47,398 nt of DNA from an uncultured Candidatus Saccharibacteria bacterium (GTDB lineage Bacteria > Patescibacteriota > Minisyncoccia > Phycocordibacterales > UBA9973). Shown piece by piece: positions 1 through 47,398 of the stretch (position 1 is the stretch's first letter; every line of letters begins with the position of its first letter). Made by a program: the position numbers and the translations under genes. The notes under the pieces were generated by a model. That model was not told where the DNA came from, did no database searches, and saw only the letters and a list, made by a program, of their open reading frames with translations. The stretch spans positions 1 to 47,398 of the forward strand of contig CAYNAO010000003.1 in assembly GCA_964395435.1 (NCBI GenBank), written 5' to 3'.

Positions 1-55
1 AACCCACGACCTTCGCTTTACAAAAGCGTTGCTCTACCAACTGAGCTATTCCGGC
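1..55 (-). tRNA. tRNA-Thr (anticodon UGU), 3' part cut off by the window edge
   Basis: The reverse complement reads GCCGGAA-TA-GCTC-AGTTGGTA-GAGC-A-ACGCT-TTTGTAA-AGCGA-AGGTC-GTGGGTT. This gives an acceptor 5' strand, a D-arm, an anticodon stem-loop with TGT in the anticodon position, and the start of the T-arm. Confidence 0.8.
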
Positions 56-96
56 ATAAGACTAATATTACTATATTTAATATTTTTTTTCAAGTC

Positions 97-504
97 TTAA
101 TTTAAACCTTCTTCTTCTTTTATTTTATTGGTAATTCTCTTTATCTTCTTCTTGTAATCTTTGATTGTTTTTATAAAAGGAGAGGTTTCTTTGTTGGTTT
201 CTGTTTTGGTTTTGTGTTTAAATATTCTTTTCTTAATTTTTTTATACAAAGATATACTTTTTTCTTTTACAAAATTACTTGATAGGATATATAGTTTAAT
301 TATTAAAACTAAAATAACATAACCATATCTTTTTATTCTTTTGCTGAAGAATTTTTGAAGTTCCTCTAATTCTGGAACTTCAAACTCCAAATCTAAATCA
401 GGATTATTTTTAATCTCTAAATGTTTAATAGTAAAATATTTTCTCACTATCATTATAGTAATACCAAAAAGTGCTATAAAAAATAATATTAAGAAAATAT
501 TCAT
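97..504 (-). CDS. hypothetical membrane protein, lysine-rich C-terminus
   Basis: 135-aa ORF with two hydrophobic helices (MNIFLILFFIALFGITIMIV and YVILVLIIKLYIL), immediately downstream of tsf on the same strand. I recognise no family. Confidence 0.45.
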   Translation of the reverse strand: MNIFLILFFIALFGITIMIVRKYFTIKHLEIKNNPDLDLEFEVPELEELQKFFSKRIKRYGYVILVLIIKLYILSSNFVKEKSISLYKKIKKRIFKHKTKTETNKETSPFIKTIKDYKKKIKRITNKIKEEEGLN

Positions 505-515
505 TATAAATTATA

Positions 516-1295
516 TTATATCAGAGAACGCTTAACTGCTACAATCTTTGCATTATTTTTTGCAAGTAATTGTCCAACAGTTTCATCAGAATTTTTAATA
601 AAAGCTTGTTCAGTCAAAGTCTTTTCTTTGAAGAAAGTATTTAATTTACCATCAAGCATTTTCTTTTTAATATCTTCTGGTTTATCTACATTTTCCAATT
701 CTTTAGTGAATAAATCAGTCATAGTTTTTTTAGTTTCTTCACTTATTTCATCCATAGTTATGTATTCAGGTCTCATTGCTGCTGTATGCATAGCGATATC
801 ACGAGCAATTTCAGTATTGCCACCTTCTAAGCTCACAATAACTGCATTTTTCCCGTTGTGAACATAAGATCCAACAACATCTCCCATAATTTCATATACT
901 TCACCTAATTCTACTTTTTCTCCAGTTTTTTGAATAATTCCATCAATTAATTCTTTTGAATTTTCTTTCATTTTTTCTATTCCTTCATTCAAAGCCATAT
1001 CAGTCAAAGTATTTAAAACTTGCATGAAATCTTCGTTTTTAGACACGAAATCAGTCTCACAGTGTAGTGTAAGCAAGATTGTTTTATTTCCATTAGTTTT
1101 TACACAAATAGAGCCGTCTTGAGCATTACGATCGCTTTTCTTTAGAGCAATATCTCCACTGTTTTTCTTTAAAATCAAAACAGCTTTTTCTATGTCACCC
1201 ATAGATTCTTCTAGGGCTTTACGACATTGCATAATTGAGATACCAGTTTTATCTCTAAGTTCTTTTACTAACTCTGTTGTAATTTGTGTAGACAT
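516..1295 (-). CDS. tsf: translation elongation factor Ts
   Basis: N-terminal UBA-like motif LVKELRDKTGISIMQCRKALEES and a dimerisation-core-like remainder. Sits in the conserved rpsB-tsf gene pair. Confidence 0.9.
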   Translation of the reverse strand: MSTQITTELVKELRDKTGISIMQCRKALEESMGDIEKAVLILKKNSGDIALKKSDRNAQDGSICVKTNGNKTILLTLHCETDFVSKNEDFMQVLNTLTDMALNEGIEKMKENSKELIDGIIQKTGEKVELGEVYEIMGDVVGSYVHNGKNAVIVSLEGGNTEIARDIAMHTAAMRPEYITMDEISEETKKTMTDLFTKELENVDKPEDIKKKMLDGKLNTFFKEKTLTEQAFIKNSDETVGQLLAKNNAKIVAVKRSLI

Positions 1296-1321
1296 ATATT
1301 TAATTATTTTAGATTAATTTA

Positions 1322-2032
1322 TTAATTTTTACTGCCTTTTTGGTAAGCAGTTAAGATTTTATTTGCAAAGAAATTTATAGACAAAGTAGAAGCATCGTTA
1401 GCCACAATAGGGTAATCGATATCTTTTATATTAGAGTCTGTACTTAAAACAGCAATAACAGGAACATTCATAGTTTTTGCTTCTTTGAAAGCAATATGTT
1501 CTTTTTTAGGATCAATTATAACTAAAGCATCTGGAGTTTTCTTAAGAGTTAAAAGACCAGTGTAGTATTTTTCTAATCTTTCCATTTTTTTAGCTAATAC
1601 AACTCTTTCTTTTTTAGTGTATTTTTCTAATTCTCCAGTTTTTGTTTCTTTGTTGTATTTTTCTAATTCGTTAATCCTTTTTTTGATTTCAGAGTAATTA
1701 GACAAAGTACCTCCAATCCATCTTTCATTAACATATGGCATACCCAAAGATTCTGCTGTGTTTTTGATTATTTCACTAGCTTCTGGTTTTGCTCCACAAA
1801 ATAAGATAGTTTTGTTTTGTGAACCAAGTTTTTCTATATAAGCTAAAGCTTCGTTTAGCATAGCTTCTGTTTTTTCTATGTCGATAATGTCTATTTTGTT
1901 TTTAGTAGCATAGACAAAAGGAGCCATAGAAGGGTGTCTTTTGGACTTAGAATATCCGTATTGAACCCCTTTGTCGAACATTTCCTCTATTAAAACACTA
2001 CTGTTTTTTTCTATTTCTTTACTTTTTTGCAT
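1322..2032 (-). CDS. rpsB: 30S ribosomal protein S2
   Basis: 236 aa with motifs GVQYGYSKSKRHPSMAPFVY, ILFCGAKPEA and PDALVIIDPKKEHIAFKEA typical of bS2. Lies upstream of tsf. Confidence 0.9.
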   Translation of the reverse strand: MQKSKEIEKNSSVLIEEMFDKGVQYGYSKSKRHPSMAPFVYATKNKIDIIDIEKTEAMLNEALAYIEKLGSQNKTILFCGAKPEASEIIKNTAESLGMPYVNERWIGGTLSNYSEIKKRINELEKYNKETKTGELEKYTKKERVVLAKKMERLEKYYTGLLTLKKTPDALVIIDPKKEHIAFKEAKTMNVPVIAVLSTDSNIKDIDYPIVANDASTLSINFFANKILTAYQKGSKN

Positions 2033-2090
2033 TCCTGTATTCTATCAGAATATTTGCCTTTTTGCAAGGGCGCTTAAAATAAAATACTTT

Positions 2091-2119
2091 TTGACCTAAA
2101 CCGTTTTTTCGGTTAATAT
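2091..2119 (+). promoter_or_regulatory. sigma70-like promoter upstream of proS
   Basis: TTGACC (2091-2096), a 17-nt spacer, then TAATAT (2114-2119), 7 nt before the proS ATG region. Confidence 0.45.
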
Positions 2120-2125
2120 GGGTAT

Positions 2126-3388
2126 ATGAGACAAACACAACTTTTCACTAAAACAAAAAAAGAAGCTCCAACAGACGAGGTTTCTCGAAATGCTGAATTA
2201 CTAATTAGAGCAGGTTTTATAGATAAAGAAATGGCTGGGGTTTATAATTTTCTTCCTTTAGGTCAAGCTGTTGTAAAAAAAATAGAAAATATAATTCGTG
2301 AAGAAATGAATGCTATCGGTGGCCAAGAAATAACTATGTCTTCTCTTCAAAATAAAGAAACTTGGGAAAAAACAAATCGTTGGTCTGATGAAGTTGTAGA
2401 TAATTGGTTTAAAACAAAATTAAAAAACGAAACAGAATTAGGTTTAGGTTTTACACACGAAGAACCAATCACAAATATGCTAAAAGGTTTTATTTCTTCT
2501 TATCGAGATTTGCCAGTTTTTGTGTATCAATTCCAAACCAAATTCAGAAATGAAACTCGAGCAAAGAGTGGAATAATGCGTACTCGTGAATTCGTCATGA
2601 AAGATTTGTATTCTTTTTCTGAAAACGAAAAGGAGCATAATGAATTTTATGAAAAAGCAAAAAATGCTTATTTAAATATTTTTAAAAGAGTAGGTATTGG
2701 ACATATTACTTATTTAACTTTTGCTTCTGGTGGAGTTTTTTCTAAATATTCTCATGAATTTCAAACTTTGACCGGAGCAGGTGAAGATATTATTTATATT
2801 GATAGAGATAAAAATATAGCTATAAATAAAGAAGTTTACACAGACGAAGTAATAGAAAATTTAGGTCTTAACAAAGATAATTTAGTTGAAGAAAAAGCAG
2901 TCGAAGTGGGCAATATTTTTACTTTGGGGACTCGTTTTTCTGATGCTTTAGATTTGAAATATCAAGATGAAAATGGTGAAAAGAAGTCTGTTTTTATGGG
3001 CTCATACGGTATTGGTCCTGCTCGTATTATGGGCACGATAGTTGAAACCCTCTCTGACGATAAAGGTATTATTTGGCCGGAAACAGTAGCTCCATTTTTA
3101 GTTCATTTATTAGTTCTAGGCGAAGACGAAGAAGTCTTAACAGAAGCAAATAAAATTTACGAAGAATTATTAAAAAATAAAACTGAAGTTTTGTTTGATG
3201 ATCGTTTAGGGCTTTCTCCTGGAGAGAAATTCGCTGATGCTGATTTATTAGGTATGCCAATTCGCTTAGTTGTTTCTAGTCGTAGCTTAAAAGAAAACGG
3301 AATTGAATACAAGAGAAGAAATGAAGAAAAAGGTAAGATAATTTCACTGGCAGAATTATTAGAAATTTTAAATGGAAAGATTATTTAA
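2126..3388 (+). CDS. proS: prolyl-tRNA synthetase, short bacterial-type form apparently lacking the editing insertion
   Basis: N-terminus MRQTQLFTKTKKEAP..EVSRNAELLIRAGFI, class II motifs (FRNETRAKSGIMRTREFVMKD, GSYGIGPARIMG) and a C-terminal anticodon-binding region. Confidence 0.85.
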   Translation: MRQTQLFTKTKKEAPTDEVSRNAELLIRAGFIDKEMAGVYNFLPLGQAVVKKIENIIREEMNAIGGQEITMSSLQNKETWEKTNRWSDEVVDNWFKTKLKNETELGLGFTHEEPITNMLKGFISSYRDLPVFVYQFQTKFRNETRAKSGIMRTREFVMKDLYSFSENEKEHNEFYEKAKNAYLNIFKRVGIGHITYLTFASGGVFSKYSHEFQTLTGAGEDIIYIDRDKNIAINKEVYTDEVIENLGLNKDNLVEEKAVEVGNIFTLGTRFSDALDLKYQDENGEKKSVFMGSYGIGPARIMGTIVETLSDDKGIIWPETVAPFLVHLLVLGEDEEVLTEANKIYEELLKNKTEVLFDDRLGLSPGEKFADADLLGMPIRLVVSSRSLKENGIEYKRRNEEKGKIISLAELLEILNGKII

Positions 3389-4434
3389 TGTTTAAAAAAA
3401 TTTACAAATTATTTTCAAATGATATTGGTATAGATTTAGGTACTGCAAATACTTTAGTTTATTTAAAGGGTAAAGGAATCGTTATCAATGAACCTTCTGT
3501 GGTTGCATTAAATGTTAAAACTAGCCAAGTCTTAGCCGTCGGTATCAAAGCCAAAGAAATGCTAGGTAGAACTCCAGGACATATCAAAGCCGTTAGGCCT
3601 CTAGTAGATGGAGTTATTTCTGATTTTGAAGTTACCGAAGAAATGCTTTCTTATTTAATAAACAAAGCAGACAAAATGAATCCAAAACTTTTCCGTCCTC
3701 GGGTAGTAGTAGGGATTCCTTCTGGAACTACAAATGTAGAATCTAGAGCTGTTTATGATGCGGCGCGGAGTGCTGGAGCTCGTGAAGTTTATTTAGTCGA
3801 AGAACCTATGTCGGCTGCGGTTGGGGTGCGTTTACCTGTCAAAGAAGCTTTGGGTTCTATGATTATTGATATCGGAGGAGGAACTACTGATATTGCTGTG
3901 ATTGCTTTGGGTGGAGTAGTTAGGTCTCTTAATTTAAAAGTCGCAGGAGATAGATTCAATAACGATATTATTTCTTATATGCGTAGTGAATTTAAAATTT
4001 TAATAGGAGAAAAAACTGCCGAAAATGTAAAAATGACTTTAGGTTCTGCTATTCCTGTTGAATATATGGAAACCGAAGTCCGCGGACGAGACTTATTAAC
4101 TGGGCTTCCTCGCGAAGTAGTAGTTACTGATTCTGATATTCGTGAAGCAATTATGCCTTCGCTCAAAGAATTAGTAGATGGAGTCAAAGATTTATTAGAA
4201 GGAACTCCTCCAGAAATTTTGTCAGACATAATGAAGAGAGGAATTACTTTATCCGGAGGAGGGGCTTTGCTTTTAGGTTTAGATAAATTATTGCAAGATG
4301 TTTTAAAGATTCCTGTTTATGTTGTTGACGATCCTCTTTCTGCTGTAGCTCGTGGTACAGGAGTTATTTTAGATAATTTTGAACATTTTAAAGATGTATT
4401 AATTAATAATCAAGATGAGTTATCTCCACGATAG
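3388..4434 (+). CDS. mreB: rod shape-determining actin homologue MreB
   Basis: Contains GIDLGTANTLVY, DIGGGTTDIAVI and LSGGGALLLGLDKLL actin-fold phosphate and adenosine motifs. Followed by mreC. Confidence 0.92.
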   Translation: MFKKIYKLFSNDIGIDLGTANTLVYLKGKGIVINEPSVVALNVKTSQVLAVGIKAKEMLGRTPGHIKAVRPLVDGVISDFEVTEEMLSYLINKADKMNPKLFRPRVVVGIPSGTTNVESRAVYDAARSAGAREVYLVEEPMSAAVGVRLPVKEALGSMIIDIGGGTTDIAVIALGGVVRSLNLKVAGDRFNNDIISYMRSEFKILIGEKTAENVKMTLGSAIPVEYMETEVRGRDLLTGLPREVVVTDSDIREAIMPSLKELVDGVKDLLEGTPPEILSDIMKRGITLSGGGALLLGLDKLLQDVLKIPVYVVDDPLSAVARGTGVILDNFEHFKDVLINNQDELSPR

Positions 4435-5206
4435 AAAAAAAAGAAATAAAAAAATTAGAAATATTTTTTTAGTATTTTTATTTTTGTCTTTGTTGTTTTA
4501 TTTTAGATCTCCAATTCTAAATACTTTATCTTCTGGCTCAAATATAATTTTGAAACCTTTTTTTATGTTAACCAATAATATTGGAACTAGAATGCATAAT
4601 TTTTCTGTTTTATTTAATTCTAAACAAAGTTTGTTAAAAGAAAATGAAGACTTAAAAAATACTATAAACGAGAATCAAGCTAAAGTCTCTGAGCATGATT
4701 CTCTCCTAAAAGAGAACCAAGAATTAAAAGAAATTTTAGGTAGAATAGATGAAAATAAAGATTTTGTTTTAGCTACTATAATAAAAAAGCCAGGTATTTT
4801 TGATACTCTGCTTTTAGATGTGGGAGAGAGTAATGGAGTAAAGCAAGGGGATTTGGTTTTTGCTTATGGAAATATTCCAATAGGCTATATTAGTGAAGTT
4901 TACAACAAAAGCTCTAGTGTAAATTTGTTTTCTAAAAATGGCGAGAAAACAAATGTAATTTTAGATTCAAAAGATATTTATTTAGAATTAATTGGTCGGG
5001 GAGGAGGGAATTTTGAAATTATTTTGCCTAGAGATTTATCAGTTGAAAAAGGCGAGAATTTTCTTTTAACAAATATTAAAACTTATGTAATAGCAAAAGT
5101 AGAAAGTATTATTTCAGATCCCAGAGACTCTTTCCAAAAAGCCCTATTAGTAAGTCCAATAAACACAAATCAACTAAAATTCGTAGAGGTAGAACGAAGT
5201 GAATAA
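4415..5206 (+). CDS. mreC: rod shape-determining protein MreC
   Basis: N-terminal TM helix, a coiled-coil segment (LLKENEDLKNTINENQAKVSEHDSLLKENQELKEIL), then a beta-rich domain. Overlaps the mreB stop by 20 nt. Confidence 0.7.
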   Translation: MSYLHDRKKRNKKIRNIFLVFLFLSLLFYFRSPILNTLSSGSNIILKPFFMLTNNIGTRMHNFSVLFNSKQSLLKENEDLKNTINENQAKVSEHDSLLKENQELKEILGRIDENKDFVLATIIKKPGIFDTLLLDVGESNGVKQGDLVFAYGNIPIGYISEVYNKSSSVNLFSKNGEKTNVILDSKDIYLELIGRGGGNFEIILPRDLSVEKGENFLLTNIKTYVIAKVESIISDPRDSFQKALLVSPINTNQLKFVEVERSE

Positions 5207-5500
5207 TTGTGAGATAATAAATGTATGAAAAATTTTTAAAAAAATAATTGGTTTAAAATATTGATAATTATTTTTATTTTATTTGATTCAAAGTAATTTA
5301 ATAAGAAGAAATTGTAAATCTGAAGCTTTCTTGTCTAAAAATAATGTAGGTGTTATTAATTCTCCTGAATGGTTAGAACAAAATGATAGATTGTATAAAG
5401 ATTGTTTAAGTTGGAATGGAATTAGCTATTAATTAATTTTTATTAATAGCTGATAGGGTCGATTTTTTGTTACAAAAACTCTGGTTAGATTTTCAGAATC

Positions 5501-5530
5501 TCCCGAAGGGTTACCCTTCGGGAATTTTTT
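5501..5530 (+). terminator. intrinsic terminator-like hairpin with no nearby upstream gene
   Basis: tcccgaaggg-tta-cccttcggga followed by a-tttttt. The nearest + strand gene (mreC) ends about 300 nt upstream. Confidence 0.5.
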
Positions 5531-5599
5531 TAAATTTTGTATTTATGAAATTTATTTATTCTATCTTTGTGAGATAATTAATTAAGTTATAATATATTT

Positions 5600-6253
5600 A
5601 TGGTTAAAGATAATAAACAATCGCTTGTTTTTATAGATGAATCTGGTGATGCGGGTTTTAAGTTTGGAAAAGGTTCAAGTTTATATTTTATTATTTCTGC
5701 TGTTGTTTTTGAAGATTTTTTAGAAGCAGAAAAAACTGCTATTGCTATTAAGCAATTAAAAAGGAATTTAAAATTTTCAGATGATTTTGAATTTAAATTT
5801 AATAAAGATAGTCAAAAAGTTAAAGAAAGTTTTTTAAAAGCAGTAAAAGAATTTGATTTTAATATTCGTTATTTAATTATTGATAAAAGAAAAATTAGAA
5901 GCGATGAATTGAAAAATAATAAAAATTCTTTTTATAGTTATGCCATTAGAATGTTATTGAAATATAGTAATGATAAAATATTAAATGCATCAATTAAAAT
6001 TGATGGAAGTGGAGATAGAATATTTAAGAAGAATTTTTCTGTATATTTAAGAAAAAGTTTAAATTCATCAGAAAAAAGAATAATAAAAAATTTACGTTTT
6101 GTTGATTCTAAAGAAAATGTACTTATTCAGTTATCAGATATGGTGGCTGGTAGCGAAAGAAGGTTTTTTGAATTTAAAAATATTAAAACAGATTATAAAA
6201 TTTATAGAGATATAATTAAGAAAAGAATTCAAGATGAGTGGGAGTTTAAATAA
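5600..6253 (+). CDS. DUF3800-family protein
   Basis: N-terminal LVFIDESGDAGF motif and C-terminal LIQLSDMVAG motif characteristic of DUF3800. A single gene flanked by long AT-rich spacers. Confidence 0.6.
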   Translation: MVKDNKQSLVFIDESGDAGFKFGKGSSLYFIISAVVFEDFLEAEKTAIAIKQLKRNLKFSDDFEFKFNKDSQKVKESFLKAVKEFDFNIRYLIIDKRKIRSDELKNNKNSFYSYAIRMLLKYSNDKILNASIKIDGSGDRIFKKNFSVYLRKSLNSSEKRIIKNLRFVDSKENVLIQLSDMVAGSERRFFEFKNIKTDYKIYRDIIKKRIQDEWEFK

Positions 6254-6256
6254 AAG

Positions 6257-6276
6257 AAAAACCCTTGCGGGTTTTT
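6257..6276 (+). terminator. intrinsic terminator after the DUF3800 gene
   Basis: aaaaaccc-ttgc-gggttttt hairpin with a T-run, 4 nt after the stop codon. Confidence 0.6.
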
Positions 6277-6442
6277 CTTCAGATTATTTTCTATGCTAGT
6301 TGTCCTAGCCACGCCACCATCCGGTAACAGTTCGATAAATAATCTTTTGTATATATATTATAGTTTATTTATTTAAACTTTGCAAGTTTTTATTTAATGT
6401 TTAAATTGCTATATTTTCTTAATATTGTATTATATTTAAACA

Positions 6443-7783
6443 ATGCAATTCAAAATTGAGAAAAAATTAAATGGGGCTTTGGGGCGAGTGGGAGTTTTAA
6501 GCACTCCGCATGGAGATATTTTAACTCCTTCTTTTGTGGCTGTGGGGACGAAAGCTACCGTGAAATCGTTGAGTCCTGTAAACATTAAAGAAGCAAATAC
6601 TCAAGTTGTCTTGGGAAATACTTATCATTTGTATTTGCAACCAGGCGACGAAATAGTTCGTGATGCTGGAGGAATAGGAAAATTTATGAATTGGAAAGGT
6701 CCGACGATGACTGATTCTGGAGGGTTTCAAGTTTTTTCTTTGGGGGCTGCTTATGGTAAAGAAATTTCAAAAGTTGTAAAAATCACTGATCCTTCGCTTA
6801 TGATTCCTGAGAGGTTTGATGATTCTGATGCTCCAAGACTTGCAAAAATAGGTCAAGATGGAGTTTCTTTTAAATCTCATTTAGATGGCTCTATTCATTA
6901 TATTACTCCTGAGAAATCAATCGAGATTCAGCATAATTTAGGAGCTGATATTATCTTTGCTTTTGATGAATGTACTAGTCCTGCAGAAGATTTTAAATAC
7001 CAAGAAGAAGCTTTAGATCGGACTCATGCTTGGGCGAAGAGATGCCTTGCTCGTCATGTAGAGTTAGAAGGGGAAAAGAAGATGCTTTCTAGGAATCAGA
7101 ATTCCTCGAGGTCGGACCTCAAGGGATCCCGAGGTCCGACCTCAAATACAGAAAATACTTTTTTGAATTTTCCTCAAGCTTTATTTGGCATAGTTCAAGG
7201 AGGTAGAGAAGAAGTTTTGCGAAAAAAATCAGCTCAAGTTATTTCTGAAATGCGTGTCCCGTGTATTCTTGATGAAGTAGGAAATATTGAAGAAGTAGGT
7301 TTCGACGGTTTTGGGATCGGAGGTTCTTTTGCTAAAGAAGATATGCATACTGCGGTTAGATGGGTCAATGAAGTTCTGCCCGAAGATAAACCTCGTCATT
7401 TATTAGGAATAGGGGAACCAGAAGATTTGTTTATGGGAATAGAAAATGGAGTAGATTTATTTGATTGTGTTTTGCCGACTAGGCTAGGACGCAATGGTAC
7501 GATTTACACAAAGACTGGTAAAATCATTATTACAAATTCTAAATATAGAAATGATCATACCCCGATAGAAGAAGACTGCGAATGCTACACTTGTCAAAAT
7601 CACACTCGGGCTTATATAGCTCATCTTTTTCACGGTAAAGAAATGCTAGCCGGAACACTTGCTTCTATTCATAATCTTCATTTTATAGTAAACCTAGTTC
7701 ATAAAATTAGAGAGTCTATTTTGAATGATACTTTTTATGAATTTAAAGAAGAATTTTTATCAAAATATAGTATTAAGTCTTAA
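6443..7783 (+). CDS. tgt: queuine tRNA-ribosyltransferase with extra insertions
   Basis: Contains LGNTYHL, TDSGGFQV, IFAFDEC, LFGIVQGG and the zinc motif CECYTCQNHTRAYIAHL. At 446 aa it is longer than typical bacterial TGT. Confidence 0.88.
   Translation: MQFKIEKKLNGALGRVGVLSTPHGDILTPSFVAVGTKATVKSLSPVNIKEANTQVVLGNTYHLYLQPGDEIVRDAGGIGKFMNWKGPTMTDSGGFQVFSLGAAYGKEISKVVKITDPSLMIPERFDDSDAPRLAKIGQDGVSFKSHLDGSIHYITPEKSIEIQHNLGADIIFAFDECTSPAEDFKYQEEALDRTHAWAKRCLARHVELEGEKKMLSRNQNSSRSDLKGSRGPTSNTENTFLNFPQALFGIVQGGREEVLRKKSAQVISEMRVPCILDEVGNIEEVGFDGFGIGGSFAKEDMHTAVRWVNEVLPEDKPRHLLGIGEPEDLFMGIENGVDLFDCVLPTRLGRNGTIYTKTGKIIITNSKYRNDHTPIEEDCECYTCQNHTRAYIAHLFHGKEMLAGTLASIHNLHFIVNLVHKIRESILNDTFYEFKEEFLSKYSIKS
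7107..7143. repeat. two tandem 13-14 bp palindromes inside tgt (GC-rich insert)
   Basis: cgaggtcggacctc (7107-7120) and cgaggtccgacctc (7130-7143). Each is a gaggtc/gacctc palindrome. The block is flanked or interleaved by gaattc, ctcgag and ggatcc. Confidence 0.7.
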
Positions 7784-7857
7784 AAAGATATATAATATAA
7801 AAAGAGTTTTTTACTCTTTACAAATTTAATTTTATTTTGTATAATATCTTAACAAAA

Positions 7858-9258
7858 ATGTCAAAAAATTTAAAGAAAAAAAATAAAAAACCAGCCAAGA
7901 ATTGGCGCAAATTTTGGAAATTAGGAGTTGAGGAATGGAACACTAATCTTTTTAATGTTAACAAAGATGGTGAACTAACTATTACTGAAGGTAATCACAT
8001 TTATAATTTAAATGATATTGCTTTGAAATATGGAACACCTCTTCAAATAGTTTTTCCTTTCATGATAGAAGATCGCTTGAAAGACTTGATGGGTTATTTT
8101 GAGGCTTATATGAAGATTTATGGCTACAAAGGTAAATTCTTTTATCATTATCCAATGAAAGTAAATCAAAACAAAGAATTTATTTTGCCTATTTTATCCG
8201 AAGGGGGAAATTTAGAGGTTACTTCTGCAAATGAGCTTTATTTAGTAAAAAGATTTTGGGAAGGGGAAAAATTTAATTCTTCTATTCGTGTATTTTGTAA
8301 TGGCCCAAAAACTAATCAATATTTAGATTTAATAGAAGAACTTCATTCAAAAGGTATGAGTATTGTGCCTATTATTGAAGGCCCAGAAGAAATAGACAGA
8401 TTGTCAAAATACAAGGGTGAAATCGGAGTTCGTGTAGATCTTAATTTTAAAGCTGATACTCATTGGGATAAAAAATTTGACCGTTTTGGTTTATCAGAAA
8501 AAGATATTTTAGATTTACCAAAAATGAAGAATTTGAAAGTTATGCATTACCATATGGGTAGTCAAATTAAAACTCAAAAAAGTATTTTAGAAGGAGTAAA
8601 GCATGCTTTCAATATTTATGAACAATTACAAAAGAAGCAACCAAGTTTAGAAACTTTAGATATGGGTGGAGGTTTTGGAGTTCCTTATGAAAAGAAAAAA
8701 TTCTATACAGCAAAAAGTGTTTCAAGTAAAATAGTTAAATTACTTAAAAATATGGCTGACAAAAAAGGGATCAAGCATCCTAATTTGGCCGTTGAGTGGG
8801 GTCAATACATAGTAGCTCCAACTCAAATTACTTTATATAAAGTAATTTCTGAAAAATCTGTTGTGAATGGTAGTGCTAAATCTTGGTATGTTGTAGACGG
8901 TTCATTTATGAATGATTTAAAAGATACTTGGGCTATCAAGCAAAAATGGCATGTAATCCCAGCTAATAATATGGATAAATCTTCTCAAGCAGTTTGGCTT
9001 GCGGGAAGTACTTGTGATAGTGACGATAAATACACAGCTGGTGGAGGATATATTTTAATGCCAAAATTAAACAATGATAATACTCAATTAGTAGCAATTC
9101 TAGATACTGGAGCTTATCAAGACGCCTTGTCTTCTCACCATTGTTTACTTGCAAATCCTATGAAGGTTTTAGCTTCTGATGGAAATATCAAAGTTATTAG
9201 AAAAAGAGAAACTCCTGAATCTATAGGTAAACTTTTTGGTTGGAATGGAGACAAATAA
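7858..9258 (+). CDS. speA: PLP-dependent arginine decarboxylase-like enzyme (Orn/DAP/Arg decarboxylase family)
   Basis: Contains PLQIVFPFMIEDRL and YPMKVNQNKEF (PLP-lysine context resembling SpeA), GGGFGVPY, and CDSDD near the C-terminus. I prefer the ATG at 7858 over the TTG at 7837 used by the ORF track. Confidence 0.6.
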   Translation: MSKNLKKKNKKPAKNWRKFWKLGVEEWNTNLFNVNKDGELTITEGNHIYNLNDIALKYGTPLQIVFPFMIEDRLKDLMGYFEAYMKIYGYKGKFFYHYPMKVNQNKEFILPILSEGGNLEVTSANELYLVKRFWEGEKFNSSIRVFCNGPKTNQYLDLIEELHSKGMSIVPIIEGPEEIDRLSKYKGEIGVRVDLNFKADTHWDKKFDRFGLSEKDILDLPKMKNLKVMHYHMGSQIKTQKSILEGVKHAFNIYEQLQKKQPSLETLDMGGGFGVPYEKKKFYTAKSVSSKIVKLLKNMADKKGIKHPNLAVEWGQYIVAPTQITLYKVISEKSVVNGSAKSWYVVDGSFMNDLKDTWAIKQKWHVIPANNMDKSSQAVWLAGSTCDSDDKYTAGGGYILMPKLNNDNTQLVAILDTGAYQDALSSHHCLLANPMKVLASDGNIKVIRKRETPESIGKLFGWNGDK

Positions 9259-9260
9259 AT

Positions 9261-9746
9261 ATGAATAGAAATTATTTAAAGTATTTTATAATAGTTATTT
9301 TATTTTTTGTTTTTTTGTTTTTATTTTTAAATAGAGATTCTAATTTTGATCAAATTTCTTTAAATCAAAAACAAGAAAATTTAAAGACTTCTTTTATAAA
9401 AATCAAAGATACTATTTTGAATGTTGAAATTGCTGATACTCTAGAGAAGAGAACCTTAGGTTTAGGTAAAAGAAAAAACCTGCTCGAGAATAACGGTATG
9501 CTTTTTATTTTTGAGCAAAAAGGACCACACTTTTTTTGGATGAAAGATATGAATTTCCCTATAGATATTATTTGGTTTGATGAAAATCAAAAAGTTATTT
9601 TTATTGAACAAAAAATAGACCCTAGTTCTTATCCAAATTTATTTGGAACAGAATTAGAGTCTAAATATGTCCTTGAAACTGTTTCTGGTTTCGTGGAAAA
9701 GAATCAAATTAAAGTAGGGGATTCTTTTGTTTTTATAGAGAATTAG
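9261..9746 (+). CDS. DUF192-family secreted/membrane-anchored protein
   Basis: N-terminal TM/signal helix, then GLGKRKNLLENNGMLFIF and FWMKDMNFPIDIIWFD, typical of DUF192. I prefer the ATG at 9261 over the TTG at 9240. Confidence 0.55.
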   Translation: MNRNYLKYFIIVILFFVFLFLFLNRDSNFDQISLNQKQENLKTSFIKIKDTILNVEIADTLEKRTLGLGKRKNLLENNGMLFIFEQKGPHFFWMKDMNFPIDIIWFDENQKVIFIEQKIDPSSYPNLFGTELESKYVLETVSGFVEKNQIKVGDSFVFIEN

Positions 9747-10486
9747 TAAAAAATTCTTTTAATAACAACTACAATTAAAATAAGTAATAATAGTACAATA
9801 ATCCACTCAAATAAATTACCTGGAATTTTTGTGTCTAATGAAATTAGTCCTGTGTTAGCAGATAAATTATTTTCTGTATTGTTATCATAAATCCAATTTG
9901 TATTATTGTTTTGATTTGTATTTATGAAATTTTGATCTTGCAGAATTATATTTGAAGATGGTACCACTACATCAATAGTTTTTGTTATTATTTCTGTGTT
10001 TGTGTTAACTGCTGTATTTGTAGGTCTTGTATCATTTGTGATTTGAACAGAAGTATTATTTCCCCCAGTTGTGTTTGTATTTACTATTGTTACAGTTTGA
10101 TTTTCAATTCTTGGATTAGTTTTGAAAAGCAGTATATTACCTTCTGTTTTTATTCTTCCATTATCAGCAACCATACGAGCATAATAAATAGTATCTGCTT
10201 TTAAATTCTTTAGATTTATTCGGATAGGGGAATTACTATTTTGAGTACCTACATATATATGATTACTTTCTGTATAAGTATTCATATTAAAATCAGTCGA
10301 ATACTCAACCCAAGCTGTGGTTTGTAATCCGTTTGGTCTAACTGTCCCGTATACAGTTGCTTCAAAGGTTTTTACTTCTACATTCAAAGTATTTGCTTCT
10401 GGTATAGTATTAGCATTTACTGAAAAAGCAAACCCAAAAAGTAGTACTATAATAAATATATTTAATTTTTGTCTAATTGTTTTCAT
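9743..10486 (-). CDS. secreted, C-terminally membrane-anchored protein with one FN3-like domain
   Basis: Signal peptide MKTIRQKLNIFIIVLLFGFAFSVNA and an FN3-like segment (TAWVEYSTD...ADTIYYARMVADN). Also an N/T-rich linker and a C-terminal TM helix WIIVLLLLILIVVVI. I chose the internal ATG at 10486. Confidence 0.55.
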   Translation of the reverse strand: MKTIRQKLNIFIIVLLFGFAFSVNANTIPEANTLNVEVKTFEATVYGTVRPNGLQTTAWVEYSTDFNMNTYTESNHIYVGTQNSNSPIRINLKNLKADTIYYARMVADNGRIKTEGNILLFKTNPRIENQTVTIVNTNTTGGNNTSVQITNDTRPTNTAVNTNTEIITKTIDVVVPSSNIILQDQNFINTNQNNNTNWIYDNNTENNLSANTGLISLDTKIPGNLFEWIIVLLLLILIVVVIKRIFY

Positions 10487-10578
10487 ATTTTTTAATACTT
10501 GTATTATATCACATTTAAACATAAAAGTCAAATCCCATTAAGTTTTTCTTAATGGGATTTAGACTTTTTAGTATTTAA

Positions 10579-13500
10579 TTAATTTCTGCGAACTGTTCTT
10601 GTATAAGCTATTCTGATAGCAAGAATAATTAGAAGAATTATTAATACTAACAATAACCAACCGATAAGTGTAGTAGGCCAGAATCCGTTTCCGAATAATG
10701 CTCCACCAACTAATCTATAATTTCCAGGTTCGATTATATTTTTAGAATAAGCAAACACTTCTTCTTGTAGATTATTTTTTGTAATAGTGTAAACCATATT
10801 TGCTGTAGTTACTACTGTTTTACCTACTGTTGCATCATTGTTTACTTCTACTCTTAATACTACACTACCTTCCTCTTGAGGATATAAGTTGTCTATATTT
10901 ACAACTAAAGTTTGATTATCGTCTCCAAGATATCCACGACTTGCATTAACAAAAGTAAATTCTTTCGGAATTAATACTCTTAATACTAAATCTTTCAAGT
11001 GTTCAGAAGAAACGTTTTTGTAATTGATTGTGTAATCAATAGTATTTCCTAGATTTACAATTTCGTTATTTCTATTGATTGTTAAGAATACTAATGAAGC
11101 TTTTGATAAACCAACACCTTCAGTAATATTTGTTGTAGAAATTGTGTTTACTACTGGGATAACTTCTCTGTAAACATATCTTGTTACTGTATTTGTTGTA
11201 CTTACTCCACTTACAGTTCCGCCTGATAATGTTCTGAAAGTTTGAATATCTCCACGACTTGTTCCGTATTCATTATTTACTACTGCTCTGAAGTAATAAG
11301 TTGTGTTTGGAGTTAATCCAAATAAACTAGAATAGAAAGGTGATGAAGGAGAATTTCCAATAAATCCAGTATTTGTAGTCCTGCCTAATGCAGTAGTTGT
11401 TCCGTATTCGAAATATCCGTTTGTGTTTACATTACCATTTACTAATCCTAAACCATTTAATCTTGCACTGTTGTTATCAACATTTGTAGCTAGTGTAGTT
11501 ACAGCAGTTGGAGCACAGTTTCCAAAATTACATGAATTATTGTTTCCAAAACTTGTAGAGAAGTTTAATACATTACCATAAACAGTTTGACCATTTCCTT
11601 GTGCTACTGCTCTGAAGTAATAAGTTGTGTTTGGTTGTAAGTTTGTAATTAATTGATTAAAGTTTCCACTATTTGTTCCTTGGTTTAATTTATTTGTTTG
11701 ACTTGGCAAGAAAGATCCTGAAGTTCCGTATTCAAACCATCTAATTGTAAAGTTGCCATTTGTTTCTACATAACCATTTAATACCGCTGTATTTTGAGTT
11801 ATTTCAGTAGCATTGTATGTTGTTACATTTGGATTACCGTAGTTTCCACAATTAAAAGTACAACCTGTGTTTCCTTGTGTAGTGAAAGTCATTTGATTTC
11901 CATAAACCATTTGACCGTTTGTATTTTGAGCTACTGCTCTGAAGTAATAAGTTGTATTTGATTGTAGTCCTCCTAATGAATAAGAGTAATTTGTATTATT
12001 TGCTGTACCGTAATTAACTTGATTTGTTTGATTAGTCATATTTCCGTTTGTTCCCCATTCAAACCAAGCTGTTACTGGACTATTTCCATTTGCTGAAACA
12101 TTACCATTTAATAATGCATAATTTGTTCCAATTCCTGTTGCAGGATTTGTTGTAACTGTAGGTAAAATATTTTGCTGTGCCACAGAAACAAAAGTTGAAT
12201 CAGAAGCACTTCCACCTTGACCAGTACATGTAAGTACAAAAGTAGTACCTGCTGTCATATTACCAATTGATTGAGTTCCACCATTTGCATTCTTGTTTCC
12301 AGTCCATCCATTTGAAGCAACACAAGAAGTAGCATTTGAAACATTCCAAGTTAAGTTAGTTGTTCCACCGTAAGCTACTGAAGTAGGTGATGCGTAAAGA
12401 GAAACTGTTGGAGGGTTTACTGGTTGAGATGCCACAGAAACAAAAGTTGAATCAGAAGCACTTCCACCTTGACCAGTACATGTAAGTACAAAAGTAGTAC
12501 CTGCTGTCATATTACCAATTGATTGAGTTCCACCATTTGCATTCTTGTTTCCAGTCCATCCATTTGAAGCAACACAAGAAGTAGCATTTGAAACATTCCA
12601 AGTTAAGTTAGTTGTTCCACCGTAAGCTACTGAAGTAGGTGATGCGTAAAGAGAAACTGTTGGAGGGTTTACTGGTTGAGATGCCACAGAAACAAAAGTT
12701 GAATCAGAAGCACTTCCACCTTGACCAGTACATGTAAGTACAAAAGTAGTACCTGCTGTCATATTACCAATTGATTGAGTTCCACCATTTGCATTCTTGT
12801 TTCCAGTCCATCCATTTGAAGCAACACAAGAAGTAGCATTTGAAACATTCCAAGTTAAGTTAGTTGTTCCACCATAAGCTACTGAAGTAGGTGATGCGTA
12901 AAGATTAATTACTGGTGCTTGGTAAGTAACTTGATTTACTGTTACATATGCACTATCTGTTGCAGATCCTCCTGCTCCTGTACAAGTTATTGAATAACTT
13001 CTTGAAGAAGTAGGGTATACAGTTCTAGATCCTGAAGTAGTATTACCTCCCCAGTTTGAAGTACAAGAAGTAGCATTAGTCGAAGACCAATTTAAAACTA
13101 CATCATTGCCTGAATATACATAAGTAGGACTTGCTGTTATGTAAACAGTCGGAGCTGGTGTTGGGTTAGGGTTACAATTATTGTAGCAACAATGAGTACA
13201 ACCACCTCCTGTATTTCCACTATTTGTAGTGAAAGTCATCCAAGATCCATAAGTAGTACCTGTAGTATTTTCTGCTACAGATCTAAAAGTGTAACTTGTG
13301 TTTGCTGTTAAATTACCTAAAGTGTAATTAAAAGCAACATTACTATTACCACTTCCTAAATTTTGGTAACCATATTTATTACTATTATTTTGTAATTCAA
13401 ACCATCCATAAGTAGGAAGTCCTTTTGGATTATAACTAGCGTTTAATGTAGCACTAGTTTGAGTCATACTACCTGCACTTTGAGATACATAAGCCGGAGT

Positions 13501-13581
13501 AGCAGCTAAAGCAGTGCTACTTGAAGCTAAAAATCCCAAGGCAAATACGACTATAAATATTTTTCTTAATATATTTTTCAT
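10579..13581 (-). CDS. large repeat-rich cell-surface protein (FN3-like and Ig-like repeats, C-terminal TM anchor)
   Basis: Signal peptide MKNILRKIFIVVFALGFLASSSTALA. At least five FN3-like units end in TTYYFRAVAQN or TSYTFRSVAEN. There are four Cys-containing Ig-like units, a DUF11-like module and a C-terminal TM helix LLLVLIILLIILAI. The start is moved to the ATG at 13581. Confidence 0.7.
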   Translation of the reverse strand: MKNILRKIFIVVFALGFLASSSTALAATPAYVSQSAGSMTQTSATLNASYNPKGLPTYGWFELQNNSNKYGYQNLGSGNSNVAFNYTLGNLTANTSYTFRSVAENTTGTTYGSWMTFTTNSGNTGGGCTHCCYNNCNPNPTPAPTVYITASPTYVYSGNDVVLNWSSTNATSCTSNWGGNTTSGSRTVYPTSSRSYSITCTGAGGSATDSAYVTVNQVTYQAPVINLYASPTSVAYGGTTNLTWNVSNATSCVASNGWTGNKNANGGTQSIGNMTAGTTFVLTCTGQGGSASDSTFVSVASQPVNPPTVSLYASPTSVAYGGTTNLTWNVSNATSCVASNGWTGNKNANGGTQSIGNMTAGTTFVLTCTGQGGSASDSTFVSVASQPVNPPTVSLYASPTSVAYGGTTNLTWNVSNATSCVASNGWTGNKNANGGTQSIGNMTAGTTFVLTCTGQGGSASDSTFVSVAQQNILPTVTTNPATGIGTNYALLNGNVSANGNSPVTAWFEWGTNGNMTNQTNQVNYGTANNTNYSYSLGGLQSNTTYYFRAVAQNTNGQMVYGNQMTFTTQGNTGCTFNCGNYGNPNVTTYNATEITQNTAVLNGYVETNGNFTIRWFEYGTSGSFLPSQTNKLNQGTNSGNFNQLITNLQPNTTYYFRAVAQGNGQTVYGNVLNFSTSFGNNNSCNFGNCAPTAVTTLATNVDNNSARLNGLGLVNGNVNTNGYFEYGTTTALGRTTNTGFIGNSPSSPFYSSLFGLTPNTTYYFRAVVNNEYGTSRGDIQTFRTLSGGTVSGVSTTNTVTRYVYREVIPVVNTISTTNITEGVGLSKASLVFLTINRNNEIVNLGNTIDYTINYKNVSSEHLKDLVLRVLIPKEFTFVNASRGYLGDDNQTLVVNIDNLYPQEEGSVVLRVEVNNDATVGKTVVTTANMVYTITKNNLQEEVFAYSKNIIEPGNYRLVGGALFGNGFWPTTLIGWLLLVLIILLIILAIRIAYTRTVRRN
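12179..12904. repeat. about 2.9 copies of a virtually identical 252-bp tandem repeat (84-aa Ig-like unit)
   Basis: Repeat units start at 12179, 12431 and 12683 (gccacagaaacaaaagttgaatcag...). I noticed only one substitution between copies. Confidence 0.9.
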
Positions 13582-13780
13582 ATTTTTTTCGCCAAAATTG
13601 GCATTAATTAAAAACTGATAATTTTTATAACATCTTATAATGTTTTTATACACTAGCATATTTTCATAAAAAAGTCAAGAGTAGGAGTTTGTGATTATGT
13701 ATTTTGAAATTAGGTTAAAAACTTGACTTTTTTGTTAATATGTGATATCCTTTGGTGGTAAATAGTTCCTTGAGAAAAGA

Positions 13781-13843
13781 ATTGTGAAAGAAAAATTTTG
13801 CCTGTAAAAACTAATTTTGTAAGCAAAATTTTTCTTTCACAAT
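13781..13843 (+). promoter_or_regulatory. perfect 21-bp inverted repeat (hairpin or operator) 15 nt upstream of the 13859 start codon
   Basis: attgtgaaagaaaaattttgc (13781-13801) and gcaaaatttttctttcacaat (13823-13843), separated by 21 nt. Confidence 0.6.
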
Positions 13844-13858
13844 AAAAAATTTATCACA

Positions 13859-15394
13859 ATGAAAAATTTAAATTTCTTTTTTTCCTTTTTTTTAATTTTC
13901 ATTTCTTGTAACCAGCCTCAGCGTGTTTATGCGCAGGGATGCAGCTTTGATTTGAATGTTGTCAGCAACGAGTGTGGCGAAGCCTTGCTTAGAGTTGAGA
14001 ACTGTTCTGATTGTTCTAGTTATAATTGGAACACCGGAGCAACAAGCCGTTCCTTAGTTGTAACCCAATCGGGTACATACCGGGTGACTGTAACCAGTTT
14101 CACTAATCAGTGCACATCAGTTGCGCAAGTTAGTGTTCAGGTTGAACCACCTTGTAATCAGGGTTGTAGTTTCAATATTTCTGAAACCAAAAATTGTGGC
14201 CAGACCACACTTGAGGTTACAGACTGCCCAGACTGTTTTGCTTACATCTGGAGTAATGGAGCAACAACTAAATCAGTTTCAGTGAGTCAGTCCGGAACTT
14301 ATACCGTTACAGTTACAGGTGGCGGAGGTGCTTGCACTTCCAAAGCTTCAAAAAATGTTGAAATAGCTAATGGTCCATCCGTTAGTATTTCTGGAAACAC
14401 TTTTTTCTGTGAAGGCAGTTCTACAACACTACTTGCAGAATCAAGTAGTATTGTGGAGTATTGTTGGTCAACAGGAGCAAAATCTCCTGGGTTGCTTGTC
14501 ACTCAACCTGGAACTTACACGGTTACGGTTACAAGTATAGTTACCGGTTGCACTGCTACCGCTTCAAAAGAAGTTGTCATGGTGCACTCACCACAAACTC
14601 CGACTATCTCTGCAGAAGTGCAGGGAGACAAGGTTGTTCTTACAGCCTTTCCTCCTGCAGCAGGATATATATGGAGCAATGGAGCAACAGGACCGAGCGT
14701 TACAGTAAATTCTTCAATGACTTTATCCGTTAGGGTAAAAAATCACGAAGGTTGTACTTCTGAAGAATCCTGCCCTGTGCCAGTTATGGTATTGGTTAAG
14801 GAAGTTAACACTGGAGGCAACGGATCTGATCCCGCAAACTGCAACAAAAATGGAATTGTAACTTCAAACGGCATGTCTTATGGAGCAGTAATCAAGAAAC
14901 CAAATAGTCAGTTGTTCTTGTATGCTCCTCCAGGAGCAAATCAGTATAGCTGCACTTGGAATCAAGGCCAAACTGGAGGCAATAAAGGTTGGGTTTTAGC
15001 AAACTCAAATGTCGGAACTCACTATTATTTACTTCAATGTAAATTTTATGGTAGTGACGATTGGCATTGGTTTTGCTTTCAATATACCATTGTAAATAAT
15101 TTAGATTATGATGATGATGTTGAAAGTAGATCAGTTTATTCTTCAGAAGAAATCTTTATTCCTGAGGAATACCGACAGGAAATTGAAGAATTTTTAAATC
15201 AGAAAAACTCAAGTAGTTATGAAAATAACGAAAGAGTAGAGATGAAAGTTTCACCAAATCCGACTTATGGTCCAATAAGGATCGAAGCGGAAATGGAAAT
15301 TCCGGTAGAACAGCCTTCTGGCATTTACATCTTACAAATGTTTGATGTAAATGGTAGGCCAGTAGGTGAGCCAAAAAAAGTGATAAAAAATTAG
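13859..15394 (+). CDS. Cys-rich repeat lipoprotein with a T9SS-type C-terminal sorting domain-like tail; compositionally foreign
   Basis: Lipobox-like FLIFISC. Four repeats of the W(S/N)xGA(T/K)..S..V.(V/Q)(S/P)GTY.VTVT...C pattern. The C-terminus KVSPNPTYGPIRIE...GIYILQMFDVNGRPV resembles a Por_Secre_tail. G+C is clearly above the flanks by eye. Confidence 0.5.
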   Translation: MKNLNFFFSFFLIFISCNQPQRVYAQGCSFDLNVVSNECGEALLRVENCSDCSSYNWNTGATSRSLVVTQSGTYRVTVTSFTNQCTSVAQVSVQVEPPCNQGCSFNISETKNCGQTTLEVTDCPDCFAYIWSNGATTKSVSVSQSGTYTVTVTGGGGACTSKASKNVEIANGPSVSISGNTFFCEGSSTTLLAESSSIVEYCWSTGAKSPGLLVTQPGTYTVTVTSIVTGCTATASKEVVMVHSPQTPTISAEVQGDKVVLTAFPPAAGYIWSNGATGPSVTVNSSMTLSVRVKNHEGCTSEESCPVPVMVLVKEVNTGGNGSDPANCNKNGIVTSNGMSYGAVIKKPNSQLFLYAPPGANQYSCTWNQGQTGGNKGWVLANSNVGTHYYLLQCKFYGSDDWHWFCFQYTIVNNLDYDDDVESRSVYSSEEIFIPEEYRQEIEEFLNQKNSSSYENNERVEMKVSPNPTYGPIRIEAEMEIPVEQPSGIYILQMFDVNGRPVGEPKKVIKN

Positions 15395-15414
15395 GGGGCC
15401 ATTCCCCGAAACCA

Positions 15415-15481
15415 AAAGCCTCGCGCTACTTTAATGTAGCCGAGGCTTTTTTATTTACCCCGTCAGTCGCAACTGACGGGG
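15415..15481 (+). terminator. two consecutive GC-rich terminator hairpins
   Basis: gcctcgcgctac-tttaat-gtagccgaggc followed by tttttt, then ccccgtcag-tcgcaa-ctgacgggg followed by ttt. Confidence 0.6.
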
Positions 15482-15516
15482 TTTGCAATTTTTTAAAATT
15501 GTTGTATACTTAACAA

Positions 15517-15886
15517 GTTTTGTATTGGATAACTACGCTAGTTAAAACTAGTGAGGAAAGTCCGAACATTCGTTCATTTAATTGAAAAGTGTAGTGGGTA
15601 ATTCCCATCCATCGTAAGATGCGAGGTGCGAGCAGAGACGCCGATGTTTATCCAACTTGTTGGGTAGGCGGACCGAAAGGTTAGGCTTCCTTGTTTACAA
15701 GGAAGAGTTTTGTAGTAATACAAAAGTGAAACGGCTAAATCCTTACATGAATGCAAGATCGTGCCCCGCGTAGCGCATGCGAAGTGGGGAGAATCGCTTG
15801 AGGTGATGAGTAATCATCATCCTAGATAAATTGTTATCTCTTTTATGAAAATAAAAGATACAGAATTCGGCTTATAGATACAAAAC
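15517..15886 (+). ncRNA. rnpB: RNase P RNA (bacterial type A-like)
   Basis: Contains GAGGAAAGTCCGAAC (the P4 5' strand) and ACAGAATTCGGCTTAT (the P4 3' strand). P1 pairs gttttgtat (15517-15525) with atacaaaac (15878-15886). There is a P3-like hairpin ctagt-taaa-actag. This is a GC-rich island in AT-rich DNA. Confidence 0.85.
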
Positions 15887-15899
15887 AACAAATGAAAAA

Positions 15900-15920
15900 T
15901 CCCTCGCAAGAGGGATTTTT
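15900..15920 (+). terminator. intrinsic terminator after rnpB
   Basis: tccctc-gcaa-gaggga followed by ttttt. Confidence 0.65.
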
Positions 15921-16012
15921 CTGTTTGCTATTGCTTTTTATTTTGATATATGCTATACTTTGTTTGTGAGTGTGAGGTAAAACTTACATTATTCGAAACA
16001 ACGATGTGCCGC

Positions 16013-16041
16013 AAAAAGCCCCGCAAGGGGCTTTTTGTTTT
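16013..16041 (+). terminator. intrinsic terminator closing a short promoter-to-terminator unit
   Basis: aaaaagcccc-gcaa-ggggcttttt-gtttt. It lies about 60 nt downstream of TTGCTT-17 nt-(TG)cTATACT at 15931-15959. Confidence 0.55.
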
Positions 16042-16176
16042 GCATAAAAAATGATTGAATTTTAAAGAGTCGTGGGTTCCCTGGATTTTTGTCTCCGAGG
16101 GCGAAGGCTCAAAAAATTTAATCATTTTTTTAATATTTTTAATACTTTTTATTATTTTTTATGTTAAAATATATCT

Positions 16177-18063
16177 ATGCATCCTGGAGTAAAATCATGG
16201 AAAAATTTAGTTGTATTCGCTTATAACTTTTTTTGTATTCCTCTTTTAGTAAAAACTTTATTTACTCCTTTTCAAAATGATAAACCAAATAAAAATTTTG
16301 ATATTTTTGAAACTATTGTATTTTTTATTTTTTCTAGAATTTTAGGTTTTGCTATTCGTATGGTTTTAATTGTTGTCGGATTAGTTTTTACTTTTTTAAT
16401 GATTCTAACTTTTCCTCTTTTCTTTTTTGTGCCTATAAAAATAGATAAAGAAACTTTGCGTGATATGGGTTCTATTGGTTCTGAACTATCTTATGGAATT
16501 ACTTTTTATTTAAATAAACACACTCATGATTTACTGAGTATGGGTAATATTCGTCTTTTTGGTAAAGATAAAGTTTTGCGTATGATAGAGAGGTCTTTAG
16601 ATAAAGATTCAAACCGTAATGTTTTATTGGTAGGGGAAACTGGAGTTGGTAAAAGTTTAATCCTTTCATATTTAGGTAGATTAGGTAGATCAGGACTTTC
16701 TTTTCCTGGAATTGCTCATCATAGAGTTATAGGATTTGAGCCTCAAAATATAGAAGCCAATGCTTTTATTGGAGCAATGAACGAAGCTAACGAAGCTGGT
16801 AATATTATTTTAGCAATTGAAAATATTCATGAATATCAAAATTTGTTTACTGATTTTATTCCATATTTAGATAAAAAGAATTTAGGTATAATAGCTACGA
16901 CTGATTTTTATGGTTATGATAAAGTACTAAAAATGAATCCAGAATTTTCTTCTCATTTTACAAAAATTGATATGTTTCCAAGTACCGACGAAGAAACTTA
17001 TTTAATTTTAAAAAATCATATTGCTATTAAAAGAGTAAAAATTACCGAAGAAGCAATTTTGGAATTAATTAAATTAACAAATCGCTATATGACTAATGAA
17101 CCTCAACCTCTGAAGTCTTTGCTTGTCTTAGAAGAATTGCGTTCTTTGGGTGGGGTGATTGATATTAAAAAAATTCAAGAAATTATTTCTGATAAAACAA
17201 ATATGCAAATAGGAGATTTGGATGTTAACGAGAAAAATGTTTTGCAAAATTTAGAATCTTTTATGAAAGAAAAAGTTATTGGTCAAGACGAAGCTGTTAC
17301 TGATGTAGTAGAAGCTATGAAGCGCCTTAGGACTGGTATTGCAGATCCTAATAAGCCTGCTGGAAGTTTCCTTTTCCTAGGTCCCACCGGAGTAGGTAAA
17401 ACTTATACTGCAAAAATCTTAGCCGAGAGTTATTTTGGACACAAAAATGCTATGATTCGTTTTGATATGAGTGAATTCTCTATGCCTGATTCTATTTCTA
17501 TTTTTTCTGATAGATTAGGCGCCACAGTAGAAGAAACTCCACTTGCTTTGGTTTTCTTTGATGAGATAGAAAAAGCACACAGAAATATTCATCAACTATT
17601 TTTGCAAATTTTAGATGAAGGTCATTTAACTCGCGAGAATGGTAGAATGGTTAATTTTAAAAATACTATTATTATCGCAACCACGAATGCCCAAAGTCGT
17701 AGTATTATAGAGAATCCAAATATAGAGAAAAAAGTTTTAATTAATCGTTTGATTGAAGACGGTAATTTTGCTCCAGAATTTTTGAACCGTTTTAGTGATG
17801 TGATTTTGTTTAAACCGCTAGGCGAGGATGGAGTTCGCAAAGTAGCAGAATTATTATTGAAAGAATTTCAAGTTCGTTTATTTGAGGACAAGGGTCTTAA
17901 TTTAGAAATTACTCCTGCCTTGGTTGATAAAATAGCAACTGCTGGTTTTGATCCATTATTTGGAGCTCGTCCTATTCATAGAGCCATAGAAGAAATTGTA
18001 GAAAATAAAATTGCTGATTATTTAATTAGCGGAAATAAAGAAAAAAATATAAAGATAATTTAA
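16177..18063 (+). CDS. ClpA/ClpB-family AAA+ ATPase with an N-terminal membrane region
   Basis: The second module has VIGQDEAVTDVVEAMKRLRTGIADPNKPAGSFLFLGPTGVGKTYTAK, VFFDEIEKAH and GARPIHRAIEE. The first module has only a weak Walker A (LLVGETGVGKS). The N-terminal 100 aa contain hydrophobic helices. Confidence 0.7.
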   Translation: MHPGVKSWKNLVVFAYNFFCIPLLVKTLFTPFQNDKPNKNFDIFETIVFFIFSRILGFAIRMVLIVVGLVFTFLMILTFPLFFFVPIKIDKETLRDMGSIGSELSYGITFYLNKHTHDLLSMGNIRLFGKDKVLRMIERSLDKDSNRNVLLVGETGVGKSLILSYLGRLGRSGLSFPGIAHHRVIGFEPQNIEANAFIGAMNEANEAGNIILAIENIHEYQNLFTDFIPYLDKKNLGIIATTDFYGYDKVLKMNPEFSSHFTKIDMFPSTDEETYLILKNHIAIKRVKITEEAILELIKLTNRYMTNEPQPLKSLLVLEELRSLGGVIDIKKIQEIISDKTNMQIGDLDVNEKNVLQNLESFMKEKVIGQDEAVTDVVEAMKRLRTGIADPNKPAGSFLFLGPTGVGKTYTAKILAESYFGHKNAMIRFDMSEFSMPDSISIFSDRLGATVEETPLALVFFDEIEKAHRNIHQLFLQILDEGHLTRENGRMVNFKNTIIIATTNAQSRSIIENPNIEKKVLINRLIEDGNFAPEFLNRFSDVILFKPLGEDGVRKVAELLLKEFQVRLFEDKGLNLEITPALVDKIATAGFDPLFGARPIHRAIEEIVENKIADYLISGNKEKNIKII

Positions 18064-18167
18064 GATTAAATATTGACTTTTTGTATTTTTAATGTTAAAG
18101 TTTTTTGGATATTTGTCCTTTGAAAAAGGATTTTTTTTGTTTTTTCACTTAAAAAATTTAATACAAA

Positions 18168-19316
18168 ATGAAAAAGTTTTTTTATTTTTCAGTAGCCTTG
18201 TTTTCTTTTCTTTTAGTCTCTTGTGGAGAGAAAGAAGAAGAAAATAAATTACCTGATAAAATTCTCCTTTCTCACAAGGAGTATTTTGATTTGGTGAAAT
18301 CTGCAGCGAAAGCCGAGATCAATTTTGAAATCCTTTCAAAAGCAAAAAAAGGAGAAGCCTTGGAATTGCTCATCCTTGAAGGGTGGAGACCTTCGGATTG
18401 TTGTTCTAGTAAAGAAAATAATTTTGATGTTAATCAAAATCATTTTTCAGGATATGGTGCTAAAAAGTACCAAAGATTTCCGGAGGGTACTTATGATACT
18501 GCTCCAAGAAGCACTTTGGCTTCAGAGGAAGATGTAGAGTATTTCCCGAATCCACCAACAGAAAAACAGCAATTTCCTTTTATTGAAAACTCACCAGTTT
18601 TTAACAATAATAATTGTTGTGATTTTGGTGAGCTTAAGAATTGGAAAAAACAAGAAGAACAGTCTTTGGGCTCAAATGGTTCAGATAATTTTTCCGAAAA
18701 AGATTTCAAGAAAGACACTTTGATTAAAAAAGTTCTTCCTTGGGAAATTGAGCTGGGGGCTGGGTTTTCGCGTGGACCATTAGGTGCTTTAAGATTTGGG
18801 AATTCCCGAGCTGAAGTAGGAGGTCTTTTCCTCTGGGATACAAAAAACAAAATTGCTAATAATTTAGCAGATGTTGTTTTGAAGCCCAAAGATGGAAATG
18901 GTTTTCGTTATGGAGTTTTTTATCATAATGAAATCTCTCCTCAAAAATGGGATATTCCTTCAGTCGAGACTAAAACTGTTTTAGCTGGAGGTGTAAGTAC
19001 TACAATTAGCTCTACTCGAAAAGTCGAAGTGGAGCAATGGAACATTCGTAAACAAACTATTGGAGCTGTTTTGGGTCTTCAGATGCAAGATGAAAAATTC
19101 TATGCTTCGGGGGATTTGATGCCAGGATTTTTAATTCAAAGAAAAGATGAAGATGATAAAGATTTTTTCTTTAATTTTCGTCTTTCTGGTGGGTATTTTT
19201 TAAATCCTAAAACGCTACTTGGTTTAAATGTTGGGATTGTGAATGATCAATTCTACCCAAGTTTGTCTATGCGATTTCTTCCAGGGAATATTGAAAAAAC
19301 TACTGAAAATAATTAA
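18168..19316 (+). CDS. hypothetical lipoprotein
   Basis: Signal peptide with lipobox LLVSCGE. The C-terminal half has alternating beta-strand-like patterns. I recognise no family. Confidence 0.5.
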   Translation: MKKFFYFSVALFSFLLVSCGEKEEENKLPDKILLSHKEYFDLVKSAAKAEINFEILSKAKKGEALELLILEGWRPSDCCSSKENNFDVNQNHFSGYGAKKYQRFPEGTYDTAPRSTLASEEDVEYFPNPPTEKQQFPFIENSPVFNNNNCCDFGELKNWKKQEEQSLGSNGSDNFSEKDFKKDTLIKKVLPWEIELGAGFSRGPLGALRFGNSRAEVGGLFLWDTKNKIANNLADVVLKPKDGNGFRYGVFYHNEISPQKWDIPSVETKTVLAGGVSTTISSTRKVEVEQWNIRKQTIGAVLGLQMQDEKFYASGDLMPGFLIQRKDEDDKDFFFNFRLSGGYFLNPKTLLGLNVGIVNDQFYPSLSMRFLPGNIEKTTENN

Positions 19317-19343
19317 TTTTTTTAAACCTTAAAATTTCAGACA

Positions 19344-20510
19344 ATGAAAAATTTAATTTTTGTATTTATATTTATCTTTGCTTTTTTGCCTTCTTGTACT
19401 ACCTACAATGAAGCAGAAGACACAATTAATATTCAGGTAGTGACTGCCGACCTTGGTTCAATTTTAGACAGATTAAATCAAATTGAATCTAAAACAGATG
19501 CAAAACTTGAAATAATTTTAAGAGATTTGAATATTATCAAACCTCAAATTAATTCAATGCTTGCGCAGGGCGAAATCAACCGGGAAAATTTGTTCATAAT
19601 TCGTAGTATCTTGACCCAAATCGAGTCTACTTTGATGCAAATTGCTTTAACTCAACAAGCTCAAGGTAATGATTTGACTGAAATCAAAAAACAACTTTTG
19701 GAAAATTATTTACTGCTTTTAAGTATAAATAATAATTTAGGAGATGTTAAAGCTTGGACTTTGGAAAACAAGGACAAGTTAACTCAGCTTATTGCTTTGT
19801 TTGGTGGATTAGAGAATATGCTAAACACAATTTTGGATACTTTGATTGACCAGGGTACATCGCAAGCTCAGATGTTTGAGAAATTAAATGCTTTAACTTT
19901 GCAGATGAGCGTTCTTCAAGGATCTCTTGAAACTTGGGGAAGCTTAATTGTTTCTAAAATTGACCAGCTTGGTTTAACTCTGCAGCAACAGGGAATAACT
20001 TTGGCGAATATCCTTGCTAATACTTCAAATCTGCCGTTTTTCACAGCGCAGGTTTTAGCAAAACTCGACGCCTTGCAGTTGTCTGTTAATGAAATTAAAT
20101 CGATTCAAATGGCAATTATAGACCATTTGTATGAGATTAAAGGGCAGATTGCAAATTTGCAAGATGTTGTTAATAGTATTTTTGTTCAAGTTATGCTTCT
20201 TCGTGAAGGTCAACTTGATATTCTTATTGCTATAAACAGCAAACTTTGTGGAGGGACGACTAATATCGTTAATAGCTATAATTATGCTTTTAATGAATAT
20301 TTCACGAGCATTACAAACATTAGCCAAATCTACAATGCTTGTAGTAATGGCTTAAACGGTTGTTCTGGGGGAGTAGTTCCGCCAGGAAATGTTTGCATGG
20401 TATTGAATGTTATGAATCCATTCATTGTTGGAAACAATAATAATGTGAATTATAACTTCGGAAGTTTGAATAATCAGAGTAATAACATTTCAAATAACTT
20501 TGGTTGTTAA
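19344..20510 (+). CDS. hypothetical coiled-coil lipoprotein with an N/G/C-rich tail
   Basis: Lipobox FLPSCTT, followed by about 270 aa of Q/L/I-rich heptad-like sequence. The C-terminus has CGG..., CSNGLNGCSGG and NNISNNFGC. Confidence 0.5.
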   Translation: MKNLIFVFIFIFAFLPSCTTYNEAEDTINIQVVTADLGSILDRLNQIESKTDAKLEIILRDLNIIKPQINSMLAQGEINRENLFIIRSILTQIESTLMQIALTQQAQGNDLTEIKKQLLENYLLLLSINNNLGDVKAWTLENKDKLTQLIALFGGLENMLNTILDTLIDQGTSQAQMFEKLNALTLQMSVLQGSLETWGSLIVSKIDQLGLTLQQQGITLANILANTSNLPFFTAQVLAKLDALQLSVNEIKSIQMAIIDHLYEIKGQIANLQDVVNSIFVQVMLLREGQLDILIAINSKLCGGTTNIVNSYNYAFNEYFTSITNISQIYNACSNGLNGCSGGVVPPGNVCMVLNVMNPFIVGNNNNVNYNFGSLNNQSNNISNNFGC

Positions 20511-20601
20511 AACAAAAAATCCTTTCTAGTTAAGCTAGTTGTATACATCTTTGATAAAAGTATCAAAGCTCTGTATATGTAAAAATTGAAATAATGGCAA
20601 A

Positions 20602-20630
20602 AGGGCTTTCGCGTAGCGAAAGCCCTTTTT
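20602..20630. terminator. bidirectional terminator between convergent genes
   Basis: gggctttcgc-gta-gcgaaagccc, flanked by an A-run and a T-run. Confidence 0.7.
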
Positions 20631-20636
20631 TATTTT

Positions 20637-21824
20637 TTAAAAACTCTCTAGAAATTCTTCAGTTTTTGGTTTTTCAGTAATTAATGACTTTGGTATTGGT
20701 AAATATATTGAGAATATAGTTTTACCATTTTCTTCGCTTGAGAATAATACTATTTTACCTTTATGATATTCTATTATTTTTTTACATATGTATAAACCTA
20801 AACCTATACCGTTCGGTTTTACCAATATAGCATTTTCTGATCTAAAGAATTTTTTAAACATTTTTTCTTGATCTATTTTTGGTATTCCTGTGCCATAATT
20901 TGCAATTTGAATTAGAATAAATTCACCTTCTGTTTGCAGAGAGATTTCTATATCGGTATCTTTGGTTCCGTAATTAAAAGCATTCTCTATTATATTTAAA
21001 ATAACTGAATTTATTCTATATGGATCAATAAATAATTTAATATCTTCTTGTAATTTATTATCAAAAACAATTTTTCTATTTTTGATCTTAGATTGCATTT
21101 CAAAAGTTTTTAATGCTTTTTCTAATAATTCTTTAATTTTTGTTTCTTGCATTTCGTATAAAAAATTATTCTCTTCAATCTGAGAAGTATTTAATAAATC
21201 ATCTATATTTTTAATAGTTTCATTATTTCTTTCGATGCATTTATTTACAATATCTTTTTGATCTTGATTTAAAGGTCCTTTTAATTCAGAAGACAGAACA
21301 TCAAGACCCCATTTTACTCCTGAAACAGGAGTTCTTAATTGATGAGAAGCTACTGTTACAAAGTTTGATTTTATTTTAGAAATTTCTTCATCTCTTTCTT
21401 TTACTGTGCGAAGTTTTTCAGCCATTTCATTGAATAGATTGATGATTATTCCAAATTCATCTTTTCTTTTTGTTTGAATATTTGTATTTAAATTGCCCAA
21501 AGAAATTTCTTTAATGTTTTTCATTATTAATTTAATTGGGCGAGCTATGTCTTCGGCTATTCTTATTGCTAAGAAGATTGCTGGTATTATGATTAATAAA
21601 ACAACAAAAATAAAATTATTTTGAAAATCAGAAATAAGCATTTTTAATTCTTCTTCAGTTACATTTAAATCACTTTTTTGAAAAGTCCAAATAACAAGAA
21701 AAGAATTAGCTATAATTGTGAATATACTAAATAAAACAAAACTCAAAAATATTTTTATAATTATAGGTCTTTTTGGTTTTTGGATAGCTTTTATTTGATT
21801 TTCTGTTTTTTCTATGTTTTCCAT
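20637..21824 (-). CDS. sensor histidine kinase (2 TM, HAMP, HisKA, HATPase_c)
   Basis: H-box VASHQLRTPVSG, N-box NIIENAFNYG and G-boxes GTGIP and GIGLGLYICKKI. No adjacent response regulator. Confidence 0.85.
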   Translation of the reverse strand: MENIEKTENQIKAIQKPKRPIIIKIFLSFVLFSIFTIIANSFLVIWTFQKSDLNVTEEELKMLISDFQNNFIFVVLLIIIPAIFLAIRIAEDIARPIKLIMKNIKEISLGNLNTNIQTKRKDEFGIIINLFNEMAEKLRTVKERDEEISKIKSNFVTVASHQLRTPVSGVKWGLDVLSSELKGPLNQDQKDIVNKCIERNNETIKNIDDLLNTSQIEENNFLYEMQETKIKELLEKALKTFEMQSKIKNRKIVFDNKLQEDIKLFIDPYRINSVILNIIENAFNYGTKDTDIEISLQTEGEFILIQIANYGTGIPKIDQEKMFKKFFRSENAILVKPNGIGLGLYICKKIIEYHKGKIVLFSSEENGKTIFSIYLPIPKSLITEKPKTEEFLESF

Positions 21825-21906
21825 ATTGTCTTTTGAAATAAAAATTTAGTATAATTATTATAACATAAATGTCGAGTTTATTATCAATAATTTTTTTAAA
21901 AATAAA

Positions 21907-22635
21907 ATGGAATTTATAGGATATACAGCTATCATTGATGCTGTGGTTGTAGTTGTTTCTTGGTTTGTTCTTTTAGGTAAACAAAAAAAGATGCAACAAG
22001 TTAATCAAAAAATTAAATATTTATCATCATATTTAATTTGGACTTTTGTTTTCTTATTATTAGTTGCTTATACTATTTTCTTCGTAGATCCTTCACAAAT
22101 GATGGTTGGCTTATTGGTAGCTGATTTGGTTTTGTGGGTTTCTATGGTTATCTTTATCATGATGATGTATGCAGGAACAGAAGGAAAACAAAAAGGTCTT
22201 TGGATTGGACTATTTTTGATTTTTGCTGCAATGAGAACTACTTGGCAAGTTGCTCAAATTCAAGGTATTGATACGAGTGGTTTAGGAGTTTGGATGAATG
22301 AACAATTCCTAGGCAAGCTTGATCAATGGCTTATGTATGCTGTTTGGGTTCCAGCAGCTATTGTGTTGATTATGGTTGGTTTAAATTCTGATAATGCTTT
22401 AGTTCGCTTGCGTTCAATTTTCTTTGCAATCGGATTATTATTGATTTCATTTACTTGGGCTTTTCGTTTCCTTATGGCAGCGGACTATTCACAAGAAGTA
22501 GGCTATATTGTAATTAGCTTGGGTTCTGTAATTGGATTTATTTTGCTTTTGATGGGATTCCTTTATAAAGGCAAAGAAAATTCTGATGATATGTCTGCTT
22601 CAAATTTGAATCAATCAAATCCACAAATGAATTAG
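21907..22635 (+). CDS. hypothetical polytopic membrane protein
   Basis: 242 aa with about 7 hydrophobic helices. I recognise no family. Confidence 0.5.
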   Translation: MEFIGYTAIIDAVVVVVSWFVLLGKQKKMQQVNQKIKYLSSYLIWTFVFLLLVAYTIFFVDPSQMMVGLLVADLVLWVSMVIFIMMMYAGTEGKQKGLWIGLFLIFAAMRTTWQVAQIQGIDTSGLGVWMNEQFLGKLDQWLMYAVWVPAAIVLIMVGLNSDNALVRLRSIFFAIGLLLISFTWAFRFLMAADYSQEVGYIVISLGSVIGFILLLMGFLYKGKENSDDMSASNLNQSNPQMN

Positions 22636-22670
22636 TTTTTTAGAGATAAAAAATATTCGCAATTAAAAAA

Positions 22671-22690
22671 TCCCCGAAAGGGGATTTTTT
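22671..22690 (+). terminator. intrinsic terminator
   Basis: tcccc-gaaa-gggga followed by tttttt. Confidence 0.65.
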
Positions 22691-22705
22691 AATATTTTTT
22701 TATTT

Positions 22706-22795
22706 TGTGGTCAGGAATATTTTCTCGTCGCCACTCGAAAATTTCACGACCCTGGCTCGCGATTTTGCGTGCTCGCAAAATATCACTCCGCCTTC
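22706..22795 (-). repeat. structured intergenic element, copy A (related to 24129-24195, opposite orientation)
   Basis: Shares tggtcaNNaatattttc ... gaaaatttcRcgaccc with the reverse complement of 24129-24195. Contains the hairpin attttgcg-tgct-cgcaaaat. Confidence 0.55.
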
Positions 22796-22802
22796 CACAA
22801 CT

Positions 22803-22829
22803 AAAAAACAGCACTAAAGTGCTGTTTTT
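22803..22829. terminator. hairpin terminator downstream of tRNA-Ala
   Basis: aaaaaa-cagcac-taaa-gtgctg-ttttt. Confidence 0.6.
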
Positions 22830-22839
22830 CTTAACGTTG

Positions 22840-22913
22840 TGGACCCTACAGGACTCGAACCTGCCACCTCCTCATTGCAAATGAGGCGCTCTAGCCAGAT
22901 GAGCTAAGGGCCC
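22840..22913 (-). tRNA. tRNA-Ala (anticodon UGC)
   Basis: The reverse complement reads GGGCCCT-TA-GCTC-ATCTGGCTA-GAGC-G-CCTCA-TTTGCAA-TGAGG-AGGTG-GCAGG-TTCGAGT-CCTGT-AGGGTCC-A. It has a G3:U70 pair and anticodon TGC. Confidence 0.9.
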
Positions 22914-22989
22914 GAACAACTTACAAAACTATTTTATACGATTTAAAATAAAAAGCAATAGTTTACTGTTTTTATGTATAATATAAGTT

Positions 22990-24021
22990 GTGAAATATAA
23001 ATTATATACAAATTCATATCATGCTTGGAAAGCTATGTATCAAGAAATAGAGCAAGCTAAAAAGTCTGTTTATTTAGAGATGTATATTTTTCAAAACGAT
23101 ATAGAGAAATATAATTTTTTTAATTTACTAAAATTTAAATCCCAGGATGGAATAAAAGTTAAATTAATTTTAGATTCTTTTGGCAGTAAAGAGCTTATTG
23201 ATAAATATGTTTCAGATTTGCGTAATAATGGAGTCGAGGTTTTGTTTATGAGTTTTCTTTTTCATCGTATGCATAGAAAGGTTTTAATTATAGATGAAAA
23301 TACTGCTTTTATAGGTGGAGTTAATATTCATAAAACTGCAAAATTTTGGAATGATTTAGTTTTAATGATAAAAGGGGATTTGGTGAATAAGATTTTTGAA
23401 TCTTTTATTAAGTCATATATTAAAGCAGGAGGGGAGGATTCTTTGCTGGTTTCTAAAATAAATAAAAAGGATAATAAAATAAAGTCTTGGCTAATCGAAC
23501 ATTCACCAGCACATAAGATTTTTAGCCTAAAAAAAATTTACAAAGAAAATTTAAAAAAAGCTGAAAAAAATATTATTTTGGTTACTCCGTATTTTATGCC
23601 CAAAAGATGGCTGGTTGCTATTTTGCATCAAGCTATGTTGCGAGGAGTTTCAGTAGAGATTTTGGTGCCAAAGAATACTGATCATGGTTGGTTTTTTGAT
23701 CGTATAAATTATTATTATGTAAATAAATTAAAAAAATTGGGTGCCAATTTTTATTTACACAATAAAATGAATCATGCAAAATTAACTATTATTGATAATC
23801 AAAAAGCAATTATTGGATCGAATAATATAGATTTTTTATCATTTGATTTTAATTCTGAGATTGGGATTTTATTAGAAGAAAAAAATGTTATTTCAAAATT
23901 ATTAAGAATAGTAAAAAATTGGCAGAACAATTCTTCTTTATTTGATTTAAAAAGATATAAAACTAAATGGTTTGATTATATAATTTCGCCTTTAATGTCT
24001 ATTTTTTACAGGGTATTTTAG
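22990..24021 (+). CDS. phospholipase D-family protein (cardiolipin synthase-like, two HKD motifs, no TM seen)
   Basis: HRKVLIIDENTAFIGGVNI and HAKLTIIDNQKAIIGSNNID. GTG start. Confidence 0.75.
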   Translation: MKYKLYTNSYHAWKAMYQEIEQAKKSVYLEMYIFQNDIEKYNFFNLLKFKSQDGIKVKLILDSFGSKELIDKYVSDLRNNGVEVLFMSFLFHRMHRKVLIIDENTAFIGGVNIHKTAKFWNDLVLMIKGDLVNKIFESFIKSYIKAGGEDSLLVSKINKKDNKIKSWLIEHSPAHKIFSLKKIYKENLKKAEKNIILVTPYFMPKRWLVAILHQAMLRGVSVEILVPKNTDHGWFFDRINYYYVNKLKKLGANFYLHNKMNHAKLTIIDNQKAIIGSNNIDFLSFDFNSEIGILLEEKNVISKLLRIVKNWQNNSSLFDLKRYKTKWFDYIISPLMSIFYRVF

Positions 24022-24092
24022 AATCACAAAAAATGTTGTTTTTTTTATAAAATCTGATAATATAGATTATGTTCTTGAAAACAGAATAAATT

Positions 24093-24217
24093 CGGGAGTA
24101 GCTTAAATACTATGGGATAGTATTTAAGAGTCGGAGGCACGAAGGTGCCGAGTCGGGGTCGCGAAATTTTCCAGCAGGAAAATATTTGTGACCAGCGGTT
24201 CCGCTGAGCTACTCCCT
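24093..24217 (+). ncRNA. multi-hairpin structured element directly upstream of tRNA-Asn (copy B of the 22706-22795 repeat plus extra hairpins)
   Basis: Closing stem gggagtagct / agctactccc. Hairpin cttaaatactat-ggg-atagtatttaag. Hairpin ggcac-gaag-gtgcc. Hairpin ggtcgcgaaattttcc-agca-ggaaaatatttgtgacc, with G-U pairs possible only on the + strand. Function unknown. Confidence 0.4.
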
Positions 24218-24225
24218 AAATAAAT

Positions 24226-24297
24226 TCGGGAGTAGCTCAGCGGTAGAGCGGTCGCCTGTTAAGCGATTGGTCGTAGGTTCGATCCCTACCTCCCGAG
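24226..24297 (+). tRNA. tRNA-Asn (anticodon GUU)
   Basis: TCGGGAG-TA-GCTC-AGCGGTA-GAGC-G-GTCGC-CTGTTAA-GCGAT-TGGTC-GTAGG-TTCGATC-CCTAC-CTCCCGA-G. Confidence 0.92.
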
Positions 24298-24337
24298 CAG
24301 ATTAATTTGGTGAAAGTGACCTAACTGCGTCATCAAA
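24295..24337. repeat. direct repeat DR1 (starts in the last 3 nt of tRNA-Asn); partner at 34399-34441
   Basis: gagcagattaatttggtgaaagTgacctAaCtgcgtcaTCaaa versus gagcagattaatttggtgaaagCgacctGaGtgcgtcaCTaaa. That is 38 of 43 identical, with the first 22 perfect. Confidence 0.8.
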
Positions 24338-24361
24338 AAACTAAGTAAAATATAGACAAAA

Positions 24362-24386
24362 AACGGCGATGAAAATCGTCGTTTTT
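24362..24386 (+). terminator. intrinsic terminator after tRNA-Asn
   Basis: acggcgat-gaaa-atcgtcgt (one G-U pair) followed by tttttt. Confidence 0.6.
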
Positions 24387-24487
24387 TGTATGCATTATTA
24401 TAATTAAGTTATTTCTTCCTATTTTTTTATCTATAGTTTATAATTAACATATATTTGTTCTATCATTATTAATTTATTTATTATTTT

Positions 24488-27400
24488 ATGCAACAATTAT
24501 TACATCCATATATTAAACAATTAGCAACTTTTCTTACTATAGTTTCTTTCTTTTTGGCGCCACTAGCGCCAATTTTTGCTCAAGAAGCAATTTCAAATCC
24601 TGAGCAAAGTAATACAGAAGAAATTAATAATACTTCTATTGATACTAATAATACGAATGAGATAAATACAGGGACAGTAGAAGAAAGTAATACTATTAAT
24701 CAAGAAGACAATTTGAGTAATGCTTCAAATGAAGAAATACCTATATCTAATGAAGAGGAGAGTAATGGTTTAAATGAAGAGCCTCAAAATCCCGAACCAT
24801 TAACTAATCCATCAGGAGGTTTTGGAAATGATACAAGAGATTTGCCTAATATTAATTTACCACAAATAGATAAAGCTTCAGGTGGTTTAGTTTATAATTT
24901 TGAAATTAAAACACCCCCTGGAAGAAATGGTTTTAATCCAAAAATCTCTTTAAATTATAATAGCCAAGAAAATGACAATCAAAATATTTTTGGATATGGA
25001 TGGGGTGTTGATATACCTTATATAAAAAGATTAAATAAAACAGGAATAGATAAATTATATATCGATAATTATTTTTACTCTTCTTTATCAGGGGAGCTTG
25101 TTTTGGTTTCTGGTAATACTTATGCTCCGAAAGTAGAAGACGGTAAATTTTTAACCTATAATTTTGATGGTACATATTGGACAATTAAAAATAAAGAAGG
25201 AATGATTTATAAATTTGGAGAAAATCCTTCAGCTAGACAAAATAATACAGATGATACAAAGACTTTTAAATGGATGCTAGAAGAAACAAGAGATACTAAT
25301 GATAATTATATAAAATATGAATATTATAAAGACGAAGGTCAAATATATCCTGAATCAATAATATATACAGGTAATGGTAATGTTGATGGAATTTTTTCTA
25401 TTTCTTTTTTAAGAGAAAGTAGAAATGATAATATTTTGCAAAATTATGCAGTTTTTAATGTTAAAACTAATTATCGTATAAATGAAATACAAACTAAAAT
25501 AAATGGTAATTGGGTTAGTAAATATGAATTAGATTATGTAAATGGTGATAATGGTAAAAGATCTTTACTATCAAGTATTATTGAATCTGGAAAAGATGAA
25601 ACTTTAAATATTGTAGTATTACCGGCTTTAGAATTTTCATATCAAACTATTACTTCAGGACCAGATTTCGTATCAGATTTTAGTTGGTCATCTTCACCAT
25701 CTCAAACTTTGTTTACTGATCCATCCTACGGTACAATTATTGCCGATGTAAATAATGATGGTTTACCTGATCTATTAGAGTCTTGGCAAAATCAAGATTA
25801 TTGGTATAGAGGTACATATTTAAATAATGGTGATGGAACTTGGACAGAGGATGAAAATCTAGAACCACCTTTTCCTTTTGCTGGAGAAGCTCCAATCCAT
25901 GAATTTGGAATCAGAGCAGCTGATATAAATGGTGATGGTTTAACTGATATTGTTCAAAGTTATAATAATGGTCCAGGTCAAAGTAATACTATTCAAAGAG
26001 TGTATATTAATACTGGTACATCTTGGTATCTTAATAATAACTGGGAGCCTAAATGTTTTTTTTCAGGTTGGCCAATGGGAGATCCTGGATGTCGGTTGTT
26101 TGATATAAATGGAGATAATTTACCTGATTTTGTTCAGGCAATTGGTGATAATAGTTGGAATCCACCAATTACTACTCAAGTTTATTTAAATAATGGTAAT
26201 GGTTGGAATTCACTTGATAATACATGGAATATTCCAATTGATTTAAGACCTGGTGTTATGATTGTTGATTATAATGGTGATGGTCTAGTTGATTTTTTAA
26301 AGGGATATAAAAATCCTAGCCCTAATCCCCCTATAGATATTAAACAAGCTTACAAAAACAATGGAGATAAAACTTGGTCTTTAGATTCTGCTTATGCGCC
26401 ACCTATTGCTTTTGCTGTTCAAACCAATCAGTCTGCTTTACCACTCAGTACTGGCACTGAGCTTGCAGATATTAATGGAGATGGTTTAATTGATATATTA
26501 AAAGGTACAGAAACGGAAAGTGGTGTTCATTTAAATAGTGGTACTGGATGGTATTTTTCCACAAGCTGGGATTTTGGTTATGGTTCTGCTCCACAATATA
26601 CACCTTCACCTGTGAGATTAGGTGATTTTGATGGTGATGGTATGATTGATAAATTTAATAGCGCCAGTGGTAGTTCTACTTTATCTAGAAATCAGAAAAA
26701 AAGAGCTGATTTAATGATTATTGCTGAAAATCAATACGGAGGTGTTACCGATATAGAATATAAAGCTACTCCTAAATATGTAAATTCTAATGGTGATCTA
26801 CTAAATCCTGATTTACCTTTTGTTATGATGACTGTGTATCAAACTACAAGTAACCCAGGTCAAGGAAATCCAAATATTATTAATACATACTTATATGAAG
26901 GAGGGGATTATTATTTTAATAATAATTTAGATAAAAGATTTTCTGGTTTTAATAAAATTTCTGAGAATGATTCTTTAAATAAAACAATTACCTATTTCCA
27001 CCAAGGAAATCAAACAGATTCTACTAATGGAGAATACGAAGATCATCCTTCAAAAATTGGTAAAGCTTATCGTATAGAAAGTTATAACAATTCAGGTAAT
27101 TTATACAACGCAGTAGTAAATAAATGGGATAGATATAATCAAGATACAGGTAGAGATTTTGTAAAGTTAAATAGAAAAACTAATCTTACTTATGATGGAG
27201 ATAATGATCACAAAGATACATCAGAAGAATATGTTTTTGAAGACACTTATGGTAATTTAACTCAAAGAGTATTTTGGGGAGAAGTAAATGCTAATAATGA
27301 TGGAACTTTTACTGACACAGGAAATGATAAATATACAGAAGAAATTACTTATGCAAATAATACTAATGAATATATTGTTGGATTACCTGCACAAGATGTT

Positions 27401-30400
27401 GTTATTGATCAGAATTCAAATAAAGTTCGTGAGTCAAAAACATATTATGATGGTGAAATTTTAGGTAATGTTGATATAGGAAATATTACTAAAGTTGAAA
27501 AATGGAAAGATGGAAATAATTATGTTGATACAGAAAAAACTTATGATGGTGTTTATGGTTTACCTATTACAATTACAGATGAAAGGGGAAATGTAACAAA
27601 TTATTCTTATGATCAATACAATCTCTATCCTGAAACTATTACAGATGCATTATCTTATGCTACTAATTATTTATATGATTATTCTTCTGGAAAAGTTAAA
27701 CAAACCATTACTCCAGATAATTTAACTTTCCAAACAGTATACGATGGACTAGATAGAGTAAAAGAAGAAAAAGTTCCGAATTTAGAATTTCCATTTGCTC
27801 CAGTAGTTAAAACTAGTTACCAATATATTGATAATGCAGGTGCTATTTCGATTATTCAAAATAATTATTTAGATGATTATAATCAAGTTGTAATTTATCA
27901 ATATTTTGATGGATTAAATAGACTGATTCAAGAAAGAAAAGAAACTGAAGGTTGGGATGAATATGCTACTAGAGATATTGTTTACAATTCAATTAATAAA
28001 ATAGAAAAAGAATCTTTACCATATATATCTAATGGAACAAGTAAAACTTCACCAACTACAATAAATAATTTGTATAAAAATTATACTTATGATGCAAATT
28101 ATAGAGTAGTAAATATTACAGATAGTATAGGTAATACTAATCATTCTTATGATGATTGGAAAACTACAATTACAGATCCAAATGGAAATATAAAACATTA
28201 TTATCGTGATGCTTACAGTAATTTAATTCGTGTTGATGAAATAAACGATACAGAAACTTATTCTACTTATTATGATTGGAATGGTAATCAAATGTTACTG
28301 AAAATTACAGATGCTTTAGGAAATGTTCGTAATTTTACTTATGATGGATTAAATAGAAGATTAACAGCAGAAGATTTACACCAAGTTAGTGATAACACTT
28401 TTGGAACTTGGTATTATTCTTATGATGATACTAGTAATTTAATTCAAGTAATTGATCCAAACGATAAAACTATTAATTATACTTATAACGACATTAATCA
28501 AAAATTAACTGAAGATGATATAGATACTACTGGGGTTGAAATTACATATTCATATAATGAATGTCTAAGTGGTATGTATTTGCTTTGTGGTGCTTTAATG
28601 ATTGATGGAAGTTATTTGCACTACACATACAATTCAAACAAAATCGTTGATGCTGAATTTAAAGAATTTGATGATGTAGATATGAAAATTTCTTATCATT
28701 ATGATAGACAGGGTAATTTAATTGAAATTATAAATCCTGATAAATCTGAAGTTAAATATAATTACGATTCAGCTGGACAAATTAATTATATTCAAAGAAA
28801 AGAAAGAGGCGATTGGAATTATAGTTATGTTATTCTCAATATTGATTATGGTCCAAACGGTAAGATTTCTTTGATTGAATACCCTAATGCAATTAAAACT
28901 AGATATCTATATGGCAATGATAATATGTATAGACTAAATAAAATAGTTACAACAAATTCAAGTAATATTTATTATGGTTCACCAAATACAGTTTATTTTT
29001 ATTCCAACAGATATGGTGATGGAAATATACAAAAATATAATACAGATTGGGATATTGCTCACGATTCAGATACCGGTTCTCCTAATGCTTCAAGTAATAT
29101 TAGTTATGTTAGAACTGGTAAGCATAGTGATAATTATTATGTTACAAGGGGATTGTTGCCTTTCGATACATCTACTTTACCAAGAGACGCTAATATAATT
29201 GATGCGAATTTAAGAGTCTATGTTCAAAATAAGAAAAATATTGACAATGATGGTAATGATTTTATAACTGTAGTTAACACAACTCAACAAAATGTGAATG
29301 AAATAAATCCCGAGGATTTTAATGAATTCGGAAATACAAATAATCCTATTGAAGGTATTGATGTTTCAGAGCGTAAAGATATAACAAATATATCTGAATA
29401 TGATTATTTAACTTTTAATTTAAATGAAACAGGAAGGTCTTGGATAGATAAAGTTTATTATACTAAATTAGGGTTAAGAGAAGGTCATGATGTATTAGAT
29501 GATTTGCCAGTTTCTCCAGATAATGAGACAGATTTTAATGAGGTAGAGTTTCGCACGGCAAATTACTCTAATGAAACATATGACCCTGTGCTTGAAGTAA
29601 CTTATACATTACCTCTTCCAACTGTTCTGCAAGACCTTGAATATACTTATGATGCAAATGGAAATATTATAGAAATTTTAGAAAATTCTAATACTGCATT
29701 GTCTAAGGATATGACATTAATTTATGATGATTTGAATAGGCTTAATTTGGTTACAGTTAATAATACCCCACAAGGTTACTTGCCTTACACTCAAACATTT
29801 AATTACAATGCTATTGGAAATATTTTATCTGGACCAGCAGGGACTTATGTTTACAGTAATAATAATTATACTAATCCACATGCACCTACAACTATATTTA
29901 ATTTACCTGCAAATAATAGACCTGTAATAGATTTAACGGGTGAAGATTTTGTTCAGTTGGTTGTAGGTGATACTTGGGCTGAGCCAGGTTATATGGCTAC
30001 TGATTTTGAAGATGGTAATTTAACTAATAGTGTTAATGTATTAGGAGATGTAGATACAAATGAAGCTGGTGTTTATCAATTAGTTTATTCTGTTTTGGAT
30101 TCTAATAATCAACCTGCTACTAATAAAATTAGAACAGTGTTTGTTAGAGATGTATATACTCCTTCATATATGTCTGTTAAAACCTTAGTTGTTGCTGGAG
30201 GTGGTTCAGGAGGACAAGCATCTTATTATGGTTCTGGTGGTGGAGGTGCTGGTGGTTTGTTGTATGAGTTAGATTATGAGGTTTTCGATCAGTCTTATCC
30301 TATTGTTGTTGGTTCTGGTGGTATAAATTGGACAAATGGTCAAAATTCTAGTTTTGATAATCTGGTAGCAATCGGCGGAGGACGAGGAGGGTCCTTGAGT

Positions 30401-32428
30401 GCTGGAAGTAAAAATGGAGCTTCTGGTGGCTCTGGTGGAGGTGGTTCAGGTGATGGTGTCGGAGGAAGTGGAATAGGTGGGCAGGGTTATTCCGGTGGTG
30501 GATCTTGGCTTAATTCTGGCGGAGGAGGTGGAGCTTCTTCTTCTGGCTACGATGGTGGAGTTAATCCTCCTGCTTCTAATGGAGGGAATGGTTTCACTAC
30601 AGACATAACTGGTTATAGTGTTTGTTATGCTGGTGGTGGGGGAGGTTTAAGGAATGGAGAAGGAACTGGTTTAGGTGTTTGTGGTGGTGGTAATGGTAGC
30701 TATTATGGTAATGACGCTACTCCTAATACTGGAGGTGGAGGTGGAGGTAGTGGTGCTTCTGGAAGTAGAAATGGTGGTTCTGGTATTGTTGTAATATCTT
30801 ATAAAACTGATGAAAGCAACGGAGTATCTCCACAATCTACTGGTGGAATAAAAACAACAGTTGGTGAATATACAATTCATAAATTTTTAAGCACTGATAC
30901 TTTTACTGTAGTTCCTGCAACTAATCCTCCTCCAAATGAAAGACCAGAAATTAATCTTAATGGTAATGATTTTATTGAATTAGAAATTAATGATACTTGG
31001 ACAGATCCAGGTTATACTGCTTTTGATGAAGAGGATGGAGATATTACTTCTCTTGTTGTGGCAGATGGTGTTGTGGATACTTCTACTTTAGGCATATACA
31101 CTATAGTGTATAGTGTAGAAGATTCACAAAATGTTCCAGCTTCAAGTAAAATAAGAACAATTTGGGTTAAAGATACTTTTAGTAATCCAAATATAGAACT
31201 ATCTTATGATAACAACGGAAACTTAATAGAAAAAGGTGAAGATCAATATGTTTGGAATTATAAAAATCAACTAATTGAATCAATAGTAAATGAAGAAGAA
31301 ATTTCATATACTTATGACCACAACGGTAACAGACTAAAAACCCAAAAAGGTAACGATAAAACATTCTTCCTAACCAAATACTACGAAATAGACCCAAGTG
31401 GTAAAATAATCAATAACATCTATGCAGGCAATCAATTACTTGCTACAATAGAAAAGGAAGGAGGATTAGTTGTTCCTTATTACATACATACAGACCACTT
31501 AAACTCTACAAACTTAATAACCAATGATAATACAGAAATAGTAAACCTTATTGATTATTACCCATTTGGAGAAACAAGAATCAAAGAAGGAAATTTTGAT
31601 TCAAAGAGAGAATACATTGGTCAAGTATATGACGAAGATACAGGACTTAATTATCTTAATGCTAGATATTATAATAATGTATCAGGGCAGTTTATATCTC
31701 AGGATCCGGTATTTCTTGTTATGGGTGATGCAAAGAAAACTGAAGAAGTCACAAAGATGAAACTAGAGAATGTTTTGATGGACCCACAGTCTTTAAATTC
31801 TTATTCTTATGCAAGAAATAATCCGATTGTTTATTCTGATCCAGAAGGAAAATTTGCACAATTGTTGCTTGGTGCTGGAGCAGGGTTGGTTGGCCAATAT
31901 GGTTATGATGTTTACAACAACATTCAAGCAAACGGGTTTAGTGCAAGTGCTTTTGTTCCAAGTTCTAGTGGTGGAACATATATAACTAGAGCAATACAAG
32001 GAGCACTTGTTGCAGGGGCTGGTATAGGAGCAAGCGCAATAACCAGCAATACTATTGGACAAGCGGCAACTGTTGGAATTGCATCAGGGTTAACTGGCGC
32101 AGGTGGTAATTATATTCTTGGACAAACAACAACATCACAATCAGTTGTAACAGATGCCGTAATTGGAGGTTTGACTTTTGGAGTAGTAAAGTCAGCTCCA
32201 TTGGTATCAGGTAGATTACCAAACTTGGGAACAGGAGCGTTTTTTGCAGGAAAACATACACAACAAAGTGCTATGCAATTAGGTGTTGATGCTGTTGCTT
32301 CTTATATTAGTTCACTGGTCGGTAGTTTCTCGTTAAATAGAAGTTATGTAAAACCAAACACGACTGTAAATAATCAAAGTTCGCATTCTACTTCTGGCCA
32401 ATTATTAAAAATTAAGAATACTCAATAA
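24488..32428 (+). CDS. secreted SpvB/TcdB-like plus RHS/YD-repeat polymorphic toxin (2646 aa) with inserted binding-like modules and a glycine-zipper C-terminal domain
   Basis: Signal peptide. SpvB-like GGLVYNFEIKTPPGRNGFNPKISLNYNS. FG-GAP/VCBS-like DINGDGL(T/I/V)D repeats. Many YD repeats (YDGLNRL, YDANGNI, YDHNGNR). RHS core end YIGQVYDEDTGLNYLNARYYNNVSGQFISQDP...NNPIVYSDPEGKF, followed by a roughly 190-aa Gly/Ala-rich tail. Confidence 0.88.
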   Translation: MQQLLHPYIKQLATFLTIVSFFLAPLAPIFAQEAISNPEQSNTEEINNTSIDTNNTNEINTGTVEESNTINQEDNLSNASNEEIPISNEEESNGLNEEPQNPEPLTNPSGGFGNDTRDLPNINLPQIDKASGGLVYNFEIKTPPGRNGFNPKISLNYNSQENDNQNIFGYGWGVDIPYIKRLNKTGIDKLYIDNYFYSSLSGELVLVSGNTYAPKVEDGKFLTYNFDGTYWTIKNKEGMIYKFGENPSARQNNTDDTKTFKWMLEETRDTNDNYIKYEYYKDEGQIYPESIIYTGNGNVDGIFSISFLRESRNDNILQNYAVFNVKTNYRINEIQTKINGNWVSKYELDYVNGDNGKRSLLSSIIESGKDETLNIVVLPALEFSYQTITSGPDFVSDFSWSSSPSQTLFTDPSYGTIIADVNNDGLPDLLESWQNQDYWYRGTYLNNGDGTWTEDENLEPPFPFAGEAPIHEFGIRAADINGDGLTDIVQSYNNGPGQSNTIQRVYINTGTSWYLNNNWEPKCFFSGWPMGDPGCRLFDINGDNLPDFVQAIGDNSWNPPITTQVYLNNGNGWNSLDNTWNIPIDLRPGVMIVDYNGDGLVDFLKGYKNPSPNPPIDIKQAYKNNGDKTWSLDSAYAPPIAFAVQTNQSALPLSTGTELADINGDGLIDILKGTETESGVHLNSGTGWYFSTSWDFGYGSAPQYTPSPVRLGDFDGDGMIDKFNSASGSSTLSRNQKKRADLMIIAENQYGGVTDIEYKATPKYVNSNGDLLNPDLPFVMMTVYQTTSNPGQGNPNIINTYLYEGGDYYFNNNLDKRFSGFNKISENDSLNKTITYFHQGNQTDSTNGEYEDHPSKIGKAYRIESYNNSGNLYNAVVNKWDRYNQDTGRDFVKLNRKTNLTYDGDNDHKDTSEEYVFEDTYGNLTQRVFWGEVNANNDGTFTDTGNDKYTEEITYANNTNEYIVGLPAQDVVIDQNSNKVRESKTYYDGEILGNVDIGNITKVEKWKDGNNYVDTEKTYDGVYGLPITITDERGNVTNYSYDQYNLYPETITDALSYATNYLYDYSSGKVKQTITPDNLTFQTVYDGLDRVKEEKVPNLEFPFAPVVKTSYQYIDNAGAISIIQNNYLDDYNQVVIYQYFDGLNRLIQERKETEGWDEYATRDIVYNSINKIEKESLPYISNGTSKTSPTTINNLYKNYTYDANYRVVNITDSIGNTNHSYDDWKTTITDPNGNIKHYYRDAYSNLIRVDEINDTETYSTYYDWNGNQMLLKITDALGNVRNFTYDGLNRRLTAEDLHQVSDNTFGTWYYSYDDTSNLIQVIDPNDKTINYTYNDINQKLTEDDIDTTGVEITYSYNECLSGMYLLCGALMIDGSYLHYTYNSNKIVDAEFKEFDDVDMKISYHYDRQGNLIEIINPDKSEVKYNYDSAGQINYIQRKERGDWNYSYVILNIDYGPNGKISLIEYPNAIKTRYLYGNDNMYRLNKIVTTNSSNIYYGSPNTVYFYSNRYGDGNIQKYNTDWDIAHDSDTGSPNASSNISYVRTGKHSDNYYVTRGLLPFDTSTLPRDANIIDANLRVYVQNKKNIDNDGNDFITVVNTTQQNVNEINPEDFNEFGNTNNPIEGIDVSERKDITNISEYDYLTFNLNETGRSWIDKVYYTKLGLREGHDVLDDLPVSPDNETDFNEVEFRTANYSNETYDPVLEVTYTLPLPTVLQDLEYTYDANGNIIEILENSNTALSKDMTLIYDDLNRLNLVTVNNTPQGYLPYTQTFNYNAIGNILSGPAGTYVYSNNNYTNPHAPTTIFNLPANNRPVIDLTGEDFVQLVVGDTWAEPGYMATDFEDGNLTNSVNVLGDVDTNEAGVYQLVYSVLDSNNQPATNKIRTVFVRDVYTPSYMSVKTLVVAGGGSGGQASYYGSGGGGAGGLLYELDYEVFDQSYPIVVGSGGINWTNGQNSSFDNLVAIGGGRGGSLSAGSKNGASGGSGGGGSGDGVGGSGIGGQGYSGGGSWLNSGGGGGASSSGYDGGVNPPASNGGNGFTTDITGYSVCYAGGGGGLRNGEGTGLGVCGGGNGSYYGNDATPNTGGGGGGSGASGSRNGGSGIVVISYKTDESNGVSPQSTGGIKTTVGEYTIHKFLSTDTFTVVPATNPPPNERPEINLNGNDFIELEINDTWTDPGYTAFDEEDGDITSLVVADGVVDTSTLGIYTIVYSVEDSQNVPASSKIRTIWVKDTFSNPNIELSYDNNGNLIEKGEDQYVWNYKNQLIESIVNEEEISYTYDHNGNRLKTQKGNDKTFFLTKYYEIDPSGKIINNIYAGNQLLATIEKEGGLVVPYYIHTDHLNSTNLITNDNTEIVNLIDYYPFGETRIKEGNFDSKREYIGQVYDEDTGLNYLNARYYNNVSGQFISQDPVFLVMGDAKKTEEVTKMKLENVLMDPQSLNSYSYARNNPIVYSDPEGKFAQLLLGAGAGLVGQYGYDVYNNIQANGFSASAFVPSSSGGTYITRAIQGALVAGAGIGASAITSNTIGQAATVGIASGLTGAGGNYILGQTTTSQSVVTDAVIGGLTFGVVKSAPLVSGRLPNLGTGAFFAGKHTQQSAMQLGVDAVASYISSLVGSFSLNRSYVKPNTTVNNQSSHSTSGQLLKIKNTQ
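31331..31712 (+). repeat. RHS core-end segment duplicated at 32916-33297 (roughly 95% identical by eye)
   Basis: agactaaaaacccaaaaaggtaacgataaaacattcttcctaacc... matches 32916 onward with scattered substitutions. Similarity ends at gatccggt. Confidence 0.85.
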
Positions 32429-32430
32429 CT

Positions 32431-32850
32431 ATGAATATTTATAAAGCAAATAGGTTCTATACCTTACCAATATTATTTGTTCCGCTATTAGCGATAATAC
32501 CCTTATTAGAAGGAGGAGTCCCATTAGATCAAAAAAGATTGATTGGGTATTTGATATTATCAGGATTATCAATTTTATTAGCTATAATTCCATTTTTTGC
32601 AAGACTCGAAGTAGGTGTAGATTATGTAAAAAATCATTTTCTGGGATTTTGTATAAGCACAATTAAAATAGACGATGTTATTGATATAAATTATGGAAAT
32701 TTGTTCAAGGGAGGTCTTGGTTATGGAAAAGGATTAAATATCAGAGTTAGGAAGGGTCTTGGAAAAAACCACTCAATAAGTGAAAAAATTTGGGGCAAAG
32801 AAGCCATTGAACACGCAAAGCGTGTTTTGGAAAATAAACAAAATACCTAA
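32431..32850 (+). CDS. putative cognate immunity protein (membrane protein)
   Basis: Starts 2 nt after the RHS stop codon. Has two N-terminal TM helices (FYTLPILFVPLLAIIPLL and LIGYLILSGLSILLAIIPFF). The assignment rests on position only. Confidence 0.5.
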   Translation: MNIYKANRFYTLPILFVPLLAIIPLLEGGVPLDQKRLIGYLILSGLSILLAIIPFFARLEVGVDYVKNHFLGFCISTIKIDDVIDINYGNLFKGGLGYGKGLNIRVRKGLGKNHSISEKIWGKEAIEHAKRVLENKQNT

Positions 32851-32894
32851 AAAATTACTTTCTTATATTTTTTAAAAATCTTTCCTTGTTGTAA

Positions 32895-33938
32895 ATAGAG
32901 TCTAAAGCTATATACAGACTAAAAACTCAAAAAGGTAACGACAAAACATTCTTCCTAACCAAATACTACGAAATAGATCCAAGTGGTAAAATAATTAAAA
33001 ACATCTATGCAGGCAATCAATTACTTGCTACAATAGAAAAGGAAGGAGGATTAGTTGTTCCTTATTACATACATACAGACCACTTAAACTCTACAAACTT
33101 AATAACCAATGATAATACAGAAATAGTAAACCTTATTGATTATTACCCATTTGGAGAAACAAGAATAAAACAAGGAAATCTTGATTCAAAGAGAGAATAC
33201 ATAGGTCAAGTATATGACGAAGATACAGGACTTAATTATCTTAATGCCAGATATTATAATAATGTATCAGGGCAATTTATTGGTCAAGATCCGGTGTTTT
33301 GGGAATTAGGTCAAAGTGAAGATGGTAAAAAAGTATTATTAAATCCACAAGCACAAAATTCTTATGCTTATGCGAATAATAATCCAATAAACTTTAGTGA
33401 CCCTACAGGAAGAGTAGTAGATACAGCAGTAGATTTAGCGTTTATATTTTATGATGCATATAAATTAACTGAAGCTATTGTAACTGGAGGTAATGTAAAA
33501 CAAGAATTACAAGCTTTAGCATTAGATGTTAGTAGTATAGCCTTACCTGGAGTTACGGGGTTGGGGTTGGGGGTTAGGGCTGTAAATAAAGCAGATAATA
33601 TAGTAGATGCTGGACAAGTAATTAAAAAAGTTGAGAAAACTTCACAAAATACTTTAGAAGTTGGTAAGTACGCAGATGATAAAATACCAGCACGAAGTCA
33701 GGCAAGAGATTTTACAAAAGCAGAACGAGATCAAATCAATTCAATAGGAAAAAATACTGGATGTCATACTTGTGGTAACAAAATACCTGGTACAAAGAGT
33801 GGAAATTTTGTTCCAGACCATCAGCCTGTTTCTGCTACTGTGCCAAAAAATGTACCACAAAATTTGTATCCTCAATGTATTAATTGTAGTCGAGTACAAG
33901 GTGGGCAAGTTAGAAGTATACAATCTAAATTACCTTAA
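32895..33938 (+). CDS. orphan RHS C-terminal cassette: RHS core end, PT-TG-like region and a Cys-rich putative nuclease toxin; no start codon at its 5' end
   Basis: The frame is open from 32895 and encodes RLKTQKGNDKTFFLTKYYEIDPSGK...ARYYNNVSGQFIGQDP, then NNPINFSDPTGR and ALPGVTGLGLG. The tail is GCHTCG...FVPDHQP...CINCSRVQGG. The first ATG/GTG/TTG in frame is the GTG at 33294. Confidence 0.7.
   Translation: MESKAIYRLKTQKGNDKTFFLTKYYEIDPSGKIIKNIYAGNQLLATIEKEGGLVVPYYIHTDHLNSTNLITNDNTEIVNLIDYYPFGETRIKQGNLDSKREYIGQVYDEDTGLNYLNARYYNNVSGQFIGQDPVFWELGQSEDGKKVLLNPQAQNSYAYANNNPINFSDPTGRVVDTAVDLAFIFYDAYKLTEAIVTGGNVKQELQALALDVSSIALPGVTGLGLGVRAVNKADNIVDAGQVIKKVEKTSQNTLEVGKYADDKIPARSQARDFTKAERDQINSIGKNTGCHTCGNKIPGTKSGNFVPDHQPVSATVPKNVPQNLYPQCINCSRVQGGQVRSIQSKLP
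32916..33297 (+). repeat. second copy of the RHS core-end segment (homology arm of the orphan cassette)
   Basis: See 31331-31712. Same reading frame as the orphan ORF. Confidence 0.85.
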
Positions 33939-33940
33939 TA

Positions 33941-34315
33941 ATGAATATGAATATTAACTCAAAAAAAATAACTGTTGAAATCTTAGAAGTTTGTGCTACT
34001 CATAATGTTAATCCTGTATTAGTAGACAACAATCAACTAGTAGCTGTATCTGAAGGGGTTTTAGAAGGAGATTTGGTTGAAGGTGTTCGATATAATTCTC
34101 CTGAACATATGAGTGGTTGGTGGCTAACTACGGAAAAATATAATGGAGATATAAATACAATTAAGACAGAACATTTTTATCATTTATTAGAAAAAAGACC
34201 AGATTTGGTAAAATATTTGGCATTACCTTATGGATTTAGATTTTTTCAAAAAGGATATAAAGATGGTCCTGAAAAAATTTGGTTTGACGAAAAAATAGCA
34301 AAAAATGAAATTTAA
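33941..34315 (+). CDS. putative immunity protein of the orphan toxin
   Basis: Starts 2 nt after the orphan toxin stop. A 124-aa soluble acidic protein containing SGWWLTTEKY. The assignment is mainly positional. Confidence 0.5.
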   Translation: MNMNINSKKITVEILEVCATHNVNPVLVDNNQLVAVSEGVLEGDLVEGVRYNSPEHMSGWWLTTEKYNGDINTIKTEHFYHLLEKRPDLVKYLALPYGFRFFQKGYKDGPEKIWFDEKIAKNEI

Positions 34316-34398
34316 ATTCCTTTTTTATATCAGACTAATAACTATTTTTAATTTTAATTTCCTTTTATTATTTCCATCCGAACTTCATCCCACGTGTG

Positions 34399-34441
34399 GA
34401 GCAGATTAATTTGGTGAAAGCGACCTGAGTGCGTCACTAAA
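34399..34441. repeat. direct repeat DR2 (partner of 24295-24337)
   Basis: See DR1. Confidence 0.8.
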
Positions 34442-34474
34442 CATGAAAGAGCCTTATTTAGGCTCTTTCATGTT
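34440..34474. terminator. bidirectional terminator
   Basis: aacatgaaagagcc-ttattta-ggctctttcatgtt with a 14-bp stem. Lies 9 nt beyond the stop of the minus-strand ABC ATPase gene. Confidence 0.7.
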
Positions 34475-34482
34475 TTAAGTTC

Positions 34483-36243
34483 TTAATTCAACTCTTTATA
34501 GTCTGTTTTCAGGAACCTGTTTCTACGATTAAAACTGGCAATCGTGTGTTTTTGAATATTAAGTTTAATTTGATTTTTTCGTTCTTCGTGTTCAATTTTG
34601 TCTCTATTGAGTGTTAATATATATTGAAAATCTATATTTTTTTCTTGTTCAGCAAGAAAGTTTAGGCTTTGGACTAATGTGTCTTGATCTACATCAAAAA
34701 TATTATCATGTATAAGAAACATTGGATGGTGTTGTTTTGTGTTTTTGTTTGTTAATAATCCTATGTCATAAATAAATACTTTTGTTCTATCAACACTATG
34801 ACTTCCATCATCAGGGATTCGTAAATCTAATTTGATAATCTGCTTACTAGAGGATGTTTTAATAGTTTTAATATCAAAGGATACTTCTACATTACCCATA
34901 ATGTATTCATGTATTTCAGCAAGAGTTTTATTGAACCCTTTTATTTGATTTGTGGTTTCAAAAATTTTTGTATCGAGTTCAGAAAATAGGTTGTCTTTTT
35001 TTAATTTTAAAATATCAATTTCTCTGTCTAGTCGCTCGTATTCTCCAAGATTAGATTGAGTCGATGCAAGTTCGTCTTTTCTTTTTGTGTAAGAATAAAA
35101 GCTTTCTTTTATAATACTTAATGAATCTGTCTTATCAATACTTATAAGCATTCCAGCTCTTTTTTCATCTAAGTTGTTTAGGTCTTCTTGGATCTTCTTA
35201 ATTTCTGATTTAATTTCCTCAGCTCGTTCGTTAATAAGCAAGTTCTGATATTTCTCAATTTTTTTCTTAAAGTTGATAACTTCTGTTATAGATTTTGAAA
35301 CAATTTCTCCTAAACCATTTTTAAATTTATCATAAACTATTTGTATGTCGCTTATATTTACATTTTCAACTTTAGGCATAGATTCAATCCGTTTTAGTTC
35401 GTATTTTAGTGCTATTTGTTTGATTCTTAATTGCTCAATAGTAGAGTCAATTTTTACAAGAGCTTCTTGGTTTTGTTGGAAAATCGGCTCAGTCTTAAAT
35501 TTATTTAAAGACTCTTCTGCTCTTGATAACTCTAATTCTAATGCATTAATTTCAGCTTTTACATCGGAAACTTTCTTTTTCCCAGAATCAGTTAATCTCT
35601 TTTTTAAATGATTCTGTGTTTGTGATTTTTCTTCAACATCTTTAAAAATACTTTTAATTTCTTTAACGAAAGAAGGATTAATACCAAAAAGATAAAGATG
35701 TGTTTTTATTAAATCTGAATTTGGTATTTTTGATCTAAGGTCGTAACAATTAACTATATCTTTAAATTCAGAATCTTCGTCTCTAATTAGTGGACCTAGT
35801 AGCTCTCTAAAGCTTGGTCTTTCTATTTTTTCGTCTTTGTTTTTTTCATAAAAAAGATTAGTTAGATATCTTAATGCATCATTAGAGTCTTTGTATAAGG
35901 TAAGTTCTCCATCAACTTCTATAGAGGGCTTGTTGGGTTCATGTATTGTTCTTTCTATTGTTACTTTCTTGTTATTAATATCTAAATCAAGACAAATTTT
36001 TGTCTCATAAGAAAATTTATCAAAAGGAATTTTCATAACTCTGCTTGAGTCTGCATCTTTAAAAAGACAGAAATTTATAAATTCTACTGACATTGATTTC
36101 CCCACACCATTTGTTTTTTTGTCTTTTCTAGTTTTTGTTTCGTTTTCAGAAACTTTTTCACCAAGAATAAGATTAACCCCATCCCTGAATTCAATAGGAT
36201 CAAATGTTTGAGGTATTGAATATAGTTTTTTTAATTTAATCAT
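34483..36243 (-). CDS. coiled-coil ABC/SMC-like ATPase (DUF2326-like; ABC-three-component system ATPase)
   Basis: N-terminal Walker A KKTNGVGKSMS, a long central coiled coil, and C-terminal Walker B-like HHPMFLIHDNIFDVD. It is the last gene of a three-gene minus-strand operon with 4-nt and 10-nt junctions. Confidence 0.65.
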   Translation of the reverse strand: MIKLKKLYSIPQTFDPIEFRDGVNLILGEKVSENETKTRKDKKTNGVGKSMSVEFINFCLFKDADSSRVMKIPFDKFSYETKICLDLDINNKKVTIERTIHEPNKPSIEVDGELTLYKDSNDALRYLTNLFYEKNKDEKIERPSFRELLGPLIRDEDSEFKDIVNCYDLRSKIPNSDLIKTHLYLFGINPSFVKEIKSIFKDVEEKSQTQNHLKKRLTDSGKKKVSDVKAEINALELELSRAEESLNKFKTEPIFQQNQEALVKIDSTIEQLRIKQIALKYELKRIESMPKVENVNISDIQIVYDKFKNGLGEIVSKSITEVINFKKKIEKYQNLLINERAEEIKSEIKKIQEDLNNLDEKRAGMLISIDKTDSLSIIKESFYSYTKRKDELASTQSNLGEYERLDREIDILKLKKDNLFSELDTKIFETTNQIKGFNKTLAEIHEYIMGNVEVSFDIKTIKTSSSKQIIKLDLRIPDDGSHSVDRTKVFIYDIGLLTNKNTKQHHPMFLIHDNIFDVDQDTLVQSLNFLAEQEKNIDFQYILTLNRDKIEHEERKNQIKLNIQKHTIASFNRRNRFLKTDYKELN

Positions 36244-36467
36244 TTTTTATAAATATATGGTTCAGCAAATTCGACCAGACCTGTTTGATATAAAAAAATA
36301 AGCGAAAAAATAACTTGCCTGTGGCTTATAGATCCTAATTCTTGTTTTAAGTTTAAAATTATTTCGTCTAGCATTAATTTTTGTTCTTTAGCCTTTGTCA
36401 GTTTTTTTAATACCAAAAAACCAATATATGGAGATGATGTTTTTATTTTTTCGTCTTTATTTATCAT
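36240..36467 (-). CDS. small middle component of the three-gene ABC system
   Basis: 75 aa. Overlaps the ATPase start by 4 nt (atga). The size and position fit the ABC-3C middle component, but no motif was verified. Confidence 0.5.
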   Translation of the reverse strand: MINKDEKIKTSSPYIGFLVLKKLTKAKEQKLMLDEIILNLKQELGSISHRQVIFSLIFLYQTGLVEFAEPYIYKK

Positions 36468-36476
36468 AATGAATTT

Positions 36477-37430
36477 TTAATTAGGAAACACATTACACTT
36501 TATTAATTCGTCTAATAGATAGAATCGGATCGCTTGATAATCATGTTTTTTACCATCTCTACTAATCTCAGTATCAAAATACTCTGTTAGGTTAGCTAAA
36601 GCTTTTGTTGGGTTACCATCGGCTTGTGTTAGAAAAATATCACTTTTTATTCTTAAAAAATCTCTAATAAATTGAACTTTCACGGAATCTAGGTTAAGTT
36701 TTTCATCTACTTCATTTCGTGCTAAAGCATACCTTGGTAATAAATCGACAATTTGTGTTTTTAAGAATGTTGATTCCGCAGAAAACCTGTGTTCAATTTT
36801 CTTTTGTGGATCAGGTTCCTCGACCCATTTTTTTATATCAGCTTCTTTGTTGTTGCTTAAAAAAACAACAAGATCGGCGATTGTTTCAACTTCGTTTGCT
36901 AAAACTAGTTCGCTTTTGTTTTCTTTCTGACTATCAAACTCTTCTTTGAGAATTGATAAAATTTCGTTTATTTTTTTAGGGTTAAGGAGTCTAATAAGTG
37001 CAATTAAATCAGATAAACAAATAATATCTTTTGAATAATCAAAATCAACATTCTCAGGTCCTACAATTTTACTTTTAGTATTGGGTTTTTTGCTTGAAAT
37101 TAATATAAATTTTAATGATTTAAATTTCTTAAACAATTCATGTTCATTAAATTTTTTAATTGTTTCTTTAATTTTTTTAGTTGTATTTTCGGAAGTCACC
37201 TGTATTGAGACTTTTTTCTCTATGTCTCCAAGATCTACAGAAGGAAAATTTGTTTTAATAATATTTAAATTAACTAAGTTTAAATCGAAAATTTTATTAA
37301 GTATATTACAAAAAAAATCTTCAGAATAGCTATTTATATCAGTAAATCCATTTGCATTATTTATTTTTACTGAAGATTCGAGTCTAGAAAAATAACTAAT
37401 GATTTCATTAATAAGATTATGTCTTTCCAT
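36477..37430 (-). CDS. SMEK-like N-terminal domain protein (first, effector-type component of the ABC-3C-like operon)
   Basis: N-terminus MERHNLINEIISYFSRLESSVKINNANGFTDINSYSEDFFCNILNKIFDLNLVNLN...FPSVDLGD..KKVSIQVTSE matches my memory of the SMEK domain consensus. The C-terminal half is unassigned. Confidence 0.5.
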   Translation of the reverse strand: MERHNLINEIISYFSRLESSVKINNANGFTDINSYSEDFFCNILNKIFDLNLVNLNIIKTNFPSVDLGDIEKKVSIQVTSENTTKKIKETIKKFNEHELFKKFKSLKFILISSKKPNTKSKIVGPENVDFDYSKDIICLSDLIALIRLLNPKKINEILSILKEEFDSQKENKSELVLANEVETIADLVVFLSNNKEADIKKWVEEPDPQKKIEHRFSAESTFLKTQIVDLLPRYALARNEVDEKLNLDSVKVQFIRDFLRIKSDIFLTQADGNPTKALANLTEYFDTEISRDGKKHDYQAIRFYLLDELIKCNVFPN

Positions 37431-37473
37431 AAAGATATTATAATGTATTTTTCGTTATTTATTAAGTGCTTAA

Positions 37474-38817
37474 TTACAAAGATGGATTTTGATTAAATTT
37501 CAAACTAATCTCCTTGTCTCTAATCTCAACTTTTCCTCGCAAGCAACTCAATAGTTCTCGTTTTTCATACCTTGTTCCATTTTTAAGGATATGTTTTGCG
37601 TAATTCTTGATATCTGCTTCTATTGGTCTATTATCAAATTCTGTTTCTCTTCCTAATACTGTGTAGCTAAATTGTCTATATTTGTTTATCTCATATTCAA
37701 TCTTTTGCTTCATCCCAATTTCATCAAGATCTATTTTATCTATCAGTCTAATTAGTTGCTCTAAAAGATTTTCTTCTCTTAACGCTCCTTGTTTGCAATA
37801 TCTATCTGCCGAATGACTACAATGATAATACACATATCTATGAGACTTGCCATTTTTACAATGTTTGAATTTTTCTTCAGCCGTTATTCCTGATCTACAA
37901 GCACCACAGAAAAATAATCTTGTGAATTCAAATTCATTTGTTCCTGGGTGTCTACGAGATGGAGCATTTATATTTGCTCGTGCTTTTAAATATAATTCTT
38001 TAGTAATTATAGGATCATAGGAACCCTTGTACCATTTACCACTATTGGTGGGGTATTCAAATTCTCCATAATAATAAGTATCTTTGAGTATGGTAAATAT
38101 TGCACTTAATGCAATTCTTTTTCCAGACCTTGTAGTAAAATTCTTTTCTAGATTAAGCCATGTTAATAAATCTCTACCACTATAATTTTCATATGCTACT
38201 TTCTCAAACATTTCTTTTATAATTGGAGCTCTGACTTCATCGATCAATACTCGTTTTTGTCCCTTGTCTGCATATTTATCATGAATGTATCCAAGAGGAG
38301 ACATTCCAGGTCTAAACCCCATCTCGCATTTTGCTCTAAGTCCTCGTTTTACATTTTCTCCCTTGTGATCATTTTCAAGTTTTGCTTGTGAACATAAAAT
38401 CATAAGTAAAAACTTTTCGTTTGGTGAATTTGTAAATCTTTGTCCGTGCGTTCGTATATCAATTAGCATTCCTGCATCCATTAAATCAACTACCTTACCC
38501 AAGTCTCCTGCATTTCTTGAAATACGAGAAGGATCCCAAGCAATGAGTCCGCTAAACTTTCCATTTCTAATATCTTCTATGATTGTCTGAAATACTGGTC
38601 TTTGTCCTGATTCTTTTGCTGAATGACTTTCTTTTCTGACTTCTACGATATACAAACCCTCTTTTTCTGCCATATCTTTCATCTCTTTGATTTGTGAATC
38701 AATAGACAAAGCTTGCAATTCATCTTGCTCGGTTGATTTACGAGCGTAAAGACAGTATTTAACCGGGATTGTTAAATTGATCTTTTCTTGCGTTACATTA
38801 AGTATATTTGTTTGCAC
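37474..38817 (-). CDS. large serine recombinase (resolvase catalytic domain, recombinase domain, zinc ribbon)
   Basis: YCLYARKSTEQDE supplies the catalytic Ser context, followed by SRISRN. The recombinase domain includes GFRPGMSPLGY. The zinc ribbon is CGACRSGITAEEK...YYHCSH. GTG start. Confidence 0.85.
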   Translation of the reverse strand: MQTNILNVTQEKINLTIPVKYCLYARKSTEQDELQALSIDSQIKEMKDMAEKEGLYIVEVRKESHSAKESGQRPVFQTIIEDIRNGKFSGLIAWDPSRISRNAGDLGKVVDLMDAGMLIDIRTHGQRFTNSPNEKFLLMILCSQAKLENDHKGENVKRGLRAKCEMGFRPGMSPLGYIHDKYADKGQKRVLIDEVRAPIIKEMFEKVAYENYSGRDLLTWLNLEKNFTTRSGKRIALSAIFTILKDTYYYGEFEYPTNSGKWYKGSYDPIITKELYLKARANINAPSRRHPGTNEFEFTRLFFCGACRSGITAEEKFKHCKNGKSHRYVYYHCSHSADRYCKQGALREENLLEQLIRLIDKIDLDEIGMKQKIEYEINKYRQFSYTVLGRETEFDNRPIEADIKNYAKHILKNGTRYEKRELLSCLRGKVEIRDKEISLKFNQNPSL

Positions 38818-38907
38818 AACAACACAATGGCGGAATTGAGCTTATAAGTCTATATGCTTAAAGTGGGTAACTAGCTTATTTAATTAATTTTCTATATATT
38901 TAATAGT

Positions 38908-39714
38908 ATGAAAGTTTTAACGTTTTTATCGAAAAAGGATATAGAAAAATTCATTGATGAGGAGGCTTATGGTGTTATTGAGTACCTTCTTCGCAAGGTA
39001 GCTTTTTCTCAGCCAGAAGTTAAAGATAAATCAGAATTATCTGGAATTCAGATTACTAAAGAATTTTTGGAAGATTGGATAGCTCAAGCATGTAATCTAA
39101 CAAAAGTCGGTGCAGGCAACTATCCTATTGATGTTTATTCTAAAAATAAATATGGCATAGATGTTAAATTCCTAACTGCAAAAATAAATAAAAATGGAGA
39201 CTATACTAATAGTTATTCAAACGAAACCTCTCTTAGTCAAAATTTCAAAATAGCTGGTCTTGATTTAGACCAGATGTTTGCAAGTAAAAAATACGAAAAT
39301 ATATTATTGGCTTGGATAAAAATATTAGAAGCGAAGATTTTAATCCCAATAAATGATTTTAATTTAAAAAAGGTTTATTACTTTATTTTTATAAGAGCTG
39401 GTAATAAGGTATCTCTAGCTATTGCAGATGTAAATAATAAAGAGATAAGAAACCTAAAAACTAATCGCTCTACAGATACATCTGTATTTGTGCAAAATTT
39501 TATTGAAGACAGATATGGAAATGTAAAGATATATAAAAGTAAAAAAAGAATGGAATTAAGGGTTTTTCCAAAAGCATTGGAAGAAGATAATAAATTAATA
39601 TCTTGGAACTTTGAAAACTTTTATCCCGATATAATTTCTTTAAGAGATGTTGTTAAAGATAAAAAAATAGAACAACATTCAAAAAAACAATTTAAAAAGT
39701 TTTTTGGTGAATAA
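38908..39714 (+). CDS. putative type II restriction endonuclease (PD-DxK motif)
   Basis: NYPIDVYSKNKYGIDVKFL gives PD...(12 aa)...DVK. The gene abuts the C5 methyltransferase gene tail to tail with 0 nt of spacer. Confidence 0.5.
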   Translation: MKVLTFLSKKDIEKFIDEEAYGVIEYLLRKVAFSQPEVKDKSELSGIQITKEFLEDWIAQACNLTKVGAGNYPIDVYSKNKYGIDVKFLTAKINKNGDYTNSYSNETSLSQNFKIAGLDLDQMFASKKYENILLAWIKILEAKILIPINDFNLKKVYYFIFIRAGNKVSLAIADVNNKEIRNLKTNRSTDTSVFVQNFIEDRYGNVKIYKSKKRMELRVFPKALEEDNKLISWNFENFYPDIISLRDVVKDKKIEQHSKKQFKKFFGE

Positions 39715-41292
39715 TTATTCCATCGCTTTCATAATCTGTTTTGCTATTGCTTCTATAACCGGTACACTTACTGAGTTTCCAGCTTGTTTGTATAGGGCTG
39801 AGTCTGCGATATTAGGTAATATGTATTCTTTAGGGAACCCTTGTAACCTAAAACATTCAAGGGGAGTTAATTTTCTTATACCTTTCTTGTCTTTAATGAT
39901 AGGAACATTGTGTCCACCCATACCCATATTTGCTGTGAGGGTCGGACAAACTCCGCTTTTATTTTCACGAACATATTGCCTACGCCATTGGTAAACCCTG
40001 CCTTCTTCTTTGACATCTTTCTTTAATCTATCAAATAATGGTTTACCATTATAGTAATATTTTTCAGGTACGTTTTTCTCTAACAAGTCAGTGATCCTCT
40101 TTGTTAGTTTTACAGGTTCAGGGAAATTAAACCTTTCGGCATATTCTTTGTTTTTGAAACCAACTATATATATACGTTCACGATTCTGGGGAACATTACC
40201 ATATTCCATGCTATTTAAGACTTTGTACTTAACATGATAGCCTAAGTCTAGCAATGTCTCTTCAATTACTTTAAATGTATTTCCACCGTCATGACTTTTT
40301 AAGTTTTTAACGTTCTCGAGCATGAATCCCTCAGGTTGTCTTGCTTGAATAATTTTTGCAATATCAAAAAATAAATTACCTCTATTTTTAGGATCGTCGA
40401 ATCCTTTTCTGTATCCAGCAATAGAAAATGCCTGGCAAGGAAATCCTCCTAATAAAAAATCAAAGTCTGGTAAATCGTTTATCCCAATTTTCCTTATATC
40501 TTCTACAATAAGTTTTGAGTCTGTAAAATTTAAATCATATGTTTTTTTGCAAGGTTCATCAAAATCATTCGCAAACACAGTTTTAAAACCAGCATTTTCA
40601 AATCCCTTTCGAATACCACCCACTCCAGCGAATAAATCTATAGTCTTGAAGCCGTGTTTCGTTTTATTCTTAGGGTTTATCTCTTTCTCTGTTTTTACAT
40701 CACGAATTACTTGCACAACAACACCTCTTATTTCAACGTGGGTTCGGAATAATGGCTTCATGTCTGGATTTCTAGGTTGTAATCTTATTTTCTTATCTTC
40801 TCTGTATATTTTCTTTAATGTGGCTTCATTATCATCAATAATAGCGACAACAGTCTGTCCGTTTTCTGCCACCGACTGCTTTTTGATTACTACAATATCT
40901 CCATCATATATACCTTCATCTATCATACTATTTCCAACTACTCGCAAAGCGTAGTGGTCTTTGGCACTTTTAATATTTGGATTGATTATTGATATTGTGT
41001 CCTCAATATTTTCTATTGCCTCAATAGGTTGACCAGCAGCTATTCTTCCAACAATAGGAATTTCTATAACTGATTTTATTTCTTTCTTTGGCGTAATGCT
41101 TCTAGGTGAGTTTTCAGATTTAGATAAATAACCCTTTTCTTTTAGGGAAGCAATATGTTCATGAACAGTAGAAATAGCTTTAAGTTTTAATTTTTTTCTT
41201 ATCTCATCAATGGTTGGAGATATACCATTCTCATTTATGTAAGTATTAATGAAGTCAAAAACTTCTTTTTGCTTTTTTGTTAATGTTGACAT
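39715..41292 (-). CDS. LexA-like repressor (wHTH plus S24 peptidase) fused to DNA (cytosine-5) methyltransferase
   Basis: Residues 1-199 contain LTKKQKEVFDFI..NGISPTIDEI (LexA DNA-binding domain), VGRIAAGQP (Ala-Gly cleavage site), VVGNSMIDEGIYDGDIVVI (Ser nucleophile) and ATLKKI (Lys). Residues 217-525 carry C5-MTase motifs DLFAGVGG, GGFPCQAFS, ENVKNL, QNRERIYIVG and GNSVSVPV. The start is moved to the ATG at 41292. Confidence 0.85.
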   Translation of the reverse strand: MSTLTKKQKEVFDFINTYINENGISPTIDEIRKKLKLKAISTVHEHIASLKEKGYLSKSENSPRSITPKKEIKSVIEIPIVGRIAAGQPIEAIENIEDTISIINPNIKSAKDHYALRVVGNSMIDEGIYDGDIVVIKKQSVAENGQTVVAIIDDNEATLKKIYREDKKIRLQPRNPDMKPLFRTHVEIRGVVVQVIRDVKTEKEINPKNKTKHGFKTIDLFAGVGGIRKGFENAGFKTVFANDFDEPCKKTYDLNFTDSKLIVEDIRKIGINDLPDFDFLLGGFPCQAFSIAGYRKGFDDPKNRGNLFFDIAKIIQARQPEGFMLENVKNLKSHDGGNTFKVIEETLLDLGYHVKYKVLNSMEYGNVPQNRERIYIVGFKNKEYAERFNFPEPVKLTKRITDLLEKNVPEKYYYNGKPLFDRLKKDVKEEGRVYQWRRQYVRENKSGVCPTLTANMGMGGHNVPIIKDKKGIRKLTPLECFRLQGFPKEYILPNIADSALYKQAGNSVSVPVIEAIAKQIMKAME

Positions 41293-41325
41293 ATTGCTTA
41301 AATATATTGACTTTGCTACAATTTG

Positions 41326-41355
41326 ATTATATCCGAAACAAAACCGAAAGTCCAA
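41326..41355 (-). promoter_or_regulatory. promoter of the LexA-MTase gene, with a direct repeat in its spacer
   Basis: On the minus strand: TTGGAC (41355-41350), an 18-nt spacer, then TATAAT (41331-41326). The spacer contains ccgaaac-aaaa-ccgaaag (plus-strand reading, 41333-41350). The 85-bp region is shared with the divergent KAP gene. Confidence 0.5.
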
Positions 41356-41377
41356 GCCGGATATCCACAATAAATAT

Positions 41378-44239
41378 ATGTTAACGCATAAAATCCAAAA
41401 AATATTTGATTTAAAACCATCGAATTATAAGAAATTATTTAATGAATCATATTTTCCTCGCAGTGTTTTTTGGCTATTAACGATCTCGGTTACTTTATCT
41501 TATTTTATTTGGAATTTTTTTGAGGGTATTTTTTCTAATAATTTAATGAGGGATTTGCATAAAATAAATCATTCAGTACTTTTTATTTCTTCTATATTTT
41601 TGATAGTAATACTAACTGGATTATTTGTATTTTTTATTAAACCAAAAGAACAACTTAAAACACAAAAAATTCATAATCAACCATCTTGGATATTTTACAC
41701 TTATTGGGGAATGATAAACTCTTTTTTACTTACTTCATTATATCTAAGACTAGAGCAACAAAAACTATTCTGGGTATCAATGCTTATACCATTAGTCATA
41801 ATTAAAGTTAAATTTCTCTATGAAATTTTTTATCAAGAGAAAGATCTTTCTTTTAAGAATTTCGCCTCAGGTTCTGTTGGTCTAGATGGTGACAAATTTG
41901 AATTTAAGCAAACAGCTGAGCATACTACTGATGGATTATTAAAATTAAATAATTATATAAATGTTGTTGGTCTGTATGGAGGCTTAGGATTTGGTAAATC
42001 ATCTTATGCCCGAATGGTGCTTGAAGGATTTGATTATAAGAAAACTCTCTATACTTACATTTCTTTGACTGAAACAAACGAAGCCAAAGATTTCTCAAGT
42101 CTTTTCTCAGAACGATGGCTTGAGACTCTTTCTGAGAGGTATCCAAAAATAGATATTACTACCTATTTACCTTTTATGGATTCTATCTTACGAGAATCTG
42201 GTAATAGTATTTTTTCTGGCATACTAAAAGCGGTTTCTTTTTTTGATAGAGGTCTTCATAAGACAAAAGCTTTATTTTTTGATGAGTTTTATTCAAAAAA
42301 AGAAAAGTTTACGAGTAATAATGTTGGTAAACTTTTTGGTAACATCCCAGAAATTAAAGAATCTCTTTGGGTTATACTTATAGATGAACTAGAAAGAGCA
42401 CAACTTGATGAGATTTACCGTGTCGTTGAAATCGTTGAACGCTTTAAAAATGAAGGTAGGTCTGGATTACCAACAAAACTTCTATTTTTATTCTGTATCT
42501 CAGAGCCAGACCTTGGTAATTATCTTGATTCGTTTAATGAAAAGGATACAAGAGCACCATTGCTTAAAACTTTCTTTTATCAAGACCCGAAGAGTATTTC
42601 TCATAAAATTTTCTTACCACCAGTTAAACCTGCTATAAAAGAAAAATTTGTCATAGAACTTTTAAATACCCTTATTGAAAGAGAACAAATAAAACATCAA
42701 GGAAATGTATCTCCAAATTTAATATTGGATCCCTCAAGTTCATTCATGAAGGATGAAGATGCCTTAAATCATATTCTTTACTTGATTATTGAGGAAAGTT
42801 CCCCAAGAACAATTTCTAGAATTGTAAGTGCTTTAGACTTTTTTTATGGGTCATTTAAAAATAAAGCCGGAGAATTAGACAAAAATGCTATTCGTTTTAG
42901 TGATATTATCGCTCTTGAATATATAAAAATTAAATATCCATACCTTATTGACTTTTTCACAAAAACGATAGGTGTTCTCGTAAGTCAATCTGATAGAAAT
43001 AATTTGAATGCTTATCTTATTCATCAACATCTAAAGGAAAACAAAGTAGACTTAATTGGTTGGGTTGAATCTGTTACAGATAAAAAATTCACAGATAAAG
43101 AAAAGCCAGAAATATTAAACATGATTGGATTAGTTATGCACTATTACTTTGATTTTATCAAAGAAGATCGATACAAAGAGAATAAAATTGATTATGTTAA
43201 TAGTACTTCTTATCCAGAAAAAATGAGAGATTATTTGACACTAATATCTGGGGGGACAGAAACTCCGTATAGAAAAAGTAATGAACTCTATCAGCAACAC
43301 CAAGAAGGCAAACTCAAAATAAAAGAAATAAGTAACGATGACTTAATTAGTTACGCTAGATTTATTTATGATGTTACTAATACAAAACAAGAGATGAATG
43401 TTGAAGTTCTTAATGAGCTTACAGATAGAATTATTAATAAAACTATTGCGCCAAAACCTTTAGCAATGGGTGATAGTATCTATGATGACGCTTTATATCA
43501 ATTTATATTCCAAATAGTTAGTATTGCAGAAAAAGAACGTAACAATGATGTTGCGAGTGAACATCTCAAAAAGGCATTCGAGTGTCTAAGAAAGGTTCTT
43601 TCATCATCTATCAATGTCGGTGCAAAATATATAATCTTAAATTCACTTTCTAATAATGAGCGTGGAAGTGGTAGCTCTGTGCACATGAGCCTTATTGCAA
43701 CATTTAATAAACTATATAAATTCTTTCCTGAAGGAATCAAAAAACTAATTAACGCAGTGTTTTTAGATGGTCAAACAAGATATTTCAAGAAAGGTGCTAG
43801 AGGTGTGATTTATAAAACAGAAGAAAATTTCTTCTTCTTGATGTATCAAACATGGAGTGGTTTAAAAGATAATATAGAAGAAATAAGTCTTATAAGAAAA
43901 GCTGCAGAAAGAGATCTCAAAAAATATCCTGATGCAATTAAGATCTATTGGGATCGCTACCCTTATCAAAAGAATTGGGAATCCTCTCAAGATGTTCTTA
44001 GGGAAGATAGGTTTTTCTTTAATAGTGATAAAAACAGTGATTTATATATGCCGATAAATACTCTAATTAAAGTTACCAAGCAAGCAAATATAAAAGATGA
44101 AGCGATCATTTCAAAGATGAAGTTCTGGTCAAAAATAAAAGATGACCCTGCTATTAGAGAGAGGTTTACGATAGCAGACGATCCATCTACCCTAAAATCA
44201 TTCCTAATAAAAGTTGGTCTGTTAACTGTGGGTAACTGA
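41378..44239 (+). CDS. KAP-family P-loop NTPase with four N-terminal TM helices
   Basis: Four hydrophobic helices lie in the first 150 aa. Walker A is VVGLYGGLGFGKSSYARMV and Walker B is WVILIDELERAQ. A long helical C-terminal region follows. Confidence 0.65.
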   Translation: MLTHKIQKIFDLKPSNYKKLFNESYFPRSVFWLLTISVTLSYFIWNFFEGIFSNNLMRDLHKINHSVLFISSIFLIVILTGLFVFFIKPKEQLKTQKIHNQPSWIFYTYWGMINSFLLTSLYLRLEQQKLFWVSMLIPLVIIKVKFLYEIFYQEKDLSFKNFASGSVGLDGDKFEFKQTAEHTTDGLLKLNNYINVVGLYGGLGFGKSSYARMVLEGFDYKKTLYTYISLTETNEAKDFSSLFSERWLETLSERYPKIDITTYLPFMDSILRESGNSIFSGILKAVSFFDRGLHKTKALFFDEFYSKKEKFTSNNVGKLFGNIPEIKESLWVILIDELERAQLDEIYRVVEIVERFKNEGRSGLPTKLLFLFCISEPDLGNYLDSFNEKDTRAPLLKTFFYQDPKSISHKIFLPPVKPAIKEKFVIELLNTLIEREQIKHQGNVSPNLILDPSSSFMKDEDALNHILYLIIEESSPRTISRIVSALDFFYGSFKNKAGELDKNAIRFSDIIALEYIKIKYPYLIDFFTKTIGVLVSQSDRNNLNAYLIHQHLKENKVDLIGWVESVTDKKFTDKEKPEILNMIGLVMHYYFDFIKEDRYKENKIDYVNSTSYPEKMRDYLTLISGGTETPYRKSNELYQQHQEGKLKIKEISNDDLISYARFIYDVTNTKQEMNVEVLNELTDRIINKTIAPKPLAMGDSIYDDALYQFIFQIVSIAEKERNNDVASEHLKKAFECLRKVLSSSINVGAKYIILNSLSNNERGSGSSVHMSLIATFNKLYKFFPEGIKKLINAVFLDGQTRYFKKGARGVIYKTEENFFFLMYQTWSGLKDNIEEISLIRKAAERDLKKYPDAIKIYWDRYPYQKNWESSQDVLREDRFFFNSDKNSDLYMPINTLIKVTKQANIKDEAIISKMKFWSKIKDDPAIRERFTIADDPSTLKSFLIKVGLLTVGN

Positions 44240-44288
44240 TTACACAATTCTTTTAACTTAAGCTAAAGTATGAAAATACCTATAAAAA

Positions 44289-44297
44289 TGGTATAAT
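44289..44297 (+). promoter_or_regulatory. extended -10 promoter element
   Basis: TGgTATAAT, 50 nt after the KAP stop codon and about 30 nt upstream of the GC-rich structured segment. Confidence 0.45.
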
Positions 44298-44325
44298 TTC
44301 TTTACAACTGAATCAGTAGCCTAAC

Positions 44326-44514
44326 CCTTAAGTTTCCTTAAGGTATGGTGAAGTTAAAACCGCTACAGTATGGAAGACTCCTCGTCAGAGTCACTGTAGC
44401 GGTCGTGTACGGGAAACTGTATACGGGTGACCGCAAGGTCATCGCAATGGCGAGGAGTCTTCTGTCTCAAGACTCAATACTCCTTGCTAATTATTATTAG
44501 TAAAACCGCTACAG
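44326..44514 (+). ncRNA. GC-rich structured RNA or leader of unknown class
   Basis: Hairpin ccttaag-tttc-cttaagg. accgctacagt (44359-69) pairs with actgtagcggt (44393-403). gaagactcctcg (44373-84) pairs with cgaggagtcttc (44451-62), a crossing (pseudoknot-type) interaction. Hairpin gtgacc-GCAA-ggtcat. A second copy of taaaaccgctacagt at 44499-44513 abuts the next ATG. Confidence 0.45.
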
Positions 44515-44518
44515 TGCC

Positions 44519-44737
44519 ATGTCAAAAAAGAAAATTGTTTTATATTCCTTATTAGGAATTATTGGATTATTTATCCTCGCTTTTATTATTAACTACTTTT
44601 TAAATATAAAGAATCAAAAGACAAGTTGTGCTCAAGATGCATATCGTAGATCGATAGACTCAATTAGTGTGATCGAAAAGAAGCAAATATACGACTTTTA
44701 TTACAAAACCTGTTTAGAAAGAAACGGGGTTAATTAA
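44519..44737 (+). CDS. small single-pass membrane protein, paralogue of the next ORF
   Basis: MSKK, then a TM helix, SCAQDA and a C-terminal IYDFYYKTCLERNG. Compare 44747-45037. Confidence 0.45.
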   Translation: MSKKKIVLYSLLGIIGLFILAFIINYFLNIKNQKTSCAQDAYRRSIDSISVIEKKQIYDFYYKTCLERNGVN

Positions 44738-44746
44738 TTTATTTTT

Positions 44747-45037
44747 ATGTCTAAAAAACAATTCATTTCATTTTTATCAATCGCAATAACATTTCTCGGT
44801 CTATATAGTTACTTTGGTATAGCTCAGCCTATAGTTTCTAATAGTGCTTGTGCTGATCAGGCTATGAAAGTTGTGTTTGCTGATATTCCTCAGCTTCTTG
44901 ATACAAAAGTAAATCAAGAAAAACTATATTGGCCTCCAATCGGAGAAGTAGATACTCCAACCCTTGAACGAGCACAAAGCTTATACGATATTCACTTTAA
45001 TTTTTGTATGAATAAAAGAGGATGGAGTGGTAATTAG
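44747..45037 (+). CDS. small single-pass membrane/secreted protein, paralogue of the previous ORF
   Basis: MSKK, then a TM helix, ACADQA and a C-terminal LYDIHFNFCMNKRG. Confidence 0.45.
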   Translation: MSKKQFISFLSIAITFLGLYSYFGIAQPIVSNSACADQAMKVVFADIPQLLDTKVNQEKLYWPPIGEVDTPTLERAQSLYDIHFNFCMNKRGWSGN

Positions 45038-45137
45038 TTTTGTTGCCGTTTTTTCCTATGTTAATAACTTGGCTTGATACCAAAGAGATAATTTTGAGAT
45101 AATGGATGTGTTCCTGAAGCACTCATGGTAAAAAACC

Positions 45138-45539
45138 ATGCAAGGAAAAGAAATACCAGAAGAGACCTGGAATCAGTTCGTTGAAGAGCTTCAAAAGAAT
45201 TTTGTATCTATTGCTCATACTTGTTCAAAATTAGGTATTGAAAGGCGTAGTTATTATTACAAGCGTTTGAAAGACCCTGATTTTGCTTCAAAGGTGGACA
45301 CTCTTTTCGAGAGAGTACAAGTCCCTATAGCAGAAGAAATGTTGCGTGCCGATGTTATGGAACGCAAGGCTTGGGCTATAAGATTTACCTTGGAAAGATC
45401 AAGCAAAAAATGGAGTCCAAAGTTCACACAAGAGTATCTTAATGAACTAGATTACAGAATCGCTTTAATAGAAGGAAGAGTTGAGCATATTCCATATGAA
45501 GAAGAAAAAGATTCAGAGGAAGAAATGCCAACCCAATAA
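45138..45539 (+). CDS. phage-like HTH protein (terminase small-subunit-like N-terminus)
   Basis: SIAHTCSKLGIERRSYYYKRLKDPDFASKVD resembles the HTH plus ...DPEF... signature common in phage small terminase and regulatory proteins. The tail is acidic. Weak call. Confidence 0.3.
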   Translation: MQGKEIPEETWNQFVEELQKNFVSIAHTCSKLGIERRSYYYKRLKDPDFASKVDTLFERVQVPIAEEMLRADVMERKAWAIRFTLERSSKKWSPKFTQEYLNELDYRIALIEGRVEHIPYEEEKDSEEEMPTQ

Positions 45540-45623
45540 ATCTATTAGGTGAGAAAAGTGAGAAAACCACCCTTGTTTCTGGGGTGTTTTTCTTTTGTTT
45601 TAATAGTAATATTATTTATAGAG

Positions 45624-45872
45624 GTTCATACAAAGCCACCCCTTAAGTAAGTTCTACCCCGATACGCAGGTTATTGTTGACTGTCTATGTCGGGACAGGA
45701 TTATAAACCAATTTTTTACTGAAATGGCTAAAACCAAAGAAGGAAAAAAGATTGTAGAGGTTCGTAAGCATTACCGTAAGCTATCTAATGGCAAGAAGGT
45801 TCTTGTGAAAGAACATCGAAAATCAACACCTAATTAGTGTGTGGTCACCCTAAGGGGTGGCTTTGTGTGAAC
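45624..45872 (+). repeat. 249-bp unit closed by a 22-bp inverted repeat
   Basis: gttcatacaaagccacccctta (45624-45645) and taaggggtggctttgtgtgaac (45851-45872). The single mismatch is a U-G pair on the + strand. Confidence 0.6.
45724..45837 (+). CDS. possible 37-aa lysine-rich micro-protein inside the inverted-repeat unit
   Basis: MAKTKEGKKIVEVRKHYRKLSNGKKVLVKEHRKSTPN with an internal duplicated motif (IVEVRKHYRK / VLVKEHRKS). No clear SD. Below the ORF-track length cutoff. Confidence 0.25.
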   Translation: MAKTKEGKKIVEVRKHYRKLSNGKKVLVKEHRKSTPN

Positions 45873-45890
45873 GTCATCGAATTCGACCTA

Positions 45891-45963
45891 TCCCTGTCAA
45901 AGACTGATCTTTAAATAGGCTTACAAAACTGGATACTCATAGGTTCAGGACCTGTGTAGGGAG
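45891..45963 (+). pseudogene. 73-nt tRNA-like remnant (acceptor and T-arm intact, no anticodon stem)
   Basis: tccctgt (1-7) pairs with gtaggga (66-72). The T-arm is atagg-ttcagga-cctgt. A discriminator g plus ca follows, as at tRNA-Asn. The D-arm is minimal (aaga-ctga-tctt) and I found no anticodon helix. Confidence 0.35.
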
Positions 45964-45974
45964 CAAATTTAAAA

Positions 45975-45992
45975 ACCTCGCAAATGCGAGGT
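45975..45992. terminator. bidirectional terminator
   Basis: aaaa-acctcgca-aa-tgcgaggt-tttt. Lies immediately beyond the stop of the minus-strand gene 46000-46434. Confidence 0.7.
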
Positions 45993-45999
45993 TTTTAAA

Positions 46000-46434
46000 T
46001 TACATAGGTTTTACTTTTGAGGCTATGCCTATGGCTGTTGCTATTATTACTAGATTTTTTATTATGTATTGACCTTCGAGAGTTGGCACCATAAATGAAG
46101 TCCAAGTTTCTCCTGGTAAAAATACTAAAGGTCCAAAAGTAGTAATCATATGAATAAAGAGTAGGGGGATCACAATTCTTTCTGCTCCTTTGATTATAAA
46201 TAAAACACCAATTAAACATTCAAATAAACCAAAAAGAATCAAGAAAGAATCAAAACTCATAAAAGGAATAGTTTGCTCAAAAAGTCTAGCAACAACCCCC
46301 GAAGCAGGGCTTAGTTCTAAAACTTTTAAAATTCCAAACCAAAAGAAAACTACAAATAATCCAAACCGAGCGACAGGCATAAAAGCCTTATTAAAAAAGT
46401 TAATTAATTTGATATCGATATTTTTTATAGACAT
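46000..46434 (-). CDS. small polytopic membrane protein (DoxX/YkgB-like, uncertain)
   Basis: 144 aa with four hydrophobic helices. Contains FGLFVVFFWFGILK and a YIIKNLVIIATAIGIA tail. Confidence 0.45.
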   Translation of the reverse strand: MSIKNIDIKLINFFNKAFMPVARFGLFVVFFWFGILKVLELSPASGVVARLFEQTIPFMSFDSFLILFGLFECLIGVLFIIKGAERIVIPLLFIHMITTFGPLVFLPGETWTSFMVPTLEGQYIIKNLVIIATAIGIASKVKPM

Positions 46435-46550
46435 ATATTAATTATATAAAAAGGGTATTTTTAATACAATAATACCAGCTATTGACTTTATATTAAAAAT
46501 ATGATATTATATTAGAGATAATTGTTCCAAAAACCAAAAAAATATAAAAA

Positions 46551-46898
46551 ATGAAAAATTTAGTTTTTTTCTTATTAGTTTTTTTCTTTAATTCTTTTGT
46601 ATCTTTTTCACAAGATACAATCTCAATTAAGGGACTCATAATTATTGATTCAATAACTTATGAGTGCGAAGATTGTTTCGTTGTTTTGGACGGCGAAAAA
46701 GTTTTAGCAGAAAATTTTCTGCCAATTTTTTATGAAAAAATAAATAATGCTCCAGACGGGCATGAAATTTATTTCTTCATAAATTATGAAGAGAAAGTCG
46801 GAGCAATCTTAAGAGCTCCGGCAAGTAAGTTTGAAAATAGGCATGTCTGGTATGACAACATACCACTTGTCTCAAAAATAAAAAATAAAGGAGGATAA
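46551..46898 (+). CDS. hypothetical secreted protein
   Basis: Signal peptide MKNLVFFLLVFFFNSFVSFSQ. I recognise no family. Confidence 0.4.
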   Translation: MKNLVFFLLVFFFNSFVSFSQDTISIKGLIIIDSITYECEDCFVVLDGEKVLAENFLPIFYEKINNAPDGHEIYFFINYEEKVGAILRAPASKFENRHVWYDNIPLVSKIKNKGG

Positions 46899-46960
46899 AA
46901 GTCTTCCTTTTTTTATTTTTATGCTATAATGAATTTGTTATAAATTAATACAATCCGCCT

Positions 46961-47110
46961 ATGCATAAAGCTATGGCCGGACAAGAAAATATGGCAAAAA
47001 GATCAACAACATTAAGTCCTAAAAAACCTTCAAGAAGATCTCATAAAACAAAAAAGAGATTAGCTATCAAGAAAGAGACTCTAGCAAAGAAGGCAAATAA
47101 GAAAAAATAA
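46961..47110 (+). CDS. possible small highly basic protein (start at 46961, 46973 or 46991)
   Basis: An extended -10 element tgcTATAAT lies at 46922-46930. The ORF encodes ...MAKRSTTLSPKKPSRRSHKTKKRLAIKKETLAKKANKKK and is followed by the terminator aaaccc-acca-gggttt-T-run (47110-47135). Confidence 0.3.
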   Translation: MHKAMAGQENMAKRSTTLSPKKPSRRSHKTKKRLAIKKETLAKKANKKK

Positions 47111-47162
47111 AACCCACCAGGGTTTTATTTTATTTTTAGGCTTATTTTGATATAATATTTAT

Positions 47163-47398
47163 ATGAACTCAGTTAAAAAATCTATACACAAATTACCATT
47201 ATTTTTATTAAGTGGATTATTAGTTTTATCTTTAATTTTTTTCTCAGCTCCAATACCTAGTAATGCAACACCTTCTGATGGAACAGAAGATATAACTTTT
47301 TATAATAATTTAGGTCTTAGTTTTAATGGTGGAAATGTTAATATTACAGCTTTGCAGTCTGATGAAAAAATAATAGTAGGTGGCTCATTTAATTCTTT
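47163..47398 (+). CDS. secreted protein, 5' fragment (runs off the window); possibly delta-60-repeat type
   Basis: Signal/TM helix LPLFLLSGLLVLSLIFF. The segment NVNITALQSDEKIIVGGSFNS resembles the DGKIxVGGxF repeat motif. Confidence 0.4.
   Translation, partial: MNSVKKSIHKLPLFLLSGLLVLSLIFFSAPIPSNATPSDGTEDITFYNNLGLSFNGGNVNITALQSDEKIIVGGSFNS

Follow-up and report, generated by a model that had tools for sequence, protein, structure and literature searches.

Does the locus at 38908-44239 encode one three-gene defence system, or neighbours with separate histories? The preliminary description had read its nuclease, LexA-methylase and KAP-type NTPase genes as a compact module with a shared control region. 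Comparison with homologous loci makes it likely that two things lie side by side here: a mobile, self-regulating restriction-modification (R-M) cassette (38908-41369), and a separate KAP gene beside a recombinase, next to which the cassette was inserted once. Positions are those of the whole 47,398-nucleotide stretch (the window), and the features discussed are collected in Table 1.

Table 1 Features of the cassette, the KAP gene and their junctions in the window.
Feature	Position	Strand	Details
Large serine recombinase	37474-38817	-	447 aa; Pfam Resolvase, Recombinase and Zn_ribbon_recom
Left junction	38818-38907	none	Alignments with L083, L081, L089, L133 and L022
Probable type II restriction endonuclease	38908-39714	+	268 aa; TAA stop at 39712-39714
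LexA-Dcm fusion	39715-41292	-	525 aa; stop (TTA on the plus strand) at 39715-39717
Fusion, C5 methylase	39718-40650	-	Residues 215-525
Fusion, S24 autoprotease	40708-41058	-	Residues 79-195; cleavage site A86-G87; catalytic S122 and K160
Fusion, wHTH	41098-41292	-	Residues 1-65
Methylase-KAP gap	41293-41377		85 bp; methylase ATG at 41292
Methylase promoter	41326-41355	-	-35 TTGGAC at 41350-41355; -10 TATAAT at 41326-41331
Predicted LexA operator	41333-41350	-	Direct repeat cTTTCGG-tttt-gTTTCGG; core TTCGG-N6-TTCGG, 11-bp period
DnaA-box-like element	41361-41369	-	TGTGGATAT; family consensus TGTGGATAAC
KAP-type P-loop NTPase	41378-44239	+	953 aa; ATG at 41378

The nuclease and methylase genes are convergent and their stop codons abut with no spacer, as had been noted. 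A mechanical call begins the methylase reading frame at a TTG at 41370. Homologues of 525 aa align from the ATG, and the conserved promoter falls inside the TTG extension, so the ATG was taken as the start, giving the 85-bp gap to KAP originally described.

The fusion scores 64 bits against LexA_DNA_bind, 109 bits against Peptidase_S24 and 317 bits against DNA_methylase (PF00145). Residues 1-199 match the NCBIfam lexA equivalog TIGR00498 with 202 bits (cut-off 111), and the methylase domain matches TIGR00675 with 350 bits and contains the FAGVGG, PCQ, ENV, QNRER and GNSV motifs. By these domain assignments, the N-terminal part is a full LexA with both HTH and S24, and a C5 methylase follows it. 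At 90% identity the family comprises over 120 clusters, all of about 525 aa, with the three domains and CPR names, and it gives at least 577 matches in species-representative genomes, including a complete TM7 genome. No description of the fusion was found in the literature searched; Sanchez-Osuna et al. 2017, on the Patescibacteria SOS network, may contain an earlier mention. Among the matches listed for a tblastn search of the phage collection, the fusion query gave methylase-domain matches only.

The methylase domain is 69-90% identical among fusions, irrespective of the nuclease partner. The Ala-Gly cleavage site does not vary in any of the 62 fusions compared, nor do the catalytic Ser and Lys, although the S24 domain diverges to 53% identity, which argues for selection on cleavage itself. 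This invariance makes it unlikely that LexA serves here as nothing more than a C-protein-like repressor and dimerisation module, setting the methylase level and the timing at establishment after losing its response to RecA, even though the SsoII, EcoRII, Ecl18kI and ScrFI methylases repress themselves through an N-terminal HTH without a protease (references in PMC3874152).

The 268-aa nuclease forms 96 homologue clusters and gave no sequence match in Pfam, NCBIfam, PADLOC or the PDB. Its proposed PD...DxK motif (PID...DVK) holds across 32 homologues, in which D75, D85 and K87 are invariant and P73 is nearly so. The AF2 model has a pLDDT of 93, and its top Foldseek matches in the PDB are restriction enzymes, all weak and none significant (E of at least 0.1). 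Homologues are convergent with and abut a C5 methylase in L022, L051, L054, L072, L133, L136 and Methanococcus maripaludis (L135), the partner in Methanococcus being a plain Dcm rather than the fusion. The protein probably belongs to an unnamed family of type II restriction endonucleases whose motif is of the PD-(D/E)XK type.

Of 60 fusion loci, 57 have a convergent ORF no more than 100 bp away (median gap 0), which bears out the suggestion that nuclease and LexA-methylase work as a pair. These ORFs fall into about seven families, including RE_Bsp6I, NgoFVII_C and PDDEXK_5, and by their domain matches the partners are interchangeable nuclease families, Bsp6I-like and NgoFVII-like ones among them. 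On this comparative evidence, the two genes probably form a two-gene type II R-M cassette that is common in CPR bacteria (Patescibacteria) and undescribed in the literature searched. In the pooled fusion loci, GCNGC is depleted more than any other of 128 short palindromes (O/E 0.64, z = -16); its O/E is 0.50 in the window and 0.87 in control CPR loci, whose genomes may themselves be cassette carriers. Such avoidance suggests that the target of the cassette is probably GCNGC or a subset of it.

The minus-strand methylase promoter is real, with TTGGAC (41355-41350) and TATAAT (41331-41326) separated by 18 bp; the promoter scan reports it as TGGACT-17-TATAAT. The direct repeat described in its spacer, ccgaaac-aaaa-ccgaaag, is also present. 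Exact TTCGG-N6-TTCGG has one match in the 47-kb window and at least one match in 48 of 100 shuffles, and is thus not significant alone. What marks the repeat as real is that 37 other loci have it in the same place in the promoter, and that it is nearly absent elsewhere in about 1.2 Mb of flanks. The strict form is found in 38 of 61 promoters and variants in the remainder, with the promoter/operator architecture kept in most of the 61 loci. Fusions with the recognition helix STVHEH or STVHQH pair with the half-site TTCGG, and those with STAHYY or STAHHY pair with TTCTA, the period remaining constant at 11 bp. The conserved position and period, and the co-variation with the recognition helix, indicate a genuine LexA operator to which the fusion is predicted to bind. 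LexA boxes in the form of direct repeats with an 11-bp period are known (GTTC-N7-GTTC; PMC8565304).

The operator occurs once per locus. Only three further matches were found in the approximately 1.2 Mb of flanks (L018, L024 and L070), which were dismissed as intragenic or lying in a terminator hairpin, and a search for a second operator in the 47-kb window found none. This distribution bears on whether the fusion is the general SOS repressor of the CPR cell, its methylase then being an orphan or an epigenetic accessory and the gene downstream a chance neighbour. The N-terminal 200 residues do pass the lexA equivalog threshold, many members carry the NCBI name 'transcriptional repressor LexA', and the family is very widespread in Patescibacteria, as the TM7 genome illustrates. 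However, the operator is confined to the fusion's own promoter, both in the window and across the flanks, and helix and half-site change together among close relatives, a shift that comes easily to a private operator but with difficulty to a multi-gene regulon. The abutting convergent nuclease-type gene in nearly all loci also speaks against a general repressor, as do the flanks, which are unrelated between fusion loci as expected of a mobile cassette, and the presence of a stand-alone LexA in at least some CPR contigs (L127). That LexA, near a distant KAP homologue, has a different promoter without the TTCGG-type repeat. We therefore consider a general SOS repressor very unlikely and favour a cassette-borne self-regulator, which could also control other genes.

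The KAP protein scores 19.8 bits against Pfam KAP_NTPase (PF07693), where the cut-off is 20, and about 45 of 104 homologue clusters carry this domain. The Walker motifs hold throughout 25 sequences: Walker A (GxGKSS, residues 201-208) and Walker B (DE) show no variation, the invariant residues being G201, G204, G206-K207-S208-S209 and D336-E337. The P-loop domain spans residues 177-440 approximately, and is followed by a helical C-terminal region of about 500 aa. Of the four transmembrane helices claimed earlier, four long N-terminal helices are found in the model (26-53, 65-87, 104-125 and 131-151), but only three contain an uncharged 19-residue window; from the model, it is plausible that all four are transmembrane. 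All hydrophobic helices precede Walker A (26-151), and no hydrophobic window was found past residue 160 (maximum Kyte-Doolittle value 0.97). The protein thus departs from the KAP family trait of transmembrane helices that interrupt the NTPase domain (Aravind et al. 2004, cited in PMC13552941). Its fold matches AAA+/STAND ATPases (Cdc6/Orc1, NLRs and RdrA) weakly, with E values of 5e-4 to 1e-2.

KAP gave no sequence match in the PDB and none in the phage collection (tblastn). Single-protein scans of metagenome and viral contigs found no relatives, which were recovered by an alignment-based scan instead. As anticipated, PADLOC-DB v2 has no model for either the nuclease or KAP, and the sole component matched was the methylase (MTase_II, 428 bits). 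KAP homologues occur in many unrelated contexts, and single KAP proteins (EF_KAP and the F-plasmid PifA) protect against phage alone, need Walker B and adjoin serine recombinases (PMC13552941). The KAP gene of the window is probably a stand-alone defence gene that lies outside the cassette.

Co-occurrence had been set beforehand as the refutation test for the three-gene module. KAP was present in 0 of 80 species-representative LexA-methylase loci and the fusion in 0 of 51 other KAP loci, and the module was given up. The sole other co-occurrence, L133/L134, is collinear with positions 37696-44331 of the window at 76% nucleotide identity. Judged by this alignment, it is an orthologous, inherited locus and not an independent association, and so records one insertion event. 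In the closest cassette-free relatives of KAP (L083, L081, L089 and L085/L086), a serine recombinase is directly divergent from KAP, and homology of the window to these loci resumes just 12 bp before the KAP ATG. The 85 bp proposed as a shared control region are consequently all the cassette's own promoter. According to these alignments, KAP recurrently partners with the large serine recombinase; the cassette lies between these two genes, having displaced the sequence upstream of KAP.

Both junctions can be located. The recombinase-proximal part of the left junction is conserved (...AATGGCGGAA...AGTCTA...GGTAAC), and its second part is cassette-borne sequence upstream of the nuclease (AGCTTATTT...TATATATTTA). 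A TTATTT at 38877 was considered as a remnant of the native KAP promoter and rejected, as alignment with L133 and L022 shows it to be cassette sequence. The right junction is marked by the DnaA-box-like element, the last of the cassette's conserved elements. The recombinase adjoins LexA-methylase cassettes in about 10 of 80 loci (L001, L002, L004, L011, L022, L037, L069 and L132 among them). Because L022 has the same recombinase-nuclease-methylase junction without KAP, the mobile unit may have been recombinase plus cassette, and not just the cassette.

Between the two insertion-carrying lineages, KAP is under strong purifying selection (dN/dS 0.076, dS about 1.4). Its native upstream sequence is gone yet the gene is still selected, so its transcript must now start in or pass through cassette sequence; the promoter scan found no plus-strand sigma-70-like promoter in the roughly 390 bp upstream of the gene. 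The operator sits 30-45 bp before the KAP ATG, in a region nearly identical base for base in the window and L133. These observations would suit the regulatory model of the preliminary description if it is limited to this lineage, with KAP brought under the LexA operator after the insertion, and additional methylase and the membrane effector KAP released together by damage or infection as the two layers of one system. We nevertheless consider this distinctly unlikely, since the pairing goes back to a single insertion and is absent from the other loci of both families, and the methylase promoter itself accounts for all conserved intergenic bases. KAP homologues moreover work in varied contexts and comparable KAPs defend as single genes, and read-through from the same-strand nuclease promoter is an equally good source of the KAP transcript. 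The wider proposal, that damage-sensing LexA-methylase cassettes, with KAP captured under the same operator in this lineage, provide restriction backed by a damage-triggered membrane effector, appears highly improbable.

For the arrangement that we favour, a self-regulating cassette beside a separate KAP gene, the most likely mechanism is as follows. A LexA dimer would bind TTCGG-N6-TTCGG, an operator recognised by comparison, between the -35 and -10 elements of its own promoter, and hold the methylase at a low level. RecA filaments, formed upon DNA damage or once the nuclease has cut self DNA that is under-methylated, would induce the S24 domain to cut at A86-G87. Cleavage would free the HTH, opening the promoter and raising methylase levels. 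Stronger methylase transcription would then run antisense into the nuclease gene and lower the nuclease, as the zero spacer and the lack of a nearby terminator suggest. Overall, the cassette would have restriction alleviation built in, or would work as a self-damage feedback loop. KAP and the large serine recombinase would belong together: the recombinase would mark a hot spot, in which KAP would be a stand-alone gene for membrane-associated defence or exclusion. The cassette would have been inserted between them once, in an ancestor of the window genome and L133, replacing the native upstream of KAP.

CPR bacteria (Patescibacteria), largely without CRISPR, are believed to depend on restriction systems. 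The cassette bears on how such bacteria, with tiny genomes and limited repair capacity, avoid death by their own restriction systems. A self-cleaving LexA on a methylase would link sensor directly to antidote, in that methylation would rise in response to DNA breaks, the partner nuclease's own cuts among them. If true, restriction alleviation would have a type II counterpart here, and a toxin-antitoxin-like pair a new mode of regulation. The LexA-methylase family is suited to experiments, with hundreds of species, a co-evolving operator and interchangeable nucleases. That the apparent three-gene system reflects one insertion into a defence hot spot marked by a serine recombinase is also a caution for the reading of neighbourhoods in defence islands.

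Several known systems resemble parts of this locus. The C5 methylases M.SsoII, M.Ecl18kI, M.EcoRII and M.ScrFIA repress themselves through their own N-terminus with no separate C protein (references 169-172 in PMC3874152). The fusion likewise would be a type II C5 methylase whose DNA-binding N-terminus represses its own promoter; in contrast to the SsoII type, this N-terminus is a full LexA with S24, a direct repeat within the promoter spacer serves as the operator, and the convergent gene order keeps that operator from acting on the nuclease promoter. With LexA/SOS repressors of the alphaproteobacterial GTTC-N7-GTTC type, the fusion shares the wHTH plus S24 architecture, the Ala-Gly, Ser and Lys residues, predicted autoregulation and an 11-bp direct repeat with a TTC core. 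Unlike them, it is fused to an enzyme and rides in a mobile cassette, its operator is found at its own promoter only, and operator and helix evolve fast.

The KAP gene resembles the single-gene defences EF_KAP and PifA in its predicted transmembrane helices, KAP NTPase, large C-terminal region and adjacent serine recombinase (PMC13552941). It differs from them in its CPR host, the lack of a PADLOC model match, the N-terminal position of all four helices, which are not inserted in the NTPase domain, and the large recombinase with Recombinase and Zn-ribbon domains, theirs being small. The Bsp6I (GCNGC) and NgoFVII (GCSGC) systems are related to the cassette in that homologues of their nucleases fill the same convergent slot behind near-identical LexA-methylases, and GCNGC is the most avoided palindrome here; the window nuclease belongs to a different, unnamed family, and its own site is predicted from avoidance. 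In type I systems, SOS-linked restriction alleviation works by proteolysis of the restriction subunit. The outcome proposed here is similar, namely less self-restriction on damaged or newly synthesised DNA, whereas the proposed route differs, with the methylase de-repressed through cleavage of its own repressor domain.

The window belongs to a CPR/Patescibacteria bacterium and is a contig of its chromosome. Housekeeping genes (S2, EF-Ts, MreB/C, TGT and a ClpB-like ATPase) give way to a variable island, which contains a histidine kinase, a PLD-family protein, a 2646-aa RHS/SpvB protein with an Imm33-like gene, an ABC-3C system, a serine recombinase, two restriction-modification (R-M) genes encoding a putative nuclease and a LexA-methylase fusion, and a P-loop NTPase gene, here called KAP. 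Relatives of both the fusion and KAP carry CPR names. Domain analysis of the fusion revealed LexA_DNA_bind and Peptidase_S24 in its LexA part, which scored 202 bits against the lexA equivalog model over residues 1-199, and a methylase part scoring 317 bits against PF00145; by these matches, the protein fuses a complete LexA to a C5 cytosine methylase. As proposed in the preliminary description, the nuclease and methylase genes converge with zero spacer, their stop codons occupying 39712-14 and 39715-17, respectively. The 85-bp gap between the ATG codons of the methylase (41292) and KAP (41378) was likewise confirmed, together with its minus-strand promoter TTGGAC-18-TATAAT, which holds ccgaaac-aaaa-ccgaaag inside the spacer.

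Genes at the recombinase-KAP locus of the window
Feature	Position	Strand
Large serine recombinase	37474-38817	-
268-aa protein, putative nuclease	38908-39714	+
525-aa LexA-methylase fusion	39715-41292	-
953-aa P-loop protein (KAP-type)	41378-44239	+

Across the recombinase from the R-M genes, the three-gene ABC-3C system at 34483-37430(-) encodes an SMEK_N protein, an MC6 middle component and a DUF2326 ATPase, with PADLOC matches to Aga_REase-PNTD and PDC-M68B. At 24488-34315(+), the RHS/SpvB/FG-GAP protein is followed by small ORFs including the Imm33-like immunity gene, and the order RHS, small ORFs, recombinase, KAP is shared with a KAP-relative locus (L085:1-4227).

A scan for relatives of the fusion gave at least 577 matches, nearly all in Patescibacteria and including the complete genome TM7i (CP075337.1). 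Around these relatives, 80 loci were sampled from species-representative genomes. Analysis by tblastn detected the 268-aa protein in 4 of the 80 and KAP in none, and a recombinase relative was present in about 10. The LexA-methylase fusion was found in none of 51 KAP-relative loci (28-82% identity). The four-gene order of the window was observed in L133/L134, loci to which the methylase's own cluster at 90% identity had led. Window 37696-44331 aligns collinearly with L133 (76% nucleotide identity), so that L133 represents one and the same insertion, passed down to a sister lineage, and not a second association. With this inherited locus as the sole other case, the earlier proposal of a recurring three-gene module was not borne out, and the three-gene "system" is not a real unit.

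Comparison with loci lacking the R-M genes accounted for their position beside KAP. In the nearest such KAP relatives (L083, 82% amino-acid identity; L081, 69%; L089 and L085/86, ~54%), the serine recombinase is directly divergent from KAP, at a distance of 100-130 bp. The DNA match between the window and L083 lies inside the recombinase gene at 38173-38619, and restarts only at 41366, 12 bp before the KAP ATG; on this alignment, the intervening 2.5 kb is an insertion. A promoter-like TTATTT-N16-TAAAAT upstream of KAP is common to L083 and L081, and is displaced in the window by the insertion. The same junction has received an independent insertion in L087:1-6000, where a different C5 methylase (293 aa, without LexA) and a 359-aa ORF separate a serine recombinase from a KAP gene of 55% identity. 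Given this methylase and the ABC-3C system on the other side of the window's recombinase, the recombinase neighbourhood acts as a landing site for defence genes. This picture fits a 2026 study in which serine recombinases mark defence loci, and single proteins comprising TM helices, a KAP NTPase and an unknown C-terminal region give phage protection on their own (PMC13552941).

Serine recombinases of the window's family share an upstream motif, GTTACC...CTAGACT...TTGCGTCAT(C/T)AATG (window 38820-38885, L022, L069, L081, L083, L089, L001/L002), which may serve the recombinase as promoter or as attachment site. Past GTTACC, the DNA varies by locus, with KAP, R-M cassettes or other genes. A ParB_N-N6/N4 methylase and a small HTH_Tnp_1_2 protein often occur in KAP and recombinase loci (L081, L083, L085, L089, L120, L127, L132), which suggests that these loci are part of a common integrative element; a 133-aa ORF of the window (45138-45539) weakly resembles a gene next to the L132 ParB-methylase (34% over 65 aa).

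The 953-aa protein is KAP-type, with a score 0.2 bits under the Pfam threshold and with Walker A (GxGKSS) and Walker B (DE) invariant in 25 relatives. In its structural model (pLDDT 82), four long helices at the N-terminus are accompanied by a P-loop domain, and the long C-terminal region is helical; the model's PDB matches, AAA+/STAND ATPases that include Cdc6/Orc1, plant NLRs and RdrA, score weakly. The helices precede the NTPase domain and do not lie within it, so that one classical KAP feature is absent. Between the window and L133, dN/dS was 0.20 for the recombinase, 0.11 for the nuclease, 0.022 for the fusion and 0.076 for KAP, at dS values of 1.4-2.7 that are near saturation; judged by these ratios, all four genes are maintained, with KAP included under purifying selection. 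No plus-strand promoter-like site was detected before KAP in 41293-41377 or 40989-41377 (~390 bp upstream). With its native upstream sequence also lost, the KAP transcript must start in or pass through cassette DNA, which leaves room, in this lineage alone, for the effect of LexA on KAP put forward in the preliminary description; read-through from the same-strand nuclease promoter is an equally simple alternative.

The preliminary interpretation was supported in part: the pairing of nuclease and LexA-methylase stood; the three-gene unit, without independent co-occurrence, did not. Of 60 full-length fusion loci, 57 have a convergent ORF no more than 100 bp beyond the fusion gene (median gap 0). 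These ORFs comprise ~7 families, with a 22-member family matching RE_Bsp6I, a 20-member family the NgoFVII C-terminal domain, and a 7-member family PDDEXK_5, while the others, including that of the window, matched no Pfam model. Genes upstream of the fusion are almost all mutually unrelated, Vsr alone recurring. Together, the several nuclease families and unrelated upstream neighbours indicate a two-gene cassette with interchangeable nucleases. For the window's 268-aa protein, searches of Pfam, NCBIfam, PADLOC and PDB sequences found no match, and the 96 clusters of its homologues are all unnamed; D75, D85, K87 and E106 are invariant among the homologues, in a PD...DxK pattern. Its predicted structure is confident (pLDDT 93, pTM 0.90), and the best PDB matches are the restriction enzymes NhoI, EcoRV, DpnI and HincII, none significant (E >= 0.1).

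In Methanococcus maripaludis (L135, JACDUJ010000001.1: 725982-734821), a 51%-identical nuclease homologue is convergent with a plain 317-aa C5 methylase. The nuclease-methylase pair thus exists without LexA, the fusion being an addition, and its presence in an archaeon indicates transfer of the R-M pair across domains. Vsr, a T:G mismatch endonuclease, lies divergently upstream of the LexA-methylase in 7 of the 80 loci (e.g. L003:1636-2043), a neighbour that fits a 5-methylcytosine-producing enzyme.

The methylase domain is 69-90% identical to that of the window irrespective of the nuclease that follows, which suggests a common target for the cassettes. Bsp6I cuts GCNGC and NgoFVII cuts GCSGC. 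In an unbiased test of 128 short palindromes across the pooled fusion loci, GCNGC was the most depleted (1321 observed versus 2066 expected, O/E 0.64, z = -16), with an O/E of 0.50 in the window and 0.87 in KAP-locus controls; GCGC and CCGG gave O/E ~1.0. Across the window, ACGT is strongly avoided (11 observed versus 45 expected, O/E 0.25), as are GTAC (O/E 0.56) and CATG (O/E 0.58), which suggests that this genome or its phages carry additional restriction systems.

Alignment of the regions upstream of 61 fusions revealed a single architecture: TGTGGATAAC, a few bases, cTTGAC, TTTCGG-ttttt-aTTCGG, tTATAAT, AATTGTAGC. The strict operator, TTCGG-N6-TTCGG, is present in 38 of the 61, in one copy per locus at the promoter position, and the only three other matches in ~1.2 Mb are all intragenic or in a terminator hairpin. 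More divergent fusions have another repeat in this place and keep its 11-bp period, except in TM7i, where the period is 10 bp. The half-site varies with the recognition helix: TTCGG with STVHEH, STIHEH or STVHQH, TTCTA with STAHYY or STAHHY, TTCTG/TTCGG with SGVYQH, and TTCGT with STIHQH (TM7i). This co-variation is the strongest evidence for the predicted binding of the repeat by the LexA domain. Direct-repeat LexA boxes of 11-bp period, GTTC-N7-GTTC, occur in Alphaproteobacteria (PMC8565304). All 62 fusions compared keep the cleavage site (A86-G87) and the catalytic residues S122 and K160 unchanged, with S24 domains down to 53% identity, and selection therefore appears to act on self-cleavage. 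Fast helix/operator co-evolution and the single operator per locus (~1.2 Mb of flanks) argue for what would be a private circuit, not the cell's SOS regulon.

A DnaA-box-like element, TGTGGATAA(C), the reverse complement of TTATCCACA, lies a few bases upstream of the methylase -35 (window 41361-41369(-)) and at the equivalent position in fusion loci L003-L031 and others. A perfect copy occurs in 26 of 61 loci, and the relaxed form TGTGGAWAH in 34, far above chance. No conserved element lies further out at the cassette edge, and this one could tie methylase expression to DnaA or serve to mark where the cassette ends. In the methylase leader, AATTGTAGC is conserved ~8 nt downstream of the -10 (window 41312-41320(-), and equivalently in many loci).

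As read from the DNA, the domain architecture, operator position in the promoter spacer, helix-operator co-evolution, kept cleavage machinery, convergent nuclease slot and GCNGC avoidance form the observed basis of a candidate mechanism. The fusion would repress its own promoter, and its cleavage would be triggered by RecA filaments, formed after DNA damage or nuclease cuts in under-methylated self DNA. The promoter would then open, raising methylase levels. A single terminator-like hairpin occurs on the minus strand, ~440 nt inside the nuclease gene, and a stronger methylase transcript should thus run antisense into that gene. In effect, a type II system would carry its own means of restriction alleviation.

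The interest of the locus lies in the LexA-methylase cassette rather than in the three genes together. Public databases label these fusions just "LexA" or "cytosine methyltransferase", and no description of a LexA-methylase fusion was found in the literature searched; an earlier mention in work on the Patescibacteria SOS network is possible. The closest known systems, referenced in PMC3874152, are the C5 methylases SsoII, Ecl18kI, EcoRII and ScrFI, in which an N-terminal HTH is regulatory. In contrast to these, the cassette fusion carries a full LexA, with predicted self-cleavage and a direct-repeat operator.

Follow-up and report, generated by a model that had tools for sequence, protein, structure and literature searches.

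A complete LexA repressor fused to a C5 cytosine methyltransferase in a mobile type II restriction–modification module of Patescibacteria

The LexA–methyltransferase fusion gene

The window analyzed here is a 47,398-nucleotide stretch of DNA from an uncultured Candidatus Saccharibacteria bacterium (GCA_964395435.1, CAYNAO010000003.1:1-47398). It contains a minus-strand gene of 525 uninterrupted codons (ORF listing of the window), beginning with an ATG at position 41292, whose product joins a LexA repressor to a C5 cytosine DNA methyltransferase. A TTG located 26 codons 5' of this ATG offers an alternative start and a longer ORF of 551 aa; the ATG is taken as the start because homologues and promoter position agree on it. 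The gene comprises the following features:

39715..41292, minus strand: lexA-dcm fusion gene, the M subunit, 525 aa, with 177 distinct full-length homologues
41101..41292, minus strand: LexA winged-HTH DNA-binding domain, residues 1-64 (Pfam PF01726, LexA_DNA_bind, 9.8e-18)
Residues ~41-47 (STVHEHI): recognition helix of the winged HTH, which covaries with the operator half-site
40714..41058, minus strand: S24 autoprotease/dimerisation domain, residues 79-193 (PF00717, Peptidase_S24, 1.1e-31)
41032..41037, minus strand: codons of the predicted Ala86-Gly87 scissile bond, from alignment to E. coli LexA Ala84-Gly85
40927-40929, minus strand: Ser122 codon, aligned to E. coli LexA Ser119
40813-40815, minus strand: Lys160 codon, aligned to E. 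coli LexA Lys156
40645..40695, minus strand: variable Lys-rich interdomain linker of 17 residues, residues 200-216, TEKEINPKNKTKHGFKT
39727..40650, minus strand: C5 cytosine DNA methyltransferase domain, residues 215-522 (PF00145, DNA_methylase, 2.4e-94, full model)
40435-40437, minus strand: methylase catalytic Cys286
Residues ~401-480: methylase TRD

Both halves are recognized well beyond Pfam. Residues 1-199 score 202 bits against the lexA equivalog TIGR00498 (NCBIfam; cut-off 111), while the methylase half scores 350 bits against dcm TIGR00675 (NCBIfam) and matches MTase_II at 1.2e-128 (PADLOC). Its nearest solved structure is M.HhaI, a full-length match at 5e-59, and it shows the marks of the C5 family: a full-length PF00145 match, an invariant PCQ cysteine and ENV motif, and a TRD. 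The size of the whole protein, 525 aa with the methylase attached, departs from the ~200 aa of a stand-alone LexA. An earlier note, made from the sequence alone, had described a complete LexA fused in-frame to a C5 methyltransferase in one 525-codon ORF; the ORF, Pfam and NCBIfam results confirm this. The three Pfam domains for which it proposed an HMM scan are all found on the 525-aa protein, and the motifs it quoted (scissile site, Ser, Lys and methylase motifs) are all present, so that its description is right in every checkable detail. An AlphaFold model of the fusion, built with 39 close homologues, has a mean pLDDT of 60, with the S24 region below 50, which is too poor for judging domain packing or cleavage-site geometry.

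Residues required for self-cleavage and methylation are strictly conserved. In an HMMER alignment with crystallized E. coli LexA, the window sequence IAA^GQP falls on VAA^GEP (Ala84-Gly85), and Ser122 occupies the Ser119 column, which is Ala in the S119A entry 1jhh. Across 177 distinct homologues from Patescibacteria/CPR, with 59-90% identity, Gly87, Ser122, Lys160, the PCQ cysteine and the ENV motif are invariant, and Ala86 is kept in 176, the lone exception having Thr. Loss of the S24 Ser/Lys pair or of the cleavage site, which the earlier note had named as grounds for abandoning its reading, is therefore not what these sequences display. The linker is the least conserved segment of the fusion and the TRD the most conserved: the commonest residue has a mean frequency of 0.52 in the linker and 0.92 in the TRD, compared with 0.8-0.9 in the domains.

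Distribution in Patescibacteria

The LexA-Dcm architecture is common rather than rare, and is found in hundreds of Patescibacteria genomes. A protein search recovered at least 120 clusters at 90% identity with the same three-domain ORF, 78-90% identical over 100% of the length; source names of the best 120 clusters point to Parcubacteria-type lineages. When one genome was scanned for each species, at least 577 relatives came to light; the best 66 loci among them are full fusions with 59-87% identity, hosted by Paceibacteria, Nomurabacteria, Uhrbacteria, Saccharibacteria and others. The uninterrupted three-domain ORF is present in at least 60 species genomes, and the finished chromosome of Saccharibacteria TM7i (CP075337.1) also bears the fusion. 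Viral contigs in IMG/VR contain only unfused relatives of the methylase, with no sign of a phage-borne fusion. Annotation pipelines label the protein either as LexA or as a cytosine methyltransferase; PGAP calls it 'transcriptional repressor LexA'. Patescibacteria genomes are tiny, yet hundreds of species carry the fusion.

A mobile restriction–modification module

Within a mobile type II restriction–modification module, the fusion serves as the M subunit. In the window, its neighbors on the far side of the stop codon are:

38908..39714, plus strand: putative restriction endonuclease, 268 aa, convergent with M, stop codons abutting, with a PD-(D/E)XK motif
37474..38817, minus strand: large serine recombinase adjoining the R gene (Resolvase, Recombinase and Zn_ribbon_recom domains)

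This arrangement recurs: 57 of 60 loci have a convergent ORF within 70 nt of the fusion stop, overlapping or abutting it in 35 and separated by at most 12 nt in 20. The restriction–modification context that the earlier note had assumed for the methylase is borne out by these partners. They belong to six unrelated families, which are Bsp6I-like (24 loci), NgoFVII_C-like (18 loci), PDDEXK_5 (7 loci), two families without a Pfam match, and the 268-aa type of the window (5 loci; in L025, L054, L057 and L075 it lies beside the same methylase family). In the window's partner, the PD-(D/E)XK motif, P73-I-D75...D85-V-K87, is invariant in 40 homologues, and none of its ~96 homologue clusters is annotated. 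Its structure model is confident (pLDDT 93). A fold search of the PDB gave no significant match, the best having E = 0.05, which is a weak hint only. The weak fold matches are all type II restriction enzymes, headed by NhoI/Eco15I, solved with methylated target DNA.

The serine recombinase likely provides the mobility function of the module, and homologous large serine recombinases flank it in 10 other loci. Vsr-like genes are also recurrent neighbors (7 loci), as are C-protein-like HTH genes beyond R (13 related loci); apart from these recurrent neighbors, the flanks of different fusion loci are unrelated. Varying flanks, recurring recombinases and interchangeable R partners all indicate a mobile module. 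The window has no small HTH C-protein controller gene upstream of R. The parallel that had been drawn with SsoII-type and C-protein control is an analogy only, as R and M are convergent here and not divergent. ABC-3C-like and KAP-like genes lie near the window module, which is part of a defence island.

The methylase probably targets GCNGC, producing m5C, a prediction that draws on the depletion of GCNGC, on the Bsp6I (GC^NGC) and NgoFVII (GCSGC) partners and on the highly conserved TRD. No other short palindrome is depleted as strongly as GCNGC in 656 kb of fusion loci, where 833 sites are observed and 1377 expected (O/E 0.61); in the window it ranks second for depletion, with 18 sites observed and 36 expected. 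An M.HhaI-like GCGC specificity was considered and rejected, since GCGC is not depleted (O/E 1.01).

Promoter and predicted operator

The region upstream of the fusion gene contains a compact set of minus-strand elements:

41326..41354, minus strand: sigma-70-type promoter of the fusion gene, TGGACT-17-TATAAT (promoter scan, 10/12 matches), in a position kept across loci
41349-41354, minus strand: -35 element
41326-41331, minus strand: -10 element, TATAAT
41333..41349, minus strand: putative operator, a period-11 direct repeat TTTCGG-TTTTG-TTTCGG that fills the -35/-10 spacer
41361..41369, minus strand: TGTGGATAT, a conserved element upstream of the -35, with one mismatch to the DnaA-box consensus (TGTGGATAA = TTATCCACA)
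41315..41323, minus strand: AATTGTAGC, just 3' of the -10, present in most aligned upstream regions

Some 60 loci share one upstream layout, consisting of the TGTGGATAA element, the -35, a TTTCGG-N5-TTCGG direct repeat with an 11-bp period in the spacer, TATAAT and AATTGTAGC. The operator repeat has a single match within the window, and the 880 kb of related loci contain 42 exact copies, 40 of which occupy the fusion promoter position. A PWM scan of the window and the 880 kb found no further strong operator sites that could form a regulon, except in the native lexA promoter of locus L076.

The best available support for the LexA domain reading this repeat comes from covariation. Both half-sites change jointly and in step with the recognition helix: TTCGG pairs with STVH(E/Q)H, TTTCTA with STAH(Y/H)Y, TTTCGA with STVHYH, and ATATTAG with PTIFQF. 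Such pairing suggests that the winged HTH binds the promoter direct repeat. Two other promoter features were dropped. A methylation-sensitive promoter is not indicated, because the window promoter lacks GCNGC, and the GCTGC at the -35 of some Saccharibacteria-type promoters is inconsistent across loci. A possible inverted repeat pairing the TGTGGATA(A/T)C box with the -10 region was set aside because only two loci back its covariation.

Origin of the LexA half

The fusion operator is a direct repeat that appears to descend from the operators of native Patescibacteria lexA genes. The only other good PWM sites lie in the promoter of a stand-alone 201-aa lexA (L076), which has the same layout: a TTATCCACA box, TTGACT, GTTCG-N6-GTTCGG and TATAGT. 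The LexA encoded there is ~42% identical to the LexA half of the window. A period-11 repeat of the TTCG-N7-TTCG type occurs upstream in 48 of the 77 metagenome LexA loci with enough upstream sequence, most of which are stand-alone and about ten fused, and a DnaA-box-like 9-mer reaches a density of 1.53 per kb upstream of lexA and 0.019 per kb elsewhere, a difference of ~80-fold. Direct-repeat LexA boxes are documented in Alphaproteobacteria, as GTTC-N7-GTTC (PMC8565304), and PMC7739468 cites Sanchez-Osuna et al. 2017 for a direct-repeat SOS box of Patescibacteria LexA.

LexA fusions extend to other methylase families. Metagenome loci L143, L181 and L155 encode LexA fused to N6_N4_Mtase, and L149, L162, L166 and L167 encode LexA fused to N6_Mtase/Eco57I. 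A convergent, stop-abutting partner is present in all seven loci checked, namely L143, L181, L155, L162, L166, L167 and the LexA-Dcm locus L172; L149 was left out because its contig ends in the gene. The partners of these seven include an MvaI/BcnI enzyme and a BsaWI-type enzyme.

An exhaustive search of 1.84 billion representatives gives the same picture. The nearest ~60 relatives of the LexA half are mostly proteins of 300-890 aa with LexA at the N-terminus, and LexAs of the ordinary 200-aa size do not exceed 48% identity. All 46 long representatives scanned have both LexA domains, with the Ala-Gly, Ser and Lys columns invariant, and 43 have a C-terminal methylase (N6_N4 in 28, Eco57I/N6 in 7, D12 in 5 and C5 in 3). 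In a neighbor-joining tree without bootstrap, the fused LexA modules form one clade, apart from 50 of 53 stand-alone-length LexAs, from the native L076 LexA and from the LexA of L077, where lexA and M form a two-gene operon with an ATGA overlap; the remaining stand-alone-length proteins, P0254, P0270 and P0310, nest within it. The methylase classes are interspersed inside this clade, and the joining of one LexA clade to N6_N4, Eco57I/N6, D12 and C5 methylases suggests selection for the linkage. The C5 family of the window has other fusion partners as well, such as RadC (L081, L083) and a MerR-type HTH (L070).

Proposed mechanism

These features suggest that a complete LexA repressor was added to a methylase and became its N-terminal half, bringing with it a promoter and operator of the native Patescibacteria lexA type. 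We propose that the product is an autorepressed methylase, induced by RecA-stimulated self-cleavage, within a type II module that probably targets GCNGC, and we assign this reading a probability of roughly 0.55. Its computed basis is the domain architecture, residue conservation, operator position, covariation of operator and helix, restriction–modification context and GCNGC depletion; DNA binding, cleavage, induction and interference are steps that we infer. A LexA-type operator predicted in the gene's own promoter makes both autoregulation and a coupling to RecA and DNA damage reasonable, and the interpretation given in the earlier note is thus supported in part.

Under this model, the fusion would dimerise through its S24 domain, and the two winged-HTH domains would bind the period-11 repeat TTTCGG-N5-TTTCGG in its own promoter. 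Operator occupancy would keep methylase synthesis at a set level, and a naive cell without repressor would experience a burst of methylase upon entry of the module. RecA filaments might form on single-stranded DNA produced by damage, by phage attack or by the module's nuclease cutting an under-methylated chromosome. They would prompt the Ser122/Lys160 dyad to cut between Ala86 and Gly87, detaching the DNA-binding domain and de-repressing the promoter while leaving the S24-methylase fragment intact, so that methylase activity would rise. Stronger M transcription should also interfere with R expression, as the R gene is convergent, abuts the M stop and has no terminator in between, an expectation from gene geometry only. 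Overall, SOS would trigger restriction alleviation and so provide a feedback protecting the genome. Both fragments of cleaved LexA are degraded in E. coli; if the S24-methylase fragment were degraded in the same way, methylase activity would go down instead of up.

Alternative explanations

The main rival, less likely than autorepression with RecA-triggered induction and in our view improbable though compatible with the sequence, reverses the consequence of cleavage and makes the module a suicide (abortive-infection) switch. RecA filaments arising from phage replication would trigger cleavage, the S24-methylase fragment would be unstable or mislocalised, methylation would lapse, and a stable R would destroy the chromosome of the infected cell. 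The logic is that of post-segregational killing, with damage as the trigger. That the cleavage residues are strictly conserved suits this reading, as does the defence island around the module, with its ABC-3C-like and KAP-like genes. The N-terminal fragment released by cleavage would furthermore end in ...IAA, like the ClpX-recognized end of cleaved E. coli LexA, which is a degron. Against this reading, the C-terminal fragment bears no sequence mark for degradation and keeps its methylase domain whole. Existing methylation would also last a generation, and the simplest outcome of removing a repressor domain is more M transcription.

It is a good deal less probable that the fusion is the cell's sole SOS master repressor, with the methylase as a passenger or targeted to SOS boxes. 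The PGAP name given to the 525-aa proteins and their score above the lexA equivalog cut-off would fit such a role, and an operator of the native lexA type implies that the fusion could bind host SOS boxes. The fused modules nevertheless form their own clade, which excludes 50 of 53 stand-alone LexA representatives, and are only ~42% identical to native Patescibacteria LexA. Their variable flanks, recurring serine recombinases and interchangeable R partners describe a mobile module, and in 880 kb of neighborhoods hardly any operator copy lies outside the module's own promoter.

We likewise doubt that the LexA half is a mere dimerising DNA-binding autoregulator, comparable to the HTH of M.SsoII, in which self-cleavage has no role. 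C5 methylases with N-terminal HTH autoregulators do exist, and the same methylase family carries a MerR-type HTH in L070. Mere dimerisation, however, would not need the conservation observed, in which Gly, Ser and Lys are kept in 177/177 fusions, Ala in 176/177, and all four in 46/46 other long LexA-methylases. An assembly or frameshift artefact uniting two genes, a concern that the earlier note had raised for the junction and that the two-gene arrangement in L077 might encourage, is refuted without recourse to reads by the same unbroken ORF in at least 120 independent clusters (NCBI, JGI, ENA and Logan assemblies), at least 60 species genomes and a finished chromosome.

Novelty and implications

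The earlier note had regarded the architecture as uncharacterised. Full-text literature searches found no published description of a LexA-methylase fusion. The architecture is not rare: it is present in hundreds of Patescibacteria genomes and is one instance of a broader class that joins LexA to four methylase families. A Thermus phage paper concerns separate LexA-like genes and not a fusion. Neither the components nor the concept of a methylase autoregulated by a fused HTH is new; as far as can be told, a cleavable LexA in restriction–modification methylases of four families is uncharacterised.

With somewhat less confidence than an even chance would warrant, we suggest that LexA-methylase fusions constitute a distinct and widespread regulatory class of restriction–modification systems in Patescibacteria. 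The methylase in this class would itself sense RecA filaments and, through self-cleavage, re-set the balance between methylation and restriction under DNA damage, phage attack or self-restriction, with one portable LexA module and its operator having been joined by recombination to many nucleases and to no fewer than four methylase families. The fusion may thereby link self-protection to DNA damage. To our knowledge, type I systems are the only restriction systems for which it is well understood how killing of the host is avoided once repair, recombination or replication stress has produced unmethylated sites, and a methylase with its own RecA-responsive switch would, if the model is true, be a simple answer for type II systems. 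It would also mean that defence systems join the Patescibacteria SOS network. The combination of promoter, operator and cleavable repressor appears portable over four methylase families, and may serve as a damage-responsive genetic part.

Comparison with known systems

Like the LexA proteins of E. coli and Thermotoga maritima, the fusion has a full-length LexA match, a winged HTH, an Ala-Gly site, a Ser/Lys dyad and a predicted operator in its own promoter. It differs from them in carrying a 325-residue DNA methyltransferase, in falling into a separate clade, in belonging to a mobile restriction–modification module and in having its operator essentially only at its own promoter. The stand-alone LexA genes of Patescibacteria have the promoter design of the fusion, sharing the -35, the period-11 repeat of the TTCG-N7-TTCG type in the spacer, the -10 and a nearby TTATCCACA box, although their products are ~42% identical to the LexA half and are proteins of ~200 aa without a methylase.

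Among methylases, M.SsoII, M.EcoRII and M.MspI carry a short N-terminal HTH autoregulator with no protease and no known RecA link, and their M and R genes are typically divergent. The fusion similarly has an N-terminal DNA-binding domain on a C5 methylase, which presumably represses its own promoter and sets the R/M balance. Its regulator is a whole LexA (HTH plus S24), and M and R are convergent, so the likeness is functional only. The likeness to C-protein-controlled systems is by analogy only; the window has no C gene. With Bsp6I and Fnu4HI (GCNGC) and NgoFVII (GCSGC), the fusion loci share Bsp6I-like partners (24 loci), NgoFVII_C-like partners (18 loci) and a depletion of GCNGC, whereas the window's own partner belongs to an unannotated PD-(D/E)XK family.

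In type I systems, SOS-linked restriction alleviation operates through ClpXP proteolysis of HsdR. The outcome proposed for the fusion is similar, in that self-restriction would decrease where damage or repair leaves sites unmodified; unlike in type I systems, the sensor would be built into the methylase itself.

Conserved elements in lexA promoters

Two short elements are conserved at the promoter of the fusion gene, which encodes LexA joined to a C5 methylase.

Window 41361-41369, minus strand: DnaA-box-like 9-mer (TGTGGATAA / TTATCCACA)
Window 41315-41323, minus strand: AATTGTAGC motif, directly downstream of the -10 box of the fusion gene

The DnaA-box-like 9-mer, TGTGGATAA or TTATCCACA, is conserved in Patescibacteria lexA promoters, fused and stand-alone alike, across L001-L066 (fusion loci) and L102-L181 (LexA loci from metagenomes). 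In the 880 kb of related loci, fusion promoters hold 27 of the 42 exact copies. Sequence upstream of lexA contains 1.53 copies per kb, versus 0.019 per kb elsewhere. This distribution suggests co-regulation of lexA by DnaA or some other factor. The AATTGTAGC motif is kept at the same position, directly 3' of the -10 box, in most fusion loci; it could mark the region where transcription starts or act as a second site for binding.

Defence-related and other genes in the window

The restriction-modification (R-M) module lies in a defence island that also comprises an ABC-3C-like conflict system and a KAP-like gene.

Window 34483-37430, minus strand: three-gene ABC-3C-like conflict system (DUF2326, PADLOC PDC-M68B; MC6; SMEK-domain protein)
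Window 41378-44239, plus strand: 953-aa protein, weakly matching the KAP-family P-loop
Window 5600-6253, plus strand: DUF3800 protein matching the PADLOC candidate defence family PDC-M04A (2.7e-11)
Window 24488-32428, plus strand: 2646-aa ORF

The ABC-3C-like system adjoins a serine recombinase. The KAP-like gene is divergent from the fusion gene, with only 85 nt between their start codons, so its promoter is predicted to necessarily overlap the LexA-controlled region; this neighbor is not kept in other loci. The DUF3800 protein is surrounded by housekeeping genes. Of the 4-mer palindromes, ACGT shows the strongest depletion across the whole window, with 11 sites where 44.7 would be expected (O/E 0.25), a hint that this genome is subject to another restriction specificity.

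Companion genes and other arrangements of the methylase family

In seven loci (L006, L020, L021, L041, L043, L045, and L058), a divergent Vsr-like gene lies upstream of the fusion. Its ~135-aa product resembles Vsr, the very-short-patch repair endonuclease, and its presence fits an active 5-methylcytosine methylase.

Other fusion partners occur with this C5 methylase family: a complete RadC (UPF0758_N and JAB domains; L081:5221-6936 and L083:5290-7005) and, in a further genome, a MerR/HTH_17 domain (L070:790-1956). In a split version, L077:5989-7556, LexA (197 aa) and the methylase (325 aa) are encoded by separate genes whose stop and start codons overlap as ATGA, and the promoter has its own period-11 repeat, ATATTAG-N4-ATATTAG. 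This arrangement could reflect an intermediate stage of evolution or a frameshift in the L077 MAG. In L076 (6235-8322, 10652-11257), an unfused methylase relative adjoins a possibly inactivated NgoFVII-like nuclease, whose coding sequence is broken into ORFs of 245 and 129 aa, and a stand-alone lexA lies 3.5 kb from this pair.
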